Of a stretch of DNA of 64,000 nucleotides, positions 1 through 64,000 are shown piece by piece. Positions within the stretch are counted from its first letter, which is position 1; every line of letters starts with the position of its first letter. This DNA is from a virus (Duplodnaviria; Caudoviricetes). The stretch is from positions 207 through 64,206 of IMG/VR virus record IMGVR_UViG_3300032220_000132. One strand, given 5' to 3'. The translations under genes and the position numbers were made by a program. The notes beneath the pieces are model-generated. The model saw only the letters and a list, made by a program, of their open reading frames with translations. It made no database searches and was not told the DNA's origin.

Positions 1-2
1 CT

Positions 3-524
3 AACTCTGCCCAGTATTACGGTGGTGACGGTGTACCTTTGTTCTCGACAGCTCACCCACTGGTTTCTGGTGGAACTAACAGCAACACTCAGTCTACCGC
101 TGCTGATTTGAACGAAACTTCCTTGGAAGCTGCCGTTATTCAAATCGCTGCTTGGACAGACGAGCGTAGTTTGTTGATCGCTGCTAAACCACGTAAGTTA
201 ATTGTTCCACCTGCACTACAGTTCGTTGCAACTCGTTTGCTCGAAACCCAATTGCGTGTTGGTACAACTGACAACGACATCAACGCTTTAGTAAACAATG
301 GTTCGATCCCAGAAGGTTATACAGTTAATAACTACCTGACCGATCCAAATGCTTACTTCCTCTGTACTGATGTTCCAAACGGTATGAAGCATTTCGTTCG
401 TACTCGTTTGAGCAACAGCATGGACGGTGACTTCGATACTGGTAACGTACGTTACAAGTCTCGTGAGCGTTACAGCTTCGGCTGGTCTGATCCCCTCGGT
501 ATGTGGGGTTCACAAGGCGCTTAA
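3..524 (+). CDS. Major capsid protein, C-terminal part (5'-truncated by window edge)
   Basis: Frame open from base 3 (NSAQYYGGDGVPLFSTAHP...KLIVPPAL...FDTGNVRYKSRERYSFGWSDPLG); HK97-fold/Mu gpT-like capsid C-terminus; N-terminal half at 63693-64000. Confidence 0.9.
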   Translation, partial: NSAQYYGGDGVPLFSTAHPLVSGGTNSNTQSTAADLNETSLEAAVIQIAAWTDERSLLIAAKPRKLIVPPALQFVATRLLETQLRVGTTDNDINALVNNGSIPEGYTVNNYLTDPNAYFLCTDVPNGMKHFVRTRLSNSMDGDFDTGNVRYKSRERYSFGWSDPLGMWGSQGA

Positions 525-531
525 TTGTGCT

Positions 532-566
532 AAAAAAGGGGAGCCAAAAACTCCCCTTTTTCTTTT
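532..566 (+). terminator. Intrinsic terminator after capsid gene
   Basis: aaaaaggggag-ccaaaaa-ctccccttttt followed by a T-rich tract. Confidence 0.85.
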
Positions 567-590
567 ATTTGTAGTAAGATTCTTTTAAGA

Positions 591-660
591 CTAGGACTAA
601 TTTGTCCATATCAGCCCGCCTAGGGGACGATGCACCGATGATATGGGATTATGTGCATAT
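591..660 (+). ncRNA. Putative structured leader RNA (three interleaved helices)
   Basis: ctagg591-595/cctag619-623; ccatatca606-613/tgatatgg639-646; atgcac630-635/gtgcat653-658; ends 2 nt before SD aaggag. Confidence 0.55.
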
Positions 661-672
661 AAGGAGAACCTC

Positions 673-1137
673 ATGGGTTTCGCTACACATCTAGGTCCTT
701 GGTTATTAGGGACTGTTAAAAACACCACTGGCACTGCTGCTGGTACTATCCGCAACACAGGTTGCACCGTTGTTTCCCAATCAGCTAATGTAGTTTTTGG
801 CACTTTGACTGGTAATCTAGTTACTGTTCCCGCTGGATCACAGATTGTTGATATTAAGGTTGTAACCACCACCGTATTTAGTGCAGCAACTACTGCAAAA
901 CTAAGTATTGGCGGTACTGATTTCACAACGACTGGAACCGTTACTAGCGTTGGAAGCGTAGCTTTGGGCGCCAATGCAACCACCCCAGGTGGCTGGTTAA
1001 ATGTTGGTTCTACTGATGCCACGATTACCTACACATTGGCTGGTACAAGTTTAACGACTGGAGCAGCAACAATCATCGTTACTTACGCAGTCCGTAACTC
1101 TGATGGCGGTCAGTTCCAAACCACGTTTAATAATTAA
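673..1137 (+). CDS. Virion structural protein (capsid decoration-like, beta-rich)
   Basis: SD aaggag 661-666 favours ATG 673; Thr/Gly/Val-rich with VPAGSQIVDI motif; directly after capsid gene. Confidence 0.65.
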   Translation: MGFATHLGPWLLGTVKNTTGTAAGTIRNTGCTVVSQSANVVFGTLTGNLVTVPAGSQIVDIKVVTTTVFSAATTAKLSIGGTDFTTTGTVTSVGSVALGANATTPGGWLNVGSTDATITYTLAGTSLTTGAATIIVTYAVRNSDGGQFQTTFNN

Positions 1138-1144
1138 TCTGGCG

Positions 1145-1164
1145 GACTAGGGAAAACCCTAGTC
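1145..1164. promoter_or_regulatory. Perfect hairpin/palindrome gactaggg-aaaa-ccctagtc
   Basis: 8-bp inverted repeat in intergenic gap; contains AGGGAAAACCCT motif that recurs at 56414 and 56456. Confidence 0.5.
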
Positions 1165-1189
1165 TACTCAACATCTTAGGAGATTAATT

Positions 1190-1705
1190 ATGACAATGCA
1201 ATATGATGTAAAACAAGCGCATTTAAATTCTAGTGGGTATCTTGTAAATTATGGTACACGAGTTAAAGGAATGTCTTTTACAGGTGGAGCTTCTGCTGGA
1301 TATGCAGTTTTATTCGATGCTTCAAGCGTTCCCGTATCATCAAGCGTAACGTATGCTCAAAGCGGCAATACCGTAACAGTAACTAAAGTTGCTCATGGAC
1401 TTACTACTGGCACGAGTATTGGTATTCATTTTGCACCGAATGGTTCTGGTGTTTCGGCTACTGACGGCACATATATCATCACTAGAACGGGCGCAGATAC
1501 CTTTACGCTAACCGATATTAACTCACGTACCATTACAAGTACTGCCGCTGTATATGCAGTTGGTCGGTGGATTCTTACCTACGAAAGCTTTGCTGGCGAT
1601 TATTTTAGTAATACACCAACTATTCCAGGTGAAGGAATACGTGCAAATACATCGGTATATGCAGAAATTTCCAATATGGATTCGATACAAATTTATTATG
1701 GATAA
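1190..1705 (+). CDS. Putative virion structural protein
   Basis: SD aggag; beta-rich, with TVTVTKVAHGL...GTYIITRTGADTFTL segment typical of phage structural proteins. Confidence 0.6.
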   Translation: MTMQYDVKQAHLNSSGYLVNYGTRVKGMSFTGGASAGYAVLFDASSVPVSSSVTYAQSGNTVTVTKVAHGLTTGTSIGIHFAPNGSGVSATDGTYIITRTGADTFTLTDINSRTITSTAAVYAVGRWILTYESFAGDYFSNTPTIPGEGIRANTSVYAEISNMDSIQIYYG

Positions 1706-1708
1706 ATA

Positions 1709-2479
1709 ATGTCAGAAACAGTGCAAGCACAAGGTTCTTTTAATTTAGCTGGTAGGAAGATCATGCTTGGTCTTCCCGCTTACGACTTTAAAGTATCTGT
1801 AAAACTAGCTATTGCAATGGCTCAGTTTGCCGTAGAAGCACCTAAACACGGGGTTGATATTCAGATTTGTAATATCTCTGGATGCTCCGTTGTTTCTCGT
1901 GTTAGAAACCTGATTGCTAAAGATTTCCTAGCCTCAGACTGCACGGACTTAATGTTTATTGATTCGGACATTACCTTTAATCCGCAAGATATTTTCCGTT
2001 TGATGGCGTGGAATATTGACCCTAAAAAAGGTATCGTAGGTGGCGTTCCAGTAGCCCGTAAAAAGGGAAGTGTATACATCTCTACCTTAGAACAAGATGC
2101 TGATGGCGGGATCTATATGAACTCGTATGGTTTAGTTAAAGCTAAACGCATTGCTACTGCCTTTATGTTGATCCGTAAAGACGTATTTGAGACCCTCAGA
2201 GACAACCATCCTGAGTGGAAATACCACGATGACCGAGTAGTAGATGGACATCCAGATAAGTTCTGCTATTCATTCTTTGACTTTAAATCTACACCAGAAG
2301 GCTATGTAGGCGAGGACTATCTTTTCTGTGACCGTGCCACTGCTCATGGTTACGAGGTATGGATTGACCCTACCATTAAGCTAGGTCATTTAGGGATGGA
2401 AGAGTTTGCAGGGTCGTTTGGTGAAGAATATCTCTATCCTCTTATTAGACCTATTGACTCCAAAAAGGATGTTGCATAA
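1709..2479 (+). CDS. GT-A fold glycosyltransferase-like protein
   Basis: RVRNLIAKDFL, DxD motif (FIDSDI), GEDYLFC, WIDPTIKLGH. Confidence 0.75.
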   Translation: MSETVQAQGSFNLAGRKIMLGLPAYDFKVSVKLAIAMAQFAVEAPKHGVDIQICNISGCSVVSRVRNLIAKDFLASDCTDLMFIDSDITFNPQDIFRLMAWNIDPKKGIVGGVPVARKKGSVYISTLEQDADGGIYMNSYGLVKAKRIATAFMLIRKDVFETLRDNHPEWKYHDDRVVDGHPDKFCYSFFDFKSTPEGYVGEDYLFCDRATAHGYEVWIDPTIKLGHLGMEEFAGSFGEEYLYPLIRPIDSKKDVA

Positions 2480-2739
2480 TGGCTACTAAAAAGAAAGGAC
2501 CCTCTCTTGCGATTGGTCGTGGTGAAAAGTTGCCTGTATCTAAGGGCGCTGGGCTTACCGCCAAAGGTCGTGCTAAATATAATAAAGCGACTGGCTCAAA
2601 TCTAAAAGCTCCACAGCCAGAAGGTGGTGCTCGCAAGAAGTCATTCTGCGCTCGCATGTCTGGAATGCCTGGACCAATGAAAGATGAAAAAGGCAGACCT
2701 ACTCGTAAAGCAGCTTCTTTAGCAAGATGGAAGTGCTAA
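2479..2739 (+). CDS. Small basic phage protein (DUF6321-like)
   Basis: GLTAKGRAKYN...NLKAP...RKKSFCARM motif. Confidence 0.65.
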   Translation: MATKKKGPSLAIGRGEKLPVSKGAGLTAKGRAKYNKATGSNLKAPQPEGGARKKSFCARMSGMPGPMKDEKGRPTRKAASLARWKC

Positions 2740-2741
2740 AC

Positions 2742-2993
2742 ATGAGCCAAGAAATGTTATATCTATGGAACGCAGGTCTAACATTAGCAGGAGTTCTTGT
2801 TGGTCTTTGGGCAAGAGAAAAGTCCTCTGAACTGGCACGTCTTAACATCCTATTAAATAAAACCCGTGAGGAGGTAGCTCGTGATAACGTCACTAATGCA
2901 GAAATTGACAAGATTATGGCTCATATTGATCAGCGCTTTAACAAGCTTGAAGTCAAAATTGACCAGCTTATTCAAGGGAAAATAAATGCCTAG
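2742..2993 (+). CDS. Membrane-anchored coiled-coil protein
   Basis: N-terminal hydrophobic helix followed by heptad-rich RFNKLEVKIDQL. Confidence 0.6.
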   Translation: MSQEMLYLWNAGLTLAGVLVGLWAREKSSELARLNILLNKTREEVARDNVTNAEIDKIMAHIDQRFNKLEVKIDQLIQGKINA

Positions 2994-3540
2994 CGTTAGC
3001 AAAAAACAGCACAACCTAATGGCAGCTGTGGCTAATAACCCTAAGTTTGCTAAAAAAGTTGGCATTCCTAAATCTGTTGGAGAGGATTTTATGGAAGCTG
3101 ATAAAGGTAAAAAGTTTAGAACTGGTGGATCTACCAATCCATCCAAAGGTAAATTCAACAAACCACGTTCTAATCATGGGATGATGCAATTACCAAATGT
3201 TAGTTTAGAAAAGTATGTTGGTAAAAAAGAAGGTGGAACCTTGAAAGGAAAAGAAATGAAAGAATCTAAGATGATGGTTAAGAAAGAAATTGGTTTTATG
3301 AAGAAAAAAGGCGCTCCTAAATCCATGATTAAACATGAGATGGCAGAGGCTGGCATGAAAAATGGCGGTATGACATCCATGAAAAAAGTGGCTACCAAGG
3401 CCGTTAAAGGACATGAGAAGCGTATGCATGGCATGGCTAGTGGTGGCAAAGTAGGTCAGCTATCTAAGGCTAATGGCGTTGCTGTAAAAGGCAAAACCAA
3501 AGGCACTATGGTTAAGATGAAATCAGGCGGATACTGCTAA
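2986..3540 (+). CDS. Lys/Met-rich small virion-associated protein with ANGVAVKGKTKG tag
   Basis: MPSVSKKQHNLMAA start; repeated xxGG motifs. Confidence 0.7.
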   Translation: MPSVSKKQHNLMAAVANNPKFAKKVGIPKSVGEDFMEADKGKKFRTGGSTNPSKGKFNKPRSNHGMMQLPNVSLEKYVGKKEGGTLKGKEMKESKMMVKKEIGFMKKKGAPKSMIKHEMAEAGMKNGGMTSMKKVATKAVKGHEKRMHGMASGGKVGQLSKANGVAVKGKTKGTMVKMKSGGYC

Positions 3541-3542
3541 TC

Positions 3543-3851
3543 ATGGCTAATTTCCCAGACCTTAACGATGACGGTAAAGTAACTCGTGCTGACGTCCTTA
3601 AAGGACGTGGCGTTCCAGGCTTTAATAAAGGAACTGTTGTTAAAGACGAGCTCCCACAAGAGATGGTTGATCGCCTCACTCGTGAGGAGAACGAAGCTAA
3701 TCCTATGGTTAAGCTACGGGATAAGATCTTTGGTCCAGAAAAGAAAAAGCCAGAACCAGTTAAAAAAGCCAAAGGTGGAAAAGTTTTCAGTGCTTCTAAG
3801 CGAGCAGATGGCTGTGCTATTCGTGGTAAAACTAGAGGAAAGATGGTGTAA
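3543..3851 (+). CDS. Small protein with C-terminal RADGCAIRGKTR tag
   Basis: EF-hand-like DLNDDGKVTRAD at the N-terminus; conserved C-terminal tag. Confidence 0.7.
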   Translation: MANFPDLNDDGKVTRADVLKGRGVPGFNKGTVVKDELPQEMVDRLTREENEANPMVKLRDKIFGPEKKKPEPVKKAKGGKVFSASKRADGCAIRGKTRGKMV

Positions 3852-3853
3852 CC

Positions 3854-4222
3854 ATGGGATTGAAATTTGGAGATATTAGCCCTGTTGCTGGAATGGTAAC
3901 TGGTGAAGGTATGACGGGTAATCTTATACGTCAAGGTGTTGGTGGGTTTTTGCCTCAAATGATTGCTAAAGATGCTTATGATAGCAAGCAGCAATCAATT
4001 GCCAATAAAGCTCAAGAAGATGAAAAAAATGCACAAGCTGCAGCACAAGAGGCTGCTATGGTGGCTAAGCAACAAAAAGCAGAACAAGCAAAAAATTATA
4101 TTTCTAGAGCAAGAGAAACAGGCGGATTAGAAGGATACAAATCCTATAAAAAAGGCGGTAAAGTTAAGTCTGCGTCAGCTCGTGCAGACGGCTGTGCTAT
4201 CCGTGGAAAGACTAGAGCGTAA
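3854..4222 (+). CDS. Small protein with C-terminal RADGCAIRGKTR tag
   Basis: Tightly packed ORF ending YKKGGKVKSASARADGCAIRGKTRA. Confidence 0.7.
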   Translation: MGLKFGDISPVAGMVTGEGMTGNLIRQGVGGFLPQMIAKDAYDSKQQSIANKAQEDEKNAQAAAQEAAMVAKQQKAEQAKNYISRARETGGLEGYKSYKKGGKVKSASARADGCAIRGKTRA

Positions 4223-4614
4223 TGCCAATAGAGCCTATTGACCCTTCTAAAAAGGTTGGCGGTGACGGGAATGAGAAATATAACCCTCAAAAGGAAAAGT
4301 TCGGCCCTAGCGAATACGACAAAGCAGCAGAAAAAGTAAAGCAGGAGAACGAAAGGGCTAAGGCTGAGGCACATAAAATGGCAGAAGAGCAAAGGGCAAA
4401 AGTTAAAGCTGAAAGCCCACGCACTTATGCGGAAAGACTGCAAGACATGGGTAGACTGTCTAAGCCTAGTGGTGCAGCTGGTTTAAAAATTGACATTGAA
4501 AAAGGCATGATGGGAAGCAGTATGCCAAAGCCTAAATTAAAAGCTGGCGGTATGGTTAAATCAGCGTCATCCAGAGCAGATGGTTGCGCTATTCGGGGAA
4601 AGACAAGAGCATGA
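4222..4614 (+). CDS. Small protein with C-terminal RADGCAIRGKTR tag
   Basis: TAATG coupling; ends LKAGGMVKSASSRADGCAIRGKTRA. Confidence 0.7.
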   Translation: MPIEPIDPSKKVGGDGNEKYNPQKEKFGPSEYDKAAEKVKQENERAKAEAHKMAEEQRAKVKAESPRTYAERLQDMGRLSKPSGAAGLKIDIEKGMMGSSMPKPKLKAGGMVKSASSRADGCAIRGKTRA

Positions 4615-4865
4615 GACCAAGTCGTGGAATGGGCGCTATTATGCCTACTAAAATGGGTAAACCTAAGCGTAAAGCTCGTAGGGACGATACTGACTTTACG
4701 GAATATAAAAAAGGCGGGGAAGTTTGGGATAAGCCAAGACCAAAAGGCTTAGGCAAACCAAAAAAACTATCGACTGCTAAAAAAGCCAGTGCAAAAGCCA
4801 TGGCAAAAGCTGCTGGTAGACCATATCCTAATCTTGTAGACAATATGAGAGCCGCCAAGAAATGA
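4611..4865 (+). CDS. Small basic protein
   Basis: ATGA overlap; MRPSRGMGAI...AGRPYPNLVDNM. Confidence 0.65.
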   Translation: MRPSRGMGAIMPTKMGKPKRKARRDDTDFTEYKKGGEVWDKPRPKGLGKPKKLSTAKKASAKAMAKAAGRPYPNLVDNMRAAKK

Positions 4866-5788
4866 CCACATCTGGAACTACAACCTTCAATCTAGATCTT
4901 AATAACCTTATTGAAGAGGCTTTTGAGCGTTGTGGTACGGAATTGCGTACTGGCTACGATATGCGGACTGCCCGCAGATCATTGAACCTGTTGACTGTAG
5001 AGTGGGCTAATCGTGGTATTAACTTGTGGACTATTGAGCAGGGGCAAGTTGCAATGGTTACTGGGCAAGGGATTTATCCTATTCCAGTCAATACGATTGA
5101 CCTATTAGATCATGTAGTTCGCCAGAATAACGGTGTTACAAGCAATCAGATTGACATCAACATTACCCGTATTTCGGAGTCTACCTACTCTACGATCCCA
5201 AATAAGCTAACAACTGGGCGTCCTATTCAGGTCTGGTTTAATCGTCAGTCAGGGCAGTCTAATACGACCGCTGTGACCTTAAACGGCACAATTAATGCTA
5301 CGACCACATCTATTACCGTTAGTGATGCTAGCGCCCTTCCTATCGGTGGCTTTGTCAAGATTGATAACGAAACAATCAGCTACGCTAACGTCATTGGTAA
5401 TGTCCTAACAAACTGCTACCGTGGTCAGAATGGTACTACTGCCGCAAGTCATACGACAGGTGCAGCAATTTCTATACAGAACCTTCCCTCAATTAATGTA
5501 TGGCCCACACCCGATGCTGGTGGTGGTCCTTATACCTTTGTGTACTGGAGATTGCGTAGGATTCAAGATGCTGGATCTAATGGCACTGTAGAGCCTGATA
5601 TTCCCTTTCGCCTATTACCTTGTATGGTGGCTGGATTGGCTTTCTATATGGCTCAAAAGCTACCAGACGGACAGGCAAGAGTGCAATTTTTAAAGCAAGA
5701 ATACGAGGAGCAGTGGCTCCTGGCTTCTACGGAGGACAGAGAGAAAGCCGCTTCTAGGTTCGTTCCTAGGACGACCTTCTATGCCTAA
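4862..5788 (+). CDS. Head-tail adaptor / tail tubular protein-like
   Basis: TFNLDLNNLIEEAFERCG...ARRSLNLL...WPTPD...LPCMVAGLAFY pattern; inserted beta-domain. Confidence 0.65.
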   Translation: MTTSGTTTFNLDLNNLIEEAFERCGTELRTGYDMRTARRSLNLLTVEWANRGINLWTIEQGQVAMVTGQGIYPIPVNTIDLLDHVVRQNNGVTSNQIDINITRISESTYSTIPNKLTTGRPIQVWFNRQSGQSNTTAVTLNGTINATTTSITVSDASALPIGGFVKIDNETISYANVIGNVLTNCYRGQNGTTAASHTTGAAISIQNLPSINVWPTPDAGGGPYTFVYWRLRRIQDAGSNGTVEPDIPFRLLPCMVAGLAFYMAQKLPDGQARVQFLKQEYEEQWLLASTEDREKAASRFVPRTTFYA

Positions 5789-6203
5789 TAAATTTAGTAG
5801 TGGCAAATTTGCTATTGCCGAATGTGACCGATGTGGTCAGCGGTATAAGTTAAAGGAGCTACGGAAGTTAGTTGTTAAGCAACAGATAAAGAACATTAAG
5901 GTTTGCCCTAGTTGTTGGGATCCAGATCAGCCGCAGTTGTCGTTAGGTATGTATCCAGTGGATGACCCACAGGCTGTACGGGAACCACGCCCTGATGTAA
6001 GCTATACGGTATCTGGAACAAGTGGTTTGCAACTAAATGGATCTAACGACAGTACGTTACAAGGCGTTGGTTATCCAGAGGGCGGTAGTAGAATATTTCA
6101 ATGGGGATGGAACCCTGTTGGTGGTGCTAGAGATGACGGACTAACTCCTAATGATCTTGCCCCAAGCTGTTTGGTAGGAAGTGTAACGGTAACAACAACA
6201 TAA
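5781..6203 (+). CDS. CxxC zinc-binding virion-associated protein
   Basis: CDRC...CPSC, DPQAVREPRPD. Confidence 0.7.
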   Translation: MPNKFSSGKFAIAECDRCGQRYKLKELRKLVVKQQIKNIKVCPSCWDPDQPQLSLGMYPVDDPQAVREPRPDVSYTVSGTSGLQLNGSNDSTLQGVGYPEGGSRIFQWGWNPVGGARDDGLTPNDLAPSCLVGSVTVTTT

Positions 6204-6213
6204 GGAGTTGAAA

Positions 6214-6420
6214 ATGTTTAAGAAAGACGCAGACGGAGTAGCCAAAAAAGGCAAGACTGAAGGCACAAATTTAGGTGACTCAGGTCCTACTGTTCTTGGT
6301 ATGAAAGCCAAACCCAAGATGGGTGGCAAAAGCCAGATGGACATGAAGAAAATGGGACGTAATTTAGCTAAGGTTAAGAACCAAGGCATGATGCGTAAAA
6401 GTGCTGGAAGGGGTCGATAA
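6214..6420 (+). CDS. Small basic protein (ADGVAKKGKTEG motif)
   Basis: SD aaggag 6202-6207, ATG 6214. Confidence 0.65.
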   Translation: MFKKDADGVAKKGKTEGTNLGDSGPTVLGMKAKPKMGGKSQMDMKKMGRNLAKVKNQGMMRKSAGRGR

Positions 6421-6689
6421 TGGCTAATTACTCTAAAAAAGTAATGGGTAAGGAAGTTGGAGACGCTAAAGTCTATGCTCCTCCCCATACCATGAAAGGT
6501 AAAACAATCTCTGCCAAAGGCTTGTCTTCCAAAGGCATGACTGGCGCTCAAGATATGTCAGAAATGAATATCTCTGTTGGCGGTATTAGCAAGACTCATG
6601 GCAAAGGCGTTGATAAGTACGGCAAGATTGAGATGCGTGGTGCTGGTGCAGCAACCAAAGGCAGAATGTCTAGCGGGAAGATGGGATGA
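6420..6689 (+). CDS. Small basic protein
   Basis: TAATG coupling; ends MRGAGAATKG. Confidence 0.65.
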   Translation: MANYSKKVMGKEVGDAKVYAPPHTMKGKTISAKGLSSKGMTGAQDMSEMNISVGGISKTHGKGVDKYGKIEMRGAGAATKGRMSSGKMG

Positions 6690-7345
6690 ACTATACGCAG
6701 TTAACTTCTGCAATTAAAGGTTTTGCTGAGAACGACTTCCCAGCAACCGTAGGCTCATTTACATCTGCCGACCAGATTGCTAGATTTGTCCAGCTTGCAG
6801 AACAAAGGATTTATAACACCGTCCAACTGCCAGCTTTCCGTAAGAATGTTACGGGGAATGTGACTACTGCCAATAAGTATCTAGCCACCCCCGTTGACTG
6901 GCTGGCTACCTTTAGTCTTGCGGTGATTAATGCGGCAAATGAGTACCACTACCTTTTAAACAAAGATGTTAACTTTATCCGTGAATCCTACCCAGATACG
7001 GACGCTGCGTTCTATGCAAAACCTGAGTATTACGCTGTTTTTGACAATAACACCTTTATTCTAGGACCTACCCCAGATGCCAATTACGCTGTGGAGTTGC
7101 ATTATTTTTATTACCCACAATCTATTGTTACTGCCAATACATCTTGGCTTGGCGACAATTTTGATTCTGTACTTTTATATGGTGCGCTTTTAGAAGCAGC
7201 CAATTTTATGAAAACAGACGCTGATACCATGACCATGTACAAAGGTCGGTATGACGCAGCGATGGCAGATTTGAAACAATTAGGCGATGCTAAAGAACGT
7301 CAAGACGCCTATAGAAGTGGACAAGTGAGGTATCCAGTCAGATGA
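6686..7345 (+). CDS. Head-tail adaptor / tail tubular protein A-like
   Basis: MNYTQL...FVQLAEQRI...LGPTPDANYAVELHY...LLYGALLEA. Confidence 0.7.
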   Translation: MNYTQLTSAIKGFAENDFPATVGSFTSADQIARFVQLAEQRIYNTVQLPAFRKNVTGNVTTANKYLATPVDWLATFSLAVINAANEYHYLLNKDVNFIRESYPDTDAAFYAKPEYYAVFDNNTFILGPTPDANYAVELHYFYYPQSIVTANTSWLGDNFDSVLLYGALLEAANFMKTDADTMTMYKGRYDAAMADLKQLGDAKERQDAYRSGQVRYPVR

Positions 7346-7629
7346 TTAGCGTACAAGGGCTAGGCGAGTCTAGCGGTATCCAAGTATTTACAAAAGACCA
7401 CGGTGGCTTTACCCCAGAGGAAGTCGCTGAACGGGCATTAGATAAGATTATTCAGGTAGGGGATCAGTCTCATCCCTTGGTTCGGGAGCAAGCAATTGCT
7501 TTTAGGAATCATATTCGGGAAGTACTAGTCTTTTATATGAATGAAGCGGTAAAATTTGATCGTGTAACACTAGCTCACAAGCTACGGGAAGCTGGTCATC
7601 CTGAATTAATTAAACTTTTAGACGAATAG
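7342..7629 (+). CDS. Hypothetical phage protein
   Basis: ATGA overlap, intact ORF within operon. Confidence 0.65.
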   Translation: MISVQGLGESSGIQVFTKDHGGFTPEEVAERALDKIIQVGDQSHPLVREQAIAFRNHIREVLVFYMNEAVKFDRVTLAHKLREAGHPELIKLLDE

Positions 7630-7638
7630 GAGTCCAAA

Positions 7639-8076
7639 ATGGCTTTTACAGGCAACTTTATGTGTACCAGCTTCAAAGTACAGTTGATGACGGCAACTCA
7701 CAACTTTACGACTGGTACTGGTAATACTTTTAAACTAGCAATGTATGACAATAGTGCGTCCTTTACGGCTGCAACTACTGCTTATACGGCTACTAACGAA
7801 GTAGCAGCTTCTGGCTCATACTCTGCTGGTGGCGGTGCTTTAACCAATGTAACCCCAACTTCTTCGGGTACTACAGCATTTACCGACTTTGCAGACCTAT
7901 CGTTTACTTCTGCGACCATTACAGCTTATGGCGCCATGATCTATAACGATTCCGCTGCTGGTGATCCTTCTGTATGTATTCTAGACTTTGGTGGTGCTAA
8001 GACCTCGACAAGTGGTACGTTTACCATCGTCTTCCCAACAGCAGACGCAAGTAACGCCATTATCCGCATAGCGTGA
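7639..8076 (+). CDS. Putative tail/fibre structural protein
   Basis: SD aggag; MCTSFK...FKLAMY...GAMIYN...LDFGG...FTIVFP pattern. Confidence 0.7.
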   Translation: MAFTGNFMCTSFKVQLMTATHNFTTGTGNTFKLAMYDNSASFTAATTAYTATNEVAASGSYSAGGGALTNVTPTSSGTTAFTDFADLSFTSATITAYGAMIYNDSAAGDPSVCILDFGGAKTSTSGTFTIVFPTADASNAIIRIA

Positions 8077-8083
8077 TTAATAA

Positions 8084-9112
8084 GTGGCAACCTATTCTGG
8101 CTGGGGTAGTGGCGCTTGGGGCAATGGACCTTGGGGCGAGGACTATACAGATGTAGAAGTCCCGCTAGGGGGCTGGGGCTATGGCGGTTGGGGTGAGAAC
8201 CCTTGGGGTCAGAATAGTGGTGGTGTAGTAGCGGCAGGACAGGTAGGTTCAGTTACTGTACAAACTACACAAGATGCGATAGTAAACGTAACAGGTGTTT
8301 CTGGTACGGGGCAGTTAGGTAGTGCAACGGTTACAGGCTCGGCAGTTGTTAATGTAATTGGAGTAAGCGGTACGTGTCAGATAGAAGGTCCAGCTGTCGA
8401 TGCTGGATCGGATGTTGGTGTAACTAGCGTAAACGGAACAGGACAGGTAGGATCAGTATCAATTTTGGCTGGGGCTGGTGTCTCAGTCACAGGCGTAGCT
8501 GGAACGGTATCTGTAGGAACTGTAACGGTAGCCACAGCGATTGATGTAAATGTAACTGGGTTATCAGCAACAGGCAGTATCGGTAGCGTAACGGTTACAG
8601 GAACTGCGGTATTTAATGTAACAGGCGTTGTAGGAACAGTAGTACAGGGTTCAGTTTCTGTAGAAGCAGCAGCAAATGCTCCAGTTACGGGACTCCAAGC
8701 TACAGGAAGCGTTGGCAGTGTAACCGTACAAGAGGGTACGGATGTTGGCGTAACTGGGGTTTCTGGAACGGGTGCGGTAGGAAGTGTAACAGTTGCAGCT
8801 GGTAGTTCTGTAGATTTAACGGGTGTAGTAGGCTCAATGCCTACACCTCAAGTAGGAATAATTACTGGACAAAATATTAGTGTCACGGGATTACAGGCTA
8901 CAGGTAGTGTTGGAAGTGTCTTTGTATCTGTTGGTGCGGTAGTAAGCGTAACAGGCGTACAAGCAGTTGGACAGGTAGGAAGTGTATTAATTTGGCAGGT
9001 AATTGATGATGGTCAAACACCAAATTGGATTGGTATAAATGACTCGCAAACAGGCACTTGGAATGATATTATTGACACACAATCGCCCAATTGGGTTGAG
9101 ATAGCGGCATAA
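8084..9112 (+). CDS. Repetitive beta-strand fibre protein with WG repeats
   Basis: GTG start; GWGxGxWG repeats, then ~12 VTGVxATGxVGSVTV repeats. Confidence 0.7.
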   Translation: MATYSGWGSGAWGNGPWGEDYTDVEVPLGGWGYGGWGENPWGQNSGGVVAAGQVGSVTVQTTQDAIVNVTGVSGTGQLGSATVTGSAVVNVIGVSGTCQIEGPAVDAGSDVGVTSVNGTGQVGSVSILAGAGVSVTGVAGTVSVGTVTVATAIDVNVTGLSATGSIGSVTVTGTAVFNVTGVVGTVVQGSVSVEAAANAPVTGLQATGSVGSVTVQEGTDVGVTGVSGTGAVGSVTVAAGSSVDLTGVVGSMPTPQVGIITGQNISVTGLQATGSVGSVFVSVGAVVSVTGVQAVGQVGSVLIWQVIDDGQTPNWIGINDSQTGTWNDIIDTQSPNWVEIAA

Positions 9113-9122
9113 AGGATAAATT

Positions 9123-10184
9123 ATGGCATCGACTTATTCACCACTAAAAATCGAGCTTATCGGTACAGGCGACCAGTCTGGTACTTGGGGTGCAACAACT
9201 AACACCAATTTAGGGACTGCATTAGAAGAAGCTATCACAGGTTCTGCCGATGTGACTTTTGCTAGTGGAAACGTTACAGTAACCCTTACAGATGTAAATA
9301 CTACTCAAACAGCTCGTAATCTGCGTTTAAACCTTACAGGTACTACTGCTGGCGCAAGACAGTTAATTCTTGGTTCAGGTTGCCAAATTGAGAAACTATA
9401 CCTAGTTAATAACGGTTGTGCAGATGCTATTACTGTTAAAAATACATCAGGTACAGGCATAGCCGTTCCTGCTGGTGCATCAATGTTTGTCTATAACAAC
9501 GGGACTAACGTAGTCGATGCGGTCACATACCTTAGTTCTTTAACTTTAGGAACAGCCCTACCCGTAGCTTCTGGCGGTACTGGAGTAACTTCTAGCGCAG
9601 CAGCGCCTTTTGCTCTTAAGGGTGCAAACTCTGACATTACTTCGCTGACTGGTTTAACCACTCCTTTATCAGTCAATCAAGGTGGTACAGGAGCTTCTAC
9701 TCTGGCTGGTGCAAACATCCCAGTTACCAACGTAGCCAACACATTTACAGGCTTACAGACTTTTGCTGGTACATCTTCTAATGCTGACTTAAAGACCTCT
9801 AATATTATTGAGACCGCTACAGTCTCCGCTACGGCAGCAACAGGCACGATTAACTACGATATTACGACTCAGTCAGTTTTATATTACACATCTAACGCAT
9901 CAGCAAACTGGACAGTAAACTTCCGTGGTTCTAGCGGTACATCGTTAAATACGATTATGGCTACTGGCGAGTCTATGTCTGTTACCTTCTTAGTTACTAA
10001 CGGATCGACCGCATATTACAACTCAGCAGTCCAAGTAGACGGAAGTTCCGTAACCCCTAAATGGCAAGGCGGTACAGCTCCTACTAGCGGAAACGCAAGC
10101 TCAATTGACAGCTACACTTATGTCATTATTAAAACAGGAAGTGCAGCATTTACAGTACTCGCAGCTCAAACTAAATTCGCTTAA
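9123..10184 (+). CDS. Tail fibre protein
   Basis: MASTYS...GTWGATTNTN N-terminus; LPVASGGTG repeats; C-terminal WQGGTAPT domain. Confidence 0.75.
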   Translation: MASTYSPLKIELIGTGDQSGTWGATTNTNLGTALEEAITGSADVTFASGNVTVTLTDVNTTQTARNLRLNLTGTTAGARQLILGSGCQIEKLYLVNNGCADAITVKNTSGTGIAVPAGASMFVYNNGTNVVDAVTYLSSLTLGTALPVASGGTGVTSSAAAPFALKGANSDITSLTGLTTPLSVNQGGTGASTLAGANIPVTNVANTFTGLQTFAGTSSNADLKTSNIIETATVSATAATGTINYDITTQSVLYYTSNASANWTVNFRGSSGTSLNTIMATGESMSVTFLVTNGSTAYYNSAVQVDGSSVTPKWQGGTAPTSGNASSIDSYTYVIIKTGSAAFTVLAAQTKFA

Positions 10185-10195
10185 AGGTTTTATAG

Positions 10196-13100
10196 ATGCC
10201 ACGCTTATCTAAAATTGGTGCAGCAGCCTTAGCAGCCTTTGGTTGGACAGGGTTGTCTTCTGTTACTGCAAGTTACCTTGTTGTTGCTGGTGGTGGTAGT
10301 GGGGGTGGAGGAAATCTTAGTGGTGGTGGCGGTGGTGGCGCTGGTGGATATTTAACTGGGTCTTTATCTTTAAATCCGTCACTTTCTTATACGGTAACTG
10401 TAGGTGCTGGAGGGACTGGTGGTTCAGGAAATGGAACAAATGGTTCAGATACAAGCGTATCTGGAACAGGAATAACAACTGTTACATCAACTGGCGGTGG
10501 TCGTGGTGCTGGTGCTGGTAGTACAACAGGAGCAAGCGGAGGTTCTGGCGGTGGAGGATCGGCTTCTGGTGCTGCTGCTGGCGGTTCTGGAACTAGCGGT
10601 CAAGGTAACGCTGGTGGTTCTGGAGCTAATTCTGGTGGATCAAATTGGGGTTCTGGCGGTGGAGGTGGTGCTTCTGCTGTTGGTGCTAATGGCTCAACTG
10701 GAGGTGGTAATGGAGGTGCTGGTTCTGCTTCTAGTATTTCAGGTTCTTCTGTAACCTATGCTGGAGGTGGCGGGGGTGCTGGAGATGCTGGTGGAAGTGG
10801 CTCTGGTGGCGCTGGAGGAGGAGGAGCTGGAAGCACAGGAACTCCTACCGCTGGTACTGCTAATTTAGGCGGTGGCGGTGGTGGTGGTAATACTGGTGCA
10901 AATGGCGGTTCAGGAATCGTCATCATCTCCTATGTAGGCGCACAACAATTCGGTGGCGGTGTCGTTACCTCAAGCGGTGGCAACACAATTCACACATTCA
11001 ATACATCTGGCACATTAAGCCCATTGTCCTCGTTGACAGCAAGCTATTTAATCGTAGCTGGCGGTGGTGGCGGTGGTGGTAGACGAGGTGGTGGTGGCGG
11101 TGCAGGTGGATTGCTTAGTGGTTCTAACTTAACGCTTGATACAAACTCGATCTATGCCGTTACTGTAGGTGCTGGCGGTGCTGGCGGTGTTGGAACACCA
11201 TCAACAGTTAATATTGGATCAAGTGGAACAAACTCTGCATTTAGCATGGTTTCAACTTCTGCTGTTGGCGGTGGTGGCGGTGCTGGAGATGGCGAAGGTG
11301 CTGGTCTAGCAGGAGGTTCTGGTGGTGGTGGCTCTAGTGGTGCTGGTGCTGCTGGTACATCAGGACAAGGAAATAATGGAGGAAGTGGGTCAAACGATGC
11401 GCCTAATTATGGCGGTGGCGGTGGTGGCGGTGCTTCTGCTGTCGGTTCAAACGGAACATCAACTGTTGGTGGTAATGGTGGCGCAGGAACTGCATCATCT
11501 ATTTCTGGCACATCTACTACCTATGCAGGTGGCGGTGGCGGTGGAACTTACCAAGGTGGAACTGCTGGAACAGGTGGTTCTGGTGGAGGTGGTGGTGGTG
11601 GAACAGGTGGTACTGACAATAACGGAACTGCTGGAACTAATGGTTTAGGCGGTGGCGGTGGTGGCGGTTCTATTCAGGCAGATTCATCTAACAGGGCTGG
11701 CGGCAATGGCGGTAGCGGTGTAGTAATCATCTCCTATCCAGGCTCTACTCAACAAATGGCTGGCGGTACAGTTACCGTAGCTGGCGGTAATGTAATCCAC
11801 ACATTCACATCAAGCGGATACCTAACCCCAATCGTGTTAGTAAATAACTCATTGCGTTTCCGTTCAAGTGCTTCTGCTTATTTAAATCGTACATTTACAC
11901 AAAGCGGTGATACTCAAAAGTTTACTCAATCTGTTTGGTGTAAGCGTGGAACTTTAGGCGCATTCCAAACAATTGGTTATACATTTTTTACAGGTACATA
12001 TAACGGTCAAATGCGTTTTAATTCAAACGATACGCTAGACATTTATGTTTATTACGATGGTTCTTCTTACACTGGTCAATTATCAACCACCCAAGTATTT
12101 CGTGACCCATCTGCTTGGTATCACTTTGTCTTAGCTGTAGATACAACACAAGCTACTGCATCAAACAGAATTAAATTCTATGTTAATGGAGTTCAAGTAA
12201 CTGCATTTGGAACAGCAAACTACCCAAATCAAAACCAAGCATTATTGTGGAATGCGTCTGGCAATACTGGCTATTTTATAAATGCACAGCAAGGAAATCA
12301 AAATTTCTTTGATGGCTACTTAGCCGAATTAAATTATATTGACGGTCAAGCCCTAACACCAAACAGCTTCGGTACATCTAACGGACTCGGTGTCTGGCAA
12401 CCTATCCGCTACGGTGGTAGCTACGGAACAAACGGCTTCTACTTGCCAATGACTGTAAGTAGTTCAACTGTCTCTGCAAACTATTTAGTAGTGGCTGGTG
12501 GAGGCGGTGGCGGTTCACGGTTTGGTGGTGGTGGTGGTGCTGGTGGATTCTTAACTAGTACAACATCACTTAATTCAGCAACTGCGTATGCCGTTACTGT
12601 TGGTGCAGGTGGAGCTGGTTCTCCAGCAAATAATGGTTCAGCAGGTACAGTATCAGCAGCAACTGCTGGTTCTAATTCAGTATTTAATGCAATCACATCT
12701 ACTGGCGGTGGTGCTGGTGGTGCAGGTGACGATAATAACGCAGCAGGTTCTACTGGCGGTTCTGGTGGTGGTTCAGCTGGTCGTTTTGCTTGTTCTGGAT
12801 ACGCTGGTACTAGTGGTCAAGGTAATGCAGGTGGTAGCTCAACTGGAACTTTAATTGCTGGATCAGACACATATCGTGGCTCAGGCGGTGGTGGAGCTGG
12901 CGGTGCAGGGTCTATATCAACAAACTCTAGTCCTTTTGGCGGGCAAGGTGGTGTTGGTTTAACCTCGTCTATATCTGGAACTTCAACATACTATGCAGGT
13001 GGTGGTGGTGGAGCTACTGGAGCTGGTCCTGGTGGAGAAGGTCAACAAAGTCCAGCCACAGGTGGATTAGGTGGTGGCGGCAACGGTGGAAATGCAACAC

Positions 13101-15019
13101 CAACAGCACCTGCATCTGGCACAGCAAATCTTGGTGGCGGTGGCGGGGGTGGTTACTATTCAGGTCCATCCAATCCAAATAACGGAGCAGGTGGCGCTGG
13201 TGGCTCAGGTGTTGTTATTGTTTCTTATGCTGGCACACAGAGGTTTGTTGGCGGTAATGTTGGAAATGCTGGTGGAAATACAATCCACACCTTCACAACA
13301 TCTGGCACATTAACACCTATTGGTCTTGACTATTCCCCACAGGGTAACAACTGGACAGCTAATAACATCAGCCTAACTGCTGGCTCTACTTATGACAGCA
13401 TGACCGATGTTCCTACGCTGACAAGTGCTACGGTGGCTAATTATTGCACTTTGAATCCGCTTGACTATGGTTCACGCAGTACATCAACATTTGGTGGTGG
13501 CAACCTTAATGTAAGCAATGCTAATGGCGGTTCAGCAGATAGTATTTATCGTTCAACTTTTGGTGTTTCTAGCGGTAAATGGTATTTTGAAACTACATTT
13601 ACACAAATGTATAACGATGAAGCATGGGTAGGTATTGCAAGAGGTTCAGATTCTTTTACACTTAAAACATCTTCTAATCCTTTTTATGTAGGTACTTATA
13701 CATACAATTCTTATTATGCAAGTGGAGTTAAACTTGCCAGCGGTTCGTCTAGTTCTTATGGAGCTTCATGGACAGCTAATGATGTTATTGGTGTAGCTTT
13801 AGATTTAGATGCTGGAACACTTACATTTTATAAAAATAACTCAAGTCAAGGCACAGCATTTACTGGTCTTACTGGAACTTGGTTTCCTACAGTTCTAAAT
13901 GGTGGTGGTAATAGTGCAATCGTAGTTAACTTTGGTCAACGCCCATTCGCCTACACCCCACCAACAGGTTTTGTAAGACTAAACACATTTAACTTACCTA
14001 CTCCTACGATTGGTGCTACTGCATCTACAACAGCGAATAAGTATTTTAATGCTGTTCTTTATACTGGAAATGGTGGTACTCAATCGGTAACAGGTGTTGG
14101 ATTTCAACCTGATATGGTTTGGAATAAATCAAGAAGTAGTGCATTTGACCATGGAATAAATGATGCTGTAAGAGGTGCTGGTAATACAGTATTGCCAAAC
14201 ACAACAAACTCTGAACAGGCTTGGCAAATATACTTTACATCTTTTGACTCAGATGGTTTTAGTATGGGAAGTGGCGGTGGGACTTTTAATGCCACATCTG
14301 GTAGCTATGTAGCTTGGAACTGGAAAGCCAACGGAGCAGGCTCAACCAACACAAACGGTTCTATTAACTCTACAGTAAGTGCTAATACAACTGCTGGATT
14401 TAGTGTTGTTACTTATACAGGTAATGGAGCAAACTCAACAGTAGGACATGGGTTAGGTGTAGCACCAGCCATGTATATTGTTAAAAGACGAAATAATGCC
14501 GATGCTTGGTTTGTGTATAGCAATCAATTAGCGGCAACTCAATATTTAAGATTAAATTCAAGTAATGCTGCCGCAACATTTAACTTTTGGCAAAATACTG
14601 CACCAACATCATCTGTGTTTTATATTTCAACCGATGTTAGTGTAAATGCAAGTTCAGACACCTATGTAGCCTACTGCTTTGCACAAGTCGCTGGATACTC
14701 TGCATTTGGCTCATACACAGGTAATGGTTCTAGTGATGGAACTTTTGTGTTTACTGGGTTTAGACCACGCTATATTTTGATTAAATCTACTGGTGTTGAA
14801 GATTGGGCAATTATTGATTCTTCTAGAAGCTCTTACAACATTCAAGGTGCTGATTTATACGCAGACTTATCTATTGCCGAGGGAACTTCTCAGGCAATGG
14901 ACTTTTTAAGTAATGGTGTAAAGATGAGAAACACAGGTGGCTCTTGGAACGCTAATGGAGTAACTTACATATACATGGCATTTGCCGAATCACCTTTTAA
15001 ATACGCTAACGCAAGATAG
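10196..15019 (+). CDS. Large tail fibre/receptor-binding protein: 3 glycine-rich modules + LamG/ConA-like + SPRY-like + C-terminal domain
   Basis: YLVVAGGG...GGSGxVIISY modules; FRDPSAWYHFVLAVDTTQ (LamG); SGKWYFE...DVIGVALDLDAGTLTFYKN (SPRY); YTGNG repeats. Confidence 0.85.
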   Translation: MPRLSKIGAAALAAFGWTGLSSVTASYLVVAGGGSGGGGNLSGGGGGGAGGYLTGSLSLNPSLSYTVTVGAGGTGGSGNGTNGSDTSVSGTGITTVTSTGGGRGAGAGSTTGASGGSGGGGSASGAAAGGSGTSGQGNAGGSGANSGGSNWGSGGGGGASAVGANGSTGGGNGGAGSASSISGSSVTYAGGGGGAGDAGGSGSGGAGGGGAGSTGTPTAGTANLGGGGGGGNTGANGGSGIVIISYVGAQQFGGGVVTSSGGNTIHTFNTSGTLSPLSSLTASYLIVAGGGGGGGRRGGGGGAGGLLSGSNLTLDTNSIYAVTVGAGGAGGVGTPSTVNIGSSGTNSAFSMVSTSAVGGGGGAGDGEGAGLAGGSGGGGSSGAGAAGTSGQGNNGGSGSNDAPNYGGGGGGGASAVGSNGTSTVGGNGGAGTASSISGTSTTYAGGGGGGTYQGGTAGTGGSGGGGGGGTGGTDNNGTAGTNGLGGGGGGGSIQADSSNRAGGNGGSGVVIISYPGSTQQMAGGTVTVAGGNVIHTFTSSGYLTPIVLVNNSLRFRSSASAYLNRTFTQSGDTQKFTQSVWCKRGTLGAFQTIGYTFFTGTYNGQMRFNSNDTLDIYVYYDGSSYTGQLSTTQVFRDPSAWYHFVLAVDTTQATASNRIKFYVNGVQVTAFGTANYPNQNQALLWNASGNTGYFINAQQGNQNFFDGYLAELNYIDGQALTPNSFGTSNGLGVWQPIRYGGSYGTNGFYLPMTVSSSTVSANYLVVAGGGGGGSRFGGGGGAGGFLTSTTSLNSATAYAVTVGAGGAGSPANNGSAGTVSAATAGSNSVFNAITSTGGGAGGAGDDNNAAGSTGGSGGGSAGRFACSGYAGTSGQGNAGGSSTGTLIAGSDTYRGSGGGGAGGAGSISTNSSPFGGQGGVGLTSSISGTSTYYAGGGGGATGAGPGGEGQQSPATGGLGGGGNGGNATPTAPASGTANLGGGGGGGYYSGPSNPNNGAGGAGGSGVVIVSYAGTQRFVGGNVGNAGGNTIHTFTTSGTLTPIGLDYSPQGNNWTANNISLTAGSTYDSMTDVPTLTSATVANYCTLNPLDYGSRSTSTFGGGNLNVSNANGGSADSIYRSTFGVSSGKWYFETTFTQMYNDEAWVGIARGSDSFTLKTSSNPFYVGTYTYNSYYASGVKLASGSSSSYGASWTANDVIGVALDLDAGTLTFYKNNSSQGTAFTGLTGTWFPTVLNGGGNSAIVVNFGQRPFAYTPPTGFVRLNTFNLPTPTIGATASTTANKYFNAVLYTGNGGTQSVTGVGFQPDMVWNKSRSSAFDHGINDAVRGAGNTVLPNTTNSEQAWQIYFTSFDSDGFSMGSGGGTFNATSGSYVAWNWKANGAGSTNTNGSINSTVSANTTAGFSVVTYTGNGANSTVGHGLGVAPAMYIVKRRNNADAWFVYSNQLAATQYLRLNSSNAAATFNFWQNTAPTSSVFYISTDVSVNASSDTYVAYCFAQVAGYSAFGSYTGNGSSDGTFVFTGFRPRYILIKSTGVEDWAIIDSSRSSYNIQGADLYADLSIAEGTSQAMDFLSNGVKMRNTGGSWNANGVTYIYMAFAESPFKYANAR

Positions 15020-15027
15020 GAACTAAT

Positions 15028-15465
15028 ATGTTTATTAGACAAGACGAAATCAGACCAGATGACCGCTACTACTGGGTAACGGCAAACGAGAACGGCTCAT
15101 ATACTGCCACGCCAAAGGCACTGGAAGACCGTGAAGAAGTTGACAAAGACGGCAACCCAATGTTTGTAAAGGTCTTGGGCGAGGTTGATGGTAAGCCAGC
15201 AATGGTGGATTCTACCAAACGACTCGTCACCAAAGGTCTCAAATCAAACCACATTGCACAGGTCAAGCAGACAGCCAACTCCATCCTATCCCAAACCGAT
15301 TGGATGGTAATCCGCAAAGCCGAGCGCAATGTAGACATCCCAGCCGATACCGTAGTGTATCGTGCTGCTGTAGTAGCTAAGGCATCCGAACTAGAAACCG
15401 CTATCTCTGCCGTAACTAGCGTAGAAGAACTTATTGCTTTAAACCTATCATTTCCAACGGAGTAA
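15028..15465 (+). CDS. Tail fibre assembly chaperone-like protein
   Basis: LSQTDWMVIRKAE...YRAAV motif; directly after fibre gene. Confidence 0.6.
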   Translation: MFIRQDEIRPDDRYYWVTANENGSYTATPKALEDREEVDKDGNPMFVKVLGEVDGKPAMVDSTKRLVTKGLKSNHIAQVKQTANSILSQTDWMVIRKAERNVDIPADTVVYRAAVVAKASELETAISAVTSVEELIALNLSFPTE

Positions 15466-15468
15466 TCA

Positions 15469-15834
15469 ATGGCACACTTTGCAAAAATAGAAAATGGCGT
15501 AGTTGTACAAGTAGTTGTAGCTGAAGAGGCGTTTATCGCTACTGGTGCGTTGGGCGATCCAGCAAACTGGGTACAGACATCCTACAACACCCGTGGTGGA
15601 GTTCACTATAACCAAGACGGCACACCTAGCGGTCGTGAGCCACTACATAAAAACTATGCAGGTATCGGTTATACATGGGACGGCACAGGATTTGCTGCTC
15701 CACAACCATTCCCAAGCTGGTCAATGAACCAAGATTCTTATCTATGGGAGTCCCCAGTACCGTATCCAAACGATGACAAACGCTACTCGTGGGACGAGGC
15801 TACAACCTCATGGGTTGAGTTAGAAACCGTATGA
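15469..15834 (+). CDS. Tail-associated hypothetical protein
   Basis: MAHFAK...WVQTSYN...KNYAGIGYTWD...PQPFPSW, commonly adjacent to Gly-rich fibres. Confidence 0.7.
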   Translation: MAHFAKIENGVVVQVVVAEEAFIATGALGDPANWVQTSYNTRGGVHYNQDGTPSGREPLHKNYAGIGYTWDGTGFAAPQPFPSWSMNQDSYLWESPVPYPNDDKRYSWDEATTSWVELETV

Positions 15835-16040
15835 AAGCCGTATACGAAGCTCAACTAGTTGATGGGCAAGTACAGCCTAAACACGAAGTTGAGATTGTGT
15901 GTGCTGCGTGTGGGTATGACCTAGATACATCTGAGTTAGAGGCAGATACTTGTGCCGATTGCAGTGCGCCCTTGAACCTAAAGCAGCATATATCTATCCA
16001 TGCAACTTCAGTCCCTGCCGCTGGCGGAGAGGTATTTTAA
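15831..16040 (+). CDS. Zn-ribbon small protein
   Basis: CAAC...CADC. Confidence 0.6.
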   Translation: MKAVYEAQLVDGQVQPKHEVEIVCAACGYDLDTSELEADTCADCSAPLNLKQHISIHATSVPAAGGEVF

Positions 16041-16048
16041 ATTGAATC

Positions 16049-16501
16049 ATGGCAGACGAACTGGGGTTATCGGCTGGTGCTAAAGGCATTAGTGAAGGGA
16101 TAAAAACTGGACGGGAAGCTGGTCGAGAGATTGGCAAAAACATCGAGGAAGTACAGAAGGAAGCAGTAGATGTTGCAAAGCAGCAAGCAAACGCAAGGAT
16201 TCGTGAGCGTAGAGAAGCAGAGTTAAAGAAAGAACGGGCGATATTTAAAGCCCTTGAGGAGTACAAACACCGCAAAAAGATAAGCGATGAAGAGTACAAA
16301 TTAAGGGTGGACTTTATAAAGCAGCACGGCACCAAAGAGTGGCAAAAGGTGCTAGACATCAAGACCGAGATTGAACGGCTTGAGAAGGAAGACAAGAAGT
16401 ATTTTGATGCCGAGTTATCAAAGGTTAAATGGGTGCAGTTCTGGTGCTTTTTGGTAGCTGCTTGGATTGCTTATTACATAGTATGGGGGTCTAAAAGATG
16501 A
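16049..16501 (+). CDS. Coiled-coil protein with C-terminal TM helix
   Basis: Charged helical body; hydrophobic C-terminus. Confidence 0.65.
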   Translation: MADELGLSAGAKGISEGIKTGREAGREIGKNIEEVQKEAVDVAKQQANARIRERREAELKKERAIFKALEEYKHRKKISDEEYKLRVDFIKQHGTKEWQKVLDIKTEIERLEKEDKKYFDAELSKVKWVQFWCFLVAAWIAYYIVWGSKR

Positions 16502-16758
16502 ATATGCAAGACGTACTAAAGGCGGTTATTCCGATCTTGGTAGCCTGTATAGCGTGGCTACTCGGTCAAGTATCCTCATTCCAAACCCGCCTAACTCAAA
16601 TCGAGGGCAAGATGCCCGCCCTAATTACTTCGGAAGGCATCCCAACGGACAGCCCTATTTCAGCCGAGCGCAGGGCAAAGATGCGTGAGGAACTGTACAA
16701 AGAACTCCATGACCTCCATGTGCGGGTCAAACTCTTAGAAGAAAGAGGAAAGAAATGA
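16498..16758 (+). CDS. Membrane protein (holin-like)
   Basis: N-terminal TM helix plus coiled coil, in lysis cluster. Confidence 0.55.
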   Translation: MNMQDVLKAVIPILVACIAWLLGQVSSFQTRLTQIEGKMPALITSEGIPTDSPISAERRAKMREELYKELHDLHVRVKLLEERGKK

Positions 16759-17240
16759 TTACCCTATTTACTACCCTTATATCGTTCCTGTCAGGCGGAC
16801 TACCTAGCCTACTGGGATTTTTTCAAGACAAGTCCGACAAGAGGCATGAGATGGAAATGGCTCGTTTGCAGACCGAACGGGAACTCCAGATGATAGAGCG
16901 TGGTTTCCAAGCACAAGCCCATGTAGAAGAGATTAAGACCCAGCAGATTGAGATGCAGACCCAAGCCCAAGAAAGGGCGTCTTTGTATGCCCACGACATC
17001 GAGATTGGCAAGGGAGCTTCCCAGTGGGTTACAAATTCACGGGCAATGGTTAGACCTGCCATTACCTACGGTATGTTCTTGATGTTCATGTTTGTAGAAC
17101 TGTTTGGGTTCTGGTTTGCCTTCCATCGGGAAGTGCCATTTGACGTGGCGTTAAACCTCCTATGGGATGATGAGACCCAGATTATCTGGGCAAGTATTGT
17201 TTCTTTCTGGTTTGGAACACAGGCATTTTCTAAGAAATGA
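16755..17240 (+). CDS. Holin-like membrane protein
   Basis: RAMVRPAITY and IVSFWFG motifs, multiple TM helices, upstream of lysozyme. Confidence 0.65.
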   Translation: MITLFTTLISFLSGGLPSLLGFFQDKSDKRHEMEMARLQTERELQMIERGFQAQAHVEEIKTQQIEMQTQAQERASLYAHDIEIGKGASQWVTNSRAMVRPAITYGMFLMFMFVELFGFWFAFHREVPFDVALNLLWDDETQIIWASIVSFWFGTQAFSKK

Positions 17241-17713
17241 AAGTAAGCGATAAAGCCATCAAGATGATAAAACATCATGAAGGTTGCAAACAACGTCCCT
17301 ACCGCTGTCCCGCAAAATTGTGGACGATTGGTGTCGGGCATGTACTCTACCCACGGCAAGGAGCTTTAAAGATAGAAGAACGGGATGCCTACCCACTGGA
17401 GTACAAGGATGACCGTACCTTTTCAATGGAGGAAGTAGATGACATTCTTAGAGACGATCTTAATCGCTTTGAGCGAGGTGTTGAACGCTTCTGTCCTGTC
17501 AAGCTCACTCAAGGTCAATTCGATGCTCTTGTATCTTTTAGCTTTAATGTTGGTCTGGGAACACTACAGCGCAGCACCCTCCGTCAGAAGGTTATTCGGG
17601 GCGAAATGGAAGAAGCGGCAGAAGAGTTCTTGAAATATACGCTGGCTGGGGGTAAAGTACTGAAAGGTCTAGTAACCCGCAGGAACGATGAACGTGCCTT
17701 ATTCTTGAGTTAA
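17237..17713 (+). CDS. Endolysin, GH24 phage lysozyme
   Basis: IKHHEG...PYRCPA...WTIGVGH, QFDALVSFSFNVG, GLVTRRNDE. Confidence 0.92.
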   Translation: MKVSDKAIKMIKHHEGCKQRPYRCPAKLWTIGVGHVLYPRQGALKIEERDAYPLEYKDDRTFSMEEVDDILRDDLNRFERGVERFCPVKLTQGQFDALVSFSFNVGLGTLQRSTLRQKVIRGEMEEAAEEFLKYTLAGGKVLKGLVTRRNDERALFLS

Positions 17714-17714
17714 T

Positions 17715-19586
17715 ATGCCACTACAGAAACTACAATTTAAGCCAGGGGTCAACCGAGATCAGACCAACTACACTAACGAAGGTGGCTGGTTTCAATGTGA
17801 CAAAATTCGTTTCCGTTCTGGCTATCCTCAAAAAATAGGCGGTTGGCTACGCTACGGCACATTTACCATTATTGGTATTTGCCGTCAGATGTTTAACTGG
17901 GTCACTACCCAAAGCGATAACTACCTTGCGATGGGGACTAGCAAAAAGGTCTACCTAGAGGCTGGAACGGAGGTCTATGACATTACCCCCTTACAGCATA
18001 CTTCTACTACCCTAGGGGCTGCTGCTGGTCCGTTTACGGCTACTTCAGGCTCTTCTACTCTTACAGTATCTTATTCTACCGATACCGCCTACAACCCAGA
18101 GGTAGGCAACTATGTGACTTATTCTGGTGTTGTTAGCTTAGGCGGGAACATTACTGCTTTAGTCTTAAATGCTGAGTTTGGCTACGAAATTCTAACCGTC
18201 AATACGGCTGCAAAAACCTACACCATATCCGTTACAGCTACGGCAAACGGCTCTGATACAGGCAAAGGCGGAGCAACCGTTACAGCCGAGTACGACATTG
18301 ATGTCGGTTATGACGTAGATACTTACGGCTATGGCTGGGGCGCTGGTGCTTGGAGTCGTTTGGGTTGGGGTTCTGGCGCAGTGACTCCTGTTGTTTTACA
18401 GCAAAGGGATTGGTTCTTCAATAACTTTGACAACGACCTAGTAATGAATATTCGCAATGGTCCAATCTATTACTGGCAACGTTCTGCTGGTATTACATCC
18501 CGTGCAGCCCTGTTATCCGCTACTACCCTTAATGGCATAGCCCCAGCAGATGTACCAACAGAAGCTACCGAGATTCTGGTATCTCAAAACGACAAACATC
18601 TTATTTGTTTTGGTGCTACCCCTTATGGTGGTGGAGACTTTGACCCTCTATTAATCCGTTGGGCTACCCAAGATCAGCCCAATGTTTGGACTCCGTTAGT
18701 GACTAACTCGGCAGGGTTCCTACGCTTATCCCGTGGGTCTAAGATTGTTTGTGCCGTTACAACCCGTCAGGAGATCCTAGTCTATACCGAGGGAACGCTT
18801 AATTCCTTCCAGTTTTTAGGCACTACAGACGTATTCGGTGTTCAAGAACTTGCCGACAACATATCTATTATTAGCCCAAGAGCCGTATCCGTGGTTAATA
18901 ACGTAGCCTACTGGATGGGAAAAGATAAGTTCTATGCGTATTCTGGACGGGTAGAAACACTTCCATCTACTTTAAGAAATCATGTCTTTACCAACCTCAA
19001 CTTTGCTCAGGCAGATCAGATTATTACTGGTACTAATGAAGGCTGGAATGAGATTTGGTGGTTCTATCCTACCGCCAATAGTCAGGTTAACGATGCCTAT
19101 GTGGTCTATAACCATCTAGAAAAGATCTGGTACTACGGCACAATTAACCGCACTGCATGGCTAGATTCTCCTGTTAGAGAATACCCTCAAGCGGTTGGCG
19201 ATAATAAGCTTTATAACCACGAGCTGGGTTCTAATGATGACACCCTACCGTTACTTGCCAATATCGCCTCCTCAGACTTTGACCTTGTGGACGGGGATCA
19301 GTTCATCCTGACCAAACGGATCATCCCTGATATTAACTTTAGTGGCTCTACGGCTGCTACCCCAACCGCTACTATGTACATTAAGCCAAGGAACTTCCCT
19401 GGCAACGCTTATACCAACACAGAATCCCAGAACGTTATTGAGACCTCCGTAGACGTATATACCGAGCAGATCTTTATGCGGGCTAGGGCTAGACAGATGG
19501 CAATTGAGATTGCTTCTACAGACTTAAATGTCCAGTGGCAGTTGGGTAGTCCTAGATTAGACGGTAGACCAGATGGGCGCAGATAA
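17715..19586 (+). CDS. Tail nozzle / DNA-stabilisation protein (P22 gp10 / tubular B-like)
   Basis: FKPGVNR...DKIRFR..PQKIGGW; LIRWATQD; EIWWFYP; ends PDGRR. Confidence 0.75.
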   Translation: MPLQKLQFKPGVNRDQTNYTNEGGWFQCDKIRFRSGYPQKIGGWLRYGTFTIIGICRQMFNWVTTQSDNYLAMGTSKKVYLEAGTEVYDITPLQHTSTTLGAAAGPFTATSGSSTLTVSYSTDTAYNPEVGNYVTYSGVVSLGGNITALVLNAEFGYEILTVNTAAKTYTISVTATANGSDTGKGGATVTAEYDIDVGYDVDTYGYGWGAGAWSRLGWGSGAVTPVVLQQRDWFFNNFDNDLVMNIRNGPIYYWQRSAGITSRAALLSATTLNGIAPADVPTEATEILVSQNDKHLICFGATPYGGGDFDPLLIRWATQDQPNVWTPLVTNSAGFLRLSRGSKIVCAVTTRQEILVYTEGTLNSFQFLGTTDVFGVQELADNISIISPRAVSVVNNVAYWMGKDKFYAYSGRVETLPSTLRNHVFTNLNFAQADQIITGTNEGWNEIWWFYPTANSQVNDAYVVYNHLEKIWYYGTINRTAWLDSPVREYPQAVGDNKLYNHELGSNDDTLPLLANIASSDFDLVDGDQFILTKRIIPDINFSGSTAATPTATMYIKPRNFPGNAYTNTESQNVIETSVDVYTEQIFMRARARQMAIEIASTDLNVQWQLGSPRLDGRPDGRR

Positions 19587-19885
19587 TGGGAATGCAAAAG
19601 TTCCGTGCGCCAGCCCTACCGCTTGCGACACCAGAATACGATCAACAGCAGTTATCCCAGCTTATTGGGGTTTTAAGGCTTTATTTTGGTCAATTGGACT
19701 CAACCACCCCTTTACAAGTGGACGGAATCAGGCTATTAAATCTACCAACATCAGGGTACAATTTGCCAGAAGGCACTGTATTTCAAGTTGGCGAAGACTT
19801 GCGGATTGTTGTACCTTATATTTCTTATCTATTTGGAGTATCTGCCACAGCTAGTGTGGGGACTGTAACTGTTACTATTACATGA
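19586..19885 (+). CDS. Small virion protein
   Basis: APALPLATPEYD...LRLYF; ends ATASVGTVTV. Confidence 0.65.
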   Translation: MGMQKFRAPALPLATPEYDQQQLSQLIGVLRLYFGQLDSTTPLQVDGIRLLNLPTSGYNLPEGTVFQVGEDLRIVVPYISYLFGVSATASVGTVTVTIT

Positions 19886-19919
19886 TGAACTTTAATAAAT
19901 TTAACCCTGTGAGGCCCAT

Positions 19920-20447
19920 ATGAGCTTCTTTGACAGTTTAATAGACACGCCTACCTATCAATCTCAAATAATGTCGAGACCAGCTGGCGCTCCTCAAACT
20001 GCATTGCCACAGCAACCAATGCCTCAAATGCCAGCACAAGGCATGGCAAAAGGTGGACTAACCGCTGCTAATGAGAATATTAAGCAAATCCAAATAATGA
20101 AAGTAATTGCTAATTACTTTAAGAATAAGGGTTTACCCGTAGATAAAGCAATGGCTGGAGTACAAAAGGAGATTGAAAATGGTCTCCAGTTAATTCCATT
20201 TGAGAGCTCAGTTATGGGCTTTAAACCATTAGGAAAAGACACTGCGCAGATTCATTTTTTTACAGTCGGGACAATGAAAGATCTTGCTGATGATATGCAG
20301 TATTTCTATAAGTACTTGAAAAATAAAGGTATTACTACAGTCTACGACTCTATCCCAGCACCAATAACAATCCAAATGTTCCAGCAATTAGGAGCAAAGG
20401 TAATGCGGTCTGATAATCCCAAGTACAAGTTCAAGGCTACTATATGA
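19920..20447 (+). CDS. Hypothetical protein with MAKGG motif
   Basis: Intact ORF in ejection-protein cluster. Confidence 0.6.
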   Translation: MSFFDSLIDTPTYQSQIMSRPAGAPQTALPQQPMPQMPAQGMAKGGLTAANENIKQIQIMKVIANYFKNKGLPVDKAMAGVQKEIENGLQLIPFESSVMGFKPLGKDTAQIHFFTVGTMKDLADDMQYFYKYLKNKGITTVYDSIPAPITIQMFQQLGAKVMRSDNPKYKFKATI

Positions 20448-20863
20448 CAATAGTCGCACTAAAGCCTAAAGAGCCTTCTCTCCTAGAGCAGAAAGTCAAT
20501 ACGCTTTATGAGGCAGCTATTGCTCAGCCTCAGATTAAGTGCGAAGAGAAGCATCATTTTGGACCCAATATCTATATCAAAGAAGTAACCATGCCAGCGG
20601 GTGCTTTGATTATTGGCAAGCACCATCGCATGGAGCATCTTTGCAATATGGTCTCTGGTCGGATGAGAATCCTATTAGAAGACGGCACAACCCAAGAGCT
20701 GGTAGCTCCGATGACCTTTATGGCTAAGCCAGGTCGCAAAGTGGCTTACATCATAGAAACAGTAGTCTTTCAGAACATCTATTCCACACCTGAGACGGAT
20801 ATAGAAAAGCTGGAAAATATGTGTGTAGATAACTCAAAACCTCTATTAGAGGGAGGGAAATAA
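20444..20863 (+). CDS. Cupin-fold protein
   Basis: HHFGPNIYIKEVTMPAGALIIGKHH...H motif. Confidence 0.65.
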   Translation: MTIVALKPKEPSLLEQKVNTLYEAAIAQPQIKCEEKHHFGPNIYIKEVTMPAGALIIGKHHRMEHLCNMVSGRMRILLEDGTTQELVAPMTFMAKPGRKVAYIIETVVFQNIYSTPETDIEKLENMCVDNSKPLLEGGK

Positions 20864-20864
20864 T

Positions 20865-22100
20865 ATGGCATTCGTTGCGGTAGCAGCTACAGTAGGCACA
20901 ACAATAGGACTAGGTGGCACAGCAGCCATTATTGGCGGTGGCGCACTTATTGGTGCTGGTGTTGGTGGTTTATACAGTGCCGTTACTGGTGACGGAAATA
21001 TTCTGAACAGTATGCTTACTGGCGGTCTTATTGGCGGTGCTGGGGCATTTGGATTAGGTTCATTTGGACTTGGTGGTGCAGAAGCTCAAGCATTAATGGC
21101 TGGACCATTCTGGGGAGGAGCTCCTGGAACAGTGCCGATGGTTACACCTGGGGCAGCAACTACAGTATCTACTCCAACTCCAGCATTAGAAGCTGCAAAA
21201 GGTTTAACAGCTTCTTCAAGTCCAGCAGCGTTTGAGGCGGCAGCTGCCGCTCAAGGCGTTTATCCAGAAGGAGCTGCTGCGCTTAGAGGCGCTGGCATGA
21301 CAGTTGCTCCTGATGTAGTAACACCGCAAATGATTGCTCAAGGAGCAGCACCAGTTGCTGGATCTGGACCAAGTGGGATGAAAATGCTCGGATATGGTTT
21401 AGCTGGAACTACAGCCCTGTCATTATTAGGTGGCAAACAAAAAGGACCAGGGGCAGGAACAATGCCTGATCCTGGCAGTATTCGACCATTTGAATATACC
21501 TCAACCCCAACGACACCCACAGGTGATTATCCAGCGCCATACGCTACAGCAAGATATGAGTCATCAGGTAATCCAATTCTAGATACTAGAGAACGGAATT
21601 ACTTTGATCAGGGCTTTGCTGCAATGCAACCATACTCAGCAAAAATTGGTGCAGCAAACCCAAATATACCTTTGCCATCTAGTAGCCCAATTGCTGCCGC
21701 TAGTGGTGGCATTATGAGGAACTATGACGATGAGCTAGGCGGTGATTACTCCGCTATGGGCATGGATCAAGGAAACCTACAAAAAGGTTTATTTAATATG
21801 GGATATGCCGCTGGTGGTATGACTAGCTTAGGAGGGTACTCAGATGGAGGAAGGATGCTTAAAGGTCCTGGTGATGGTATGTCTGATTCTATTCCTGGCG
21901 TTATCGGTAGCAAACAGCCAGCTCGATTGGCTGATGGGGAGTTCGTTGTTCCAGCGGATGTAGTAAGTCACTTAGGTAACGGCTCTACTGATGCTGGTGC
22001 TAAGCGCCTGTATGCCATGATGGATAAGGTTCGTAAAGCTAGAACAGGTAATAAGAAGCAAGGTAAGCAGATTAAAGCTGAGAAGTATCTTCCTGCATAA
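20865..22100 (+). CDS. Internal virion / ejection protein
   Basis: Gly/Ala-rich hydrophobic N-terminus; GPGDGMSDSIP...LADGEFVVPADVV motif. Confidence 0.7.
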   Translation: MAFVAVAATVGTTIGLGGTAAIIGGGALIGAGVGGLYSAVTGDGNILNSMLTGGLIGGAGAFGLGSFGLGGAEAQALMAGPFWGGAPGTVPMVTPGAATTVSTPTPALEAAKGLTASSSPAAFEAAAAAQGVYPEGAAALRGAGMTVAPDVVTPQMIAQGAAPVAGSGPSGMKMLGYGLAGTTALSLLGGKQKGPGAGTMPDPGSIRPFEYTSTPTTPTGDYPAPYATARYESSGNPILDTRERNYFDQGFAAMQPYSAKIGAANPNIPLPSSSPIAAASGGIMRNYDDELGGDYSAMGMDQGNLQKGLFNMGYAAGGMTSLGGYSDGGRMLKGPGDGMSDSIPGVIGSKQPARLADGEFVVPADVVSHLGNGSTDAGAKRLYAMMDKVRKARTGNKKQGKQIKAEKYLPA

Positions 22101-22553
22101 ATGCTACAGAGCGCCCAGTCATATGAAGCCAAGCAAAAAGCAGCAGAGATATTGCTTGAACATGTTGGGGTGCAACCTTGCGGTGATTTAGAAGCATTGT
22201 TTTGGGTAGATGAAGAGAATAAAATTGAATGGGTAGTAGGGTTTACGGCTTTTATAGGAAAGACTTGCCAGATGCACGTTATAAACCTAGTAGATTCGTA
22301 TACCCCAAAAGGGTTGTTATTTGGAGCATTTGATTTTCCATTTAACTATCTAGGCGTAGAGAAAATAATTGCCATAGTTAATAGTCTTAATACTAGGGCT
22401 ATGAACTATGACAAGAAATTAGGCTTTACCGAGGTTGTGCGTTTAGAAGGTATGCACGATGATGGTGGAGATTTGGTAGTTTTAGAAATGAATAAAGCTG
22501 ACTGTCGCTGGATTAGGGAGCGTGTAAAACATGAAACAGAATTGGTCTCGTAG
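22101..22553 (+). CDS. GNAT-fold acetyltransferase-like protein (T7 gp13 position)
   Basis: FDFPFNYLGVEKI...NTRAMNYDKKLGFTE GNAT motif. Confidence 0.7.
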   Translation: MLQSAQSYEAKQKAAEILLEHVGVQPCGDLEALFWVDEENKIEWVVGFTAFIGKTCQMHVINLVDSYTPKGLLFGAFDFPFNYLGVEKIIAIVNSLNTRAMNYDKKLGFTEVVRLEGMHDDGGDLVVLEMNKADCRWIRERVKHETELVS

Positions 22554-24675
22554 AGAGTTAGAAGCCTTTGGTGAGCCCCTAGGCGATAGCGTCACCCAGC
22601 GTAAGCTCGGTGGTGGATACATTTGCGGTGGCGGTGGTAAGGGCGGTGGCGGTGGTGGTGGTAGTCCTCCCCCAGCCAGCCAGACTGTGACTCAAACCTC
22701 AATCCCTGAGTATGCCCGCCCATATGTGGAGACCATGCTTGGCAAGTCCGAGGCTCTCACAGATATTAACCAGAATCCTTATCAAGCCTACGGTGGTCAG
22801 CGGATTGCTGGGTTTAATCCAATACAAGAACAAGCGTTTCAAAACATTACCAACCAGCAAGTAGCTGGTCAGGTTGGCGCTGGAACTGCCATGGCTGGAG
22901 CAGCTGGCTTAGGCTCATTAGGCGCAGGGGCAGACTATCGCAACATGGCTACCAACCCTAATGCGACTGCTGCTTATATGTCTCCTTACATGCAGAATGT
23001 CGTAGACGTTCAGAAGAATGAGGCGTTTCGTGACGCCCAGATGCGTAACATTGGTGCAAATCTTGGCGCTGCCCGTCAAGGAACCTATGGTGGTGCTAGA
23101 CAACTATTGGCTGAGCAGGAAAGAAATCGCAACCTTCAACAGCAGATGGCAAACATTCAAGCCACTGGAACGCAGAACGCTTTCCAAGCGGCTCAACAAG
23201 CTCAACAGTTTGGCACAACCGCTGGTTTACAAGGTTACGGACAGGCTCTTCAAGGCGCTGGCGCTTTGGGTCAGCTTGGTCAAACTCAATTTGGTCAGCA
23301 ACAGGCTATTAATCAGGGACTACAAAACGTAGGCGCTGTGCAACAAGCTCAGGCTCAGCAAGGTCTAGACTTGGCATATCAGGATTTCCTCAAACAGCGT
23401 AACTACCCATATCAGCAATTGGCATTTATGTCGGATATGACCCGTGGTATTCCTTTATCTCAGGCTGCCCAACAGGTATATACAGCACCTCCAAGTGCAG
23501 CATCCCAGCTTGGCGGTCTAGGTATGTCAGCCCTAGGTATCTACGGCATGTCAGGCGGATTTAAGGCTAAAGGCGGTCAGATTAAAGAGATGGCTAAGGG
23601 TGGTCTAGCCTATGCTACTGGCGGTGACATTAAGACAATGACTACTGATCAGTTAGAAGCTCTTCTAGAAAATCCAGGCCTAACTCCGCTAGAAGTAGAC
23701 ATGGTTGAAAAGCAGTTAATGGTTCGTAGACGCATGGCAATGAACCCTGAATCGGATCAAATCATGGCTCCTGCCTTGCGTTCTGGTATTGCCAGCATCG
23801 CTACAGGCGATATGGTTCCAGAGGAAATGGCTGGTGGCGGTATCGTAGCGTTTGCCACGGGCAATAAGGTTCAAGACAAGTTTGCTGCTTACGAAGACAT
23901 GATGTTAGAAGACATCAAGAGACGGCAAAAGGCCTTAGAGCAAGGTGATCCGTATGCAAAAGCAGAGGCTGAAGAAGCTAATATTAGGAAAAGCCTACAG
24001 AAAAACAGAGAAACTGCACCATACCGAGCACTAGCCATGGCTGGTCTTGGAACAATGGCTGGCACATCTCAAAACGCCTTATCTAACCTAGGACTAGGTG
24101 GTATTGAAGGATTGAAGAGCTACGCCCAAGCTATGCGTGAACAGGATGAAGGTCAGAAACTACTCTTGCAACAGGCTGGTGATCGTGAGAAGTCTAAGTT
24201 TGCTCGTGAGACTGCGTTGCTTGGATCTCAGCAGACTGCCCTTGGTCAGATGCTTGGTCGCAGGGCTTCGGCTGAGGCATCGGCTGCTGCCCGTGCAGAA
24301 ACTGCATCTAGAAACAAGCAGTTAGATTTTACAAGAGCGCAGACTGCCTATAACAGCTTATATAACAATGCCTTAGACAATCTAAAGGATACGGCTAAGC
24401 CTGGTGGCGTTAATTACAGGAAGTACAAAGACGATCCTACCGCAATGAACAGGGATGCCCGTGCTGCTGCAATGAACGAACTATCACCACAACTGCGTGA
24501 TACTCTTGGCTTCCAAGCTCCAACAGCCACAGGTACTCTTCCTCCAGCAGCACCTGTAAAAGCACCTCCAAAAGCAGCTGTTCAGCAGTTAAAAAATATG
24601 GATACTCCTGAAACAAGAAAGCAATTTGATGCTATATTTGGTCCTGGTGCAGCGCAAAGAGCGCTAGGCAAATAA
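22531..24675 (+). CDS. Internal virion / ejection (DNA pilot) protein
   Basis: GGGGKGG N-terminus, YMSPYMQNVV, Gln/Gly-rich, QRNYPYQQL. Confidence 0.75.
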   Translation: MKQNWSRRELEAFGEPLGDSVTQRKLGGGYICGGGGKGGGGGGGSPPPASQTVTQTSIPEYARPYVETMLGKSEALTDINQNPYQAYGGQRIAGFNPIQEQAFQNITNQQVAGQVGAGTAMAGAAGLGSLGAGADYRNMATNPNATAAYMSPYMQNVVDVQKNEAFRDAQMRNIGANLGAARQGTYGGARQLLAEQERNRNLQQQMANIQATGTQNAFQAAQQAQQFGTTAGLQGYGQALQGAGALGQLGQTQFGQQQAINQGLQNVGAVQQAQAQQGLDLAYQDFLKQRNYPYQQLAFMSDMTRGIPLSQAAQQVYTAPPSAASQLGGLGMSALGIYGMSGGFKAKGGQIKEMAKGGLAYATGGDIKTMTTDQLEALLENPGLTPLEVDMVEKQLMVRRRMAMNPESDQIMAPALRSGIASIATGDMVPEEMAGGGIVAFATGNKVQDKFAAYEDMMLEDIKRRQKALEQGDPYAKAEAEEANIRKSLQKNRETAPYRALAMAGLGTMAGTSQNALSNLGLGGIEGLKSYAQAMREQDEGQKLLLQQAGDREKSKFARETALLGSQQTALGQMLGRRASAEASAAARAETASRNKQLDFTRAQTAYNSLYNNALDNLKDTAKPGGVNYRKYKDDPTAMNRDARAAAMNELSPQLRDTLGFQAPTATGTLPPAAPVKAPPKAAVQQLKNMDTPETRKQFDAIFGPGAAQRALGK

Positions 24676-24690
24676 TTCGAGGATTAAACC

Positions 24691-27600
24691 ATGGCGATTA
24701 AGCCTGAGAACGTCAACCCGTTTGCAAAATACGTTGAAGAACCAGCTGAAGCGCCTCCCGAAAACCCGTTTGCCAAGTATCTTCAGATATCCCAACTAGA
24801 AGAAGCAACCAAGAAGTACGAAGAAGAAGTACCTTTTTTACAACGTGTTACTGATCCATTACAAGCTGGAATTGCAAGAATTCCTGGGATACTGCCAGGA
24901 TTAGAAGTATCAGCTATTCAGAAACAAATCAACGCCATACGAGAAGGTAAGGGCGGTCCCCGTGATCCTATTACAGGCGAGTCGCTACCTTTTCAGCCAG
25001 AAGAAGCTGATGCAGCAATTAAGATGTTGCAAGCCCAGCAATCAGAGGCACAGAAGAAAGTCATGGCTGCTCAGGCAGAGGCTGGTAAATACCAAACTAG
25101 ACCAGCAGTAGCTGCGCTTGGCAATGCAAAAACAGCAAGAGAGGCGTTTGATTTATTCCAAGTAGACCCATTAGGGGTAATGTCTAGCGTATCCCTAGAA
25201 AGTCTCCCACAAATGGGTCCAGCCCTTATCTTGGGTGCGGTTACTAGAAACCCCACGGTAGGTGCTTTAGCAATGGGTAGCACCAGCTTTGCTGGAGAGT
25301 TGTCCTCTGGAATTACTGAGTACTTTCAAGATAAGGGTGTAGATGTTAAAAACCCAGTAGCGGTCAATAAAGCCTTAAATGATCCAGTTTTGTTTGCAGA
25401 GGCATATAACCACGCTCTAACACGGGCATCTATCATTGCTCCATTAGATGCGGCATCTGCTGGTTTAGCCAGCAAAATGCTGGTTCCCAAGCAAGTTATA
25501 AAAAATCAGTTCGCTAAGGAAGCTCTTAATATTGGCGTAGCCCAGCCTGTTGCTCAGATGATTAGTGGTGCTGGCGGTGAGGCATTAGCCCAGTTAGCCA
25601 CAGAAGGTGAGATAACCAAGCCTGGTCAAGTATTAATGGAGGCAGCTGGAGAAGGACCATCTAGCGTTCTTGAGACGGCAGCCTTTGGCGGTAAAGAAGC
25701 ATATGATCGTTTAAAAGCTAGTCAGCCACCTGCACCACCAGTTCCACCAGCTCCAACTGTAACAGGTGCTCCACCAGCAGTTCCTCCAGCTGCACCAACT
25801 GATTTAGCTCCAACAGTTGAAGAGGATGACTTAGCTCCATCAGCCATAGTTCCTCCTAGCGTAGTAGCTCCATTGGCTGGTATGGTATCTACAGAAGGCT
25901 TAGACCCAGCAATTGCACAGCAAGTAGAAAGTCTTAAAGCCGAACTCCTAATGATTGAAAATAGGAGAACAGACCCTACTCGCAACGTCAGCGAAATGGA
26001 ATTAGAATTTTTGGCACAAAGAGAAGCCGAAGTTGCCAAAGAAATTACTGCCTTATTAACTCCTAAAGCACCAGAAACTTTAGTAACTCCAGTAACTCCA
26101 GAAGCTCCTGTTACGCCTCCTGTTACACCTCCTGTTGCACAACTAGATTTAATTGGCAGATTGCAAGAGTTTGGCGAGGTTATTGAGTCACGGCAAGATG
26201 CAGAGACTCGTTTCTCTAACGGGGAACAAATATACGCCTTCTCAGAACAAGACGAGCAGCCATTCCTTATTCGCAATATAGATGAAATATCGGCTTATAC
26301 GCCAGATAGACTGTTGGCTTTGCCTGCTGCAGTAGCGGAGGAAGTAACTACTGAGCCAGAGGTTGCTACTACAAACCAAGTATTTTCAAATGATGGTTTG
26401 CAAATTTTTGCTGGTAAAAATAAAGAAGGAACTTTTGTAGCAACAAAAGGTAACCTTGGTGATGGCACTGAAAAGACTTTATTACTTGATAAAGACGGAA
26501 ACACCTTTTGGGGCGATAGAAAAGAAAGTATTAACCCAACAACTGGTGAACGCACAATTGTTGGCGCTGATAAAGATGCAACTCCAGCAACATTTGCTAC
26601 AGCAAAAGAAGCTCGTTCTGCTGGTGAAAGAACTTTAGAGGCTGTTCCAGCTGTAGAGGAAACGCCAGCAGAGCCTACCAAAGAAGAGCAGATTGCTATT
26701 AACAAAGCTCGTCAGGAAGAGCAAAGAGCTGCTGCAGAAGCTGAGAAAGCTGAAAAGGAAAAAGCTGAAAAGGAAAAAGCGCCTACTGAGGAAGAGATAG
26801 CCAAACCTACTGGTGGGCCAGCTATTGGAGGACCAGCTGCCCCTACTGGTGGACCAGCTGCGCCTAAAAAGGTAGCTCCAACGGAGGAAGAGAAGAAAGA
26901 AAAAGAAGAGGAAAAGAAAGCTAAAGAGGAAGAGAAGAAGGCTAGAGAAGAAGAGAAGAAAGCCAAAGAAGAAGAGAAGGCTCAAAAAGAAGAGCAAAAA
27001 AAGAAGATAGCTGAATTAAACACAAACCCAATGAAGGTTGCCATGGAAACTGGCAATGCGGATGCGGTTGCAACACTCCTATACGGACATGCTGTTGATG
27101 AAAATTTACATCCAGTTATCTTCCCAGAAGAGATGCTGTTGCGTATTCCAGTCGAAACAACTCTTCTAAGTCAGATAGAAGACCAATTAGTTAAAAACAA
27201 ATTCCGCATTACTGACAGAGCAGTTCCAGCAAAAACAGACGATCCGTCCTATGTAGGTCCTGAAAGAATTACTATATCTGCGTTATATAACCCAGAAAAA
27301 GTAAGCATACAGGGTGGTGGTGCTGAATTTTTTAACAACCGTAAAGGACAAATTACTGCTGCTCCATTACCAAAAGATGCCACAGAAAAACAAAAAGATG
27401 CGCTGGTAACTGAATTGTTAGATTTGGCAAACCCCAAAAAATTATTAGACATTCAATCGAATCCAAAAAACACATTTGGCGCATTGATGTTTAAAGAGGG
27501 GTTGGTATCTAAGATAAAGTCACCTGGAGACTATCTCTTTGAGTTAATTAACTTGAATGCAAGAGCTGGCGGACAGTTCAATACTTACATTCCTTCTAAA

Positions 27601-30600
27601 GCAGGAAATCGCCAAGCAATCAAATTAGTCATAGATGATGGCAAAGAACAGTTAGTTAGAAAACTATTAGTAGATTATGTAACGTCTTTACAGACCCTAC
27701 AAGCTGTAATTAACGAGCATTCTAATGTTACCCCTTTATACGATGCATTGGTGGCAAAGTATGTAAAGGATGAGAATGCAGACCGCATACCTGACATATA
27801 TACACCAGAGGGTGTAGATTTAAGAAATAAAATTGAAGATGTTAGGCTGTATCAATACATTCCAAGATTGTTTCTTTTGTTTAGCCTTGATGAAAACTCT
27901 ACTGATCAAACAAACCGAATTGTAAAGAAAGACGCAGAGACTCCACCAGAGTTAGGTAACATCATTCGCCGTGGTATGCGTGATCATCGGCAAGGTCGAG
28001 ATGTAGATGTACAAGACTTTTTGCAAACATTTAAATTTTTACCAGGCGGTATTGACTTTGGTAATTGGGTTAATCAGTCAGAACGTGCAGCCCATCTAAA
28101 CGCTATTTACGATGCGATGTATGACTTAGCAGATATTGCTGGTATAGCGCCAGAGATGCTAGGCTTGAATGAAAAGTTAAAACTAGCTGTAGGTGCACAG
28201 GGTCGTGGTGGCAAAACTGCGGCTTGGTTCGTTCCTCAATACAACGAAATCAACTTAACAAAAACAAAGGGAGACGGAACACTAGGGCATGAATGGCAAC
28301 ACGCATTAGATTGGAATTTAAGAACATCTGCCAACGGAAAAGTCTTAATGGCTGATACGGCACATACTCTACAAAATATGATTACTGTAGAAAGAGTAGA
28401 AAATAATTTACGGTCAATCTTAACCAATACAGCCAATAGTGAAAATAACCGTAATACGCCACCTAAAAAAGCATTTTTTAATGCTATTTCAAATAGTCGA
28501 TATGGTGAAGCAGACATCTATCGTAGCTCTTTTACTGATACACAATTTTACAAAGATGCTTTGGAATTAGACAGAGGTAGAGATAAACCCTATTGGAGCA
28601 CTCCAGTAGAATTGTTGTCTAGGTCTTTTGAATCTTTAATATATGATCTATCAAAAGGTGGATCTCCATATCTAGTTGGACCAACAGTAGCCGATGGATA
28701 TGTATCTAAAAAGAATGGTTATCTTGGCACTACTTATCCAGCTGGTAAAGAGCGCCCTGTAATCAATCAAATATATCAACAGATGTTGGATCAAATTGAT
28801 CCTAAGACTTTAGAGATAAAAACATACAAAATAGAAAATCAAATTATTGCGGTTGAAGAGTTAGGTTATGCAGTAGTTGATCAGTATTACCTTGATCGTG
28901 GTCGACTAGGTGGTTTAAATTGGTTTAAAACAAAAGAAGAAGCAAAAGAAGCTAAAGAACAACGTGACGGCACAGAAGCAATATTAACGCCACGGCTAAT
29001 GCAAATTAGCAAGGTTAATCAAAGCATCATTAACATGGCACAACGTATTGATGCCATTATGGATGAGATGGGCTTGTTTAAGTGGCCTGAAATCAAAAAT
29101 GGCTCAATGGCTGAATCCATGTTCTACCATATGCGTCAAGGCTGGTGGCCCAAGAACAACCGTGAACTAGCTGAGTATGGCATCAAAGCGTATTTGCAAG
29201 CTCCTGAGCTATTGGGATTTAACCCTGCTAAAAACCAAAGGGAAATAGACAACTACAAAATTGCTGATTTTGAAGGTGATCGAGTTAAGTTAAAACAAAC
29301 TCAAGAAGACTTTGAGGCAGCAGCGGTTCGGTTTATTAGCCAAGTCATTACAGATATGCGATCAGAAGGTTCTGATACCAAAGCTATCTATGACCATATT
29401 GTTGGCTTATACCAAAATCAACCTACATTAGATGTTAAGTCAGTATTAAGCGTATCCAATAATGCTTACTCTACGCCTTTGCCGATTGCATACCTTGCTG
29501 GCATGTTATCTCGTGTTAAATCGACTACAACAGTATTAGATCCAACTGGCGGTAATGGAATGCTGGTTGTTACGGCTAATCCTAAAAACGTAACAACAAT
29601 AGAGATAGACCCACATCGTGTTAACAATTTAGAGTTAATGCAAATAGGAGATGTGATTGAAGGTGATGCATTAGTAAAAATAAAAGACATACAAGACCAA
29701 AAGGTAGACGTAGTTCTTACAAACCCTCCATTTGGATCACTTCCAACGCCTGTAGATGTTAAGTCTTGGACAGGACAAAATTACAAGATTGGTGCAATAG
29801 ATCAACTGATTGCTGCAGAATCATTGCGAACAATGGCAAATGACGGTAGAGCAGTTTTAATACTCGGATCTCATGTCAAGCCAAACACTATTACATCAAC
29901 AGATAGAGTGTTTTTAAATTGGTTATACGGCAATTACAATGTTGCTGACCACTTTGAAATTGCTGGAAATTTATATCGTAAACAAGGTGCGTCTTTTCCG
30001 TTGCGTGTCTTGGTTATTGCTGGAAGAAATCAAACGGACAATGTTTTCCCAAATGATTTTGTTGTCAATAGAATAAATTCATTTGATGAATTGTGGAGCA
30101 GATATGTTCAAGCCAGTGATCGTAGCGAACAAGTCGTGGTGGGTACCAGAAAATTACGGGGACCTGCTGGCGGTGCAGATAGAACAACCAGAACAGTACC
30201 AACAGGCGATAATCTCCAAGATGGCGAAACTAGCGGAGGAATGGGGAGGACTGGAGAGGGCGCTGGCATCGGCGAACAATTACCTCCGACAGGAGGGGTC
30301 AACGTACCTCCCAGTGCCAGTGGACGTGGAACAGCTGGTGGAGTTCGTGATACAGAACAACAGCAGGATAGCGGAGAAGATCAACGAGGGAGACCCAGAG
30401 GTGGCGAACCCAGCACCGCAGAAAGAAGCGATATATCTGGTGAAGAATCAAGCACTGAACTGGGAGGACTTTCTGACCTAGAGCTAGACGATATATTTAA
30501 TAGCTTAGGCAAAAAACCAAAAACAGGAACAACGACACCAAAAGGAGAGCCTAAAGGTGTTAGAGGTCCAAGAGCTCCTAAAGGAGCAGCTAAAACTAAA

Positions 30601-33600
30601 ACAGTCATTCCTAAAGAGTTAGAAGGTTTAGGACTTGAAAGTTTGCTTGATGAATTAGATGCAGCATTAAATGGTAAAGCTCCAGAGGTAACAATTACAG
30701 AGCCGACCCCAGAAAACAGCGATGCTCGACTAGACAAGCAATCTCAAGAAGCAATGGATCGTATAGCGCAAAATGCAAAAAATACTAGCGATGATCCTAA
30801 CAGTGGACTGTATTCTAGAAAAGACGACCAAGAGTATGCCAATGTAAAACCAATTATTCAAAAAGTTTGGGAAGCTGTCGGACAAAAAATTACAGATACC
30901 AAACAACGTATTCAACAAGTTTATGATTTATTGGTTAAAAAATTTGGTGATTTAATTAAAGGTCATTTAAGAACCTATGTTAATGAACTAAGAAATACAG
31001 TACAAAGAAGACCTAAAAATCAAACTCCAGTACAGAGTGAGCCAATTGATACAGAATCAAGAGTTGTTTATTTAGGCAAGTCAAGGTTTTCAAGCGATGG
31101 CATTTACTTACCTCGTGCTCAATCACAGCATGCGTATACGGCTTTAGAAAACCTAGAGGCACAAGTTGGCAATATAGATGAATTTGTTGCCAAAGAATTA
31201 GGATACTCATCTATTGATCAAATGGCAAAGGGACTTGCTGGTTATCAAATCGATGCACTAGGTTTAGCAATTCAAGCTAACAAACTTGGAAAAGGTTTTA
31301 TTATTGGAGACGATACTGGCGTAGGTAAAGGCAGAACAGCTGCAGCCATGATTGTCTGGGCAAAGAAGCAAGGCAAAGTTCCAATCTTTGTTACCCTGAG
31401 TGATTCTTTATACACTGCAATGTATGCCGACTTAATTGCCATTGGTCATGGCGATATTCAAGTGGCAATGACTAATTCTGATTCCAAAATAATTAAGGAC
31501 GTTGGAGAAGGCAAAACTGAATTAGTTTTTGAAAACAAAAAAGGTGATAACGACAAGTTAATTAAATACATTACACAAAATAGAAAATTGCCTCCTGGCA
31601 AAGATGTTTTATTTACTGCATATTCTCAGTTAAATGGTGGCGTAGGATCTCCAGCAAGACAATCAGCAATAGCATCTCTAGTTGCAAGTGGAGATGCTGT
31701 ATTAATTATGGATGAAGCCCATAATGCCGCTGGTACGCCAAGCGACAAAGACTCAATGGGTCAAAATGCCTTCTTTATGTCTTTGCTAACGGGTGAAAAC
31801 TTATTGGGCAAAGGCGAGGAAGTGCCTGAAAGTTGGAAGCCACCGCCCACTGTTTACTTATCTGCTACGTTTGCAAAACGTCCAGATAACATGCCTTTGT
31901 ATATCCATACAAACTTACGTTATGCCGCAGACACTCCAGAAGATTTAACAGCCTTGTTTGGTAAAGGCGTTAAAACAGATGTGTTGCAACAAGTGTCTTC
32001 AGAGATGTTGGTAGAGTCTGGCTCAATGATACGCAGAGAAAGATCGTATGAAGGCGTAACGATGGAATTCGTTATTGATGACAAGAATACCGCAAGAGAT
32101 ACTAGAGAAGTTGACAAGGTTACAGAAATACTAAGATCTTTGGTTAATGCAGACCGAGCTTTTAAAGAGTGGATAAAAACTGAGGGCGGAAAGGACGCAG
32201 TAGTTAAGTTAGGTCCTCCAGGCTCGTATATGGGTAAAGTTGGACCAACAGCATTTAATGATACAAAATCTAATCCATTTACCTCTGTAGTGCATAACTA
32301 CATAGGATCGTTGCTGCTTTCAACTAAAACTCAAACTGCTGTAGACATGGTTGTTGACAAACTTAACAACAATGAAAAAGTAGTTGTTGGATTACAAAAC
32401 ACCAATGGCAGCGCATTAGAAGATTTTGTTGCACAAAACAACATTAAAAAAGGCGATGACATCCCTGACTTTGGATGGCAAACATTAATTAAACGTGCCG
32501 TAAAATCCACTACAAAAGTAACTTTAAAATCCGCTAGTGGCAATAAAGACATGGATCAGGTTGTATATGTTCCTTATGAACTAATGCCACCGAATATCCG
32601 AGCTGGATATGAGAACGTTGAAAATGCTTTAGAAAATTTCCAATCTGATTTACCAGCCGCACCAATTGATTTCATACGCACAGAGTTAGAACAGAAATAT
32701 GTATGGACTATTGATGGCAAAACCCACGTTGGAGACACACCGCCTAAAGGGGTAAAAGCAAGACACTTAGTTGTAAAAGAAATTACAGGCAGAAAGAACG
32801 GAATAGATTACTCTGGAGACGTACCAAAGTATGTAACGCTAGATAATCCTAGTCGTACAAGTATGATTTCGTCATATCAAAATGGCGAAGAATCTAAAAA
32901 TGGACCAATAGATGTACTGATAATTAACTCCGCAGGCGCAACTGGAATCTCGTTGCATGCCTCAGTAGATGCATTTGACCAGCGTCCACGGCACATGATT
33001 GTCTTACAGCCACATGGGGATATTAGCGTCTTCATTCAGTTGTTAGGAAGAATACATAGAACGGGTCAGGTTGAATGGCCTTCATTCACTATGTTAGCAA
33101 CTGGAATACCAGCTGAGAGACGAATCTTAGCCATGTTGCGTAAGAAATTGTCTAGCTTGAAGTCCAATACTTCTGGCGGATCTAGCAGTACAAAGGTTGA
33201 AGGCGTAGATTTTATTAATATGTATGGCGATGTAGCAACAGCCGAATACTTGAATGAACATCCAGACATACAAGCCTTTTTAAGTGTGCCTCAGTATTCA
33301 GATCCTGCCGAAGCCGCTGGTTCTGACTTGGCTCACAAAGCGTCAGGCACAGCAGGATTGCTATCTTCGGCAGACCAAAAAGAGTTCTTTGACTCTATTG
33401 AAGCCAGTTATATAGCGGAAATAGATTTAAGGAATGCTACAGGAACTAATGCATTAGAAAGAAGGGTATTGCCATTAGAAGCTGAAATTATCAAAGAAAA
33501 CTTAATCGAAGAGGGTTTAGATAGTTCCAATCCATTCTTAACTGATGTAGTAATGGCACAGTTTAACGTGGATATTATTGGCTCAATACCTACTGTACAA

Positions 33601-36600
33601 AACATAAAAGATGACATCAGTTTTGCATTAAACGGCAAGACAGCGCAGGACGTTGTTAATGAAATAGAGACAGATTTAAACAGCGTCTATATTGAAGTAA
33701 GAAATCAAATTGTTCTTAAACAGCAAGCGCTTGATGAAGCTATAAAAAATCCAACAGCTACTGAAAAAGATATAGCAGAGTTAAATAAGCAAAAAATAGC
33801 GTTAGACAATCAATTTGCCACATTAAATGAACGTAAAGATAAAACGCTACAGGCACTAAGCAACACCTTTGCAATTGGAACTGGCTTTGAATCTTTTATA
33901 GTTAACAGTGTTCCATCCGCTGCTGTAGTTATAGGAATAAAGGTAGATAAAGCACGGATAGGTAAATCCAAAACTGGTAATCCTTATTCACCATCAAACT
34001 TCCAAGTTATTATCAAACGAAATATTCCTGAAGGTAGGATATCTCCAACCTTGGCAACATTGGAAGGTACATCAATTGAGCGATCTAGTCCTTGGACAAA
34101 CCCTCCTCTAGAAGATTGGTTTGCCTTAAAGTCGGTTACTGGTGGAAGAACAACTAGATATATAGCCTTAGGAAACATACTAAAAGCTGCTCAATTGTTT
34201 GGTCCTAGTGGCGGTGAAATTGCTAAATTTACTTTGCAAAATAGCAAAGAAGCAATATCTGGCGTAGTCATGCCATCTAAGTATGTGCCAGTGGCAATTA
34301 GCGAACAAGCGGTTCGGTTAAGAAACCCAGAAGCAGCAGTTCAATATTTGCTGGCTATGTGGGACAGCATAGTACAGAAAAAATATAACGATACTCAAAT
34401 TGAATCATATAAAGAATTAAGTGATACCTTAAAACCTTTAATGATTCCTAATTTGCCAAACCCTTTTGATGGAGAAAAGACTAGTACAAATGCTGTTATA
34501 TTGCGTGGCTCAGCACAAACATGGCAGTTGCGGATTGATCCGTATCGACCAAATAACTTTAAAGTAATTATTGCAGGAGATGTTCCAAAGAAATTAATAA
34601 CTGCACCAATACTTAAAACGTTAATTCCAGGTGGCCTTGCCAAAAAAGGTAACAAAGCATATGAGATGTCTGGCGGTGATTCATTAACAGATCCACAAAA
34701 AATAATATTGTTAGTCAAGTTCTTACATAAAAATTACCCAGCGACAGTAGAAGCAGATAGCGCTAAGTTTGCTCGTGAAGTAATGAAAGTGGAGTTTGAC
34801 TATAGTGAAAGTAAGAAAGGTTTAGCATCACGGGGTCCTGCAGAGGGCGGTCAAACGGTTGAAGCTGTTCAAGCACAGATTGTTCCTATAAAAGGAATTA
34901 CAGTTAACGTTCTTCAATCAGTTGATGAATTGCCAGACAATACTGCGCCAGCTGACGTAGAAGGTATGTGGCTTTCGGGCAGAACTGTTTACTTAATTGC
35001 AGATAACCTACCAAATGCAAAAAGAGTACAGGAAGTATTAGCGCATGAGGCTGTTGGTCACGCTCTTTTAGAAGAGATGTTGGGACCAAAGCTGATGGCA
35101 GAATTGGTTAGAAATGTCCAAAACTTAGAAAAGACTTCTAGCCTTGTTAAGGAAATAGCCGCCAAAGTAGATCGTACACAGCCTGGCTTATCGCCAGAGC
35201 GAAGAGCCAAAGAAATCGTAGCAAACATGGCAGAGCGTGGCATGTACAAAATAGGTCTAGTACAGCGTGTTATTCAAGCCATTCGCAATTGGTTGAGAAG
35301 CCAAGGGTATACGATTAGCTTCTCTGATAGGGATATTGTTGAACTATTAAACTTTGCCGAAAACTACTTTGATCGTAAAGAAGCAGTCCGCTTTCCATCT
35401 TTACAACCTGCACCAGCAAAGACTCAAGCAGAGATCAATAGAGAGCGTCAACAACAAAAGCGGGAAAAGGCTGCTGGGTACTTCAGTAGAGAAGGCGAAG
35501 GCAAGAACACTGAAGACTTTGACAAGCAATTTGCTGAAGATGGCTTTAACAACACTCCAATTAGGTCTTCATCTACAGTAAAGGACACTTTACTTGGCGG
35601 TGCAAAACAGGCAAAGCAGGCTTACGACAACACTATAGATGCTCCAGCCATGGCATATAAAGCCATGAGTGGCAAGCTCTTGCGTGGCATTACCTATGTC
35701 CGTAATAAGAACATCTGGTATGGTGCTGGTTTGGAATTGGCTGAGAAAATCAACCAAAAGGCAGCTGGTTTATCTGGCAAGCTGCGTGATGGTCAAGGTA
35801 GAGCCATGGCTTCTATTGCCATTACCAATGCCTTACACGCTGGCAATATTGCCGTAGATGTTATTAGACAGGGCTCATTGGCGTTTAATAGAGATAGCCA
35901 GATGTTCCAAGCAATTAAACGACCATTCTCTATGGCTAACGTAATCATTGAAAAATCAAAGTTGATAGCTAGAGTTGGTGAACAACGTGCCCACGACATG
36001 ATTCAAATGTACTTTGAAGCCAAGCGCTCCAAGAGCATTAATGACGAATTCCAGAAAATAGAAGAGGAAATTGCTCGTTTAGATAAAGAGCGCCTTTCAC
36101 CAGGACTAGACAACGATCAGCTCAATCAAATTCTTAATGACCTTTTAAATGCCAAGCAGGACTTGAAGCAGATTGGTATTGCGAAAAAGAAGGTTCGCAT
36201 GACCGAAAAGCAGATAGATTTTTACAGAAAACTAGATGAAAAGCATCCAGAACTAGGCAAGATGATGGAGAACTGGACCAAAGTCAATCAAAACATGATT
36301 GACATGATGTTGTTTAGCAAAATCATCAGCAGTAAACGTGCAGAACGGCTTAAGAGCATTGAGGATTATGTTCCTTGGTATCGTATCCAAGATGATATGG
36401 AAGACGTTCACGATACAAGCACCATGGGTAGTGTGCGTAGCAATACTAATATTGCCAAAGAAAAGAAATTCAAGGATACCGAAGTAAATAAGGATATTGA
36501 TGACATTGTGGATAACATGCTCCACAACGTTATGACTATTACCCGTAACTCTATGCGTAACTACGCTGCCAACCGTGTAGTTGATTCTTTTGCAACCCGT

Positions 36601-38343
36601 GTTAAAGGAAAAATAGCAGTCTTTCCAAAAGAAGGACCCACAACAAATGGCGCAGTTCGATTAAACATCTTACGCAATGGTCGCAGAATCATCGTTGAAA
36701 TCAAGGATCCATTGATTGCCGAGTCCGTAACAGGTATGGAAGATGTTGCTATTCCTGGCATGGATGTCCTCGGTATGGCTGCAAACGGATTACGCAGAGG
36801 TATTACGTTATGGCCTGCGTTCCAAATAAGACAGCTATTTATGGATGCCCCAACAGCTGCTCTGGTTTCTGGAGTAAAGAACCCAACTAAGCTCTGGGGA
36901 GAAGTATTTGGTGGTTTTATAAAGTCAGTAAAAAAGGATGATCCTATAGTTGAGCTCTTACGGTCCTATGGAATAGGTGGATATCAGTCCTATACCAGAA
37001 CTGCAGAAATGGAACTGAAACAAAGGATTGGCTTAATTGAAAAGAACAAGTTTGATTGGTTGATGAGTAAATTAGATCAAATTGGAGATGCCTCAGATAT
37101 GGCGCAGCGTGTGGCTATATACAATCGTGTTTTGGCTGAGACTAAATCTGACGAATTTCCTAATGGCGATCAGATGCAAGCCCTTATATCTGCCAACAAC
37201 ATTATTGACTTCAAAAAACGTGGCTCAGGTCGTTTAGCCCAGTTCCTAACCAGAACTGTATCCTTTATGAACGCCTATGCCCAGCAGATTGACGTGCTGG
37301 CATTGACAATCGCTGGTTCTGGGTACACTGGCAAGAGCAAATCAGACGCCTATGTGCAGTTAGCCAAGACAGCAGTGCTGTTCTCTTTCTACGTCATGCT
37401 CTATTCATGGGCAGTTGGTGGAGAAGATGACTACGAAGAACTAGATGATCAGACAAAACTGCGTAATCTTTATATTCCAAAGGCGCTGACCAAACAAATT
37501 GGCATGGACAACGGTTTATTAATTCCAATGCACACATCGGCTAGTTTCTTCTTTAAGTCAATTCCAGAGCTAACCTATAACACAGTAATGAAAGAGGGAA
37601 CAGAAAATGAAATTGATGGCGCTCGTCTTCGTAAAGCCCTTGCCGAAGCTGCTATAGACTCATTATTAGGTCCTAACCCAGTGCCAACTGGTATCAAACC
37701 AGGTTTTGAGATTTTGCTCAATAGAAACTTCTTTACTGGTGGCACAGTAACTCCTAAAGGTATGGAAGACCTAGATGCTGTTGAGCAATACACCGCATCA
37801 ACCTCTGAGCTTGGCAAGATTCTTAGCGCTATAACTAACATCCCATTCACCGATAAGCGTATTCTTAACCCAATTGAGGCAGATCACCTAGTTCGTGGTT
37901 TATTTGGAACTACTGGTGCAGCTGTCCAGTGGGGTAGCAATATATTCTCTGGTGATCGCCCAACCGCTACAGCTAGACAGAATCCGCTGTATGGCTCGTT
38001 TATTGCCCCTGATGTAGCCCGTGGTAATGAGGAACTGTTCTATGACTTTAAGAGTAAGGTTGATAACAAGTACGAAACCTATATGAAGCTCTTAGAGCGT
38101 GATAAGGCAGATGAGGCTGATAGGTACTACAACAAGCATGCTGACCTGATCTCAGCCCGTGACTATGTGACTGGCATGGAAGTAGCCTTGCGTGACTTAA
38201 ACCGCCAGATTCGTAACACTGGTGAGGTAAAGGACAAGAGTTTCACGCCTGATCAACGTAGACAGGAGATCACTGATCTACAGCGCTCTAAGCAGGAGCT
38301 GCTAGAAGGGATTATCCAGATGCGCTTGGACTCTGGACTGTAA
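24691..38343 (+). CDS. Giant (4550 aa) polyvalent ejection protein: LPD1-like/zincin, N6-adenine methyltransferase, strawberry-notch SF2 helicase, metallopeptidase, LPD38-like C-terminus
   Basis: FGNWV...GHEWQHALD (~28290), YWSTPVELLSRSFE; VLDPTGGNG + NPPF (~29530-29735); GDDTGVGKG, DEAH, AGATGISLHA (~31300-32960); LAHEAVGH (~35040). Confidence 0.85.
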   Translation: MAIKPENVNPFAKYVEEPAEAPPENPFAKYLQISQLEEATKKYEEEVPFLQRVTDPLQAGIARIPGILPGLEVSAIQKQINAIREGKGGPRDPITGESLPFQPEEADAAIKMLQAQQSEAQKKVMAAQAEAGKYQTRPAVAALGNAKTAREAFDLFQVDPLGVMSSVSLESLPQMGPALILGAVTRNPTVGALAMGSTSFAGELSSGITEYFQDKGVDVKNPVAVNKALNDPVLFAEAYNHALTRASIIAPLDAASAGLASKMLVPKQVIKNQFAKEALNIGVAQPVAQMISGAGGEALAQLATEGEITKPGQVLMEAAGEGPSSVLETAAFGGKEAYDRLKASQPPAPPVPPAPTVTGAPPAVPPAAPTDLAPTVEEDDLAPSAIVPPSVVAPLAGMVSTEGLDPAIAQQVESLKAELLMIENRRTDPTRNVSEMELEFLAQREAEVAKEITALLTPKAPETLVTPVTPEAPVTPPVTPPVAQLDLIGRLQEFGEVIESRQDAETRFSNGEQIYAFSEQDEQPFLIRNIDEISAYTPDRLLALPAAVAEEVTTEPEVATTNQVFSNDGLQIFAGKNKEGTFVATKGNLGDGTEKTLLLDKDGNTFWGDRKESINPTTGERTIVGADKDATPATFATAKEARSAGERTLEAVPAVEETPAEPTKEEQIAINKARQEEQRAAAEAEKAEKEKAEKEKAPTEEEIAKPTGGPAIGGPAAPTGGPAAPKKVAPTEEEKKEKEEEKKAKEEEKKAREEEKKAKEEEKAQKEEQKKKIAELNTNPMKVAMETGNADAVATLLYGHAVDENLHPVIFPEEMLLRIPVETTLLSQIEDQLVKNKFRITDRAVPAKTDDPSYVGPERITISALYNPEKVSIQGGGAEFFNNRKGQITAAPLPKDATEKQKDALVTELLDLANPKKLLDIQSNPKNTFGALMFKEGLVSKIKSPGDYLFELINLNARAGGQFNTYIPSKAGNRQAIKLVIDDGKEQLVRKLLVDYVTSLQTLQAVINEHSNVTPLYDALVAKYVKDENADRIPDIYTPEGVDLRNKIEDVRLYQYIPRLFLLFSLDENSTDQTNRIVKKDAETPPELGNIIRRGMRDHRQGRDVDVQDFLQTFKFLPGGIDFGNWVNQSERAAHLNAIYDAMYDLADIAGIAPEMLGLNEKLKLAVGAQGRGGKTAAWFVPQYNEINLTKTKGDGTLGHEWQHALDWNLRTSANGKVLMADTAHTLQNMITVERVENNLRSILTNTANSENNRNTPPKKAFFNAISNSRYGEADIYRSSFTDTQFYKDALELDRGRDKPYWSTPVELLSRSFESLIYDLSKGGSPYLVGPTVADGYVSKKNGYLGTTYPAGKERPVINQIYQQMLDQIDPKTLEIKTYKIENQIIAVEELGYAVVDQYYLDRGRLGGLNWFKTKEEAKEAKEQRDGTEAILTPRLMQISKVNQSIINMAQRIDAIMDEMGLFKWPEIKNGSMAESMFYHMRQGWWPKNNRELAEYGIKAYLQAPELLGFNPAKNQREIDNYKIADFEGDRVKLKQTQEDFEAAAVRFISQVITDMRSEGSDTKAIYDHIVGLYQNQPTLDVKSVLSVSNNAYSTPLPIAYLAGMLSRVKSTTTVLDPTGGNGMLVVTANPKNVTTIEIDPHRVNNLELMQIGDVIEGDALVKIKDIQDQKVDVVLTNPPFGSLPTPVDVKSWTGQNYKIGAIDQLIAAESLRTMANDGRAVLILGSHVKPNTITSTDRVFLNWLYGNYNVADHFEIAGNLYRKQGASFPLRVLVIAGRNQTDNVFPNDFVVNRINSFDELWSRYVQASDRSEQVVVGTRKLRGPAGGADRTTRTVPTGDNLQDGETSGGMGRTGEGAGIGEQLPPTGGVNVPPSASGRGTAGGVRDTEQQQDSGEDQRGRPRGGEPSTAERSDISGEESSTELGGLSDLELDDIFNSLGKKPKTGTTTPKGEPKGVRGPRAPKGAAKTKTVIPKELEGLGLESLLDELDAALNGKAPEVTITEPTPENSDARLDKQSQEAMDRIAQNAKNTSDDPNSGLYSRKDDQEYANVKPIIQKVWEAVGQKITDTKQRIQQVYDLLVKKFGDLIKGHLRTYVNELRNTVQRRPKNQTPVQSEPIDTESRVVYLGKSRFSSDGIYLPRAQSQHAYTALENLEAQVGNIDEFVAKELGYSSIDQMAKGLAGYQIDALGLAIQANKLGKGFIIGDDTGVGKGRTAAAMIVWAKKQGKVPIFVTLSDSLYTAMYADLIAIGHGDIQVAMTNSDSKIIKDVGEGKTELVFENKKGDNDKLIKYITQNRKLPPGKDVLFTAYSQLNGGVGSPARQSAIASLVASGDAVLIMDEAHNAAGTPSDKDSMGQNAFFMSLLTGENLLGKGEEVPESWKPPPTVYLSATFAKRPDNMPLYIHTNLRYAADTPEDLTALFGKGVKTDVLQQVSSEMLVESGSMIRRERSYEGVTMEFVIDDKNTARDTREVDKVTEILRSLVNADRAFKEWIKTEGGKDAVVKLGPPGSYMGKVGPTAFNDTKSNPFTSVVHNYIGSLLLSTKTQTAVDMVVDKLNNNEKVVVGLQNTNGSALEDFVAQNNIKKGDDIPDFGWQTLIKRAVKSTTKVTLKSASGNKDMDQVVYVPYELMPPNIRAGYENVENALENFQSDLPAAPIDFIRTELEQKYVWTIDGKTHVGDTPPKGVKARHLVVKEITGRKNGIDYSGDVPKYVTLDNPSRTSMISSYQNGEESKNGPIDVLIINSAGATGISLHASVDAFDQRPRHMIVLQPHGDISVFIQLLGRIHRTGQVEWPSFTMLATGIPAERRILAMLRKKLSSLKSNTSGGSSSTKVEGVDFINMYGDVATAEYLNEHPDIQAFLSVPQYSDPAEAAGSDLAHKASGTAGLLSSADQKEFFDSIEASYIAEIDLRNATGTNALERRVLPLEAEIIKENLIEEGLDSSNPFLTDVVMAQFNVDIIGSIPTVQNIKDDISFALNGKTAQDVVNEIETDLNSVYIEVRNQIVLKQQALDEAIKNPTATEKDIAELNKQKIALDNQFATLNERKDKTLQALSNTFAIGTGFESFIVNSVPSAAVVIGIKVDKARIGKSKTGNPYSPSNFQVIIKRNIPEGRISPTLATLEGTSIERSSPWTNPPLEDWFALKSVTGGRTTRYIALGNILKAAQLFGPSGGEIAKFTLQNSKEAISGVVMPSKYVPVAISEQAVRLRNPEAAVQYLLAMWDSIVQKKYNDTQIESYKELSDTLKPLMIPNLPNPFDGEKTSTNAVILRGSAQTWQLRIDPYRPNNFKVIIAGDVPKKLITAPILKTLIPGGLAKKGNKAYEMSGGDSLTDPQKIILLVKFLHKNYPATVEADSAKFAREVMKVEFDYSESKKGLASRGPAEGGQTVEAVQAQIVPIKGITVNVLQSVDELPDNTAPADVEGMWLSGRTVYLIADNLPNAKRVQEVLAHEAVGHALLEEMLGPKLMAELVRNVQNLEKTSSLVKEIAAKVDRTQPGLSPERRAKEIVANMAERGMYKIGLVQRVIQAIRNWLRSQGYTISFSDRDIVELLNFAENYFDRKEAVRFPSLQPAPAKTQAEINRERQQQKREKAAGYFSREGEGKNTEDFDKQFAEDGFNNTPIRSSSTVKDTLLGGAKQAKQAYDNTIDAPAMAYKAMSGKLLRGITYVRNKNIWYGAGLELAEKINQKAAGLSGKLRDGQGRAMASIAITNALHAGNIAVDVIRQGSLAFNRDSQMFQAIKRPFSMANVIIEKSKLIARVGEQRAHDMIQMYFEAKRSKSINDEFQKIEEEIARLDKERLSPGLDNDQLNQILNDLLNAKQDLKQIGIAKKKVRMTEKQIDFYRKLDEKHPELGKMMENWTKVNQNMIDMMLFSKIISSKRAERLKSIEDYVPWYRIQDDMEDVHDTSTMGSVRSNTNIAKEKKFKDTEVNKDIDDIVDNMLHNVMTITRNSMRNYAANRVVDSFATRVKGKIAVFPKEGPTTNGAVRLNILRNGRRIIVEIKDPLIAESVTGMEDVAIPGMDVLGMAANGLRRGITLWPAFQIRQLFMDAPTAALVSGVKNPTKLWGEVFGGFIKSVKKDDPIVELLRSYGIGGYQSYTRTAEMELKQRIGLIEKNKFDWLMSKLDQIGDASDMAQRVAIYNRVLAETKSDEFPNGDQMQALISANNIIDFKKRGSGRLAQFLTRTVSFMNAYAQQIDVLALTIAGSGYTGKSKSDAYVQLAKTAVLFSFYVMLYSWAVGGEDDYEELDDQTKLRNLYIPKALTKQIGMDNGLLIPMHTSASFFFKSIPELTYNTVMKEGTENEIDGARLRKALAEAAIDSLLGPNPVPTGIKPGFEILLNRNFFTGGTVTPKGMEDLDAVEQYTASTSELGKILSAITNIPFTDKRILNPIEADHLVRGLFGTTGAAVQWGSNIFSGDRPTATARQNPLYGSFIAPDVARGNEELFYDFKSKVDNKYETYMKLLERDKADEADRYYNKHADLISARDYVTGMEVALRDLNRQIRNTGEVKDKSFTPDQRRQEITDLQRSKQELLEGIIQMRLDSGL
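30104..30481 (+). CDS. Nested out-of-frame gene (125 aa) inside giant protein
   Basis: GGAG 30095-30098, 5 nt, then ATG 30104; globular-looking product, while the host frame is a low-complexity G/R/T/E linker. Confidence 0.65.
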   Translation: MFKPVIVANKSWWVPENYGDLLAVQIEQPEQYQQAIISKMAKLAEEWGGLERALASANNYLRQEGSTYLPVPVDVEQLVEFVIQNNSRIAEKINEGDPEVANPAPQKEAIYLVKNQALNWEDFLT

Positions 38344-38371
38344 AAAAAAGGGGGGTGTTCTAAGCCCCCCA
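38342..38371 (-). terminator. Terminator between convergent genes
   Basis: gggggg...cccccc stem with an A8 tract on the left (U tract on - strand). Confidence 0.65.
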
Positions 38372-38403
38372 AAACGTGAAGAAGCCACATTGCTGCGGCA
38401 TCT

Positions 38404-38742
38404 TCATTTTATCTCGACTACTATCTTTCCGAGTGGCTCATCGCTAAATTTAAAGGTGGGTAGGAAGCGTTTATCGTTGACCTTTAGGGCATCGGCTACC
38501 CCATCCAAGCCAGCCTTTATAGAAGCCACCATATTGTCTGCATCCCTATGCCGTCTATCTGGGGGGTAGAAGGTTATGTGGATGTCAATCTTGCCCTCCC
38601 CTGAGGGCGCTGTTAGCTTTTGAGACAGCGCTAAAGCCCAGCAAGTCTGCCGATAGGACTTCTTAAACTTCATCTTCTTAGCCCAGTGCAACGTGGCGTT
38701 AGGAGATAGTTCTTTTGGCGGGTATGGTAATTCTATTTTCAT
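38404..38742 (-). CDS. rusA: RusA-like Holliday junction resolvase
   Basis: LPYPP..LSPN; ITFYPPDRRHRDADN...KAGLDGVAD...NDK. Confidence 0.8.
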   Translation of the reverse strand: MKIELPYPPKELSPNATLHWAKKMKFKKSYRQTCWALALSQKLTAPSGEGKIDIHITFYPPDRRHRDADNMVASIKAGLDGVADALKVNDKRFLPTFKFSDEPLGKIVVEIK

Positions 38743-38760
38743 CTAAGTGTTTTCCCTATG

Positions 38761-38783
38761 TCACTATAACACTGTTATAGTGA
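38761..38783. promoter_or_regulatory. 23-bp palindrome (operator-like)
   Basis: tcactataaca-c-tgttatagtga, lying over the predicted start of the leftward rusA promoter (ttgtac-18-tatatt). Confidence 0.6.
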
Positions 38784-38818
38784 GAATATAGCACATGAAT
38801 TATATTGGGTACAACCTA

Positions 38819-38847
38819 TTGACATACCCAAAACTCTGATACATACT
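38819..38847 (+). promoter_or_regulatory. Sigma70 promoter of recombination operon
   Basis: TTGACA-17-CATACT. Confidence 0.7.
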
Positions 38848-38877
38848 TGAGTCTAGTTTAACTGCTAGGAGAACTAA

Positions 38878-39105
38878 ATGAAAACAATTCCGTACACCAC
38901 TTCCAAAGGCATTCAGATTGGCTGTCGCTATAACGAATCCCCAAAGCCCATGCCCATCGATGATGAGGACATGATCTATATCCAAAGCCTGTTTATATTT
39001 CCCCCAGAGTGGCATCGCCAACGCAATCTAGAGCGTTTAGTGCTGCTCTCTTGTACTGGGTTTGTCATGCTTCTTGGCATTGTTTTATTGATGACAAGCA
39101 AATGA
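38878..39105 (+). CDS. Hypothetical membrane-anchored protein
   Basis: Leader aactgctaggag; TTSKGIQIGCRY motif; C-terminal TM helix. Confidence 0.7.
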   Translation: MKTIPYTTSKGIQIGCRYNESPKPMPIDDEDMIYIQSLFIFPPEWHRQRNLERLVLLSCTGFVMLLGIVLLMTSK

Positions 39106-39263
39106 GAAAGGGATGGAAGACTCGCATGGATGAGCGCAGATACTTTGAGGAAAAGAAAGAAGAAAGAGACCAGAAGCTCCAGTTCTTTCGCATGATGCGC
39201 CAACATATGTACGAACAAATGCAAGCTGAATTAGCTACAAGGAAAAAACATGAAATTAACTAA
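39102..39263 (+). CDS. Hypothetical protein
   Basis: ATGA overlap, fills operon gap. Confidence 0.5.
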   Translation: MRKGWKTRMDERRYFEEKKEERDQKLQFFRMMRQHMYEQMQAELATRKKHEIN

Positions 39264-40128
39264 CGAATACGGCATCCCACAGACCTTTATCAATGTCTTG
39301 GAACGCCCTACCTATAACAAGGGCAAGGCTCACCTGTCTGCTACCCAGTTGCTCAATAGCCCAAAGATCGTGGCTTTGACCCGTAAGTTTGAGGAAGAGA
39401 TCGAGCAAGATGCCTCGGAGATGGTATGGTCAATAGTCGGATCAGCCATCCATAACTTCTTGGAACAGGGCAAGGATGAGAACCACATTGTCGAGCAACG
39501 CATCCATGTCGAGCATGATGGCTGGCATATCACTGGGGCGATTGACCTACAGGAAGTAGCCACCGATGGAATCCATGTAAAGGACTATAAGTTCACATCC
39601 GTATGGGCTGCTATGAACGAGAAGCCTGAATGGGAGAACCAGTTAAATATCTACGCATGGCTAGTCGAGAAGGTTAAGAAAGTGCCTGTCCAGTCAGTCA
39701 CCATTGTTGCTATGTTGCGTGACTGGAGTAGGCGGGATCGAGAGAAAGAGGGCTACCCTAAAGCCCCTATCCTAGAGATACCCATGAAGTTGTGGACGAT
39801 GCAGGAGCGTGAAGCCTATGTTGCCAAACGAATCTCTTTACACAGTGCCTGCGAGTTCTCGATTGAGACCGATGGCGATCTACCAGACTGTACCCCAGAA
39901 GAGATGTGGGAGAAGCCCACTGTATGGGCGGTGCGTAAGAAAGGAAATGTTAGGGCGAAAGCCTTATATGAATCAGAAGCCCTTGCTACAGTTGCCTTAG
40001 AGCAATACGGCAAGGACTATGAGATCGAAGTGCGTCAGGGCGAGCGTACTCGGTGTGCAAACTTTTGCCCAGTCTCCCAGTACTGCCAACAGTATCGGGA
40101 TTATTTATCAACTAAGGAGAATGTATGA
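39250..40128 (+). CDS. PD-(D/E)xK exonuclease (RecB/Cas4-like)
   Basis: LSATQL, GSAIH, GAID...DYK, QLNIY, C-terminal Cys cluster. Confidence 0.8.
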   Translation: MKLTNEYGIPQTFINVLERPTYNKGKAHLSATQLLNSPKIVALTRKFEEEIEQDASEMVWSIVGSAIHNFLEQGKDENHIVEQRIHVEHDGWHITGAIDLQEVATDGIHVKDYKFTSVWAAMNEKPEWENQLNIYAWLVEKVKKVPVQSVTIVAMLRDWSRRDREKEGYPKAPILEIPMKLWTMQEREAYVAKRISLHSACEFSIETDGDLPDCTPEEMWEKPTVWAVRKKGNVRAKALYESEALATVALEQYGKDYEIEVRQGERTRCANFCPVSQYCQQYRDYLSTKENV

Positions 40129-40268
40129 AGAAGCTAATTGCTGTGGCGTTTATCGCCATGATGTCCACTGGTGTTATGGCTCAAGTTAAGTGCGAGTCTG
40201 ATGGTCGTGGCGGTATGTGCTGTTGGGATACCAAAGTCAATGGTCCATGGAAACCAATCGGCTGTTGA
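40125..40268 (+). CDS. Small secreted Cys-rich peptide (47 aa; not in ORF track)
   Basis: SD aaggag 40114-40119; MKKLIAVAFIAMMSTGVMA signal peptide + QVKCESDGRGGMCCWDTKVNGPWKPIGC. Confidence 0.7.
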   Translation: MKKLIAVAFIAMMSTGVMAQVKCESDGRGGMCCWDTKVNGPWKPIGC

Positions 40269-40269
40269 T

Positions 40270-40476
40270 ATGGGCTACGGCTATGTAATTTGGGATACTG
40301 CCACGGGCATTTATGACGGGGCATATGCCCAAAAAGAAATGGCGATGGAAAGATACTTTTCCATGTTGGAAGAGGATCCAAAAAGAGGCTGGGTGTTGGT
40401 TGAAATAATCTACCCTGAGCATTACAAACTAAGAGACGAAAGGTTTCACGCAATAGTGAAAAAGGACCAATTATGA
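40270..40476 (+). CDS. Hypothetical protein
   Basis: ATG 1 nt after peptide stop (MGYGYVIWDTATG...). Confidence 0.6.
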   Translation: MGYGYVIWDTATGIYDGAYAQKEMAMERYFSMLEEDPKRGWVLVEIIYPEHYKLRDERFHAIVKKDQL

Positions 40477-41177
40477 GTGTGTATAAAAAACTGCAACAGG
40501 CTAGGATGTTGCTACAAGGTACAAAGTTATCCAAATCAGGTAAGAATAAGTTTGCTGGCTATGAGTACTTTGAGTTGGGCGATTTTCTTCCAGCAATTCA
40601 GAAGATATGCCATGACGTAGGGCTGTGTGGTGCTGTATCGTTTACTGAGCATATGGCATACCTTCAGATTAACGATGTAGAGGATGGCACATCCATTATG
40701 TTTACATCGCCCATGAGTTCAGCAGCCCTCAAAGGTTGCCATGATGTACAGAACCTTGGTGCGGTGCAGACATATCTGCGTAGGTATCTGTGGACTAATG
40801 CCTTTGAGATCGTGGAGCATGATGCCTTGGATGCCACCATGGGAGCATCTGAGCCAGTGGCTAAGACTGCTCCAAAGGCAGAACCAAAGCCTGAACCTAA
40901 GAAGCCTGACCCCAAGCCAATCACTGGTGAGAAGGGTGAGTGGCAGATCGTAGCACCAGGAAAACCAGGCGATAACGCAGAGGACTGGCTTGAGTTAATC
41001 AAGACTACCTCGCACCAGTTGCTCGATCTTACTGAGAACGAGGAAGATGTCATGTTGATTTTCAAGAAGAACAAGGTGTTGTTTGACACTGTCAAAGCTA
41101 CCGATGCCACATTCTTCAAGGAAATGATGGGCAAGTTTACTGCCAAGAAAAACGAATTTACTAAGGAGGAAGCGTAA
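40473..41177 (+). CDS. erf: ERF-family ssDNA annealing recombinase
   Basis: VYKKLQQAR...GKNKFAGYEYFELGDF...GAVQTYLRRY. Confidence 0.8.
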   Translation: MSVYKKLQQARMLLQGTKLSKSGKNKFAGYEYFELGDFLPAIQKICHDVGLCGAVSFTEHMAYLQINDVEDGTSIMFTSPMSSAALKGCHDVQNLGAVQTYLRRYLWTNAFEIVEHDALDATMGASEPVAKTAPKAEPKPEPKKPDPKPITGEKGEWQIVAPGKPGDNAEDWLELIKTTSHQLLDLTENEEDVMLIFKKNKVLFDTVKATDATFFKEMMGKFTAKKNEFTKEEA

Positions 41178-41431
41178 TGGCATTTGTACCAAAACCCAAT
41201 ACAGGCACACTGTGGCCTAACGATAAGAAGAAGACCGATAGCCACCCTGATGTACGGGGTGACTTAAATCTTGATCGGTCTTTCCTAAAAGATATGCTTG
41301 CCAAAACGGATGATGACCTTATCAAGGTCTCAATAGCGGGATGGAAGAAAGAGATCAATGGCAAGAAGACTTTGTCAATCTCTGCTTCTGAGCCATATGT
41401 CAAGCCTGTTGATAACGACTTACCTTACTAG
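41177..41431 (+). CDS. Putative ssDNA-binding protein
   Basis: GTLWPNDKK...HPDVRG...IAGWKK, acidic DLPY tail. Confidence 0.65.
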   Translation: MAFVPKPNTGTLWPNDKKKTDSHPDVRGDLNLDRSFLKDMLAKTDDDLIKVSIAGWKKEINGKKTLSISASEPYVKPVDNDLPY

Positions 41432-41439
41432 GAGCAGTC

Positions 41440-41673
41440 ATGGGACGAACTAAAAAGATATACACCTTTGATGATATCAACGCTGAATCTGAGCGATTTG
41501 CAAACTCTGCCAAACAGAAAATTAGTCTGTACAAAGAGTCTCAGCTTCAATCTTTACATGACACCATTGATGTTAAAGATGTTCAGATTGCGGAGTTAAA
41601 CCACCAAATCGTTGGTTACAAGGCGGTGATTTCTTATCTTGAACACCAGTTAGGACTTGGAAAGAGTCAATGA
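41440..41673 (+). CDS. Hypothetical protein
   Basis: SD ctaggag. Confidence 0.6.
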   Translation: MGRTKKIYTFDDINAESERFANSAKQKISLYKESQLQSLHDTIDVKDVQIAELNHQIVGYKAVISYLEHQLGLGKSQ

Positions 41674-42092
41674 AAACGCTTAACTTTGAGGGGGTAAAAG
41701 TTGCCCTCAAACAAGATAAGACGGGTTATGTTCTAACCCTATCCATGCACCCAGACGACATCCCAGAAGACCTTCTTCGGGATTTTGTCGGGGCTAGGTA
41801 TCAGGTAGTTATGGTTAGGATAGGCGGGGATGAAAGCCCGATGGATCGACAGGCTGAGTTTGAAGGCGATAAGTCTATCCGTATGGCTGGCTTACTCTGC
41901 CGAGACCCTAAGTTCTGGAAGTTCTTGTTTGATGATTCTCAGATCTTTGAAGAGGATGAGGAGTCATGCACCGAGTGGTTGCGTGATTACCTAGCCGTTC
42001 AGTCTAGGTCTGAGCTAAAAACCAATGAAGAAGCACGTAAACGATTAGACAAAATATATAGGGAATATAAAGAATGGGCGCAAAAAACTTAG
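41670..42092 (+). CDS. Hypothetical protein
   Basis: ATGA overlap; AGLLCRDPKF...SRSEL motif. Confidence 0.65.
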   Translation: MKTLNFEGVKVALKQDKTGYVLTLSMHPDDIPEDLLRDFVGARYQVVMVRIGGDESPMDRQAEFEGDKSIRMAGLLCRDPKFWKFLFDDSQIFEEDEESCTEWLRDYLAVQSRSELKTNEEARKRLDKIYREYKEWAQKT

Positions 42093-42358
42093 TGCCATAC
42101 TCGGTATACATTCCAGTAGAGATGCATGCAAAGCTGAAAGAGGCAGCCAGAACCCGCAAGGCTTCTGTGCTAATTCGGGATGCCATAACCATGATTATTG
42201 AAGGCAATGAAGCGTACACCAGTGGGTATAACAAAGCCCTTAAGGATGCATCGCAATTAGTCTACGACTGTGAAGAAGCCCAGATGGTAGCCATAAAAGG
42301 GAAAGACCTTGGCTCGATCTTGACTGACAGGATTGAATCGCTGGAGATTAAGAAATGA
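42074..42358 (+). CDS. Ribbon-helix-helix-like DNA-binding protein
   Basis: YSVYIPVEMHAKLK...ASVLIRDAI. Confidence 0.55.
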   Translation: MGAKNLVPYSVYIPVEMHAKLKEAARTRKASVLIRDAITMIIEGNEAYTSGYNKALKDASQLVYDCEEAQMVAIKGKDLGSILTDRIESLEIKK

Positions 42359-42540
42359 CCGATCAAGATAAAGAATACCTAGAGTCTCTCTATGCAGGAT
42401 TTGCCATGATTGGCTTTTTAATGAATGGGAATTATTCTGTAGAGGAAATACCCAGCAGATCTAAATCTCTGGCAAAAGCTATGATTGAACCAGAGGTTAC
42501 TGTTGGGTTGCCAGCCATTAAAAGGAAGCGTACAAAATGA
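42355..42540 (+). CDS. Hypothetical protein
   Basis: ATGA overlap. Confidence 0.6.
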   Translation: MTDQDKEYLESLYAGFAMIGFLMNGNYSVEEIPSRSKSLAKAMIEPEVTVGLPAIKRKRTK

Positions 42541-42710
42541 TAGTCACTGTTCTTAATATGTTTGCCCTGTTTGTGGCTACCTGTGCGGTGCTGATCTTTG
42601 CCGTAGTCTTTGCGTTTTTCCTGTTCATTATGTATGCCTGTATACACATTGGCTGGAGAGAGATCAAAGGGATGCCGTTGTCTGAGTTGTGGGAGAGGAT
42701 TCAAAAATGA
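42537..42710 (+). CDS. Small membrane protein (57 aa; not in ORF track)
   Basis: MIVTVLNMFALFVATCAVLIFAVVFAFFLFIMYAC...; ATGA overlaps at both ends. Confidence 0.65.
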   Translation: MIVTVLNMFALFVATCAVLIFAVVFAFFLFIMYACIHIGWREIKGMPLSELWERIQK

Positions 42711-42997
42711 ACAATGAACCAGTAGCGTGGATGTCAAACGGAAAAGAGTTTTATGTTCAGAAGAATTACTGCCCTGACTTTATTCCACTCTATAACCATC
42801 CAGTATCCAAAGCAAAAGATAGATTTCCTAACTATGAATCAATCTGCCTTCAATGTGGCACAACAATTTATAAGCCAGCGTTTAAGACACTAACAGATGA
42901 GGAAATAGAAGAAATTTATTACAAAGACTTTAACCATGATGGTGAAGATATGCTTGAGTTTGCTAGAGCAATACTAAGAAAGGCACAAGAGAAATGA
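42707..42997 (+). CDS. Hypothetical protein ending ILRKAQEK
   Basis: MNNEPVAW...LTDEEI...FARAILRKAQEK. Confidence 0.65.
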   Translation: MNNEPVAWMSNGKEFYVQKNYCPDFIPLYNHPVSKAKDRFPNYESICLQCGTTIYKPAFKTLTDEEIEEIYYKDFNHDGEDMLEFARAILRKAQEK

Positions 42998-43191
42998 ACG
43001 CATACGAATTAGCAGACCAAGTTGAAATGTGGGGAGAGGACTTGCTTGCCTTGAACATGAAAGGGGGCATTCCTGTTATAGAAGGTGCAAAGATGCTCCG
43101 CCACCAAGCAGACTACATTGCCCAGCTAGAAAAGGGGCTGGAGTCGAGCATAGCGATGAATAAGGCACAGGCAGAACGGCAAGAAAAATGA
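42994..43191 (+). CDS. Hypothetical protein
   Basis: MNAYELAD...MLRHQAD; ends RQEK. Confidence 0.65.
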   Translation: MNAYELADQVEMWGEDLLALNMKGGIPVIEGAKMLRHQADYIAQLEKGLESSIAMNKAQAERQEK

Positions 43192-43346
43192 GAAAGGTGA
43201 GCATACGAACAGTTGAAAATACTATTGGGCTGGCACGTAGTGTTGCTAATGGAACAACCAAGTTCCCGTTTATGGGCTATTGCGCAGACCTGATGGAAAA
43301 GATGTTAGAAGAGATTAAACAAGCAAGAAAGGCACAAGAGAAATGA
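43188..43346 (+). CDS. Hypothetical protein (52 aa; not in ORF track)
   Basis: MRKVSIRTVE...QARKAQEK; ATGA overlaps. Confidence 0.6.
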   Translation: MRKVSIRTVENTIGLARSVANGTTKFPFMGYCADLMEKMLEEIKQARKAQEK

Positions 43347-43579
43347 AAACTATAATTCATGTAAATCAACATGAAGTTAAGGCTAATTCTAAAAACGGGA
43401 CTGACAACCCTGTGCTTACTATAAAAACGTACAAGAGTAATACTTATGCCCACGAGGTAGCAATTAAAGGTGAAAGCAAGGTAGTGTATTCGCCTGATAA
43501 ACCATTACCTTGTGGTGCTAAAGTATGGATAGAAACTAACTCACCAGTGGAGATACTAAGAAAGGCACAAGAGAAATGA
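43343..43579 (+). CDS. Conserved phage hypothetical protein
   Basis: IIHVNQH...PVLTIK...YSPDKPLPCGAKVWIET. Confidence 0.7.
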   Translation: MKTIIHVNQHEVKANSKNGTDNPVLTIKTYKSNTYAHEVAIKGESKVVYSPDKPLPCGAKVWIETNSPVEILRKAQEK

Positions 43580-43788
43580 CCACTTTTACCACTGAAGATC
43601 GTGAAAATGCCTCACCCCCACATATTGTGGACACAGGCGCTAGTTATGAACCTATCCCATTTGCTGGTCTGGTAGCCTTACAGGACAAAGAAGATACCGA
43701 ACAGATGCTCCGAGAGCAACTGCATGTTGTTCAGGCTGAGTGCCAAAGACTCCAAGCCATATTAAGACAAGCTGGGATCCCGTATTAA
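43576..43788 (+). CDS. Hypothetical protein
   Basis: MTTFTTEDR; ATGA overlap. Confidence 0.6.
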   Translation: MTTFTTEDRENASPPHIVDTGASYEPIPFAGLVALQDKEDTEQMLREQLHVVQAECQRLQAILRQAGIPY

Positions 43789-43940
43789 TATGAACAGAAT
43801 GGAAGAAGAGTTTAACCAATGGGCTATAAATAATATAGAGCCATGGCCTCATCCCCAAAAGATCCTGCAAAATTATTGGATCGTCTGGCAAGCAGGGTGG
43901 AATCGGGCATACAATGTATCCTCTAGTGTGAGGGTCAGCG

Positions 43941-44126
43941 ATGAAGACGATGGTAGATGTTAATAAAACAACTGGGTTTGAAGCAGAATTAACCCATGAA
44001 GAGATAGCCAAGGAGATGGGCATATCTCGTGCTTATGTATCCCATTTGGAGAAGATTGCCTTAGATAAGATTAGACGAGCTTTAAGAGCTCGCTATGACG
44101 TTTATGCCCCAGATGATCTTATATGA
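43941..44126 (+). CDS. Sigma70 region-4-like HTH protein
   Basis: LTHEEIAKEMGISRAYVSHLEKIALDKIR. Confidence 0.7.
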   Translation: MKTMVDVNKTTGFEAELTHEEIAKEMGISRAYVSHLEKIALDKIRRALRARYDVYAPDDLI

Positions 44127-44416
44127 CCATCTACCGCAATAAGAAGCTCCTAGAGTCCGTTAGAACCAGCCCATGCCAGAACTGTGGCAAACAAGACGGG
44201 ACAGTCTGCGCTGCACATTCAAACCAGCTCCGTGACGGAAAAGGGAGATCCCTCAAGTCCCACGATTACCGCATCGCAGCATTATGTTTTCGGTGTCATT
44301 CCAATCTGGATCAGGGCTACCAGATGAGCAAAGAAGAACGTACCGAGCTTTGGGAAGAGGCGCACCGCAAGACGATTGGCTGGCTCTTTGAGAACGGAAT
44401 AATTGATATAAAATAA
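44123..44416 (+). CDS. HNH-like Zn-binding nuclease (DUF968/DUF1364-like)
   Basis: PCQNCG...AAHSN...ALCFRCH. Confidence 0.65.
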   Translation: MTIYRNKKLLESVRTSPCQNCGKQDGTVCAAHSNQLRDGKGRSLKSHDYRIAALCFRCHSNLDQGYQMSKEERTELWEEAHRKTIGWLFENGIIDIK

Positions 44417-44420
44417 AATC

Positions 44421-44541
44421 GTATGCTTGGTGTCTTTCAATAAGGCTGACCCCTAACCCCATGTTAGGGGGGTTTGAATACCAAGTAGTTGGTGTTGAGC
44501 CCCAATAGACTACACGAAAAGCTCCTTAGACCCAAGCATAC
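44421..44541 (+). ncRNA. Putative structured ncRNA 1
   Basis: Closing stem gtatgcttgg(t)gtct/agacccaagcatac; inner cccctaac/gttagggg and gtagt/actac stems; strand uncertain. Confidence 0.45.
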
Positions 44542-44553
44542 AACTACTAAATA

Positions 44554-44583
44554 TTGACACTTTTTTTTGATTTGTGCTATATT
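44554..44583 (+). promoter_or_regulatory. Sigma70 promoter of small RNA
   Basis: TTGACA-18-TATATT with extended -10 TG. Confidence 0.75.
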
Positions 44584-44588
44584 TAGTG

Positions 44589-44712
44589 CACCAGCCCACA
44601 CTGGTATCGCACGTTCTCCACTCCTAGCAGATTGGTTTTGTGCAAAGCAAGCCCTCGGTGAACACACTCACCTCAAAACCCCCAGGCTCACACTCCTGGG
44701 GGTTTTTCTTTT
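44589..44712 (+). ncRNA. Putative antisense small RNA (seed CUCCUAGCAG)
   Basis: Promoter upstream, four hairpins, intrinsic terminator aaaacccccagg/cctgggggtttt 44675-44706, no credible ORF. Confidence 0.65.
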
Positions 44713-44726
44713 GTGAAAAAAAATTG

Positions 44727-44755
44727 TTGCAAATTTATTTCTGTTGGTTTAATCT
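44727..44755 (+). promoter_or_regulatory. Putative sigma70 promoter of replication operon
   Basis: TTGCAA-17-TAATCT, A-tract upstream. Confidence 0.5.
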
Positions 44756-44760
44756 AGTCG

Positions 44761-45005
44761 TGCTAGGAGAATTACGAGAACGTGTGAAAGGCATAACTGC
44801 CTCTTCACTCTTCGTAACTCTCCACAGCTACACCATATAGGTCGGACATAACAACAGCTATATGGGAAGACCCCCTACTGTGGGATTAGATCTGAAACAG
44901 GGGAAAGGATGGCGAAGCCAGAGTCCTAGATCGAACGTCTGGCGGGTGCAGTGGCTCCGAAAAGCAACTGTTGAAGGCACACCTAGGAGAGGCTAGGTGC
45001 GTCCA
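44761..45005 (+). ncRNA. Long structured 5' leader of replication operon
   Basis: Long hairpin 44766-44823; ccatatag/ctatatgg; tggc-gaa-gcca; cacctag/ctaggtg. Confidence 0.5.
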
Positions 45006-45049
45006 CCAAAAAGCAACTCTTCTTACTTGACTGTATTACTTACTTAACT

Positions 45050-45208
45050 ATGACCAAATATGAGATAAGAGATGAGACAGGCGACCTGATGCGAATAGTC
45101 GGGCGCTTAGAAGAAGCCAAGAGTTTAATCGCTGTGCGTAAGGGCTGGTCGTACAAGCGAGTGAAGGACCATAAACCAGCCTTTGTGTTTGAAGAAGCCC
45201 CATTTTAA
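45050..45208 (+). CDS. Hypothetical protein (52 aa; not in ORF track)
   Basis: MTKYEIRDETGDLMRIV...FEEAPF. Confidence 0.55.
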   Translation: MTKYEIRDETGDLMRIVGRLEEAKSLIAVRKGWSYKRVKDHKPAFVFEEAPF

Positions 45209-45218
45209 GGAGAGTGTT

Positions 45219-45623
45219 ATGAAAATGACTGTAGAGTTCAATAGTATTGCGGACATGGCAAACTTTTCTGCCTTTGTCAATCAGCGTTTAGAAGAAGATG
45301 CAAAAGTCAGAGAGTTAAATCAATTGCGAGGACAACTGGATTTAGCCAAGCAACAACTGGAACGTGCCTATGCCCGCTTGCGTTTTAAGGATGACAAGGA
45401 CAACGAGAAGACTTATGCGATCTCGCTTGATGATCTGCCACTAAAAGTCCGAACCTACAACTGTTTGATAGCAGAAGGATGCCAAAATGTTGGTGATGTT
45501 GTGGCATTGTTCCAAAAAAACCAATTGCGTAAAATCCCAAACTTTGGCAACGGCAGTTTCAGTAATCTCAAAAGAGTCTTTGCCGAACAATTAAAAATAA
45601 CCCTTGATCGGAAACAAGCATGA
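45219..45623 (+). CDS. Protein with RNA polymerase alpha-CTD-like domain
   Basis: SD aaggag; LDDLPLKVRTYNCL...GDV...LRKIPNFGNGS. Confidence 0.75.
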   Translation: MKMTVEFNSIADMANFSAFVNQRLEEDAKVRELNQLRGQLDLAKQQLERAYARLRFKDDKDNEKTYAISLDDLPLKVRTYNCLIAEGCQNVGDVVALFQKNQLRKIPNFGNGSFSNLKRVFAEQLKITLDRKQA

Positions 45624-46489
45624 AGAAACTAAATATACTCAACATCCGCACTGATGGGGGCACTCAGCCCCGTGTCCAACTGGATCAAGACCTAGTCAAA
45701 GAATATGCCGAGGTCATGCGTGAGGGAGTCGTTTTCCCACCAGTAGAAGTATTCCATGATGGCTCAGAATACTGGCTAGTCGATGGATTCCATCGCTACT
45801 TTGGTTATAAAGCTAATGGTTTAACCAGTATCGAAGCGATTGTCCATACTGGCACACTGCGTGAAGCCCAGTTTTACGCATGGAAAGCCAACAACAAGCA
45901 TGGCAACCGCCTTAAAGCCGAAGATATCCGTGCCATTCTCCGCATCATGCTTGTCGATGAGGTATATAGCAAATGGTCAAACAACCATATTGCTAAGGAA
46001 CTAGGTATTTCCAGCATGACTGTTGGGCGTGTGCGGGTAGCAATGCAAGAAGAAGCTAAAACCCCAGCCCAAACTTCTGTTACTTATGTCGATAAGCATG
46101 GCAACACAACCACCATGAAGACCGATAAAAAGAAGAAAAAGGCTACAACCAAAGCTCCAACTACTAAACCTGATGTCACCACCGAAAGCCCAACCGCAGA
46201 ACTAGAGCAAAAGGTAAACGAATTAACCGATACAGTGAACTCACTGGCAGACGAAAACACCCTACTGCGGGATAAGATTGCCATCGGACAGTGGGATGCC
46301 TCAGAAATTGAGAAGATCGATGCTGAGCAGACCATCAAAGACTTGCGTGAGCAGATCCGAGTATTGGAAATTGAGAACAAATCATTGCGTGAAGGCAGAG
46401 ATATGTATCAGAACCGCAACTCCGAGTTAATGAAGACTGTTAAATCATTAACCAGCAGGCTAAAGAAATTTGAAAAGGAGACTGCATGA
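45620..46489 (+). CDS. ParB N-terminal-domain protein with HTH and coiled coil
   Basis: GTQPR...FPPVEVF...LVDGFHRY; WSNNHIAKELGISSMTVGRVR. Confidence 0.75.
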   Translation: MKKLNILNIRTDGGTQPRVQLDQDLVKEYAEVMREGVVFPPVEVFHDGSEYWLVDGFHRYFGYKANGLTSIEAIVHTGTLREAQFYAWKANNKHGNRLKAEDIRAILRIMLVDEVYSKWSNNHIAKELGISSMTVGRVRVAMQEEAKTPAQTSVTYVDKHGNTTTMKTDKKKKKATTKAPTTKPDVTTESPTAELEQKVNELTDTVNSLADENTLLRDKIAIGQWDASEIEKIDAEQTIKDLREQIRVLEIENKSLREGRDMYQNRNSELMKTVKSLTSRLKKFEKETA

Positions 46490-46650
46490 CCGACTACTCC
46501 GATGTATGCACAGCGATCAAGCATACGATCCGCACCGCATACGAACTAGCCAATGAAAGGAAGATAAAAGAGGCTTTGGAAGAAGCCCGATTCCTTTCTG
46601 CGTTGGCAACACAGTTAGAAGAAGCACTTAAAAAAGAACTGGGCAAATAA
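46486..46650 (+). CDS. Hypothetical protein (54 aa; not in ORF track)
   Basis: SD aaggag, ATGA overlap; MTDYSDVCTAIK... Confidence 0.6.
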   Translation: MTDYSDVCTAIKHTIRTAYELANERKIKEALEEARFLSALATQLEEALKKELGK

Positions 46651-46697
46651 CTGCCCAAGCCCAAGTTAGGGGGGAATCCTAACAGTTAGGAGTATTT

Positions 46698-48179
46698 ATG
46701 CAGTCTTTAGAATTGCGTGAGCATCAACTCAACGTGGTCGATGCTCTACGAGATGGATTTAAACGTGGTCATAGATCGCAATTGCTTTATGCACCAACAG
46801 GATTTGGAAAGACTGAGGTAGCCATCTACCTTATGAAAGCCACATCTGATAACTACAAACGAACATCCATGGTCCTAGATCGGGTGGTGCTGGTCGATCA
46901 AACCAGTATGCGCCTGACCAAGTATGGCATCAAGCATGGTGTATTCCAAGCTGACCATTGGATGTTTGACCGCCACAACCGCATTCAGGTATGTTCTGCC
47001 CAAACCCTAGAACGCAGATCTGACTTCCCAGAGGTCGATTTGATGATCGTGGACGAGTGCCATATCGCTAGGAAGCAGACATCTGACTTTATCCTGAACA
47101 ATCCCAACATCAAAGTCATAGGGCTCACCGCAACCCCATTTACCAAAGGATTGGGGGATCTCTATACCAATGTGGTGTGTGGCGCAACCACCGAAGATCT
47201 AGTCAATAAGAAGTGGCTGACCCCCTTGAAAGTCTATATCGCCAAAGAGATAGACATGACTGGGGTAAAGAAGGTCGCTGGTGAGTGGTCGGCAGATCAA
47301 GTAACAGAACGAGGGATGCGTATTACTGGCGATATTGTGGATGAATGGATCAAAAAGACCCATGAAATCTATGGCAAACCCATGAAGACCATCGTTTTTT
47401 GTTCAGGTGTAGCCCATGGCGCAGACCTTGTAGAGCAGTTTGCTATCAAGGGATACAACTTTGTCTCAATATCCTACAAGGATAATGACGATTTTAAAAA
47501 GGCAGCGATTGAGGATTTTGCCAAGCCCGATACCCAGATCAACGGGCTGATCGCCACCGACATCCTGACCCGTGGCTTTGATGTCTCGGATGTAATGATC
47601 GGAGTTTCTGCCCGACCCTTTTCCAAATCCCTGTCATCCCACATCCAACAGATGGGGCGTGTAATGCGAACCCACGAAGGCAAGGAGTTTGCCCTGTGGC
47701 TTGATCATTCGGGCAACTACATTCGTTTTCGAGAGGATTGGGATGAAATATACGAAGATGGGGTGCGTTCTTTGCGTGGCAAACAGGAAAAAGCCAAGAA
47801 AGAACCCACTGAGAAGATCAAAAATGAGTCCAAATGCCCATCCTGTGGGTATTTATGGCCCAAAAACAGCGATACCTGCCCTGCCTGTGGTCATGTCCGT
47901 AAGAGACGCAACCATGTTGATGCTGTGGCAGGTGAGTTAATCGAACTGGTAGCGGGCGTAAAAGCAAGAAAAGATGATAAGCAGATCTTTTACTCTGAAC
48001 TTTTGTATATCGCACAGCAAAGAAGTTACAACCCCAACTGGGCAAGTCATAAGTATCGGGAGAAGTTTGGGGTATGGCCTAAAGGATTAGCGGATACCAC
48101 CATTCCCCCATCCATCAATACCCAAAAGTGGATCAGGAGTAAAGACATTCAATGGGCAAAAAGGAGAGATAGGGCATGA
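46698..48179 (+). CDS. SF2 DExH helicase with C-terminal Zn finger (RadD/YejH-like)
   Basis: APTGFGKT, DECH, LTATP, QMGRVMR, CPSC...CPAC. Confidence 0.9.
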   Translation: MQSLELREHQLNVVDALRDGFKRGHRSQLLYAPTGFGKTEVAIYLMKATSDNYKRTSMVLDRVVLVDQTSMRLTKYGIKHGVFQADHWMFDRHNRIQVCSAQTLERRSDFPEVDLMIVDECHIARKQTSDFILNNPNIKVIGLTATPFTKGLGDLYTNVVCGATTEDLVNKKWLTPLKVYIAKEIDMTGVKKVAGEWSADQVTERGMRITGDIVDEWIKKTHEIYGKPMKTIVFCSGVAHGADLVEQFAIKGYNFVSISYKDNDDFKKAAIEDFAKPDTQINGLIATDILTRGFDVSDVMIGVSARPFSKSLSSHIQQMGRVMRTHEGKEFALWLDHSGNYIRFREDWDEIYEDGVRSLRGKQEKAKKEPTEKIKNESKCPSCGYLWPKNSDTCPACGHVRKRRNHVDAVAGELIELVAGVKARKDDKQIFYSELLYIAQQRSYNPNWASHKYREKFGVWPKGLADTTIPPSINTQKWIRSKDIQWAKRRDRA

Positions 48180-48952
48180 GAAGAAACTATCCAGCACGAA
48201 TACATTTGAAATGTGAAGTTTGTGAAACAGAATTTACAAGACCGCCAAGCCTTGTTAAAAAGGTTAAACGATCCTTTTGTAGCAAAACCTGTGCAGATAT
48301 AGCGCAAACTACCGCACCAAGATTTGATTTTAAGTGCGAGGTATGCAAGAAAGTTTTTAGAGATACCAAAGATCATGGTGCTGACAGGCGTTTTTGTAGC
48401 CGTGAATGTTTTTGTGCTAACGCACCAGACCTATCTGAAAGAGACTGCCCTCAGTGTGGTGTTTTATTTAAGCCACATAAATCATCACATACAGAAGAAA
48501 GGGCAAGTAAATATTGTTCTAAAAAGTGCTACACAGAAAGCCAAAAGACTGGTGAAGAAGTGTCATGCTTAAATTGTGGAAAACTTTTTTATACCAATCC
48601 AAGCCATTCAAACACTTGCTGTTCCATAAAATGCAGTAGCGAGCATTACAGAGGGTCAACTTCTCATATGTGGAAAGGTGGGAAATATGTCGCTGAAACC
48701 ACAGGGCATAAGTTTGTGGCATTAGAACGACCTGACAGGGTAGGGAAGTATGTTGCAGAACACAGAATGGTAGCCATGCGACAGATTGGAAGATTGCTAG
48801 AGCAATACGAAAAGGTAATTCACCTTAACAATTTGCCTGACGATAACAGACCTGAAAATCTATACATATGTGGCACAAATAGTCATATGAGAAAACTATT
48901 TAATGGCACTCTGCCATGGCCTAAGAAAAGCAACTTAAAGGAATACAAGTAA
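48176..48952 (+). CDS. HNH homing endonuclease-like protein with tandem CxxC...CS..C repeats
   Basis: Four Zn-finger repeats; AEHRMV...IHLN..PDDNRPENL. Confidence 0.75.
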   Translation: MRRNYPARIHLKCEVCETEFTRPPSLVKKVKRSFCSKTCADIAQTTAPRFDFKCEVCKKVFRDTKDHGADRRFCSRECFCANAPDLSERDCPQCGVLFKPHKSSHTEERASKYCSKKCYTESQKTGEEVSCLNCGKLFYTNPSHSNTCCSIKCSSEHYRGSTSHMWKGGKYVAETTGHKFVALERPDRVGKYVAEHRMVAMRQIGRLLEQYEKVIHLNNLPDDNRPENLYICGTNSHMRKLFNGTLPWPKKSNLKEYK

Positions 48953-49758
48953 TGAGGTTTGAAGACTTTGCCCGATCCCATGGGCTGATTATCAACAGTG
49001 TTGTTCCTTTTAAATGGGTAGCAACCCCAACAGATGACCATCCACATAAGCGTAATGGGCGCTATAAATTCATGGGTGATGTTGGCTGGGTGCAAAACTG
49101 GGCAACCATGGATAAGCCAAGTATGTGGCGCAATAATGGAAATTATGCGACAACCCCACAGTTTCTAAAACTGCGAGACCAAGAAGACCAAAAACGCAAG
49201 GCTTTGGCTGATCGTGCTTGTGCAAAAGCAGGCTGGATCATGCACCAGACTGAAGTTATGCACCATCCATATCTGTTAAAAAAAGGTTTTCCAGACGAGA
49301 AAATGCCCGTGCATGACGGCAAATTAGTAGTGGCGATGCGGAAAGATGGAAAAATAGTAGGATGCCAACTCATCAATGACGAGGGGGATAAGAAGTTTCT
49401 CTATGGTCAGCAGACGAAGGGGGCAACTTTCACCTTTGATGCAAAAGGTGTCCCGATCTTCTGCGAGGGTTTGGCTACGGGCTTGTCTATTCAGGCGGTA
49501 ATGAGAGCCAATAAAATGCGATACACAATCCATGTTTGCTTTAGTGCAGGCAACCTCAAGGAAGTAGCAAGGCTTATCCCCAATGGGATAGTCGTGGCTG
49601 ACAATGACCCCAGTGGTGTCGGAGAAAGAATCGCCAAAGAGACAGGCAAACCTTATTGGATCAGCGACACAATCGGGCATGATTTCAATGATGACTATGT
49701 TGCTCATGGTCTATTTAGGATGTCCCAATCCCTCAAAAAGGTGTTGATAGGCAGATAA
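48952..49758 (+). CDS. Toprim-domain DNA primase
   Basis: HPYLLKKG, CQLI...GDKKF, CEGLATG, FSAGNL, ADND, DFND. Confidence 0.85.
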   Translation: MRFEDFARSHGLIINSVVPFKWVATPTDDHPHKRNGRYKFMGDVGWVQNWATMDKPSMWRNNGNYATTPQFLKLRDQEDQKRKALADRACAKAGWIMHQTEVMHHPYLLKKGFPDEKMPVHDGKLVVAMRKDGKIVGCQLINDEGDKKFLYGQQTKGATFTFDAKGVPIFCEGLATGLSIQAVMRANKMRYTIHVCFSAGNLKEVARLIPNGIVVADNDPSGVGERIAKETGKPYWISDTIGHDFNDDYVAHGLFRMSQSLKKVLIGR

Positions 49759-49761
49759 TAT

Positions 49762-49793
49762 AGAAAAACCCCCAGTCTTACGGCACTGGGGGT
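49762..49793 (-). terminator. Intrinsic terminator of leftward early operon (possibly bidirectional)
   Basis: acccccagt/actgggggt stem with U tract on - strand. Confidence 0.8.
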
Positions 49794-49815
49794 ATCTATT
49801 TACTGCTAGGTAAAT

Positions 49816-49962
49816 CTAATTAGGTTTTGGATCTTTCTTTTCCTCTAACTCCTCAACCCGCTTAATTAGGGTATCAACTCGGTCATTCCACAACTGGGAA
49901 TCCACCGACTGAGGCCATGTAATTAAGTGTTCTTTTATAAGTTCTAAGATACTTTTAGGCAT
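49816..49962 (-). CDS. Early hypothetical protein (48 aa; not in ORF track)
   Basis: MPKSILELIKEHL...; ATGCCTAA overlap. Confidence 0.55.
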   Translation of the reverse strand: MPKSILELIKEHLITWPQSVDSQLWNDRVDTLIKRVEELEEKKDPKPN

Positions 49963-50128
49963 TCGGATCTACCTCATCTAATCCGTAAACCTCAACAATT
50001 TCCCAGTTATCTACATCCTTGGGATTAGCCACATCCATCCCATATTCTTCAGGATCTTCCCCATTTGGCACATCCACCTCAACATAGGTAGTCCCAATAA
50101 ATTTGACACTCATTCCATATCTACGCAT
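49955..50128 (-). CDS. Early acidic hypothetical protein
   Basis: YVEVD motif; start approximate. Confidence 0.55.
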   Translation of the reverse strand: MRRYGMSVKFIGTTYVEVDVPNGEDPEEYGMDVANPKDVDNWEIVEVYGLDEVDPNA

Positions 50129-50304
50129 GATTCTTCCTTTATTCCACATACACACAAATAAACACCTTTACAGTCAGGATCAAACCCAAAACTCTTGGCA
50201 AGATCATCCCAATCCCTTGGCACTATCTCAGGATCAACATACATCCACCCACCCTTGGGTAAAACTGTATATCCCGCTTGTTCTACCTCTTGTTGGTTAA
50301 GCAT
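50110..50304 (-). CDS. Early hypothetical protein
   Basis: MLNQQEVEQAG; ATGCTTAA overlap with SD gaggag. Confidence 0.6.
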   Translation of the reverse strand: MLNQQEVEQAGYTVLPKGGWMYVDPEIVPRDWDDLAKSFGFDPDCKGVYLCVCGIKEESCVDME

Positions 50305-50452
50305 CTTGCATCTCCTCAACTCTGACATACTCAGGTGTCTCAAAATGATCCCATGTAGATTGCTCGTATGCTTTACTAATCGCACTATCTTGATCTTTAG
50401 CATCAACTTCTACATACCCATACGATACAAACACAACTGTATATTTAGGCAT
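50297..50452 (-). CDS. Early hypothetical protein (51 aa; not in ORF track)
   Basis: MPKYTVVFVSYGYVEVDAKDQDSAI...; SD gaggag. Confidence 0.65.
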   Translation of the reverse strand: MPKYTVVFVSYGYVEVDAKDQDSAISKAYEQSTWDHFETPEYVRVEEMQDA

Positions 50453-51086
50453 CTTCCATCTCCTCAAGTTCTTTCTTCTTGGCGATCAACTGGGCAGAAA
50501 GTTCAGCATCATCCTTTTCTTTCAAGGTTTCTTCCAGTTCCTCGATCTCATCAGCAAGTTCTTGCATAGCCCATTCTTTCATGCTCTCGGTGATGCCAAA
50601 CTCAAGGTCAATGTTATCGGGGATATTGTTTTTGACATCCAACCAATTACCGCTAATGTCATAGGTCTCATCTGAACCATCCACATATTGACCGCAAAAG
50701 CAACAACCGCCCTCATAGTAAAGAGCATTCACCCCATAACCTTGATCTACCAGTTTGTCAAAGATTCCAGTAGGCGGAGACCACGCAGTGGCGAATGATG
50801 CTCTGATCTCATTTTCCTGAATATCAATGTAGGCTTCATCCGTAGTAATCTCCCACTTTGTTCCCCAGTTCTGAACCCGCCAATCCCACCATGCTGATTC
50901 AGGATTAACTGGATCGTCATTACCCTTGATACTGGGGAATGTCGGCTTGACCTTTACCTTGGTGTAATCAGGCTCAGGATGGATAGTTCCAAAGAATTTG
51001 TTTGCTTTCCACGCATCCACAAGAACCTGAATCTTCTTGGGATCATCATGGGTTATATATACAGTGTTATCGCACCAATTAGGCAT
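50445..51086 (-). CDS. DUF1281/YubB-like ferredoxin-fold protein
   Basis: MPNWCDN...WWDWRVQNWGTKW...FATAWSPP...YYEGGCCFCG. Confidence 0.8.
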   Translation of the reverse strand: MPNWCDNTVYITHDDPKKIQVLVDAWKANKFFGTIHPEPDYTKVKVKPTFPSIKGNDDPVNPESAWWDWRVQNWGTKWEITTDEAYIDIQENEIRASFATAWSPPTGIFDKLVDQGYGVNALYYEGGCCFCGQYVDGSDETYDISGNWLDVKNNIPDNIDLEFGITESMKEWAMQELADEIEELEETLKEKDDAELSAQLIAKKKELEEMEDA

Positions 51087-51264
51087 TTTGATTCTCCTTA
51101 TGTTGTTGTTCAGCCAGTCTTCTTTGCTTCATAGCCATCAGCCGACCATAGTGCATCTTGTCTTCTAATCGCCATTCGTAATATTCGATCTTGCATCTTT
51201 TCGTTAAATCGAAAAACATACTATTCATTTCCAATTCAATTTCTTCAAGTGATTTTTTAGGCAT
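51079..51264 (-). CDS. Early hypothetical protein
   Basis: MPKKSLEE; SD gaggag. Confidence 0.6.
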   Translation of the reverse strand: MPKKSLEEIELEMNSMFFDLTKRCKIEYYEWRLEDKMHYGRLMAMKQRRLAEQQHKENQNA

Positions 51265-51436
51265 TTGCTTTCTCCTCTTCAGAAATAACAAAGTAATAGG
51301 TGCTATAACATTTTGGGCAAACTACCTCGGCTTCTTCCTGCCCTTCAATCTCATGCTCGGCATGGGTAAACCCAATGTGATGGCAGTCCAAGCAAATGTT
51401 CTGCACATCATCTTCTACTTCAAAGTATTTAGGCAT
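51257..51436 (-). CDS. Early Zn-ribbon protein
   Basis: CLDC...CPKC. Confidence 0.65.
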   Translation of the reverse strand: MPKYFEVEDDVQNICLDCHHIGFTHAEHEIEGQEEAEVVCPKCYSTYYFVISEEEKANA

Positions 51437-51608
51437 CTTCACACTCCCCTGCATAAACTTCTTCGTAGATTGATTTGATAACCTCACCCTCATGCTCATC
51501 AGCACAGTATTCAATGACATCCTGAACTGTCCAATGTCCTACATGGATTGTTCTGCCTGATGCAAACTCAACCATGTAAGCCTTTTCGTAATCTGAGTCA
51601 TAACTCAT
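51429..51608 (-). CDS. Early acidic hypothetical protein
   Basis: SD gaggag; MSYDSDYEKAY. Confidence 0.65.
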   Translation of the reverse strand: MSYDSDYEKAYMVEFASGRTIHVGHWTVQDVIEYCADEHEGEVIKSIYEEVYAGECEDA

Positions 51609-51903
51609 CTTCACACTCCTCATCAGTGCTAACGCATACCTCTAACCCATCACCCTCATAAGGCACTTCGGTAATGTAATAGTAGATACGATTGACCAAG
51701 TGATAACCATCCACCACATAAGTCCCGCCATCCCCATCCACATAAGTCCATACCCGCTTTGGCTGAGTATCTGCAATACCCAAGACATAACCCAGTTCAA
51801 TGTCGTATGTCTCAAAGTAATCCCTTGTGCATTCCCGATTCTCACCTCTTGCGAGGTGATTTTGAATCGGTTTGTATTTGTCATACCATTCATCAAAATC
51901 CAT
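51598..51903 (-). CDS. Early conserved hypothetical protein
   Basis: FDEWYDKYKPIQN...FETY...VWT...GYHLVNRIYY. Confidence 0.7.
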   Translation of the reverse strand: MDFDEWYDKYKPIQNHLARGENRECTRDYFETYDIELGYVLGIADTQPKRVWTYVDGDGGTYVVDGYHLVNRIYYYITEVPYEGDGLEVCVSTDEECEDEL

Positions 51904-51912
51904 ATAGCCCCC

Positions 51913-52392
51913 TTACCAACTGGCTTGATAGTAAAACTCATACTGATCTTCGGGCAGTGATTCCAACGCACTGGTAATGCCCTCGACAGTATTCTTTAGG
52001 TCTTGCCAATACCATTCATCCTTTTCGTATGAACCAAAAAAGAATCCCTCTACTGGATCTAAATCATCATCCCTTATGCCATCAGGATCATTCAGGATTG
52101 ACTGGCACAAGTCCCGCAACTCCACCAGTTTTTCCCTTGGCACATAGGATTGCTGACACTCATCCACCCCACCCTGACAGTTTTCCACGAACCACCCATG
52201 GATAGCGTTAGCCTTTCTCCAATACATGGCATCAATGGATACTTCCTTGACCACAAGGCTCGATCCCCCAAATCGTTTCTCAGGATTACCATCAACCCCA
52301 ATCATTTGATTGACCTTTTGAGATATTTCCTTGTCCTCGTCTCGGTGAGACGAAAGATATCTCTTGGCAGTTAAATACATATCTAAACCCAT
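51913..52392 (-). CDS. Early conserved phage protein
   Basis: MGLDMYL...YWRKANAIHGWFV...GFFFGS...YQASW; leader aactgctaggag. Confidence 0.8.
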   Translation of the reverse strand: MGLDMYLTAKRYLSSHRDEDKEISQKVNQMIGVDGNPEKRFGGSSLVVKEVSIDAMYWRKANAIHGWFVENCQGGVDECQQSYVPREKLVELRDLCQSILNDPDGIRDDDLDPVEGFFFGSYEKDEWYWQDLKNTVEGITSALESLPEDQYEFYYQASW

Positions 52393-52408
52393 AACATTCT
52401 CCTAGCAG

Positions 52409-52473
52409 TTAAAGTTATGATTGCCGAATGACAATCCCTATGCCCTCACACAAAGGCATAGAAGTATCACTCA
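52409..52473 (-). promoter_or_regulatory. RNase III-like processing hairpin, copy A
   Basis: ugagugaua/ugucauucg plus cuaugcc/ggcauag; homologous to 55063-55129. Confidence 0.6.
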
Positions 52474-52722
52474 GGGCATCACTGGCAAACAGGATTGCTT
52501 ATCATCACTGGTAAACAATGCACCACCACCATTCCCCTCATCATCCCGACTGGGGAAGAACCACAGACCATCATGGGTTTGAAAAGCGATTGACCTTTCA
52601 TACCAACCCATCTCCCCCATTTCTTCCTTGGTCATGTATCGAACATTGACAATGCGTTTATGCAACAACAGTTTTTTGGCTTCATCATTCCAATACTTGT
52701 CGTAATCCTTAATTTCTTTCAT
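52471..52722 (-). CDS. Early hypothetical protein
   Basis: VRYMTKEE...PSRDDEGNGGGALF. Confidence 0.7.
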   Translation of the reverse strand: MKEIKDYDKYWNDEAKKLLLHKRIVNVRYMTKEEMGEMGWYERSIAFQTHDGLWFFPSRDDEGNGGGALFTSDDKQSCLPVMP

Positions 52723-52731
52723 CACACTCTC

Positions 52732-52809
52732 CTAGTTAAAAGTAACGATTGCAGACCACACCACATACGCAGTGTAGGCTACTGCTATTGGCACAATCCA
52801 GTCCCACAT
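52732..52809 (-). CDS. 25-aa single-TM peptide (not in ORF track)
   Basis: MWDWIVPIAVAYTAYVVWSAIVTFN; TAATG coupling. Confidence 0.5.
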   Translation of the reverse strand: MWDWIVPIAVAYTAYVVWSAIVTFN

Positions 52810-53093
52810 TACTGCACCCCCTCTAATTCGTAATCAACTTCAAAAATAGTGAGATTGTCCTTATCAATCTCAACAATGGTGAAGTCCTCACCATCATTAA
52901 GAACATCTCCCGCTTTCAACGATTCCATTTCCTGCCCAGTCAAAAAGAAGTAAATCTTTTCATCTGCCCAACTATCAAAATACGCATCTTCAGGATGACC
53001 ATCTTCTGCAACTCCCAGTAATACATTTGCACCATCACCTAACCAGTCGCAACTAATGACTGCGTCATAGGCTTTAATCTTCATTGTCGGCAT
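52809..53093 (-). CDS. Early acidic hypothetical protein
   Basis: Leader aactgctaggag, 6 nt to ATG 53093. Confidence 0.7.
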   Translation of the reverse strand: MPTMKIKAYDAVISCDWLGDGANVLLGVAEDGHPEDAYFDSWADEKIYFFLTGQEMESLKAGDVLNDGEDFTIVEIDKDNLTIFEVDYELEGVQ

Positions 53094-53112
53094 ATCCATC
53101 TCCTAGCAGTTT

Positions 53113-53218
53113 GACAAAGACCCCCCGACTGCTTCGTTTACTCATACAGGCATATTGCGTCATATACTCAGTAAGGTAATTAGGGGGGTTTCGACTATTC
53201 AAGTCTCTTCAGTTTGCC
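53113..53218 (-). ncRNA. Type I hammerhead ribozyme
   Basis: GGCAAA CUGAAGA GACU-ugaau-AGUC GAAA CCCCCC...GGGGGG UC^ UUUGUC; all core residues and GUC cleavage triplet present. Confidence 0.88.
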
Positions 53219-53403
53219 TAGTAATCCTCGTTTTCTTCCCACAGGCAAGGATCAACTAACCTTTGCCCGAAAGCATTGAACAACTGCCCACAATCACAAG
53301 CAACATCCTCGCCTGAACCATCCGAGCAGACCTTTTTATTGCACTGGCACTTCCATTCCCGCCACAGAATTCGACCAGTATCTTGGCATTCAACGATTCT
53401 CAT
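53218..53403 (-). CDS. Early Cys-rich (Zn-binding) protein
   Basis: CQC...CDCGQLFNAFGQRL. Confidence 0.65.
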   Translation of the reverse strand: MRIVECQDTGRILWREWKCQCNKKVCSDGSGEDVACDCGQLFNAFGQRLVDPCLWEENEDY

Positions 53404-53711
53404 TATTCAAACTCCTTTGGCACGATCACATCAAACTTACGCAACAGGGCTATTGCCTTGTCAGACAGGCACATCACTCCGTCATATTCATCCAAGGTGC
53501 GGACTCCAAACTGGTCAATGGTGAACCACAGACCAATGTATTCAAAACCCACATCCTCGATATCCCACTCAATGAACCCAGTAGCATCATCCCTAAAATA
53601 CAACTCCATGGTGGATTCGTGAGTCCCGATATCCTTCTCGCCCCAACTGCCTTCCATAATCAAAGGGCAGTTAAAGGTCTCTTTGCCGATAAAGTAGTGA
53701 GTCATAATCAA
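53403..53711 (-). CDS. Early hypothetical protein
   Basis: Coupled ORF; IGLWF...EYDGVMCL. Confidence 0.65.
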   Translation of the reverse strand: MIMTHYFIGKETFNCPLIMEGSWGEKDIGTHESTMELYFRDDATGFIEWDIEDVGFEYIGLWFTIDQFGVRTLDEYDGVMCLSDKAIALLRKFDVIVPKEFE

Positions 53712-54070
53712 TACTCCGAACTAAGCATAAGAACATTGTCGGTCAGGAAGAACTGATACTCCCCATCAGGGCAGTCAGTATGCTCAATATGCTTTTGTTT
53801 GAAAGTCCTGTAATCACCATCTTCAATACTGATATCGGCACTGCCATTGGCAACTGCCAATTTGATAGCCAAAAATGGCTCTTTCTTGAGCAGTGGAAAT
53901 GCTTCAGTGGCGATAATGTCCAAGAACCAGTAAGCACCATTTCCCGCATTGTCAGCAAAGTATTTAACTCCGTCAGTGTGAACCATGTCCTTAGCAAAAA
54001 TAGGATTGGTGCGATAGTAATTCTCAGTCCCATAAAACTGGGATAAATCTAATTTGGTAGTCGATTCCAT
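53708..54070 (-). CDS. DUF6876-like protein
   Basis: LSQFYGTENYY...TDGVKY...AYWFLDII...VLMLSSEY. Confidence 0.75.
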   Translation of the reverse strand: MESTTKLDLSQFYGTENYYRTNPIFAKDMVHTDGVKYFADNAGNGAYWFLDIIATEAFPLLKKEPFLAIKLAVANGSADISIEDGDYRTFKQKHIEHTDCPDGEYQFFLTDNVLMLSSEY

Positions 54071-54265
54071 TTAATTCTCTCCCTTAATTGAGGTAGGTTT
54101 TAACGATTTAACAAAAGCAACTGCGTGGTGATGAAAAGCAAATGTAGCAAGCCAGTATTTCCTAACATGGATATCAGGCTTGCTTGACACAGGACTGGCA
54201 TCATATTCGTCAAGTCTGACAACCTTAAAAGTAAAATCAGGTGTTTTTTCTATTTCATAATTCAT
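54071..54265 (-). CDS. Early hypothetical protein
   Basis: MNYEIEKTPDF; start approximate. Confidence 0.5.
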   Translation of the reverse strand: MNYEIEKTPDFTFKVVRLDEYDASPVSSKPDIHVRKYWLATFAFHHHAVAFVKSLKPTSIKGEN

Positions 54266-54653
54266 CTTCTTCATCCTCTGCACCAAGCACAGTATCGACA
54301 ATGTAATCACCAAACTTCAGAACCCCATCATCATTGGTGCATAAGGTGGCAGTCTCAAACACTACAAGCGTTGAATCCTTGCGATCATCAGTAGCGTAAG
54401 CAACAGGCACAAGACCAATCAAACCCGCATCAACTGGGTAAGTATTGCCTTTGTTATCGGGATAGCAACCATCACCCCATTTAGTGCCAAAAGCAAGAAC
54501 TTCAAAGTCCCCAACTTTGCCAACAGGGGCATTGAAGTAATTGCATGATGCAAGCAGATCGCCCCAATCCTTATCAGGCACTACATAGCAGGGATCGCCA
54601 AGGATGTAAGCACCCTTTGGAACTACGACAGATATAGAACTTAATGTAAGCAT
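54255..54653 (-). CDS. Early conserved protein (GDPCY / GDGxY / VDAGLIG family)
   Basis: Named motifs present in translation. Confidence 0.7.
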   Translation of the reverse strand: MLTLSSISVVVPKGAYILGDPCYVVPDKDWGDLLASCNYFNAPVGKVGDFEVLAFGTKWGDGCYPDNKGNTYPVDAGLIGLVPVAYATDDRKDSTLVVFETATLCTNDDGVLKFGDYIVDTVLGAEDEEDEL

Positions 54654-54655
54654 GA

Positions 54656-55045
54656 TTAGATTCCTCTGTAATTGTCAGGGTTATATTCCCGTTGATGCCC
54701 CGCATAATCAACGGCTTTGTAGTCAGCAATCTCAACATTCAAAGGGATCACCTGCAACCCAGTTAATTGCTCGATACGGCAAGCAGTCAGGATGCTAACA
54801 ATCATGGTGTAAAGATTATCATCATCAGACCTAACATCCAGTAGAAGCGAGGTGTGGCGGTCAGTAGTGCTAATCAATCTGCCAATCTCGCCAGTCCAAA
54901 CAAGCAGACCATCCTCTGTGGAAGATGGATCATTCAGGTTAGCGATGCTATGGTCAGCAAGGGCAACAGTGTTGTTGTCCTCATTGTGGAACAGGTAATG
55001 CGAGAAGCATTTCTTGGCTTCAATTTTATTAACCAATTCAAACAT
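54656..55045 (-). CDS. Early hypothetical protein
   Basis: Leader aactgctaggag. Confidence 0.7.
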   Translation of the reverse strand: MFELVNKIEAKKCFSHYLFHNEDNNTVALADHSIANLNDPSSTEDGLLVWTGEIGRLISTTDRHTSLLLDVRSDDDNLYTMIVSILTACRIEQLTGLQVIPLNVEIADYKAVDYAGHQREYNPDNYRGI

Positions 55046-55062
55046 ATTAAATCTCCTAGCAG

Positions 55063-55129
55063 TTAGTCGAATGATTGTTGAATAACAATCCCTAAACCCA
55101 TTGGGTAATGGGCTTAGAGGTATTACTCA
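55063..55129 (-). promoter_or_regulatory. RNase III-like processing hairpin, copy B
   Basis: ugaguaaua/uguuauuca plus cucuaagcccauu/aauggguuuaggg. Confidence 0.6.
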
Positions 55130-55351
55130 ATAACTGGCTCTCGCTTCTGCTTGATGCTCAGCCATCATATCGGCACGAACATCAACCATGGCTTGCAGGG
55201 ATTGGATTGTCTTAACGACATCCATATCGTTTAGGGCTAATTCTTCCAGTAATTGGCTATCATCATAGGCTTCTACTACGACATCCCAACCCATGTTGTA
55301 TAAGGCTTCAGCGTATGCTTTGATTGCTTGAATCTTGTCTTGCTCAGTCAT
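55127..55351 (-). CDS. First early gene, hypothetical
   Basis: Leader ctactaggag; YNMGWDVVVEAY. Confidence 0.7.
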   Translation of the reverse strand: MTEQDKIQAIKAYAEALYNMGWDVVVEAYDDSQLLEELALNDMDVVKTIQSLQAMVDVRADMMAEHQAEARASY

Positions 55352-55395
55352 TATTTTCTCCTAGTAGTCGAATCGGTGTTTAAGCACCTACCGAC

Positions 55396-55424
55396 AGTTT
55401 TACAAAGTAGCAATACCATGTCAA
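55396..55424 (-). promoter_or_regulatory. Sigma70 promoter of leftward early operon
   Basis: TTGACA at 55424-55419, -10 region tgTAAAACT, AT-rich upstream element. Confidence 0.6.
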
Positions 55425-55636
55425 TACCTTTTTGAAAATATTTTTAGGGCTTACTGGATAAGGGTTTGCGGGGCATGGAGTCTGGGCAAATAGACCTAAA
55501 AGCGGGCAAAGGTGCGAAGCACAACAGTCCAGTAGCAAAGACACTAGAGAGAGATATAGGAGAGATAGAAGATAGTAGTAGCAGAATCATCCTGATTGCC
55601 CTAGAATCAGGCTATGACGATTCTCAAGAGATACCT

Positions 55637-56437
55637 ATGAAAAGGCTAACAAGGAAAGAGATAGAGCAAGGCTTACAGGCTATGCCAGTGGATACTCTTT
55701 TACTGGGGGTTAGCACTGCCAAAGAAAAGCGATTAACCCACAAACAAATCGAATTTGCCAAGCAGGTAGCACTGGGAGAAAGCAAGGCAGGGGCTTATCG
55801 GAAGTCGCATAACAGTAAGGGAAAGCCAAGCACACAGAGCAAGAATGGGCAGGCTCTCGCAAAAAACAAGGCTATCCAAACCCAAATAGATGCGTTTAAG
55901 GTGGCACTTGAGGCACAGAAATATCAAACTCCTGCTCATTTAAGGGCATTGGCAATCCATCGGATCACTGAAAAGGCTCTCGATCCTGCTTGCCCGCCTG
56001 CTCAGCAACTCAAGGCACTGGAACTATTGGGGAAGATAACCGAGGTCGCACTCTTTACCGAGAGACGAGAGGTAATTAAGGTCAGTGATCCCAGTGAGAT
56101 GCGGGAGAAACTCATGGCGAGTATCAGACTGGCAATCGAGAACAGTCAGGCAATCGACATTGAGGCACGATCCGCAGACGATCTACTGGCAGAACTCGTG
56201 GGAACTAACAATCAAGATGATGATGTGGCGGGAAATGATGCAGAACTAGATGATGTGGATGCAGAGACATCCTTAAAAGAGGTGGCAGACCCTTCGCAAA
56301 AGGCAGATCTCGAAGACCCACAGACCCCCGACAGCCAAATTTTGGCATTGGCTCGTGAGCCAGACTTGCATAGTATTCCACACAATGAATCCCCTCCTAA
56401 ATCCACTGAACCTAGGGAAAACCCTGCCTCACTATAA
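55637..56437 (+). CDS. terS: Terminase small subunit
   Basis: LTHKQIEFAKQVALGESKAGAYRK HTH; QLKALELLGK; upstream of TerL; start reassigned to ATG 55637. Confidence 0.7.
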   Translation: MKRLTRKEIEQGLQAMPVDTLLLGVSTAKEKRLTHKQIEFAKQVALGESKAGAYRKSHNSKGKPSTQSKNGQALAKNKAIQTQIDAFKVALEAQKYQTPAHLRALAIHRITEKALDPACPPAQQLKALELLGKITEVALFTERREVIKVSDPSEMREKLMASIRLAIENSQAIDIEARSADDLLAELVGTNNQDDDVAGNDAELDDVDAETSLKEVADPSQKADLEDPQTPDSQILALAREPDLHSIPHNESPPKSTEPRENPASL

Positions 56438-56467
56438 CAGCTGTTATAGTGACACAGGGTAAACCCT
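56414..56467. repeat. 24-bp perfect palindrome flanked by two AGGGWAAACCCT boxes
   Basis: tcactataacagctgttatagtga 56429-56452; boxes at 56414-56425 and 56456-56467. Confidence 0.8.
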
Positions 56468-56502
56468 AACTCTTATACAAGACCCCCCACCCCCTCATAA
56501 AT

Positions 56503-56691
56503 ATGTCAGACGATAAAAAAATTGTTCCACGTGAAACACCCCCCGTCAGTGATTTGGGTCCCATCCTAACGCTAGACCCAGATGTATTAGAAGATCGGCT
56601 AAAGAGGTTAAGTGTCAAAGACCAAAAGAAATTATTGGATATGATTAATAAATATCAGGCAGTAATGTTAAGTAAGGACTCACAACCATGA
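56503..56691 (+). CDS. Hypothetical protein
   Basis: ORF coupled to next gene; weak SD. Confidence 0.45.
   Translation: MSDDKKIVPRETPPVSDLGPILTLDPDVLEDRLKRLSVKDQKKLLDMINKYQAVMLSKDSQP
56523..56538. promoter_or_regulatory. parS: Canonical parS centromere site
   Basis: tgttccacgtgaaaca = TGTTNCACGTGAAACA consensus. Confidence 0.8.
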
Positions 56692-56870
56692 ACGCACCAA
56701 AAATTACGGCAGTACAAAAAGAACAGCTCGTCTTGGATTATTTGGAAGAGTTATTACATAAAGACAAGGGTCGGTTGTTACGGATGATGAGTTATTTGAA
56801 AGAAAGAATATTGGAAGAGGAAGCAATGGCACGGGCTCAAGATGTCATTGAACGTGTCAAACATGGGTAG
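56688..56870 (+). CDS. Hypothetical protein
   Basis: SD aagga, ATGA overlap. Confidence 0.55.
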   Translation: MNAPKITAVQKEQLVLDYLEELLHKDKGRLLRMMSYLKERILEEEAMARAQDVIERVKHG

Positions 56871-57111
56871 AAAAAAGGAGAGAGAATTGACTCCCGCACA
56901 AAAAGAGATCTTCTTGGTCATAGACGAGTTTTGGAAGAAGTATGGATTTGCTCCGAGTATTGAGGATGTGATGTATATCACTGGCGAAAAGGGGCGGGGT
57001 AATGTGAGTAGGAAGATGTGGCGCTTAGTCGAGCTTGGGATCTGTAAAGGGATTAAAGGAAAAATGAGGAGTATTCGTCCTTCATACATAAAGGTAAGAC
57101 ACATTGAGTGA
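56863..57111 (+). CDS. LexA-like winged-helix DNA-binding protein (no peptidase domain)
   Basis: LTPAQKEIF..IDEFWKKYGFAPSIEDV...LVELG....RSIR. Confidence 0.75.
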   Translation: MGRKKERELTPAQKEIFLVIDEFWKKYGFAPSIEDVMYITGEKGRGNVSRKMWRLVELGICKGIKGKMRSIRPSYIKVRHIE

Positions 57112-58603
57112 TCAATTACAACGGTTTTTAGAGAGCCTTCCAGAAGGTGATCGGGAGAACCTGTTTGCCATGGCTGAGGATTATAAGAACTCGGTCATTC
57201 GGAAAACGGCTGAAAAGTCGTTTATGGCGTTTGTTAAACAGATGTGGCCTGGGTTTATATTGGGTAGACACCACGCTTTGATGGCTAAAAAATTTGAGGA
57301 GATTGCCGATGGTAAAGTTAGACGCCTTATTATTAATATGCCTCCTCGTCATACTAAATCTGAGTTTGCGTCATATCTTCTCCCTGCATGGTTTCTAGGC
57401 AGATATCCGCATAAGAAAGTTATTCAGTGTTCCAATACTGCCGAACTAGCGGTAGGCTTTGGACGTAAAGTTAGAAACTTAGTCGATGGAGAAGCCTATG
57501 CCAAGATATTCCCAAATGTCGCTTTGCGAACTGATTCCAAGGCTGCTGGTCGTTGGGCTACTAACGCCAACGGTGATTATTTTGCTATTGGTGTGGGCGG
57601 TACCGTTACTGGTAAAGGAGCAGATTTGCTCATTATTGATGACCCCCACTCGGAACAAGAGGCAGCTTTAGCCGCCTCCGATCCAAGTGTCTACGACAAA
57701 GTCCATGAATGGTTTACCTCTGGTCCACGTCAGCGTCTCCAACCTGGAGGCTCAATCGTGATCGTGATGACCCGCTGGGGTAAACGAGATTTGACTGGCA
57801 GAGTCCTCCAGTCCATGATCGAGCGTGACGGAGATGAATGGGAAGTCATTAATCTCCCAGCGATCATGCCCACGGGAAAACCGTTATGGCCTGAGTTCTG
57901 GTCGTTAGACGAATTAGAAAAACTAAGAAACGAACTCCCGATCTCCAAATGGTCAGCCCAGTACCAACAAGATCCGTCAGCTGAGGAAGGCGCCCTAGTT
58001 AAACGAGAATGGTGGCAAGTCTGGGAAAAGGATAATCCTCCGATTTGTGACTTTATTATTCAGTCTTGGGATACCGCCTTTACGAAAAATGAACGCTCAG
58101 ACTATTCCGCATGCACGACTTGGGGTGTCTTTCGTAAAGACGAAGACCCCAGTGACGTGCATATCATTCTCTTAGACGCCCTAAAAGAACGGTTAGAGTT
58201 CCCCGAATTAAAGATCCGAGCCATGGAAATGTATAAGGAATGGGAGCCAGATGCGTTTATAGTAGAGGCTAAGGCTTCGGGTGCTCCGTTAGTTTTTGAG
58301 CTACGAAGAATGGGTATCCCTGTACAAGAATTTACGCCAACCCGTGGTAATGACAAGATCACCCGTGTAAACTCTGTAGCAGACATCTTTGCATCAGGAA
58401 AAGTATGGGCGCCAAGAAAGCGCTGGGCTGAGGAAGTGATAGAAGAAATGGCAGCATTTCCCAATTCAGACCATGACGACTTGGTAGACTCCGCAACACA
58501 AGCGTTGATACGATTTAGAAAAGGCGGTTTTATCCGATTACAAACAGACGAGGAAGACGAGATTAAGTACTTCAAGTCTAAGCGAGCAGTCAGTTATTAC
58601 TAA
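57104..58603 (+). CDS. terL: Terminase large subunit
   Basis: MPPRHTKS, LLIIDDP, YQQDP, SWDTA, IVEAKASG, HDDLVD. Confidence 0.95.
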   Translation: MSDQLQRFLESLPEGDRENLFAMAEDYKNSVIRKTAEKSFMAFVKQMWPGFILGRHHALMAKKFEEIADGKVRRLIINMPPRHTKSEFASYLLPAWFLGRYPHKKVIQCSNTAELAVGFGRKVRNLVDGEAYAKIFPNVALRTDSKAAGRWATNANGDYFAIGVGGTVTGKGADLLIIDDPHSEQEAALAASDPSVYDKVHEWFTSGPRQRLQPGGSIVIVMTRWGKRDLTGRVLQSMIERDGDEWEVINLPAIMPTGKPLWPEFWSLDELEKLRNELPISKWSAQYQQDPSAEEGALVKREWWQVWEKDNPPICDFIIQSWDTAFTKNERSDYSACTTWGVFRKDEDPSDVHIILLDALKERLEFPELKIRAMEMYKEWEPDAFIVEAKASGAPLVFELRRMGIPVQEFTPTRGNDKITRVNSVADIFASGKVWAPRKRWAEEVIEEMAAFPNSDHDDLVDSATQALIRFRKGGFIRLQTDEEDEIKYFKSKRAVSYY

Positions 58604-58611
58604 GGAACGAT

Positions 58612-61041
58612 ATGTCTATTGAAAAATCACTCTATGAATTACCTAAAGGTCTTGAAGCAGCTGTGCAAGAACCAATTGAAATCGAAATCGAAGATCCAGA
58701 ATCCGTCAAGATTGGTATCGATGGCTTAGAGATTGAGATCGAACCAAAAGAGGAAAGCGCAGACGACTTTGACGCTAACCTTGCCGAATACCTTAGTGAC
58801 GGTGAATTAAATGAAATCGCTGGCGACTTATTAGGAGATGTTGACTCCGATATTGGCGCCCGTAAGGAATGGATGCAGACCTATACAGACGGCATCGAGC
58901 TTTTGGGAATGAAGATCGAGGAACGCACCGAACCTTGGGAAGGCGCCTGTGGTGTCTATCACCCCCTTCTCTCCGAAGCCCTTGTTAAGTTCCAAGCCGA
59001 AACCGTAATGGAGACCTTGCCTCCAGCTGGACCCGTAAAGACTGTGATTATCGGTAAAGAAACTGCTGAGAAAATGGCAGCTGCTGATCGTGTTCAAAAG
59101 GACATGAACTACCAGATCACCGAAGAAATGCCTGAATACCGCCCAGAGCACGAGAGAATGTGCTGGGGACTAGGACTCTCAGGTAATGCCTTTAAGAAAG
59201 TCTACTTTGATCCATCCTTAGATCGGCAAGTGTCCTTATTTGTTCCCGCAGAAGACTTGATCGTTCCCTATGGCGCATCTGATCTACAGACCGCAGAGCG
59301 TGTCACCCACGTCATGCGTAAGACCGAGAATGAATTACGTAAACTTCAGGTAGCAGGATTTTATAAAGACGTAGACCTAGGCACTCCTAGCACCGCCTTT
59401 GATGAGGTAGAAAAAAAGATTGCCCAGAAAATGGGCTTTCAGGCTACCTCAGATGACCGCTATAAGATCCTTGAAATCCAAGTTAACTTAGATATTGAAG
59501 GGTTTGAAGACAAAGATAAAGACGGCAAACCCACAGGAATCGCCTTACCTTATATTGTGACCATTGAAAAGGGAACGCAACAGGTATTAGCGATCCGTAG
59601 AAATTGGAGACCCGAAGATGAAACTAAGCAAAAACGTCAACATTTCGTCCATTATGGCTATGTTCCAGGCTTTGGCTTTTATTGTTTTGGGCTTATTCAC
59701 CTTGTCGGTGCTTTTGCTAAGTCTGGTACTAGTCTTATTCGGCAGCTCGTGGATGCTGGAACCCTCTCGAACTTGCCAGGTGGCTTTAAGACCCGTGGCA
59801 TGCGAGTCAAAGGTGACGACACCCCGATCTCCCCAGGAGAGTTTAGGGACGTGGACGTTCCTTCTGGGGCGCTAAAAGATAACATCCTCCCACTTCCATA
59901 CAAAGAACCCAGCCAAGTTTTATATACCTTACTAGGTACTATCGTAGAAGAAGGAAGACGCTTTGCCTCGGCATCCGATATGAAGATTGCCGATATGTCA
60001 GCCAATACTCCAGTAGGCACTACTCTGGCGATCCTAGAGCGCACTCTTAAAGTCATGTCGGCAGTCCAAGCCCGTGTTCATTACTCAATGAAACAAGAGC
60101 TCAAACTCCTAAAAGACATCATCCGTGACTACACGCCTGACGAATACAGCTACCAACCTGATATTGGCAACCGCTTTGCTAAGCAGTCGGACTACGATAA
60201 CTGCGATGTAATCCCAGTATCCGATCCAAATGCAGCGACCATGAGTCAGAAGGTTGTTCAGTATCAAGCCGTATTGCAATTAGCTCAACAGGCTCCACAG
60301 CTCTATGACTTAGGACAGCTGCACCGCCAGATGTTAGAAGTCTTGGGGATTAAGAACGCTAAGAAGCTGGTCAAGATTGAAGACGACCAGATGCCAGAAG
60401 ACCCGATTACAGAGAACATGAACATCCTAAACATGAAGCCTGTGAAGGCGTTTATGTATCAGGACCATCAGGCACACATTACGATTCATATGAATGCCAT
60501 GAAAGACCCCAAGATTGCCGCATTAATGGGTCAAAACCCACAGGCTCAAGCAATTGCCTCGGCTGCAATGGCACATATTCAACAGCATTTAGCCTTTGAA
60601 TATAAGAAACAAATGCAAGAAATGATGGGAATGCCTCTGCCAACAGGCGAAGAGGACGAAGCAATCCCACGAGATTTGGAAGTTCAGATCTCACAAATGG
60701 CGGTCGATGCTTCCAATGCCTTGTTACAGCGAAATCAGACCGAAATCGCTGCCCAACAAGCGCAACAGGCAGCCCAAGACCCAGTAATTCAAATGCAAGC
60801 GAAGGAACTCGAACTCAAACAGGCCGAGGAACAACGCAAAGCATTGAAAGACCAAGCCGATGCAGCAGAAGCAGCTGCTCGCTTGGAAGTAGAAAGAGAA
60901 AGAATTGCCTCTCAAGAACGTATTGCTGGCGCTCAGCTTCTGGCAAAAACAGAAAAAGACGCTATGGAAGTCGAAATCAAGAGAATGCAAGAACTTTCCA
61001 AGATGCAACAACTAACTAAACCTCAAACAGGGAAAAGATAG
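58612..61041 (+). CDS. Portal protein
   Basis: 809 aa after TerL; HPLLSEALVKFQA, GNAFKKVYFD, RQLVDAGTLSNLP; coiled-coil C-terminus (P22-like). Confidence 0.9.
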   Translation: MSIEKSLYELPKGLEAAVQEPIEIEIEDPESVKIGIDGLEIEIEPKEESADDFDANLAEYLSDGELNEIAGDLLGDVDSDIGARKEWMQTYTDGIELLGMKIEERTEPWEGACGVYHPLLSEALVKFQAETVMETLPPAGPVKTVIIGKETAEKMAAADRVQKDMNYQITEEMPEYRPEHERMCWGLGLSGNAFKKVYFDPSLDRQVSLFVPAEDLIVPYGASDLQTAERVTHVMRKTENELRKLQVAGFYKDVDLGTPSTAFDEVEKKIAQKMGFQATSDDRYKILEIQVNLDIEGFEDKDKDGKPTGIALPYIVTIEKGTQQVLAIRRNWRPEDETKQKRQHFVHYGYVPGFGFYCFGLIHLVGAFAKSGTSLIRQLVDAGTLSNLPGGFKTRGMRVKGDDTPISPGEFRDVDVPSGALKDNILPLPYKEPSQVLYTLLGTIVEEGRRFASASDMKIADMSANTPVGTTLAILERTLKVMSAVQARVHYSMKQELKLLKDIIRDYTPDEYSYQPDIGNRFAKQSDYDNCDVIPVSDPNAATMSQKVVQYQAVLQLAQQAPQLYDLGQLHRQMLEVLGIKNAKKLVKIEDDQMPEDPITENMNILNMKPVKAFMYQDHQAHITIHMNAMKDPKIAALMGQNPQAQAIASAAMAHIQQHLAFEYKKQMQEMMGMPLPTGEEDEAIPRDLEVQISQMAVDASNALLQRNQTEIAAQQAQQAAQDPVIQMQAKELELKQAEEQRKALKDQADAAEAAARLEVERERIASQERIAGAQLLAKTEKDAMEVEIKRMQELSKMQQLTKPQTGKR

Positions 61042-61232
61042 TGGATAAAAACTTGGATTACCTCTTAAATGAGTACCGTGACCGCATAAATATGCTCCAA
61101 AACGCTATTTCTGCGGGAAATTGTGCAAATTACGAGGAGTATAAGTACGCTTGTGGACAAATACGAGGTCTTGAGTCCGCTTGTTTAGGAATAACAGACC
61201 TCAAACAACGAATGGAGAAATCTAATGACTGA
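61041..61232 (+). CDS. Hypothetical protein
   Basis: YEEYKYACGQIRGL motif. Confidence 0.65.
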   Translation: MDKNLDYLLNEYRDRINMLQNAISAGNCANYEEYKYACGQIRGLESACLGITDLKQRMEKSND

Positions 61233-61635
61233 AATACTAATCGGCTCAAATCCCGATGACGTATCCGCAGTAACAACTCTGCCTCAAACAGCAGAGGAAA
61301 AAGCAAAACAACTACCCGAACCCTCTGGATATCGCATTTTGTGCGCTATTCCAGATGTTGATGAGACTTACGAAAGCGGCATCCTCAAATCGGATACCAC
61401 ACTGCGTCACGAAGAAGTCCTATCAACGGTGTTTTTTGTTGTCAAAATGGGTCCTGATTGTTACAAGGACGCAAGCCGTTTCCCTACTGGGCCATGGTGC
61501 AAAGTTGGTGACTTTATCCTAGCCAGACCAAACTCTGGCACACGATTAAAGATCCACGGACGTGAATTTAGGATCATCAATGACGATTCTGTAGAAGGAA
61601 TAGTCGAAGATCCTCGTGGCATAACCAGACCTTAA
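61225..61635 (+). CDS. GroES-like co-chaperonin
   Basis: LPEPSGYRIL...SGIL...MGPDCY...PWCKVGD...FRIINDD. Confidence 0.8.
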   Translation: MTEILIGSNPDDVSAVTTLPQTAEEKAKQLPEPSGYRILCAIPDVDETYESGILKSDTTLRHEEVLSTVFFVVKMGPDCYKDASRFPTGPWCKVGDFILARPNSGTRLKIHGREFRIINDDSVEGIVEDPRGITRP

Positions 61636-61645
61636 GGAGAAAATC

Positions 61646-62605
61646 ATGCCTGAATTAGAATTGGAAGAATTTAAGTTTCCTGATGAAAAGAAGGAAGAAG
61701 AAGAGCTTGAAATAGTCATCGAAGACGATACCCCAGAGGAAGACCGTGTTAATGCAACACCAATGCCTAAAGATATCGTTGAAGAACTTGATACCGATGA
61801 CCTAGAAGCCTTTACTGGCAAAGCTAAGGAAAAACTCTTACAGCTTAAGAAGGTTTGGAACGATGAACGCAGAGCAAGGGAAGACTCGACTAAAGAAGCA
61901 AAAGAGGCTGCCCGTGTAGCACAGCAATTGCTTGCGGAAAATCAAAAACTAAAGACCAAATTAAGCGCTGGCGAGCAAACCTTGCACACCAAGTACAAGG
62001 AAAACATAGCCCATGAATTAGAAAAGGCTAAGTCAGAATACAAGAACGCATATGACTCTGGCGATTCAGATCGTCTTGTAGAAGCTCAAGAAAAACTCAC
62101 CAAAGTACAGCTCGAATCCCAACAGGTGGAGCAGTACAAACCAGAATTTGCAGAAGACACTTTACAAAATGAAGAAACTCCTGTACAAATACAACAACAA
62201 CCTCAAAGATTGGACTCAAAAACCCAATCTTGGCTGGACAAAAACCAGTGGTACGGGGTTGATGAAGACATGAGCTACCTAGCGATGGGTGTTCATAGAC
62301 GCTTGGAAAGAGAAGGAGTTCCGATAGGATCTGACCACTATTTCAAGGTCATTGACACAGAAATGCGTCAAAGATTCCCAGAGAAATTTGGGGTCGCAGA
62401 AGAGACCAAATACTCTTCGGAGACGGAGGCCAAAACCTCTGTGAAAACTAGTAAACCGAGCACGGTAGTTGCGCCAGCGACTAGGTCTACCTCTCCAAAA
62501 AGAGTCAAACTTACGCCAACGCAAGTACAACTGGCTAAGAAATTTAATCTAACACCAGAGCAATACGCTCGTGAACTTACTAAACTGGAGTCCCAAAATG
62601 GCTGA
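61646..62605 (+). CDS. Capsid scaffolding protein
   Basis: Acidic coiled coil; WLDKNQWYG; VKLTPTQVQLAKKF. Confidence 0.7.
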   Translation: MPELELEEFKFPDEKKEEEELEIVIEDDTPEEDRVNATPMPKDIVEELDTDDLEAFTGKAKEKLLQLKKVWNDERRAREDSTKEAKEAARVAQQLLAENQKLKTKLSAGEQTLHTKYKENIAHELEKAKSEYKNAYDSGDSDRLVEAQEKLTKVQLESQQVEQYKPEFAEDTLQNEETPVQIQQQPQRLDSKTQSWLDKNQWYGVDEDMSYLAMGVHRRLEREGVPIGSDHYFKVIDTEMRQRFPEKFGVAEETKYSSETEAKTSVKTSKPSTVVAPATRSTSPKRVKLTPTQVQLAKKFNLTPEQYARELTKLESQNG

Positions 62606-63044
62606 AAACAGAAAACCTCGTGAAGTAGAAACCCGTCAACAAGACATGCGTCCCCAGCAGTGGAAACCGCCTGAATTGTTGCCAGAACCAGACAAGCAAG
62701 CAGGATTTGCTTACCGCTGGATCAGAACTTCTACTTTAGGTACTGCGGACCCCCGCAATCTCTCTGCCAAACTCAGAGAAGGATGGGAACCTGTACGAAT
62801 AGAGGAGCAACCGAAGTTCCAACTGCTAGTTGATCCCAATAGTCGTTTTAAGGACAACATTGAGATTGGCGGTTTATTGTTATGCAAAACTCCAGATGAG
62901 TTTGTTGGACAACGTAATCAACATTACCGAATCCAAGCAGAAAGTCAGATGGACGCTGTAGACAATAATCTTATGCGCCAGAATGACCCAAGGATGCCTC
63001 TCTTTAATGAGAAAAAATCCACGGTGACTTTTGGAAAAGGTTAA
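62598..63044 (+). CDS. Conserved head-associated protein
   Basis: YRWIR...KLREGWEPV...IGGLLLCK. Confidence 0.7.
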   Translation: MAENRKPREVETRQQDMRPQQWKPPELLPEPDKQAGFAYRWIRTSTLGTADPRNLSAKLREGWEPVRIEEQPKFQLLVDPNSRFKDNIEIGGLLLCKTPDEFVGQRNQHYRIQAESQMDAVDNNLMRQNDPRMPLFNEKKSTVTFGKG

Positions 63045-63066
63045 TTTTTTAATTTAGGAGTTTTAA

Positions 63067-63681
63067 ATGGCTTATCCTACCGTAGACGGACCCTATGGGT
63101 TCAGACCGATCAATTTGATCGGTGGTCAGGTATTTGCTGGTCAAACTCGTTCAATTCCCATCGCTTCAGGTTCTACAACCGCCATTTTCTTTGGTGACGT
63201 TGTACGTCTGAACACAGGTGGTACTTTGAGCCGTGTTTCAACCACAACTACTGCAACCGATGCTGTTGGTATTTTCATGGGCTGTCAGTTCACAAACCCA
63301 ACTACCAAACAGTTGTTACAACAACAGTTCTATCCAGGCGCTATTACCGCTTCGGATATTACTGCGTTCGTAGCTGATGATCCAGATGGCCTCTTCAAAG
63401 TGGCTGTATTGTCGAACAGCACCACCATTGGTGGCTTAACTCAGACTGACGTTGGCAACAACGTATCAATTCTGACTACCGCTGGTTCAACAACTTCTGG
63501 CGACTCAAATATGGGTGTTTTAAACAGCACCAGCGATTCAACAACCACTCTTCCATTCCGTATTATTGCGGGTGTGCCAGAGACTGTTAATGCGTCTGGA
63601 TCTTTCACTGAGGTTATCGTTAAATTTAACTTTGGCGTACATACCTATTACAGTGCAACCCCTGTTGCAACTGCAGCTTAA
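63067..63681 (+). CDS. Capsid cement/decoration protein
   Basis: PYGFRPI...IFFGDVV...GIFMGC...DDP; precedes capsid gene. Confidence 0.7.
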   Translation: MAYPTVDGPYGFRPINLIGGQVFAGQTRSIPIASGSTTAIFFGDVVRLNTGGTLSRVSTTTTATDAVGIFMGCQFTNPTTKQLLQQQFYPGAITASDITAFVADDPDGLFKVAVLSNSTTIGGLTQTDVGNNVSILTTAGSTTSGDSNMGVLNSTSDSTTTLPFRIIAGVPETVNASGSFTEVIVKFNFGVHTYYSATPVATAA

Positions 63682-63692
63682 GGAGCAATTAA

Positions 63693-64000
63693 ATGGCTAT
63701 TTCTCGTGCCCAACTACTTAAAGAGTTGCTCCCTGGATTAAACGCATTGTTTGGTCTTGAGTACGCAACATATGGTGAACAACACAAAGAGATCTACGAA
63801 ACTGAGACCTCTGAGCGTTCGTTTGAAGAAGAAACAAAACTGTCAGGCTTCTCCGCTGCACCAGTCAAAAACGAAGGCTCTGCCATCGCTTATGACAATG
63901 CACAAGAGGCATTCACAGCACGTTATAACCACGAAACCATTGCTCTCGGCTTCTCCCTAACGGAAGAGGCAATCGAGGACAACTTGTATGACAGCTTATC
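63693..64000 (+). CDS. Major capsid protein, N-terminal part (3'-truncated)
   Basis: SD aaggag; MAISRAQLLKELLPGLNALFGLEY...SERSFEEE...TEEAIEDNLYD. Confidence 0.9.
   Translation, partial: MAISRAQLLKELLPGLNALFGLEYATYGEQHKEIYETETSERSFEEETKLSGFSAAPVKNEGSAIAYDNAQEAFTARYNHETIALGFSLTEEAIEDNLYDSL

Follow-up and report, generated by a model that had tools for sequence, protein, structure and literature searches.

A probable 125-codon gene embedded in the +1 frame of a giant phage polyvalent-protein gene

The window (the whole stretch of viral DNA analysed, 64,000 nucleotides) carries a giant gene for a 4550-aa protein. A second, much smaller open reading frame lies wholly inside it on the same strand, with its own start and stop. 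The features at this locus are:

24691..38343, + strand: host gene for a 4550-aa phage-type polyvalent protein with LPD1, a DNA methyltransferase, a Strawberry-notch-like SF2 helicase and LPD38.
29455..29889, + strand: methyltransferase core (residues 1589-1733; phrog_3820, 6025, 6263 and 67), the upstream neighbour of the embedded gene.
30080..30111, + strand: putative translation-initiation region, with GGAG at 30095-30098, a 5-nt spacer and ATG at 30104.
30104..30481, + strand: embedded gene of 125 aa, in the +1 frame relative to the giant gene.
30106..30429, + strand: low-complexity G/R/T/E-rich linker (residues 1806-1913), the host-frame reading of the overlap.
30430..30684, + strand: host-frame tail after the linker, with two conserved acidic amphipathic motifs.
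31243..33258, + strand: Strawberry-notch-like SF2 helicase (residues 2185-2856; Pfam), the downstream neighbour of the embedded gene.

Pfam placed LPD1 (3.7e-10) and LPD38 (1.9e-18) on the host protein and AAA_34 (1.5e-16) and Helicase_C_4 (7.8e-20) on its helicase, all above cut-off, together with ResIII (6.3e-5). With LPD domains and a methylase-helicase dyad in one polypeptide, the host is a polyvalent protein. The main text of Iyer et al. (2017; PMC5512222) describes such proteins in phages and conjugative elements, with the DNA methylase-helicase dyad and P1 DarB as the archetype, and the host resembles them in its LPD1, LPD38, adenine-methylase-type domain and Strawberry-notch-type SF2 helicase. 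A gene for a 'DNA ejection protein' lies directly upstream, which fits an anti-restriction protein delivered by the virion. DarB-like polyvalent giants, which probably enter the cell along with the phage DNA and defeat host restriction, are analysed and annotated as one long frame. Elsewhere in the 64-kb window, an endolysin is encoded at 17237-17713.

The embedded frame runs from ATG at 30104-30106 to TAG at 30479-30481 and gives the 125-aa product MFKPVIVANKSWWVPENYGDLL...NWEDFLT. Codons of the host ORF (24691-38343) start at 30100 and 30103, so the embedded ATG begins at host codon position 2 and the embedded ORF is in the +1 frame. An earlier note on this DNA had described a GGAG and an ATG opening a 125-aa frame in this register, within a G/R/T/E-rich linker between methyltransferase and helicase that looked GC-richer than its flanks. 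All of this was confirmed: the GGAG ends 5 nt before the ATG, the PHROG and Pfam domain positions bracket the ORF, and GC is 0.54-0.565 over 30100-30400 versus 0.35-0.425 in the flanks (200-nt windows). The product is acidic (pI 4.47, net charge about -8.5) and has neither Cys nor a hydrophobic N-terminal segment. An Rz1-type o-spanin was considered and rejected, there being no signal peptide, lipobox or Cys in the 125 residues. The 3' end of the embedded gene shares 52 nt (30430-30481) with the start of the host tail, in which the motifs ELGGLSDLDLDDIF and IPKELEGLGLESLLDELDAALNGKAP flank a basic K/P/G spacer.

The open frame alone is not strong evidence for a gene. No other open run in the +1 or +2 frame of the giant gene is as long as its 134 codons (30077-30479), and the second longest has 76. 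However, codons with T at position 2 make up 14% of the linker versus 26% of the gene, so long open +1 runs are expected there. Runs of at least 134 codons were reached in 2.4% of 5000 host-synonymous shuffles with gene-wide codon use, in 0.46% of 5000 local permutations and in 7.6% of 500 whole-gene shuffles. This leaves room for the idea that a T-poor, NTN-poor linker opened the +1 frame as a by-product of composition, conservation reflecting host-frame or nucleotide constraint (an RNA structure or a DNA site). Its T-poor codons, the 0.5-7.6% of shuffles that reach this length and an antisense ORF that is open here too (30381-30737, 118 aa) all fit this idea. Openness by itself is only marginally beyond chance, and the comparative evidence decides the case.

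For this we compared a near clade of 19 distinct sequences with 68-96% methyltransferase identity. Among these relatives, codon-position variability and dN/dS follow the host frame outside the ORF and the +1 frame inside it, and the change coincides exactly with the ORF borders. In the methyltransferase, nucleotide diversity at host codon positions 1/2/3 is 0.167/0.079/0.441; within 30104-30478 it is 0.278/0.181/0.124, and immediately beyond the 3' end of the ORF it is 0.306/0.232/0.492. Variable columns at the three positions number 207/437, 109/436 and 405/436 in the methyltransferase versus 93/123, 59/123 and 40/123 in the overlap (chi-square 76.9, p = 2e-17; the sequences are kin and site counts are not independent events). 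Sliding windows located the switch at 30090-30150 and 30450-30510. As a control, we scanned 25368-34090, a span of 8.7 kb within the gene, using 18 sequences and 7138 ungapped columns. All 90-nt windows in which another position outranks host position 3 in variability, or in which the diversity of host position 3 drops under 0.25, lie in 30048-30542.

The earlier note had called for dN/dS in both frames. Naive Nei-Gojobori estimates, which ignore the overlap, gave 1.65 for the host frame, 0.31 for +1 and 1.01 for +2 within the overlap; the corresponding values are 0.068, 1.39 and 2.98 in the methyltransferase and 0.11, 1.26 and 2.0 downstream. Within the overlap, the +1 products share an amino-acid identity of 0.74 and the host-frame products one of 0.62, and the only indel there is a single one of 3 nt. 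Purifying selection thus acts on the +1 frame. The host is the least constrained frame in the overlap, which is the opposite of what host-frame constraint would give, and a nucleotide element would not give 3-periodicity in register with +1 codons. These data make the by-product explanation extremely improbable, and further points against it are given below.

The signals around the ATG are also conserved. The block CATTTGATGAA.T.TGGAG.AGATATGTTCAA is nearly invariant in the 19 relatives, host-frame synonymous sites included, and the internal ATG, whose T doubles as the last base of a Tyr codon in the host frame, is kept in 19/19. Invariant host third positions number 8/30 in 30010-30099 and 23/30 in 30100-30189, as against 0-4/30 per 90 nt farther upstream. 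The embedded gene thus appears to have a translation start of its own. An alternative is that a programmed +1 (or -2) frameshift just upstream of 30104 produces a truncated giant isoform, composed of the N-terminal domains, the methyltransferase and the small domain and ending at 30481. Phages frequently make two products from one gene in this way, and some family members (P0104, P0111, P0132 and P0134) carry the domain in frame with other segments. In prfB, an SD-like GGAG a few bases upstream of the shift site stimulates a +1 shift. However, a +1 stop conserved in the near clade 9 codons before the ATG leaves 27 nt for the shift, and no slippery or stop-stimulated site was recognised by eye in 30077-30103. 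A frameshift does not require an ATG, yet the ATG is kept in near and distant sequences; its 5-nt distance from GGAG matches a start site, the Met of this ATG is the first residue of most called family members, and the selection periodicity changes at the ATG and not upstream. We therefore regard a frameshift as highly unlikely.

As a finding that would count against a gene, the earlier note had named stops in the +1 frame of close homologues with a conserved linker. The +1 frame was intact in 20/20 complete near loci, in 4/4 distant viral loci and in 9/9 loci from bacterial MAGs (near locus L018 is cut by a contig end and still open; among the MAG loci L067 is cut and L070 divergent). The host frame is open over the overlap in every locus examined, and it too is maintained. 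In the host frame the linker is little conserved yet free of stop codons. Third positions of the +1 ORF have T in 4% versus 35% in the phage's genes and G in 49% versus 15%. When the +1 protein was re-encoded with phage codon usage, the host frame was open in 0/20000 trials, and the expected GC was 0.416 +- 0.014 versus 0.541 observed. The host frame stays open because T at +1 third positions is extremely avoided, and this same avoidance causes the local GC peak.

A homologous embedded gene occurs at the same place in prophage giants of Betaproteobacteria with a methyltransferase only about 40% identical. Profile-profile comparison of A3 with A9 gave a probability of 92.5% (E 4.9e-7, 116 columns). 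Diversity in this distant clade is 0.438/0.394/0.526 at +1 positions 1/2/3, host position 3 again being the least variable; the helicase of the same clade, as a control, gave 0.189/0.143/0.492 at host positions 1/2/3. The distant ATG is likewise made of a host Tyr codon and the next base, after a TGG-derived GGAG, GGGAG or GGAA (8/9 sequences). An equivalent ATG is present in L023-L026, and M was found at that place in 9/9 distant sequences analysed.

In the cultured Bacteroides salyersiae phage BS-TP4, a gene with the same selection signature lies at the equivalent position (ORF at 10032-10391 of PQ571277.1, its fifth codon probably being the conserved start), and in GenBank the giant CDS alone is annotated over this ORF. 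The protein of the BS-TP4 clade gave no match to the family by hmmsearch or hhalign, and two profile comparisons reached only E 0.35 and 0.83. In Acinetobacter phage MD-2021a, the methyltransferase-helicase linker is of a different, acidic composition with a +1 frame full of stops. Such linkers in general therefore need not have an open embedded frame, which is a further point against a composition by-product.

Other searches for relatives returned little. A4 in viral contigs found only the near clade. A DNA pattern for SWWVP[ED] matched at least 118 stretches; of 80 such loci, 10 were family members, all of the near clade. Searches for the DNA around two divergent family members, P0104 (on a 144.6-kb contig) in viral contigs and P0132 in genome contigs, gave no match. 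Blastn of 27500-33000 and tblastn of P0001 and the ORF of L063 had no match among GenBank phages. Across 401 genomes from the order to which G001 belongs, A3 gave 0 matches in a search that also misses the distant copy of G001 itself, and A8 matched 1/401, G001 itself.

The protein family comprises 99 clusters at 90% identity. At 50% identity it has no fewer than 41 clusters with E <= 1e-3, of which 25 have E <= 1e-10, and most are 116-140 aa long. In an alignment of 30 diverse members, identity to the window's protein falls to 23%; W13, P15, A35, K39 and L43 are invariant and the hydrophobic pattern is kept. The 11 members computed are all acidic, with pI 4.05-4.92 and net charge from -4.5 to -22. 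Structure prediction of the protein alone, another check that the earlier note had suggested, gave a confident model (AF2, 82 rows; mean pLDDT 95.4, pTM 0.88, no residue below 70). In this model an N-terminal beta-hairpin with the WWVP motif accompanies one 35-residue helix and four short helices. A nucleotide element would not give a family down to 23% identity or a fold predicted at pLDDT 95.

Searches for known relatives of this fold and sequence were negative. With the AF2 model, Foldseek found no match in PDB (best E 2.1) or BFVD (best E 1.2), and VIA-align against 48,161 chains gave no match (best Z 3.1). Pfam, PHROGs and NCBIfam held nothing above cut-off for the embedded product, and the ESM Atlas had no usable match. 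The best PDB sequence-profile match, SfnG monooxygenase (E 0.0024), was judged spurious; in the NCBIfam search the SfnG family was far below its cut-off.

The domain also exists outside giant genes. Free-standing genes of 203-219 aa in bacterial contigs (L041 5986-6645) read it in its own frame, which speaks once more against a by-product, and fuse it in frame to the tail segment. Of 124 codons of the domain, 19, 8 and 35 differ at positions 1, 2 and 3 between L041 and L042. Domain and tail motifs occur in one polypeptide in both orders and in divergent lineages (P0005 type, P0047, P0104, P0111 and P0134). A search of proteins of 376-2000 aa with profile A3, which is weak evidence, found no in-frame fused form. 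AF2 of the free-standing fused protein P0016 (51 rows) gave pLDDT 92-96 for the domain and 38-61 for the tail with no confident docking. Complex prediction of the embedded protein (A1) with the host tail at 30430-30684 (A6) scored 0.00 in two runs without controls; neither prediction speaks for or against binding.

With regard to transcription, a promoter scan of 29600-30800 found 2 sites versus 2.0 expected, none above chance; the embedded gene needs no promoter of its own if it is translated from the giant mRNA. A wastewater metatranscriptome (X1) has near-identical contigs across most of 28889-31716, and three other RNA libraries have short pieces around 29947-30248 and 30410-30497. Such contigs reveal neither frame nor strand nor level, and with DNA carry-over possible they do not prove transcription.

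Together, these data indicate that 30104-30481 is a genuine, separately translated gene, to which we assign a probability of roughly 0.88. Dual coding, conservation of the frame and conservation of the start signal at host-synonymous sites are established, and the small protein is predicted to be foldable. Ribosomes most likely start independently at the conserved GGAG-N5-ATG inside the giant mRNA. The product, the expression of which we infer, would be a 125-residue, acidic, compactly folded protein. Ribosomes making the giant protein would read on through this DNA in the host frame, yielding a disordered linker there. Selection maintains both readings, the small protein by its sequence and the linker mainly as an open frame of fixed length. 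The proposal in the earlier note of a true overprinted gene stands as far as the gene is concerned, given selection on the +1 frame. The term 'overprinted' would imply that the +1 frame is the younger one; an ordered +1 product versus a disordered linker argues, if anything, against this.

As possible functions of the small protein, the earlier note had named a chaperone, an inhibitor or a partner of the adjacent enzyme domains. We tentatively suggest, by analogy, that it might work with the flanking DarB-like methyltransferase-helicase module as an accessory factor. Candidate roles would be an assembly or packaging helper, or a regulator that restrains the module in the producing cell. This functional guess comes from two things, position and fusion with the neighbouring tail segment. 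Alternatively, the gene could be real and its product unrelated to the giant: an early or host-takeover protein, such as a DNA-mimic anti-restriction protein, that uses the linker as free space. DNA mimics such as Ocr and ArdA are acidic, and so is the whole family here. Linkers tolerate overprinting because their own sequence is unconstrained, according to parts of two sources (PMC8227390; bioRxiv 10.1101/229690), and this also fits an unrelated product. However, the position between methyltransferase and helicase is kept in giants with a methyltransferase about 40% identical, a positional analogue exists in a third clade, and union with the adjoining tail motifs in one polypeptide is seen repeatedly in divergent lineages. 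We therefore consider an unrelated product unlikely. The kept position and the fusions argue for a functional tie to the module, which would be compatible with a DNA-mimic activity.

As a comparison, embedded same-strand genes include lambda Rz1, which lies within Rz in the +1 register, and the phiX174 genes B, K and E. Like these, the gene described here is complete, with its own start inside a larger gene, and both frames are selected. As in those systems, one product would be disordered over the overlap; here the embedded product would be the ordered partner. Unlike those systems, the host is a 4550-aa polyvalent protein with the overlap in an inter-domain linker, and the embedded family is conserved across giants with a methyltransferase only about 40% identical. 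In IncQ plasmids, mobB is nested in mobA/repB and acts with it. The likeness is that the linker region of a large multidomain DNA-processing protein also holds, in another frame, the gene of a small accessory protein, the shared role being guessed here. The difference is that mobB belongs to a plasmid relaxase system and the present gene to a phage virion protein, and there is no sequence relation.

Small partners of DarB-type proteins are described in part of a study of P1 (PMC12810830), in which DarB is packaged with the accessory proteins DdrA, DdrB, Hdf and Ulx, and small Dar proteins are needed for the ordered head incorporation or the activity of the methylase-helicase. As presented in that part, these come from separate non-overlapping genes, and their likeness to the embedded protein is one of analogy. 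The main text of PMC5512222 covers domains of the long frame, with the words 'overlapping' and 'frameshift' absent from it, and the embedded gene would be an extra component. We found no published account of it in the literature on polyvalent proteins, on bacteriophage overlapping genes or on the peptide motifs of the product.

A wider reading that joins these points is speculative and we hold it to be doubtful. In it, the small gene would be the older: it would once have been a separate accessory gene, across which the giant frame was later extended in a different register, and the G/R/T/E linker would be the shadow of that gene. The product would be a dedicated partner of the injected methylase-helicase, such as a safety catch, an antidote or a loading factor recognising the acidic tail motifs. 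Freshwater bacteria would have captured a rearranged copy of tail and domain (L041), placed it in variable islands next to defence-type genes and used it as a sensor of these phages or a decoy for them. With similar embedded genes in the third clade (BS-TP4) and in other DarB-like giants taken into account, polyvalent proteins would, in this reading, generally be built with genes hidden in their linkers.

If the embedded gene is real, the methylase-helicase module has a component nobody looked for, and gene callers systematically miss such embedded genes. 'Disordered linkers' and islands of odd GC or codon usage in giant genes can mark second genes. The locus also illustrates dual coding in a clean natural form, since the sequence is dictated by an ordered protein while the second frame has only to stay open. 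The free-standing copies in bacteria hint at use in an arms race. Because a positional analogue is present in a cultured Bacteroides phage, the question is accessible to experiment.

The IMG/VR phage record is 64.2 kb long with direct terminal repeats, and the window covers nearly all of it. Terminase, portal, virion proteins, tail-fibre proteins, an endolysin and an acyltransferase are encoded there, together with the following features:

22531-24675: 'DNA ejection protein', 714 aa, directly 5' of the giant gene
24691-38343: giant (host) gene, 4550 codons, with LPD1, LPD38, DNA methyltransferase and Strawberry-notch-like SF2 helicase
30104-30481: embedded ORF, 125 codons, in the +1 frame of the giant gene (ATG at 30104, TAG at 30479), with GGAG upstream at 30095-30098

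The combination of LPD1, LPD38, methyltransferase and SF2 helicase indicates that the giant ORF encodes a phage-type 'polyvalent protein' with a methylase-helicase dyad of the DarB-like kind described in 2017 by Iyer and colleagues (PMC5512222). On its 5' side (22101-24675) it is adjoined by the 714-aa gene and an acyl-CoA N-acyltransferase-like gene, as would suit a set of internal virion or ejected proteins. A GroES-like co-chaperonin gene lies directly 3' of the portal gene (61225-61635; phrog_3188, 1.4e-10). Near the N-terminus of the giant protein (26700-27100, residues about 670-800), a K/E-rich repeat (EEKKAKEEEKKAREEEKKAKEEEK...) is accompanied by P/A/V/T-rich stretches. A wastewater metatranscriptome (coded run X1) yielded near-identical contigs over most of 28889-31716; they show that this phage or one closely related to it was in the sample, and do not prove transcription.

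An earlier note had proposed, from sequence, that a Shine-Dalgarno GGAG and an ATG open a true 125-aa gene here, coinciding with a G/R/T/E-rich linker and with locally raised GC. The sequence agrees on the ORF, the giant frame confirms a low-complexity linker between methyltransferase and helicase, and GC is 0.54-0.565 versus 0.35-0.425 in the AT-rich flanks. Taken alone, the openness of the ORF is unconvincing. No other run in either alternative sense frame of the giant gene is as long as its 134 open codons (runner-up 76), but NTN codons, the sole source of +1 stops, are scarce in the linker (14% versus 26%), and synonymous shuffles attained 134 codons in 0.46-2.4% of local and 7.6% of whole-gene trials. 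Third positions of the +1 ORF contain 4% T and 49% G, compared with 35% and 15% in the phage's genes. Since a T there is also a T at host position 1, where stops would arise, T is avoided and both frames are under selection. When the +1 protein was re-encoded 20000 times with phage codon usage, the giant frame never stayed open and the expected GC fell to 0.416 ± 0.014 (actual 0.541), so the GC island is a footprint of dual coding.

We scanned IMG/VR with the methyltransferase segment and recovered 25 loci. The near loci have 68-96% methyltransferase identity, and statistics were calculated on 19 distinct sequences. Stops in the +1 frame of close homologues were looked for, and the ORF is intact, from MFKPVIVA.KSWWVPE to NWEDFLT-stop, in all 20 near loci that span the region; in a 21st (L018), the frame is still open where the contig stops. 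At host codon positions 1/2/3, nucleotide diversity is 0.167/0.079/0.441 for the methyltransferase, 0.278/0.181/0.124 within 30104-30478 and 0.306/0.232/0.492 3' of the overlap. Thus, within the overlap the host wobble position is the most conserved and the third position of +1 codons the most variable. Variable columns at the three host positions number 207/437, 109/436 and 405/436 in the methyltransferase and 93/123, 59/123 and 40/123 in the overlap (chi-square p = 2e-17). In sliding windows the periodicity switches at 30090-30150 and returns at 30450-30510, and across 8.7 kb of the giant gene anomalous windows occur solely within 30048-30542. Naive estimates of dN/dS are 1.65 (host), 0.31 (+1) and 1.0 (+2) in the overlap, compared with 0.07-0.11 (host) and 1.3-1.4 (+1) in the flanks. 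Averaged over the overlap, amino-acid identity is 0.74 for the +1 translations and 0.62 for those of the host frame, and the sole length change among the 19 sequences is one 3-nt indel. Together, these data bear out the proposed gene: codon periodicity and constraint follow the +1 frame only at the ORF.

Antisense open frames also occur in the 5' part of the giant gene (minus strand; 25722-26276, 184 codons; 26295-26705, 136 codons; 26635-26997, 120 codons). The protein is A/P/E/K-rich and repetitive there, the periodicity scan (from 25368 onward) has no anomaly there, and these frames are probably compositional.

In the near clade, the block CATTTGATGAA.T.TGGAG.AGATATGTTCAA is almost invariant, host-synonymous sites included. 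Per 90 nt, the number of invariant host third positions out of 30 is 0-4 farther upstream, 8 just 5' of the ATG and 23 beyond it. Host position-3 diversity over 29920-30100 is 0.28-0.34 versus 0.43-0.54 farther upstream, already low before the embedded start. Roughly the final 30 nt before this start are interpreted as a putative ribosome-binding region. A scan of the region found no promoter-like sites near the embedded gene beyond chance expectation; ribosomes would initiate inside the giant mRNA, at a ribosome-binding site of the embedded gene's own. The alternative, that ribosomal frameshifting rather than an own start makes the domain, is unlikely; the near-clade +1 frame has a conserved stop 9 codons 5' of the ATG.

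An open +1 ORF was found at the same place in a more distant clade, comprising four viral loci (L023-L026; methyltransferase about 40% identical) and nine bacterial MAG-contig loci, mostly Betaproteobacteria (L062-L070; L067 is cut and L070 open but divergent). One of the MAGs carries the host gene as a 3608-codon ORF, within a prophage that also has an integrase and an Rz-family gene. The ATG is formed from a host Tyr codon, preceded by a TGG-derived GGAG-like sequence in 8 of 9 sequences analysed and followed by the pattern W[VIL]P...ALSVP...ALEMSQE.AP. A profile of 34 distant-clade sequences matched the near family over 116 columns (probability 92.5%, E 4.9e-7), which indicates that the embedded proteins are homologous. 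In nine distant sequences, diversity at +1 positions 1/2/3 is 0.438/0.394/0.526; the helicase, as a control, gives 0.189/0.143/0.492 at host positions.

Compared by methyltransferase, two GenBank phages come closest: Bacteroides phage BS-TP4 (34.7%), a cultured temperate phage reported to be prevalent in gut viromes (PMC12694917), and Acinetobacter phage MD-2021a (30%). The BS-TP4 features are:

1511-17686: giant CDS gp3, 5391 codons, the sole annotated feature over the region
PQ571277.1 10032-10391 (L193 3264-3623): +1 ORF, 115-119 codons, unannotated, in the linker after the methyltransferase

The BS-TP4 linker is likewise G/R/T/E-rich, and its +1 ORF has 8% T and 46% G at third positions. 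Among ten distinct sequences, including IMG/VR relatives (L195-L205), host-position diversity is 0.081/0.062/0.384 upstream, 0.211/0.139/0.081 within and 0.066/0.043/0.324 downstream of the ORF, the same flip as in the near clade. Sequence and profile comparison detected no similarity between its +1 protein and the window's family, so on sequence grounds it is classed as a positional analogue. MD-2021a is a natural negative example: its related methyltransferase-helicase protein (L194, CAKLQH020000019.1 16838-22536) has an acidic, D/E/N-rich linker and a +1 frame packed with stops.

No family model for the embedded protein was found in Pfam, PHROG or NCBIfam. Searches gave 99 clusters at 90% identity in a 5.8-billion-protein set and, by profile against 1.84 billion representatives, 41 clusters at E <= 1e-3, mainly of 116-140 aa. 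Thirty diverse members, down to 23% identity with the window's protein, share W13, P15, A35, K39 and L43, and all 11 members computed are acidic (pI 4.05-4.92). Structure prediction of the protein alone, suggested earlier as a check, returned a confident fold (AlphaFold2, 82 rows; mean pLDDT 95.4, pTM 0.88), with a predicted beta-hairpin bearing WWVP, a 35-residue helix and four short helices. The model had no fold match in PDB or BFVD (lowest Foldseek E 2.1 and 1.2, respectively; highest VIA-align Z 3.1).

Nine clusters of 203-219 aa (P0005, P0008, P0010, P0012, P0013, P0014, P0016, P0018, P0019) start with MKNIA; next comes the giant protein's acidic tail as read in the host frame (ELGGLSDLDLD...LEGLGLE.LLDELD.ALNGKAP), after which the domain is read in its own frame, an order inspected in 5 of the 9. 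Tail-like motifs also follow the domain in P0047, P0104 and P0134 and precede it in P0111. Free-standing copies lie on three bacterial metagenome contigs with three different neighbourhoods:

L041 5986-6645 (P0016; bacterial contig, 31.7 kb): 219-aa gene, alone in a variable stretch after accA-, tilS- and aspartokinase-like genes
L042 3-536: copy in another context
L050 1872-2147: copy in another context

From their translations, we take the L041 genes to be an aminoacyl-tRNA-synthetase fragment and glycosylase-, accA-, tilS- and aspartokinase-like genes; a nearby 699-aa ORF is presumably DUF262-like, judging from its sequence. The fusion joins window position 30684, the tail end, to 30104, with the embedded ATG now GTG, and homology continues to 30502, beyond the embedded stop. 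The layout implies that a segment of a phage-type gene has been rearranged. Differences between the L041 and L042 domains fall mostly at third positions (19, 8 and 35 of 124 at positions 1/2/3), as in ordinary coding evolution in the domain's own frame.

Embedded phage genes are a known kind, for example Rz1 in Rz and those of phiX174; this gene and its family appear to be undescribed, as a literature search found no description of either. The words 'overlapping' and 'frameshift' are absent from the main text of PMC5512222. That the giant gene reads through an older small gene is a live possibility, because the small protein is ordered whereas the linker is disordered and some members are perhaps free-standing. 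The family and fold searches gave no match that identifies a function. In phage P1, small accessory proteins are packaged together with DarB (PMC12810830). This precedent, the constant position and the recurring fusion with tail motifs point to a tie between the embedded protein and the methylase-helicase module, for which it may, as a tentative suggestion, act as a regulator or as a helper in assembly or loading.

Follow-up and report, generated by a model that had tools for sequence, protein, structure and literature searches.

Comparative analysis of DNA from an uncultured freshwater phage (Duplodnaviria; Caudoviricetes) suggests that its early genes are controlled largely via RNA. The stretch analysed, referred to here as the window, comprises 64,000 nt (positions 207-64,206 of IMG/VR record IMGVR_UViG_3300032220_000132). 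It carries a predicted small RNA (sRNA) that is trans-acting, ∼120 nt long and equipped with its own promoter and terminator. The best-supported candidate partner of this sRNA is the 5' end of the adjacent transcript, termed T2, which contains a Betaproteobacteria-1 RNA and the replication module, and not the early mRNAs. In the window's clade, the predicted seed also matches a common leader, CUGCUAGGAG, that contains the Shine-Dalgarno sequence. A preliminary description of this DNA had proposed that the early transcript is cut into units that share a leader and are silenced together by one phage sRNA. Its observations are confirmed and extended here, but the interpretation as an RNA circuit is upheld only in part.

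The small RNA gene and the T2 transcript

The sRNA and T2 lie next to each other on the + strand, with the following features.

44554-44583, +: sRNA promoter, sigma-70-type, TTGACA-18-TATATT with a TG extension (promoter scan; kept in relatives)
44585-44712, +: sRNA, ∼120 nt, comprising a 5' hairpin, seed loop, box UUGUGCAAnGCAAGCC, second hairpin and terminator (conservation in 42 of 59 loci; no Rfam family)
44610-44618, +: second sRNA pairing block CACGUUCUC, complement of 44776-44784 (pairing and co-variation analyses)
44621-44630, +: anti-leader CUCCUAGCAG, with the invariant core CCUAGCAG at 44623-44630 (35 of 35 distinct variants; accessibility)
44675-44706, +: sRNA intrinsic terminator, 12-bp stem (terminator scan; compensatory changes in five pairs)
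44727-44755, +: T2 promoter TTGCAA-17-TAATCT (read by eye; boxes recur in relatives; missed by the promoter scan)
44760-44787, +: T2 5' end, GUGCUAGGAG, 6 nt, GAGAACGUGUGA; candidate bipartite sRNA target (co-variation, G-U bias, best non-self duplex in the window)
44761-44831, +: long T2 5' hairpin, with cis pairing of the target arm (evident in 15 of 19 lineage representatives)
44831-44947, +: Betaproteobacteria-1 RNA (RF02932) within T2, upstream of the replication genes (Rfam match, 98.3 bits)

Its conservation marks the unit at 44585-44712 as a genuine RNA gene, and the preliminary account of a separate small unit with the antisense of the leader in a loop is borne out. Present at 42 of 59 related phage loci, it comes with a dedicated promoter and intrinsic terminator and lacks a conserved reading frame; aligned variants differ by indels whose lengths are not multiples of three. 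The promoter matches at 11 of 12 positions and is the top of 19 promoter-like sites in 42000-58000, a region not enriched in such sites (29.8 expected). The folding z score is −4.1, and the 5' hairpin co-varies (ACCAG/CUGGU versus GUCAG/CUGAC). The loop seed CCUAGCAG is found in 35 of 35 distinct variants with the conserved box, and CCTAGCAG in all 35 distinct box-plus-terminator variants despite differing flanks. Folding models predict that the seed loop is mostly open, with a mean unpaired probability of 0.63 compared with 0.44 elsewhere in the RNA, and the seed has the higher value in 32 of 34 variants. No Rfam family, C4 included, matches 44540-44830 at E values up to 10, and the family, with 35 variants and one target that co-varies unusually clearly, is thus new to Rfam.

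That target is T2. The sRNA and T2 are complementary over 16-27 nt, and the seed plus its variable 5' flank align in 30 of 34 distinct pairs of sRNA and downstream region. When complementarity was summed over the flank only, cognate pairs from 19 lineages reached 158 versus 91.1±6.3 for permuted pairs, a value attained in 0 of 100,000 permutations. Transition differences within the pairing comprise 15 G-U and 2 A-C (p=0.0012). Since the complementarity co-varies and tolerates G-U, it would act at the RNA level. A crude duplex scan of 10,662 windows places T2 as the top non-self sRNA duplex, and in L023 and L032, where the seed is CUUAGCGG, both the T2 site and a hairpin in the leftward operon's 3' untranslated region are changed accordingly. 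Thus, a conserved, accessible seed complementary to a ribosome-binding region is accompanied by co-variation that is strong for T2 and weak for the mRNA leaders, and the partner named in the preliminary description, the early mRNAs, is displaced by the adjacent T2 5' end.

The Betaproteobacteria-1 RNA within T2 is a full-length member of RF02932 (98.3 bits compared with a gathering score of 49.4; model positions 1-120), is also present in 7 of 8 relatives and lies 96-168 nt downstream of the sRNA in 31 loci. Rfam lists RF02932 as an orphan small RNA, whereas here it is located inside a phage 5' untranslated region, which gives the orphan motif a genomic setting. A literature search returned no paper text on this RNA.

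Shared leaders and processing-type elements

The leaders and the elements that precede them are distributed as follows.

38861-38871, +: leader ACUGCUAGGAG, first gene of the rightward recombination operon; promoter TTGACA from 38819 (motif search)
49768-49793, both strands: bidirectional terminator separating the replication and leftward operons (terminator scan)
49798-49815, −: hairpin AUUUAC-CUAGCA-GUAAAU, past the last leftward stop codon and ahead of the terminator, with the same seed as the sRNA; co-varies with the sRNA in L023 and L032 (window and 17 loci)
52399-52409, −: leader after two-hairpin element 2 (motif search)
52419-52461, −: two-hairpin element, copy 2 (family alignment, pairing)
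53100-53110, −: leader after the hammerhead (motif search)
53113-53218, −: type I hammerhead, predicted cut between 53119 and 53118 (motif reading, co-variation, descriptor)
55053-55063, −: leader after two-hairpin element 1 (motif search)
55073-55117, −: two-hairpin element, copy 1 (family alignment, pairing)
55358-55368, −: imperfect leader ACUACUAGGAG, first leftward gene (motif search; motif complete in L016)
55396-55424, −: leftward early promoter, TTGACA with a −10 box of type TAAAAC or AAAACT (by eye; absent from the promoter-scan list)

The early genes do share a leader, as had been described. Allowing at most one mismatch, ACTGCTAGGAG occurs six times in the window, against an expectation of 1.09; none of 100 shuffles attains this number. 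Exact copies are located at 38861 (+) and at 52399, 53100 and 55053 (−); the one-mismatch copies are that at 55358 (−) and the antisense copy at 44621-44631 within the sRNA unit. All four exact copies in the window are at 5'-proximal cistrons, each with a start codon 5-7 nt past AGGAG. The first leader past the leftward promoter (55358) is short of three motif nucleotides that are present in relatives such as L016. The series CUGCUAGG, Shine-Dalgarno sequence and start codon is found downstream of 43 out of 57 distinct processing elements, and CTGCTAGG is carried by 43 of the 57 distinct element-plus-leader combinations. In the window's clade the leader is located at every predicted place of fresh ribosome loading: after each early promoter, each hammerhead and each two-hairpin element. 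Its conservation could reflect translation efficiency alone.

The preliminary description had asked whether the leader and the sRNA loop co-vary in relatives. The seed matches the leaders after those 43 elements, but beyond the core the co-variation is weak: for the upstream flank, 665 of 20,000 permutations reached the value of the cognate pairs (p∼0.03), for both flanks together 2,734 of 20,000, and the permutation test revealed no co-variation for the downstream flank. In L021, the leaders have CC at −1/−2 opposite GG of the L021 sRNA, and at least nine paired bases, extending to one or the other side of the core, are available between sRNA and leader in 21 of 21 lineages. In the crude duplex scan, the hammerhead leader is among the best 14 sites and the other three leaders are not. 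The case that had been put forward as refuting, namely a leader that changes while the sRNA loop does not, occurs in outlying clades (L029, L018/L019, L022, L026, L037-L041 and L061), which keep the seed and have hammerhead or other leaders that do not match it. The L023/L032 clade, with its changed seed, keeps hammerheads and two-hairpin elements, which are followed by unrelated AAGGGG leaders.

The element at 53113-53218 is, by its core and co-varying stems, a genuine hammerhead, as first described; it is of type I, with predicted self-cleavage. It consists of stem I (GGCAAA/UUUGUC), the core CUGAAGA, stem II, GAAA, stem III with a long insert, and GUC before the predicted cut. The window copy has the catalytic core (CUGANGA ... 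GAAA ... UH with the A15.1-U16.1 pair), which is invariant across 20 aligned relatives. Stem I is open; 7 of 10 counted pairs in stems I and II are changed on both sides, and stem III varies in sequence with its pairing kept. Over 937,618 nt of window and relatives a strict descriptor matches 38 sites, whereas the reversed sequence yields none and five shuffles yield 0-1 each. The window copy has no Rfam match even at E values up to 10, and no Rfam hammerhead family reaches its gathering score in eight loci; compact hammerheads in L014 are sub-threshold matches to Hammerhead_3 (30.5 versus 48.5 bits), RAGATH-1-hammerhead (26.3 versus 56.3) and Hammerhead_II (24.9 versus 37). At hammerheads, CTGCTAGG lies 3-4 nt past the predicted cut, overlapping the Shine-Dalgarno sequence.

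The two-hairpin element has two adjacent helices of 10-12 and 7-8 bp (∼18-20 bp in total) with a strongly conserved sequence, and is separated from the leader by 3-15 nt. In its family of 25 distinct sequences, 8 of 17 pairs are changed on both sides and 99.8% of cells pair, the latter figure arising partly by construction from a descriptor that demanded pairing. Hammerhead and two-hairpin element swap before a gene that is 90% identical, and this interchangeability makes the latter a good candidate for cleavage. Hence, the claim that processing-type elements precede the internal leaders holds. The sole RNA run with the phage, X20, is kept as contigs only, with low and unoriented cover; since these contigs span a two-hairpin element and the convergent terminator, they may be DNA.

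Proposed mechanism and competing explanations

We consider it probable, if by no means certain, that the sRNA seed pairs with both the T2 5' end and the shared leaders of processed early units, lowering early and replication functions. The long leftward transcript would be cut by hammerheads, leaving a 5'-OH end 9 nt before the leader, and presumably also at the two-hairpin elements. The sRNA would then cover the Shine-Dalgarno sequence of each released unit and invade the T2 hairpin, such that early and replication functions would be turned down as it accumulates. The second seed copy, which lies in the leftward operon's 3' untranslated region, may provide self-limiting feedback. Repression as the sign of regulation is an assumption. 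An immunity role, also raised in the preliminary description, is unsupported since no integrase was found among 31 proteins scanned and no prophage copies of the phage were found.

Regulation of the neighbouring T2 only, comparable to the action of P1 c4 on the gene directly downstream and with the early-leader match a by-product of T2 starting with the standard leader of the phage, is an alternative that we regard as unlikely. All of the strong co-variation involves T2, the leader flanks barely co-vary, and several clades keep the seed together with a T2-type or replication-gene target without matching early leaders. However, the 8-nt seed is constant in 35 variants despite free turnover of the T2-specific flank, as expected if many targets constrain the seed. 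Moreover, the only clade with a changed seed lacks the leader regulon, the L021 leaders are altered to fit their sRNA, and ten paired bases across a Shine-Dalgarno sequence suffice for known small RNAs. It is rather unlikely that the sign or direction of regulation is another, with the sRNA opening the T2 5' hairpin and thereby activating or stabilising T2, or with T2 and the 3'-untranslated-region hairpin titrating the sRNA as sponges or competitors that time the release of the leaders. Because the target arm is locked in cis in 15 of 19 lineages, sRNA binding must remodel the hairpin; T2 also pairs far more strongly than the leaders, and a third co-varying site exists. Against this, inspection by eye revealed no conserved reading frame past the Shine-Dalgarno-like motif of T2.

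Two further explanations dispense with sRNA pairing or with processing. The recurrence of CTGCTAGG near promoters and the inverted DNA repeat around the small unit would fit an operator or a translational-repressor site, the repeat being kept for a DNA-level reason, but the differences between the arms are strand-specific (G-U over A-C), the arms co-vary rather than keeping a single consensus, and the motif lies just past hammerhead cut sites over the Shine-Dalgarno sequence, which makes such a motif highly improbable. Hairpin promoters of the N4 type, read by a phage RNA polymerase, are scarcely credible: small conserved hairpins do lie shortly upstream of a conserved sequence resembling a transcript start and the phage encodes a 4550-aa protein, but this has large-polyvalent-protein and Sbno-type helicase domains with no polymerase domain found in the domain search, hammerheads take identical positions, and the hairpin-leader spacing is variable. 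Going beyond the joint action on T2 and leaders that we favour, we entertain only as a speculative and quite doubtful extension that RNA governs nearly the whole early programme of this phage family, with the sRNA and a 3'-untranslated-region fragment of the early operon sharing one seed and acting on ribozyme-created mRNA units, the two-hairpin element being either a novel self-cleaving motif or the target of a dedicated nuclease, and the Betaproteobacteria-1 RNA a regulated leader of the replication genes.

Relation to known RNA systems

T7 early mRNA is processed at RNase III hairpins, each about two turns of double-stranded RNA cut by the host enzyme. As in T7, intercistronic stem-loops would divide a polycistronic early transcript; unlike the T7 hairpins, those described here are two short adjacent helices of strongly conserved sequence, for which RNase cleavage is only a candidate. 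In T4, the RegB endoribonuclease and the RegA translational repressor effect a global shut-off of early mRNAs at the Shine-Dalgarno or initiation region. The shut-off proposed here would be of the same type, except that the candidate effector is an RNA rather than proteins.

The c4 antisense RNA of the P1/P7 immI operon acts on icd/ant through two-block a'/b' pairing. The phage sRNA resembles c4 in lying directly upstream of its target, in having two short blocks that could pair with the next transcript at its ribosome-binding region, and in the variation of these blocks between related phages. Unlike c4, it has its own promoter and terminator and is not processed from the target transcript, several further leaders match its seed, and nothing points to a lysogenic repressor system. 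Membership of the C4 antisense RNA family (P1, P7 and P4-type) was considered and rejected, as the C4 covariance model gave no match at E values up to 10 over 44300-56000 or 44540-44830. The c4 RNA is reported to repress Ant synthesis (PMC8546580).

Clustered hammerheads flank genes in prophages and phages, and Perreault et al. 2011 (PMC3088659) suggested that long phage transcripts are processed to gene- or operon-length mRNAs. As in the clusters covered there, several hammerheads lie between genes of one operon; the phage differs in having a common, sRNA-pairable leader that follows each ribozyme within 1-4 nt and a second, non-hammerhead element in the same position. For the many hammerheads that lie between bacterial and phage genes, the adjoining sRNA-addressable leader provides a concrete hypothesis of purpose, in which ribozyme cutting would convert coupled cistrons into separately controlled translation units.

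Gene layout and a conserved small RNA

The virus record comprises 64,206 bp with direct terminal repeats, and the window covers nearly all of it. A DNA search against named phages (7,991 nt) gave one weak match, with 6% cover and 69.8% identity, and the relatives originate chiefly from freshwater metagenomes. The genes are arranged as follows.

Gene layout of the window
Up to 38343, rightward: structural genes, including SU10-type adaptor proteins and a 4550-aa large polyvalent protein
24691-38343: the 4550-aa protein, with large-polyvalent-protein domains (LPD1, LPD38) and an Sbno-type helicase
Promoter at 38819, rightward: recombination operon with a PD-(D/E)XK nuclease and an ERF protein
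44554-44712: the small unit analysed here, between the recombination operon and the next transcript (T2)
Past the Betaproteobacteria-1 RNA of T2: replication genes encoding RNA polymerase alpha-CTD-like, ParB-N, ResIII helicase, HNH and Toprim proteins
55424 down to 49816, leftward: operon of small genes without known function

PHROGs assigned a family to three of ten leftward proteins, all three of unknown function. A near-perfect palindrome at ∼38761-38783, which may be an operator, separates the promoter at 38819 from a minus-strand reading frame of 112 aa without a Pfam match (38404-38742). Directly past the recombination operon's final gene, a GC-rich hairpin with U's after it (44444-44475) probably ends that operon ahead of the small RNA promoter.

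The small RNA (44585-44712, plus strand, ∼120 nt) has the top promoter match of the region and a 12-bp terminator. Among 59 related viral loci retrieved with the helicase (59–99% identity), a profile search located it in 42, always ∼1.5–2 kb 5' of the helicase and on the same strand; three of the 42 scored weakly, and in these the promoter, seed and terminator were seen by eye. The alignment shows the promoter, a co-varying 5' hairpin, a conserved box, a second co-varying hairpin and the terminator. RNAalifold was run on a MAFFT alignment in which the 5' stems are misaligned, and for that reason recovered just the terminator and a single small hairpin. In 32 of 34 variants the seed (loop bases 44623-44630) is more open than the remainder of the RNA. 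An independent IMG/VR scan, with the conserved box as query and the seed left out, returned 68 distinct contexts; a small-RNA-like terminator accompanied 36 of them, and the seed CCTAGCAG was present in 35 of these, the remaining one (1/36) being a chance match. Rfam offered no family for the small RNA, only terminator-driven or microRNA noise. The related locus L029 has, at ∼1650-1760, a seed-bearing unit with the same type of −10 box and without a U-rich terminator, which seems to continue into a longer structured non-coding stretch.

Partners of the seed

A conserved promoter-like box pair, read by eye and missed by the promoter scan, lies ∼45 nt past the small RNA terminator, and the first bases of the T2 transcript are complementary to the seed and its 5' flank. 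When each distinct small RNA was compared with its downstream region (34 pairs), 30 aligned over 14–34 nt, the seed included. The flank varies among lineages, yet it matches inside each genome. When the seed was excluded, cognate flank complementarity in 19 lineage representatives summed to 158, compared with 91.1±6.3 for permuted pairings; the largest permuted sum was 124, and 0 of 100,000 permutations reached the observed value. This flank-only test replaced a matrix of whole-RNA duplex energies, which was dropped because long imperfect duplexes dominated it.

The complementarity could also reflect a palindrome in the DNA. At transition differences between the arms, pairing of the plus-strand RNAs would give 15 G-U and two A-C combinations (P=0.0012, the related loci not being fully independent), which argues for RNA pairing and against a DNA palindrome. 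In loci L023 and L032 the seed is CUUAGCGG, and the start of T2 is altered along with it. Otherwise the target arm forms one side of a long 5' hairpin of T2, clear in 15 of the 19 representatives, partial in three and absent from L018. Within the window (10,662 tiles), T2 is the top non-self duplex partner of the small RNA. By these sequence comparisons the T2 5' arm is the strongest partner, and its predicted binding by the small RNA is well supported.

A third site with the seed lies in the leftward operon's 3' untranslated region.

49815-49798, minus strand: small hairpin with the seed in its loop, located past the last leftward stop codon and ahead of the convergent terminator

Its strand was inferred from U-runs. 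Besides the window, 17 loci have hairpins of this type; the counterpart in L023 and L032 doubles as a minus-strand terminator and carries the variant seed in its loop, so that the third site co-varies with the seed of the small RNA. We read this 3' untranslated hairpin of the early operon as a putative second seed carrier.

Candidate processing elements and the common leader

The preliminary description had noted a common leader, the small unit, a hammerhead and twin hairpins, and all of these hold. The 11-mer leader, which contains the Shine–Dalgarno sequence, occurs six times against 1.09 expected, and four exact copies each precede the start codon of a 5'-proximal cistron. The candidate processing sites in the window are as follows.

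53113-53218, minus strand: hammerhead with a complete core and three stems
55073-55117 and 52419-52461, minus strand: twin hairpins, two copies of one element

A strict type I hammerhead descriptor found 38 sites in 937,618 nt, none in the reversed sequence and 0–1 in each of five shuffles. The leftward operon holds 36 of the 38, each followed within a few bases by a Shine–Dalgarno sequence and a start codon. Co-variation is seen in stems I and II, with the caveat that the sequences were selected for pairing, and Rfam scores of the hammerheads fall under the gathering threshold. In a relative seen in the DNA run X2, 20 other letters take the place of 64 nt in the stem III insert (window 53122-53187), which fits a freely variable stem III. 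Hammerhead-like sites at 1564-1676 in L042 and 8203-8294 in L045 lie on the opposite strand with a different stem I and no leader after them, and may represent a separate ribozyme lineage.

For the two-hairpin element a descriptor gave 61 hits, of which 53 were judged true; these comprise 25 distinct sequences, and 8 of 17 pairs show co-variation. Rfam returned only terminator-driven or microRNA noise for this element. Reading the hairpins as N4-type promoters was rejected, since the giant 4550-aa protein was found to contain no RNA polymerase domain. In the window, L013 and L048 a two-hairpin element stands ahead of the gene at 51913-52392, whereas L014 and L015 have a hammerhead there, the L013 protein being ∼90% identical to those of L014/L015. 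The two elements are thus interchangeable, which supports a processing role for both. The gene at 53708-54070 has an ordinary coupled ribosome-binding site in the window, whereas in L007 (near 11726), L008, L009, L016 and L034 a two-hairpin element and the common leader stand in front of it; element and leader therefore come and go together, in the manner of a cassette.

The seed-matching leader core CTGCTAGG is found in 43 of 57 distinct combinations of element and leader, comprising 20 hammerheads and 23 two-hairpin elements. Five of the 14 exceptions belong to the variant-seed clade (L023, L030, L032) and five to L025 and L029; the other four come one each from L018/L019, L021, L048 (one mismatch) and L057 (one inserted base). 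The L021 leaders are changed to match its own small RNA. In all 21 lineages the pairing extends past the 8-nt core by one base pair or more, on either side. The proposal that early mRNAs are processed into units with a common leader draws support from the 43 combinations and from the interchange of elements. For silencing of these units by the small RNA, co-variation with the mRNA-leader flanks is weak. The expectation that leader and small RNA loop change together fails outside the window's clade, where L029 retains its seed-bearing unit and the seed persists in L022, L026, L037-L040 and L061, loci that contain the motif nowhere else. The case for a regulon instead draws on the exact match over the Shine–Dalgarno sequence, the contrast between a frozen seed and a free flank, and the finding that the sole clade with a changed seed has no seed-matching leaders.

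Proposed role and the Betaproteobacteria-1 RNA

We take the small RNA, from its sequence, to be a probable trans-acting regulator with two kinds of target, the T2 5' arm and the early leaders of the window's clade. It would bind the T2 arm and, in that clade, would cover the Shine–Dalgarno sequence at each cistron with fresh ribosome initiation. By established ribozyme chemistry, hammerhead cleavage leaves a 5'-OH end, and the predicted cut would yield a 5'-OH message starting 9 nt before the leader. Among 24 sequencing runs, 20 hold part of the stretch, one of them RNA. The contigs of this RNA run, X20, comprise 38 low-depth pieces on both operons, some bridging 52183-52740 and 49474-50128, which are possibly DNA carry-over and from which transcript starts and ends cannot be read; the contigs of X23 and X24 include no pieces on the stretch.

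Immunity had been suggested as one role. A scan of 31 proteins showed no integrase domain, and a search of species genomes for prophage copies (helicase query, exact peptide words) returned just a 3.2-kb contig of one metagenome-assembled genome, a match that says nothing on host or lifestyle. Feedback or shut-off in the lytic cycle is for these reasons more likely than immunity.

The layout of the small RNA is reminiscent of P1 c4, an RNA that acts in trans to repress Ant synthesis (PMC8546580), although the small RNA is outside the Rfam family of c4. Hammerheads flanking genes of phages have already been published, together with the suggestion that long transcripts are cut by them (PMC3088659). 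What is new is the small RNA family, its co-varying target, and predicted ribozyme cuts tied to a common leader that a small RNA can address; this combination was not described in the literature covered on phage small RNAs, anti-Shine–Dalgarno pairing and polycistronic phage hammerheads, the Perreault 2011 supplements lying outside that coverage.

No relevant literature was found for the Betaproteobacteria-1 RNA by name, the supplement of the paper naming RF02932 being outside coverage. The Rfam model matches at full length at 44831-44947 (98.3 bits), inside a phage 5' untranslated region before the replication genes. This RNA was found in 33 of the 59 related loci, and in 31 loci it lies 96–168 nt past the small RNA, so that an orphan motif gains a setting. 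The product of the first sizeable gene past it (45183-45623) is a small protein in which Pfam detects an RNA polymerase alpha C-terminal domain (E=7e-12); the true start of the gene is likely the ATG at 45220, which is preceded by AAGGAG.

What the first reader, a model, noticed from the sequence alone, without database searches (positions are those of the whole stretch)
44589..44712. Small RNA displaying CUCCUAGCAG, antisense to the RBS of several early genes
Seen: promoter TTGACA-18-TATATT (44554-44583), then ~120 nt with no credible ORF, ending in a strong terminator. CTCCTAGCAG (44621-44630) sits in a loop closed by cca/tgg and gcac/gtgc. Perfect 10-nt targets cover the SD at 38862-38871 (+) and at 52399-52408, 53100-53109 and 55053-55062 (-). 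There is a 9/10 match at 55358-55367 and 7-nt matches at 52729-52735 and 41428-41434. The late-gene SDs I inspected lack the CUGCU extension. Inference: a trans-acting translational repressor.
Basis: partly seen in the sequence, partly recalled or inferred. Interest (0 to 1): 0.88.

Follow-up and report, generated by a model that had tools for sequence, protein, structure and literature searches.

The report
Phage antisense RNA with anti-RBS loop
An uncultivated 64-kb phage carries a ~120-nt small RNA whose hairpin loop is complementary both to the ribosome-binding sites of several early genes and, over about 20 co-evolving base pairs, to the start of the neighbouring replication-operon transcript, which makes it a likely RNA regulator of the phage's own gene expression.

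Summary
CTCCTAGCAG (44621-44630) lies in a stand-alone unit flanked by the best sigma-70-like promoter and best terminator of the 19 kb scanned. Its complement sits exactly on the SD of four early genes, with a 9/10 match on a fifth.

In 18 distinct variants from related phages the 9-mer UCCUAGCAG never changes. The four-hairpin fold persists even where the hairpin sequences have been replaced. CUGCUAGGAG stays in front of 4-5 mostly non-homologous early genes per genome.

The strongest new result concerns a different target. The 5' arm and loop of hairpin 2 pair over 17-24 bp with the 5' end of the adjacent transcript (44760-44787). That transcript is the leader of an operon carrying a Betaproteobacteria-1 RNA and ParB-like, helicase and primase genes. 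The pairing co-varies in about ten sequence classes: same-class duplexes score -24.7 to -35.6 kcal/mol, non-cognate ones average -23.2.

My reading is a trans-acting antisense RNA with a class-specific primary target (the replication-operon leader) and a universal anti-SD seed for tagged early cistrons. Nothing shows transcription. The effect on early mRNAs is supported by enrichment and conservation, not by covariation.

The parts
44554..44583 (+). Promoter of the small RNA: TTGACA, 18-nt spacer, TG-extended TATATT
   Evidence: Best-scoring promoter-like site in 38300-57200, 11 of 12 plus TG. In relatives the hexamers and the TG are kept while the spacer sequence changes at constant length.
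44590..44712 (+). Small RNA (sRNA1), about 123 nt: hairpin 1, hairpin 2 with the seed loop, an invariant single-stranded stretch, hairpin 3 and the terminator. The 5' end is inferred from the promoter.
   Evidence: Fold -42.7 kcal/mol, z -4.52. Six variants fold into the same four-hairpin layout, z -4.3 to -6.6. No Rfam family matches at E<=1.
44621..44630 (+). Seed CUCCUAGCAG in the apical part of hairpin 2. Positions 44622-44630 (UCCUAGCAG) are invariant.
   Evidence: Identical in 16 of 16 distinct variants and in two more distant ones. It is the only 10-mer of the RNA with 4 complementary sites elsewhere.
44606..44620 (+). Variable 5' arm of hairpin 2, the class-specific part that pairs with the neighbouring leader
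   Evidence: This arm and the 3' side of the same hairpin are the most variable parts of the RNA among close relatives. It co-varies with 44770-44787.
44675..44706 (+). Intrinsic terminator of sRNA1, followed by TTTTTCTTTT through 44712
   Evidence: Best terminator-like site of the region. Replaced by a different hairpin plus T-run in L431 and L432.
44727..44755 (+). Second promoter (P2): TTGCAA, 17 nt, TAATCT
   Evidence: Read. The -35 hexamer is identical in 9 of 9 close relatives; the -10 hexamer in 8 of 8 of them, its first base falling outside that alignment. Equivalent hexamers occur in L431 (TTGCAA/TAACCT) and L432 (TTGCAG/TATACT). It falls below the 9-of-12 cut-off.
44760..44787 (+). 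5' end of the P2 transcript, GUGCUAGGAG-aauuac-GAGAACGUGUG. This is the bipartite target of the sRNA1 loop and 5' arm.
   Evidence: Cognate duplex -33.8 kcal/mol, 21 Watson-Crick plus 2 G-U pairs. Co-varies in about ten classes.
44766..44823 (+). Leader hairpin of the P2 transcript. Its 5' arm is the sRNA1 target, and the first six bases remain single-stranded.
   Evidence: MFE -26.3 kcal/mol. The same hairpin is kept in 8 distinct leader variants despite many changes on both arms.
44831..44947 (+). Betaproteobacteria-1 RNA motif (RF02932) inside the P2 leader
   Evidence: 98.3 bits against a gathering score of 49.4, full length.
38862..38871 (+). CUGCUAGGAG on the SD of the first gene of the rightward early operon (ATG 38878), just after promoter 38819-38847
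52399..52408 (-). CUGCUAGGAG on the SD of the 159-aa gene 52392-51913, after a twin-hairpin module
53100..53109 (-). CUGCUAGGAG on the SD of the 94-aa gene 53093-52809, directly after a hammerhead-like element
55053..55062 (-). CUGCUAGGAG on the SD of the 129-aa gene 55045-54656, after a twin-hairpin module
55358..55367 (-). CUACUAGGAG (9/10) on the SD of the first gene of the leftward early operon (ATG 55351)
   Evidence: The orthologous sites in G002 and G001 are exact 10-mers.

Best explanation
sRNA1 (44590-44712, + strand) is a phage-encoded, trans-acting antisense RNA. It is made by host RNA polymerase from its own near-consensus promoter and ended by its own terminator. Hairpin 2 presents CUAGC(A) in a six-base loop.

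(1) Primary, class-specific target. The loop contacts the free 5' end (GUGCUAG) of the transcript from the next promoter, P2. Pairing then spreads along the 5' arm of that transcript's leader hairpin and gives an interrupted duplex of 17-24 bp. That transcript carries a Betaproteobacteria-1 RNA and leads into a small ORF, an RNAP alpha-CTD-like gene, and ParB-like, helicase, HNH and primase genes. The pairing is inferred from covariation. Its consequence is inferred only; I favour repression, by removal of the protective 5' hairpin or by cleavage of the duplex by a double-strand-specific RNase. In one relative, where a protein gene follows P2 directly, the same pairing would cover that gene's SD.

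(2) Universal seed. The invariant UCCUAGCAG, 10 nt in this phage (-16.8 kcal/mol), pairs with (A)ACUGCUAGGAG. This tag covers the SD 6-8 nt before the start codon of the first cistron after each early promoter, hammerhead or hairpin module. That would block 30S binding and shut down a set of early genes as sRNA1 accumulates. This step is inferred from enrichment and conservation.

The rapid, matched divergence of arm and leader resembles antisense-based immunity or incompatibility determinants.
For: Unit
- Best promoter and best terminator of 19 kb, in + orientation.
- Hexamers and TG are conserved over a variable spacer.
- Length changes that are not multiples of 3 exclude coding.
- The same four-hairpin fold appears in 6 of 6 variants folded separately. 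This includes L431 and L432, where hairpin 3 and the terminator have different sequences and hairpin 1 differs in L432 and gains a base pair in L431.
- Two hairpin-1 pairs changed on both sides in 3 of 16 sequences.

Leader pairing
- 17 distinct arm/leader combinations form duplexes of 13-24 Watson-Crick pairs.
- In the 15 x 15 matrix, 13 of 15 arms pair best with the leader of their own sequence class. Same-class values are -24.7 to -35.6 kcal/mol; non-cognate values average -23.2, sd 4.4.
- The first seed position co-varies with the leader: C-G (GGAG), U-A (GGAA in L008 and L313), A-U (GGUA in L302/L312, GGAU in L432).
- The duplexes hold 25 G-U pairs against 2 A-C/C-A single mismatches. This fits RNA pairing of the + strands.
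- In L306 two G-U pairs keep the helix intact.
- In L311 the leader is replaced by a protein gene's start region, and 12 bp of pairing cover its SD.

Early RBS
- 4 exact sites plus one 9/10 site in the window, all at SD position in the two early operons.
- Five relatives carry 5-6 exact copies each, against 0 for the backwards-read control.
- In the three of them whose sites I printed, 14 copies lie before genes, 13 with ATG or TTG 6-8 nt downstream.
- In the two most distant genomes, 10 of 10 GCTAGGAG sites are preceded by CT, and 9 of those 10 precede genes.
- In those two genomes the leader starts GGGCUAGG. The seed's last A and G therefore have no partner in the leader, yet they are conserved.
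Against: - No call shows that the RNA exists. The RNA-library runs gave only assembled contigs, without strand or ends.
- Fold energies do not tell the strands apart; the - strand folds as well or better.
- The early-RBS tag never varies, so no covariation supports that pairing. In phages with a U or A at the first seed position the mRNAs keep GGAG, which gives a G-U wobble or a mismatch.
- The leader site shares 9 of 10 bases with the mRNA tag. Most of the seed is therefore already explained by leader pairing.
- The seed's outer bases also pair with each other inside hairpin 2, which could explain their conservation.
- L308 is a natural recombinant with a non-matching arm and leader (-24.0 kcal/mol, rank 6 of 15).
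- Forcing the leader's first 26 nt open did not disrupt the three helices of the Betaproteobacteria-1 motif in a thermodynamic fold. The downstream effect of pairing therefore has no computational support.
Confidence: 0.54

Rival explanations
1. sRNA1 regulates only the P2 leader. The early-gene CUGCUAGGAG tag exists for another reason, such as a binding site for a phage or host protein, a processing signal, or a portable RBS cassette spread by recombination. Its match to the seed is then a by-product of the leader carrying a similar sequence.
For: Covariation is seen only for the leader. The leader site and the mRNA tag share 9 of 10 bases. The conserved AA in front of the tag does not extend pairing with sRNA1 contiguously, because the A next to the tag faces an A (read). 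The tag always follows RNA-structure modules that could carry it as a cassette.
Against: CUGC is not needed for SD function. By my own comparison it does not extend pairing to the 16S rRNA 3' end (recalled sequence, not tested here). No protein partner is known. The seed's last two bases are invariant even where the leader cannot pair with them. A perfect 9-10 bp match over the SD is physically there whatever its origin.
Confidence: 0.25
2. One reading: sRNA1 is mainly a global translational repressor of early genes, and the leader complementarity is secondary.
For: There are 4-5 tagged early cistrons per genome in all 11 related records checked. The seed 9-mer is invariant in 18 variants.
Against: The variable part of sRNA1 tracks the leader, not the mRNAs. 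Leader duplexes are about twice as stable as the 10-mer duplex, about -33 against -16.8 kcal/mol.
Confidence: 0.1
3. One long read-through transcript folds so that 44606-44630 pairs in cis with 44760-44787. This forms a long-range helix, for example a processing site that excises the small RNA. No trans regulation is involved.
For: The two arms are 130 nt apart on the same strand. Covariation cannot distinguish cis from trans pairing.
Against: A strong terminator and a separate conserved promoter lie between the arms. Each arm already has a conserved local partner: hairpin 2 for one, the leader hairpin for the other.
Confidence: 0.07
4. It is not an RNA regulator. The motif acts on the - strand as the RBS of the 9-codon GTG ORF, or at the DNA level as inverted binding sites for a protein.
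For: On the - strand, CTGCTAGGAG is followed 7-11 nt later by GTG and 9 codons in the variants carrying an exact 10-mer. The - strand folds as well as the + strand.
Against: No - strand promoter-like site lies in 44400-45200, and all neighbouring genes are on the + strand. On the - strand the T-run after the terminator hairpin is only TTTT. One variant changes Gly to Trp in the 9-codon ORF. The distal arms change sequence completely between classes while staying complementary; a protein-binding site would be expected to keep its sequence. G-U pairs outnumber A-C mismatches 25 to 2 in the + orientation.
Confidence: 0.04

Closest known systems
c4 antisense RNA of phages P1 and P7 (immI region)
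   Same: A small phage RNA whose loop-displayed sequences pair with complementary sites around a ribosome-binding site on the same strand nearby. Matched differences between RNA and target give heteroimmunity between related phages (passages of review PMC12197685 read; further detail recalled).
   Different: No sequence or structure match to any Rfam family other than RF02932 at E<=1. sRNA1 has its own promoter and terminator, whereas c4 is processed from the target's operon transcript (recalled). Its target leader precedes a replication operon, not an antirepressor. It also matches 4-5 RBSs located 6-10 kb away.
IS10 RNA-OUT / RNA-IN
   Same: The loop of a stable antisense hairpin pairs first with the extreme 5' end of the target RNA and pairing then spreads (mechanism recalled). 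Here the loop CUAGC(A) faces the free GUGCUA 5' tail of the leader.
   Different: RNA-OUT is encoded opposite its target and is fully complementary to it. sRNA1 is encoded on the same strand upstream and pairs in two blocks separated by a bulge.
Plasmid copy-number antisense RNAs (ColE1 RNA I, R1 CopA) and their incompatibility classes
   Same: A constitutive small hairpin RNA pairs with the 5' leader of the replication transcript. Co-divergence of RNA and target defines specificity groups (recalled). Here about ten arm/leader classes sit upstream of a helicase-primase operon.
   Different: Those RNAs are cis-antisense. No origin or plasmid lifestyle has been shown for this phage.
P22 sar RNA, lambda OOP RNA
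   Same: Phage antisense RNAs that lower expression of a phage gene by base pairing with its mRNA (P22 sar with ant mRNA, blocking translation initiation; lambda OOP antisense to cII) (review PMC12197685, passages read).
   Different: As recalled, both are encoded opposite their target; the review's table lists sar as trans and OOP as cis. Each has a single target.
T4 RegA and RegB (proteins)
   Same: Both give post-transcriptional shut-off of many early mRNAs through their start regions or GGAG SD sequences (recalled; the T4 review PMC3014915 was seen only in the listing).
   Different: They are proteins, not an RNA, and there is no homology.

Membership tests
Any described RNA family in Rfam 15, including the antisense RNA families of phages P1/P7 | Match to the family covariance model | tested here: not met
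   cmscan of 44400-45250 at E<=1 returns only RF02932 at 44831-44947. Nothing covers 44590-44712. The whole-window gathering scan gives the same result.
Trans-encoded base-pairing sRNA | Own promoter and Rho-independent terminator with a U-tail | tested here: met
   Best promoter and terminator of the region, conserved in relatives.
Trans-encoded base-pairing sRNA | A conserved, exposed seed with short imperfect complementarity to several mRNAs at their start regions | tested here: met
   UCCUAGCAG is invariant in 18 variants and lies in the apical loop region. There are 4 exact and 1 near-exact SD sites in the window.
Trans-encoded base-pairing sRNA | The RNA is expressed and changes target expression; chaperone dependence | not testable with these tools
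   Only contigs of RNA libraries were available, with no strand or ends.
Cis-antisense RNA (RNA-OUT, CopA, sar, OOP type) | Transcribed from the strand opposite its target, hence fully complementary | tested here: not met
   The sRNA1 promoter and terminator are on the same strand as all targets' genes or leaders. Pairing is 9-10 nt for the mRNAs, or two blocks with a bulge for the leader.
Antisense RNA / target pair (generic) | Compensatory changes that keep intermolecular pairing | tested here: met
   Leader target: 13 of 15 arms pair best with their own class. One base pair is seen as C-G, U-A and A-U. For the mRNA targets this could not be assessed, because they never vary.
Betaproteobacteria-1 RNA (RF02932), for the neighbouring RNA | Score above Rfam's gathering threshold over the full model | tested here: met
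   98.3 bits against 49.4, model positions 1-120.
Hammerhead ribozyme, for the element before the target at 53100 | Core CUGANGA ... GAAA ... UH with three helices; match to an Rfam model | tested here: inconclusive
   The core and helices can be read by eye at 53218-53113 (-). No Rfam hit at E<=1 in the window. The compact version in relative L029 matches RAGATH-1 hammerhead at 27.7 bits, E 0.0048, below the gathering score of 56.3.

The most novel reading that the evidence does not exclude
sRNA1 is the hub of an RNA-only control circuit in a group of freshwater phages.

- A constitutive small RNA silences every early cistron that carries a common ribozyme- or hairpin-delimited leader tag.
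- Through a fast-evolving specificity arm, it also gates the replication operon of phages of its own class only.
- It would thus act as an RNA immunity or incompatibility determinant with about ten natural specificity classes.

One phage sRNA with both a universal anti-SD seed for its own early genes and a class-specific replication-leader target is, as far as I know, not in print. This rests on one full-text search and passages and part of the sRNA table of review PMC12197685.
Probability: 0.3. Interest if true: 0.88.

Novelty: new variant of a known kind. Interest (0 to 1): 0.78.

Why it matters
Few phage-encoded small RNAs are known, and most of those act on host genes or on a single phage gene (passages and part of the sRNA table of review PMC12197685). 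This case would differ in three ways.

- It would be a phage sRNA that controls the phage's own programme at two levels: a set of early cistrons, and the replication operon.
- It comes with a natural series of about ten co-evolved RNA/target specificity classes. That is a ready-made set of compensatory mutants for testing RNA-based immunity or incompatibility.
- It gives a first functional context to the orphan Betaproteobacteria-1 RNA, which sits here inside the regulated leader and, in five Burkholderiales genomes, directly after a gene ending in a Toprim-like motif; in the one locus annotated this is the primase of a homologous prophage replication module.

The tagged leaders lie directly after hammerhead-like ribozymes and covarying hairpins. 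This suggests that RNA processing and sRNA control are coupled.

Tried and rejected
- Public RNA runs. Seven runs held 5-10% of the sampled words of 44300-45300, and four were laid. All are assembled contigs, so neither strand, ends nor transcription can be read. A 211-nt contig of RNA run X7 covers 44841-45050. Two contigs of 117-118 nt of run X2 (labelled RNA-Seq but probably DNA) cover 44577-44692 and carry the L008-type seed. Stretches without cover are not evidence.
- Phage GenBank collection: no match to 44400-45200 in distant mode.
- Rfam: no family for sRNA1 and no hammerhead at E<=1 in 52300-55500.
- Strand by folding energy: not discriminating.
- Effect of leader opening on the Betaproteobacteria-1 fold: the three motif helices stay, so I make no claim.
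- Full-hairpin duplexfold ranking of all 89 start regions. The four tagged genes rank 1, 2, 5 and 9, but unrelated long-loop duplexes intrude. I relied on exact-match statistics instead.
- Second conserved single-stranded stretch (GCAAGCCC, 44647-44654). Its complement occurs 3 times in the window (one is the RNA's own site), none near a start codon. No phage target was found.
- RNAalifold on MAFFT alignments shows few compensatory pairs inside sRNA1: 0 of 27, 3 of 26 and 6 of 26 pairs. The helices are invariant among close relatives and misaligned in the distant ones, so I used separate folds instead.
- The count of structure pairs was not used for the intermolecular helix, because the MAFFT columns of the distal arm are out of register between classes. 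I used cognate against non-cognate energies instead.
- A 14-mer scan of viral contigs gave more than 112 mostly unrelated hits and was useless.
- The first genome contigs pattern found nothing. The second gave 120 or more rows, mostly chance. Of 14 sources scanned (13 of them from this search), 5 held RF02932.
- Literature. 'Betaproteobacteria-1' is found in 3 unrelated papers. The paper that defined the motif and its supplements were not seen; what I say about it is recalled.
Full report
**Source.** The window is nearly all of a 64,206-bp IMG/VR virus record with direct terminal repeats, rated 100% complete. A crude in-house gene call and profile searches give this layout:
- Presumed virion and packaging genes on the + strand up to 38343; this block was not run against the profile libraries.
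- A rightward early operon from 38878. It holds an exonuclease, an Erf-like annealing protein, small ORFs and an HNH gene ending at 44416.
- A 766-nt gene-free stretch, 44417-45182.
- An operon with a 52-codon ORF, an RNAP alpha-CTD-like protein (45219-45623), and ParB-like, helicase, HNH and primase genes, up to 49758.
- A leftward operon of small genes of unknown function, 55351 down to 49816.

Calling the two small-gene operons 'early' is an inference from their sigma-70-like promoters and gene content.

**Observation.**
- The promoter at 44554-44583 (TTGACA, 18 nt, TG-extended TATATT) and the terminator at 44675-44706 are the top-scoring promoter-like and terminator-like sites of 38300-57200.
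- The 123-nt RNA between them folds at -42.7 kcal/mol, z = -4.52.
- CTCCTAGCAG (44621-44630) has exact complements at 38862 (+) and at 52399, 53100 and 55053 (-). There is a 9/10 site at 55358.
- All five lie 6-7 nt before a start codon.
- The count with up to 1 mismatch is not significant: 9 against 4.1 expected, and 4 of 100 shuffles reach 9.
- The exact count is significant. About 0.12 occurrences are expected for a 10-mer, and the reversed control occurs 0 times. No other 10-mer of the RNA has more than 2 complementary sites.
- CTAGGAG occurs 14 times in the window. The 7 copies that serve as SDs of real genes all lie in the two early operons. The 4 late-region TAGGAG SDs that I inspected lack CTGC.

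**The RNA is conserved as an RNA.**
- Pattern and protein searches brought in related phage contigs from IMG/VR and from metagenomes. They are 71-99.8% identical to the window in this region.
- Upstream of the promoter the sequence is mosaic. The -35 and -10 hexamers and the TG are kept, while the spacer changes at constant length.
- Sixteen distinct variants were aligned, and two more distant ones, L431 and L432, were read. All keep UCCUAGCAG.
- Lengths vary from 115 to 129 nt, which excludes the overlapping ORFs.
- Six variants folded separately give the same layout, with z -4.3 to -6.6: hairpin 1, hairpin 2 with a six-base loop around CUAG, an invariant single-stranded CAAnGCAAGCCC, hairpin 3 and a terminator.
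- In L431 and L432, hairpin 3 and the terminator have different sequences but are still hairpins; hairpin 1 differs in L432 and gains a base pair in L431.
- Alignment-based counts are modest, with 3 of 26 and 6 of 26 pairs changed on both sides. Close relatives do not vary in the helices, and MAFFT misaligns the distant ones.

**A second, co-varying target.**
- Among close relatives the most variable parts of sRNA1 are the two sides of hairpin 2 that flank the seed; the 5' side is 44606-44620.
- That 5' side, together with the seed, is an inverted repeat of 44760-44787. This stretch lies immediately after a second conserved promoter (TTGCAA, 17 nt, TAATCT, 44727-44755) and is therefore the 5' end of the next transcript.
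- The two arms change together. The window has CACGUUCUC pairing with GAGAACGUG. Other classes show CACAAUCUUUCCA/UGGAAAGAUUGUG, CACAUUUUCUCCA/UGGAGAAAAUGUG, CACGAUAAAU/AAAUAUCGUG, CACACAUGUCC/GGACAUGUGUG, CACUAGCCAUGUAU/AAUAUGGUUAGUG, CACGUCAACU/AGUUGACGUG, and more.
- Duplexes of the 17 distinct arm/leader combinations have 13-24 Watson-Crick pairs and score -19.6 to -35.6 kcal/mol.
- In the 15 x 15 matrix, 13 of 15 arms bind best to a leader of their own class. Non-cognate pairs average -23.2, sd 4.4.
- The two exceptions are informative. L308 is a recombinant of one class's arm with another's leader (-24.0). In L311 the P2 leader is replaced by a protein gene's start region, and 12 bp of pairing (one G-U) cover its SD.
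- The first seed base co-varies with the leader as C-G, U-A and A-U.
- G-U pairs (25) far outnumber A-C single mismatches (2). In L306 two G-U pairs keep the helix. This favours RNA pairing of + strand transcripts over a DNA-level repeat.
- The leader folds into its own long hairpin (44766-44823). The hairpin is kept by many two-sided changes in 8 variants and leaves GUGCUA free at the 5' end. That is the geometry of loop-to-5'-end antisense recognition.

**What the leader leads to.**
- The leader hairpin is followed by a full-length Betaproteobacteria-1 RNA at 44831-44947 (98.3 bits) and then by the operon that ends with the primase gene.
- In five Burkholderiales genomes (Variovorax twice, Paraburkholderia, Comamonas, Achromobacter) the same RNA family lies directly after a gene whose 3' end reads like a Toprim-type primase, and no sRNA1-like unit is seen in the 420 nt upstream, which are taken up by that gene.
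- In the Comamonas locus, the only one annotated, the context is a prophage module: ParB-like, helicase, primase, then the RNA, then NinB and NinG. It matches the same helicase and primase families as the window's module.
- The RNA family therefore goes with this replication module. The sRNA1 partnership was seen only in the window's phage group.

**The early-gene tag.**
- Five relatives carry 5-6 exact copies of CTGCTAGGAG each, one being the small RNA's own complement. In the three whose sites I printed, 14 copies lie before genes, 13 with ATG or TTG 6-8 nt downstream and one with ATC. In the two most distant genomes there are 9 more.
- The genes behind the tag often differ between phages, although the upstream module is the same.
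- Three contexts recur:
  - directly after an early promoter;
  - after a pair of hairpins whose stems co-vary;
  - after ...GUC UUUGUC AAA(A), the 3' end of a hammerhead-like element.
- In the window the hammerhead core CUGAAGA ... GAAA ... GUC and three helices can be read at 53218-53113 (-), but Rfam finds nothing at E<=1.
- The compact version in a relative scores 27.7 bits (E 0.0048) against RAGATH-1 hammerhead, below its threshold. G011 shows two compact copies with CUGAUGAG ... CGAAAC ... GUC (read by eye).
- The tag never varies, so base pairing with sRNA1 cannot be tested by covariation.
- Three points favour a real interaction:
  - CUGC is not explained by SD function.
  - Its complement GCAG is invariant in sRNA1.
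  - In L431 and L432 the leader begins GGGCUAGG, so the seed's final A and G have no partner in the leader, yet they are kept.
- Two points weigh against it. Those bases also pair within hairpin 2. The leader shares 9 of 10 bases with the tag.

**Mechanism.**
- I commit to a trans-acting antisense RNA with two target types, as stated under Best explanation.
- Supported here by comparison: the transcription signals, the conserved fold, the invariant seed, leader pairing with covariation, and the placement and conservation of the tag on early SDs.
- Inferred: that the RNA is made, that pairing represses, and that early mRNAs are regulated.
- A duplex over positions about -16 to -7 lies within the region a 30S subunit covers (established knowledge, recalled). 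The 10-bp duplex is worth -16.8 kcal/mol.

**Comparison with known systems.**
- In function it is closest to P1/P7 c4 RNA: loop-displayed antisense sequences, RBS occlusion, and heteroimmunity through matched RNA/target differences (review PMC12197685, passages read).
- In pairing geometry it is closest to IS10 RNA-OUT (recalled).
- In logic it resembles plasmid copy-control antisense RNAs (recalled).
- It is not a member of any Rfam family, and it is not cis-antisense.
- One full-text search and the passages and part of the sRNA table that I read in that review show no phage sRNA described as acting on several of its own early RBSs. This is a limited search.

**Earlier notes of this scan.** I saw them, after I had found the leader pairing. 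They independently list the leader complementarity, the hammerhead, the twin hairpins and a parS site. I tested the first, partly tested the next two, and did not test the last.

**Verdict.** The feature is real and interesting: a new, unrelated example of loop-mediated antisense control, with an unusual double target set and a natural series of specificity classes. It awaits any expression data.

Noticed in passing
window 53113-53218 (-); L029 1416-1496; G011 near 204 and 2219 (loci L433, L437): A hammerhead-like self-cleaving element lies directly before the tagged RBS. Core and helices are readable by eye in the window, with a large stem III insert. The compact relative scores below threshold for RAGATH-1 hammerhead (27.7 bits, E 0.0048). 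Cleavage would leave UUUGUCAAACUGCUAGGAG as the 5' end.
   Followed up: partly
window 52409-52473 and 55063-55129 (-); relatives: A repeated intergenic module sits before tagged RBSs: GAGUGAUAC, a long hairpin, and a second short hairpin (GAUUGUC/GGCAAUC, GAUUGUU/AACAAUC, GAUUAUCA/UGAUAAUC) whose stems change on both sides. It looks like an RNA processing or stability element.
   Followed up: partly
window 44831-44947 (+); L199, L211, L192, L227, L253: Betaproteobacteria-1 RNA (RF02932) goes with a phage replication module. In five Burkholderiales genomes it follows a gene ending in a Toprim-like motif; in Comamonas, the only locus annotated, that gene is a primase in a ParB-like-helicase-primase prophage module followed by NinB and NinG. 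Its function is unknown.
   Followed up: partly
window 45219-45623 (+): A 134-aa phage protein with a bacterial RNA polymerase alpha C-terminal domain (Pfam PF03118, E 6e-12). It is the first sizeable gene of the sRNA1-targeted operon.
   Followed up: no
window 44641-44654 (+): A single-stranded CAAAGCAAGCCC between hairpins 2 and 3 is nearly invariant, even in the most distant variants. Its complement has no site near a phage start codon. It may be a protein-binding site or a seed for host targets.
   Followed up: partly
L311 (metagenome contig), downstream of the sRNA1 terminator: In this relative the P2 promoter is followed directly by a small protein gene (SD GGGAG, ATG) instead of the leader hairpin and Betaproteobacteria-1 RNA. 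The sRNA1 seed region pairs over its SD.
   Followed up: partly
L308 (metagenome contig): A natural recombinant carrying the hairpin-2 arm of one class with the leader of another. This suggests exchange within the invariant spacer between them.
   Followed up: no
window 45050-45208 (+): A 52-codon ORF without an obvious SD lies between the structured leader and the alpha-CTD-like gene. It is kept in several relatives and replaced by other sequence in L013 and L014.
   Followed up: no
window 24691-38343 (+): A single 4550-codon ORF follows the presumed virion genes.
   Followed up: no
G002 27364 (locus L044): The ortholog of the window's gene at 38878 has ATC where the window has ATG, behind an exact tag. 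This is either an unusual start codon or a sequence error.
   Followed up: no
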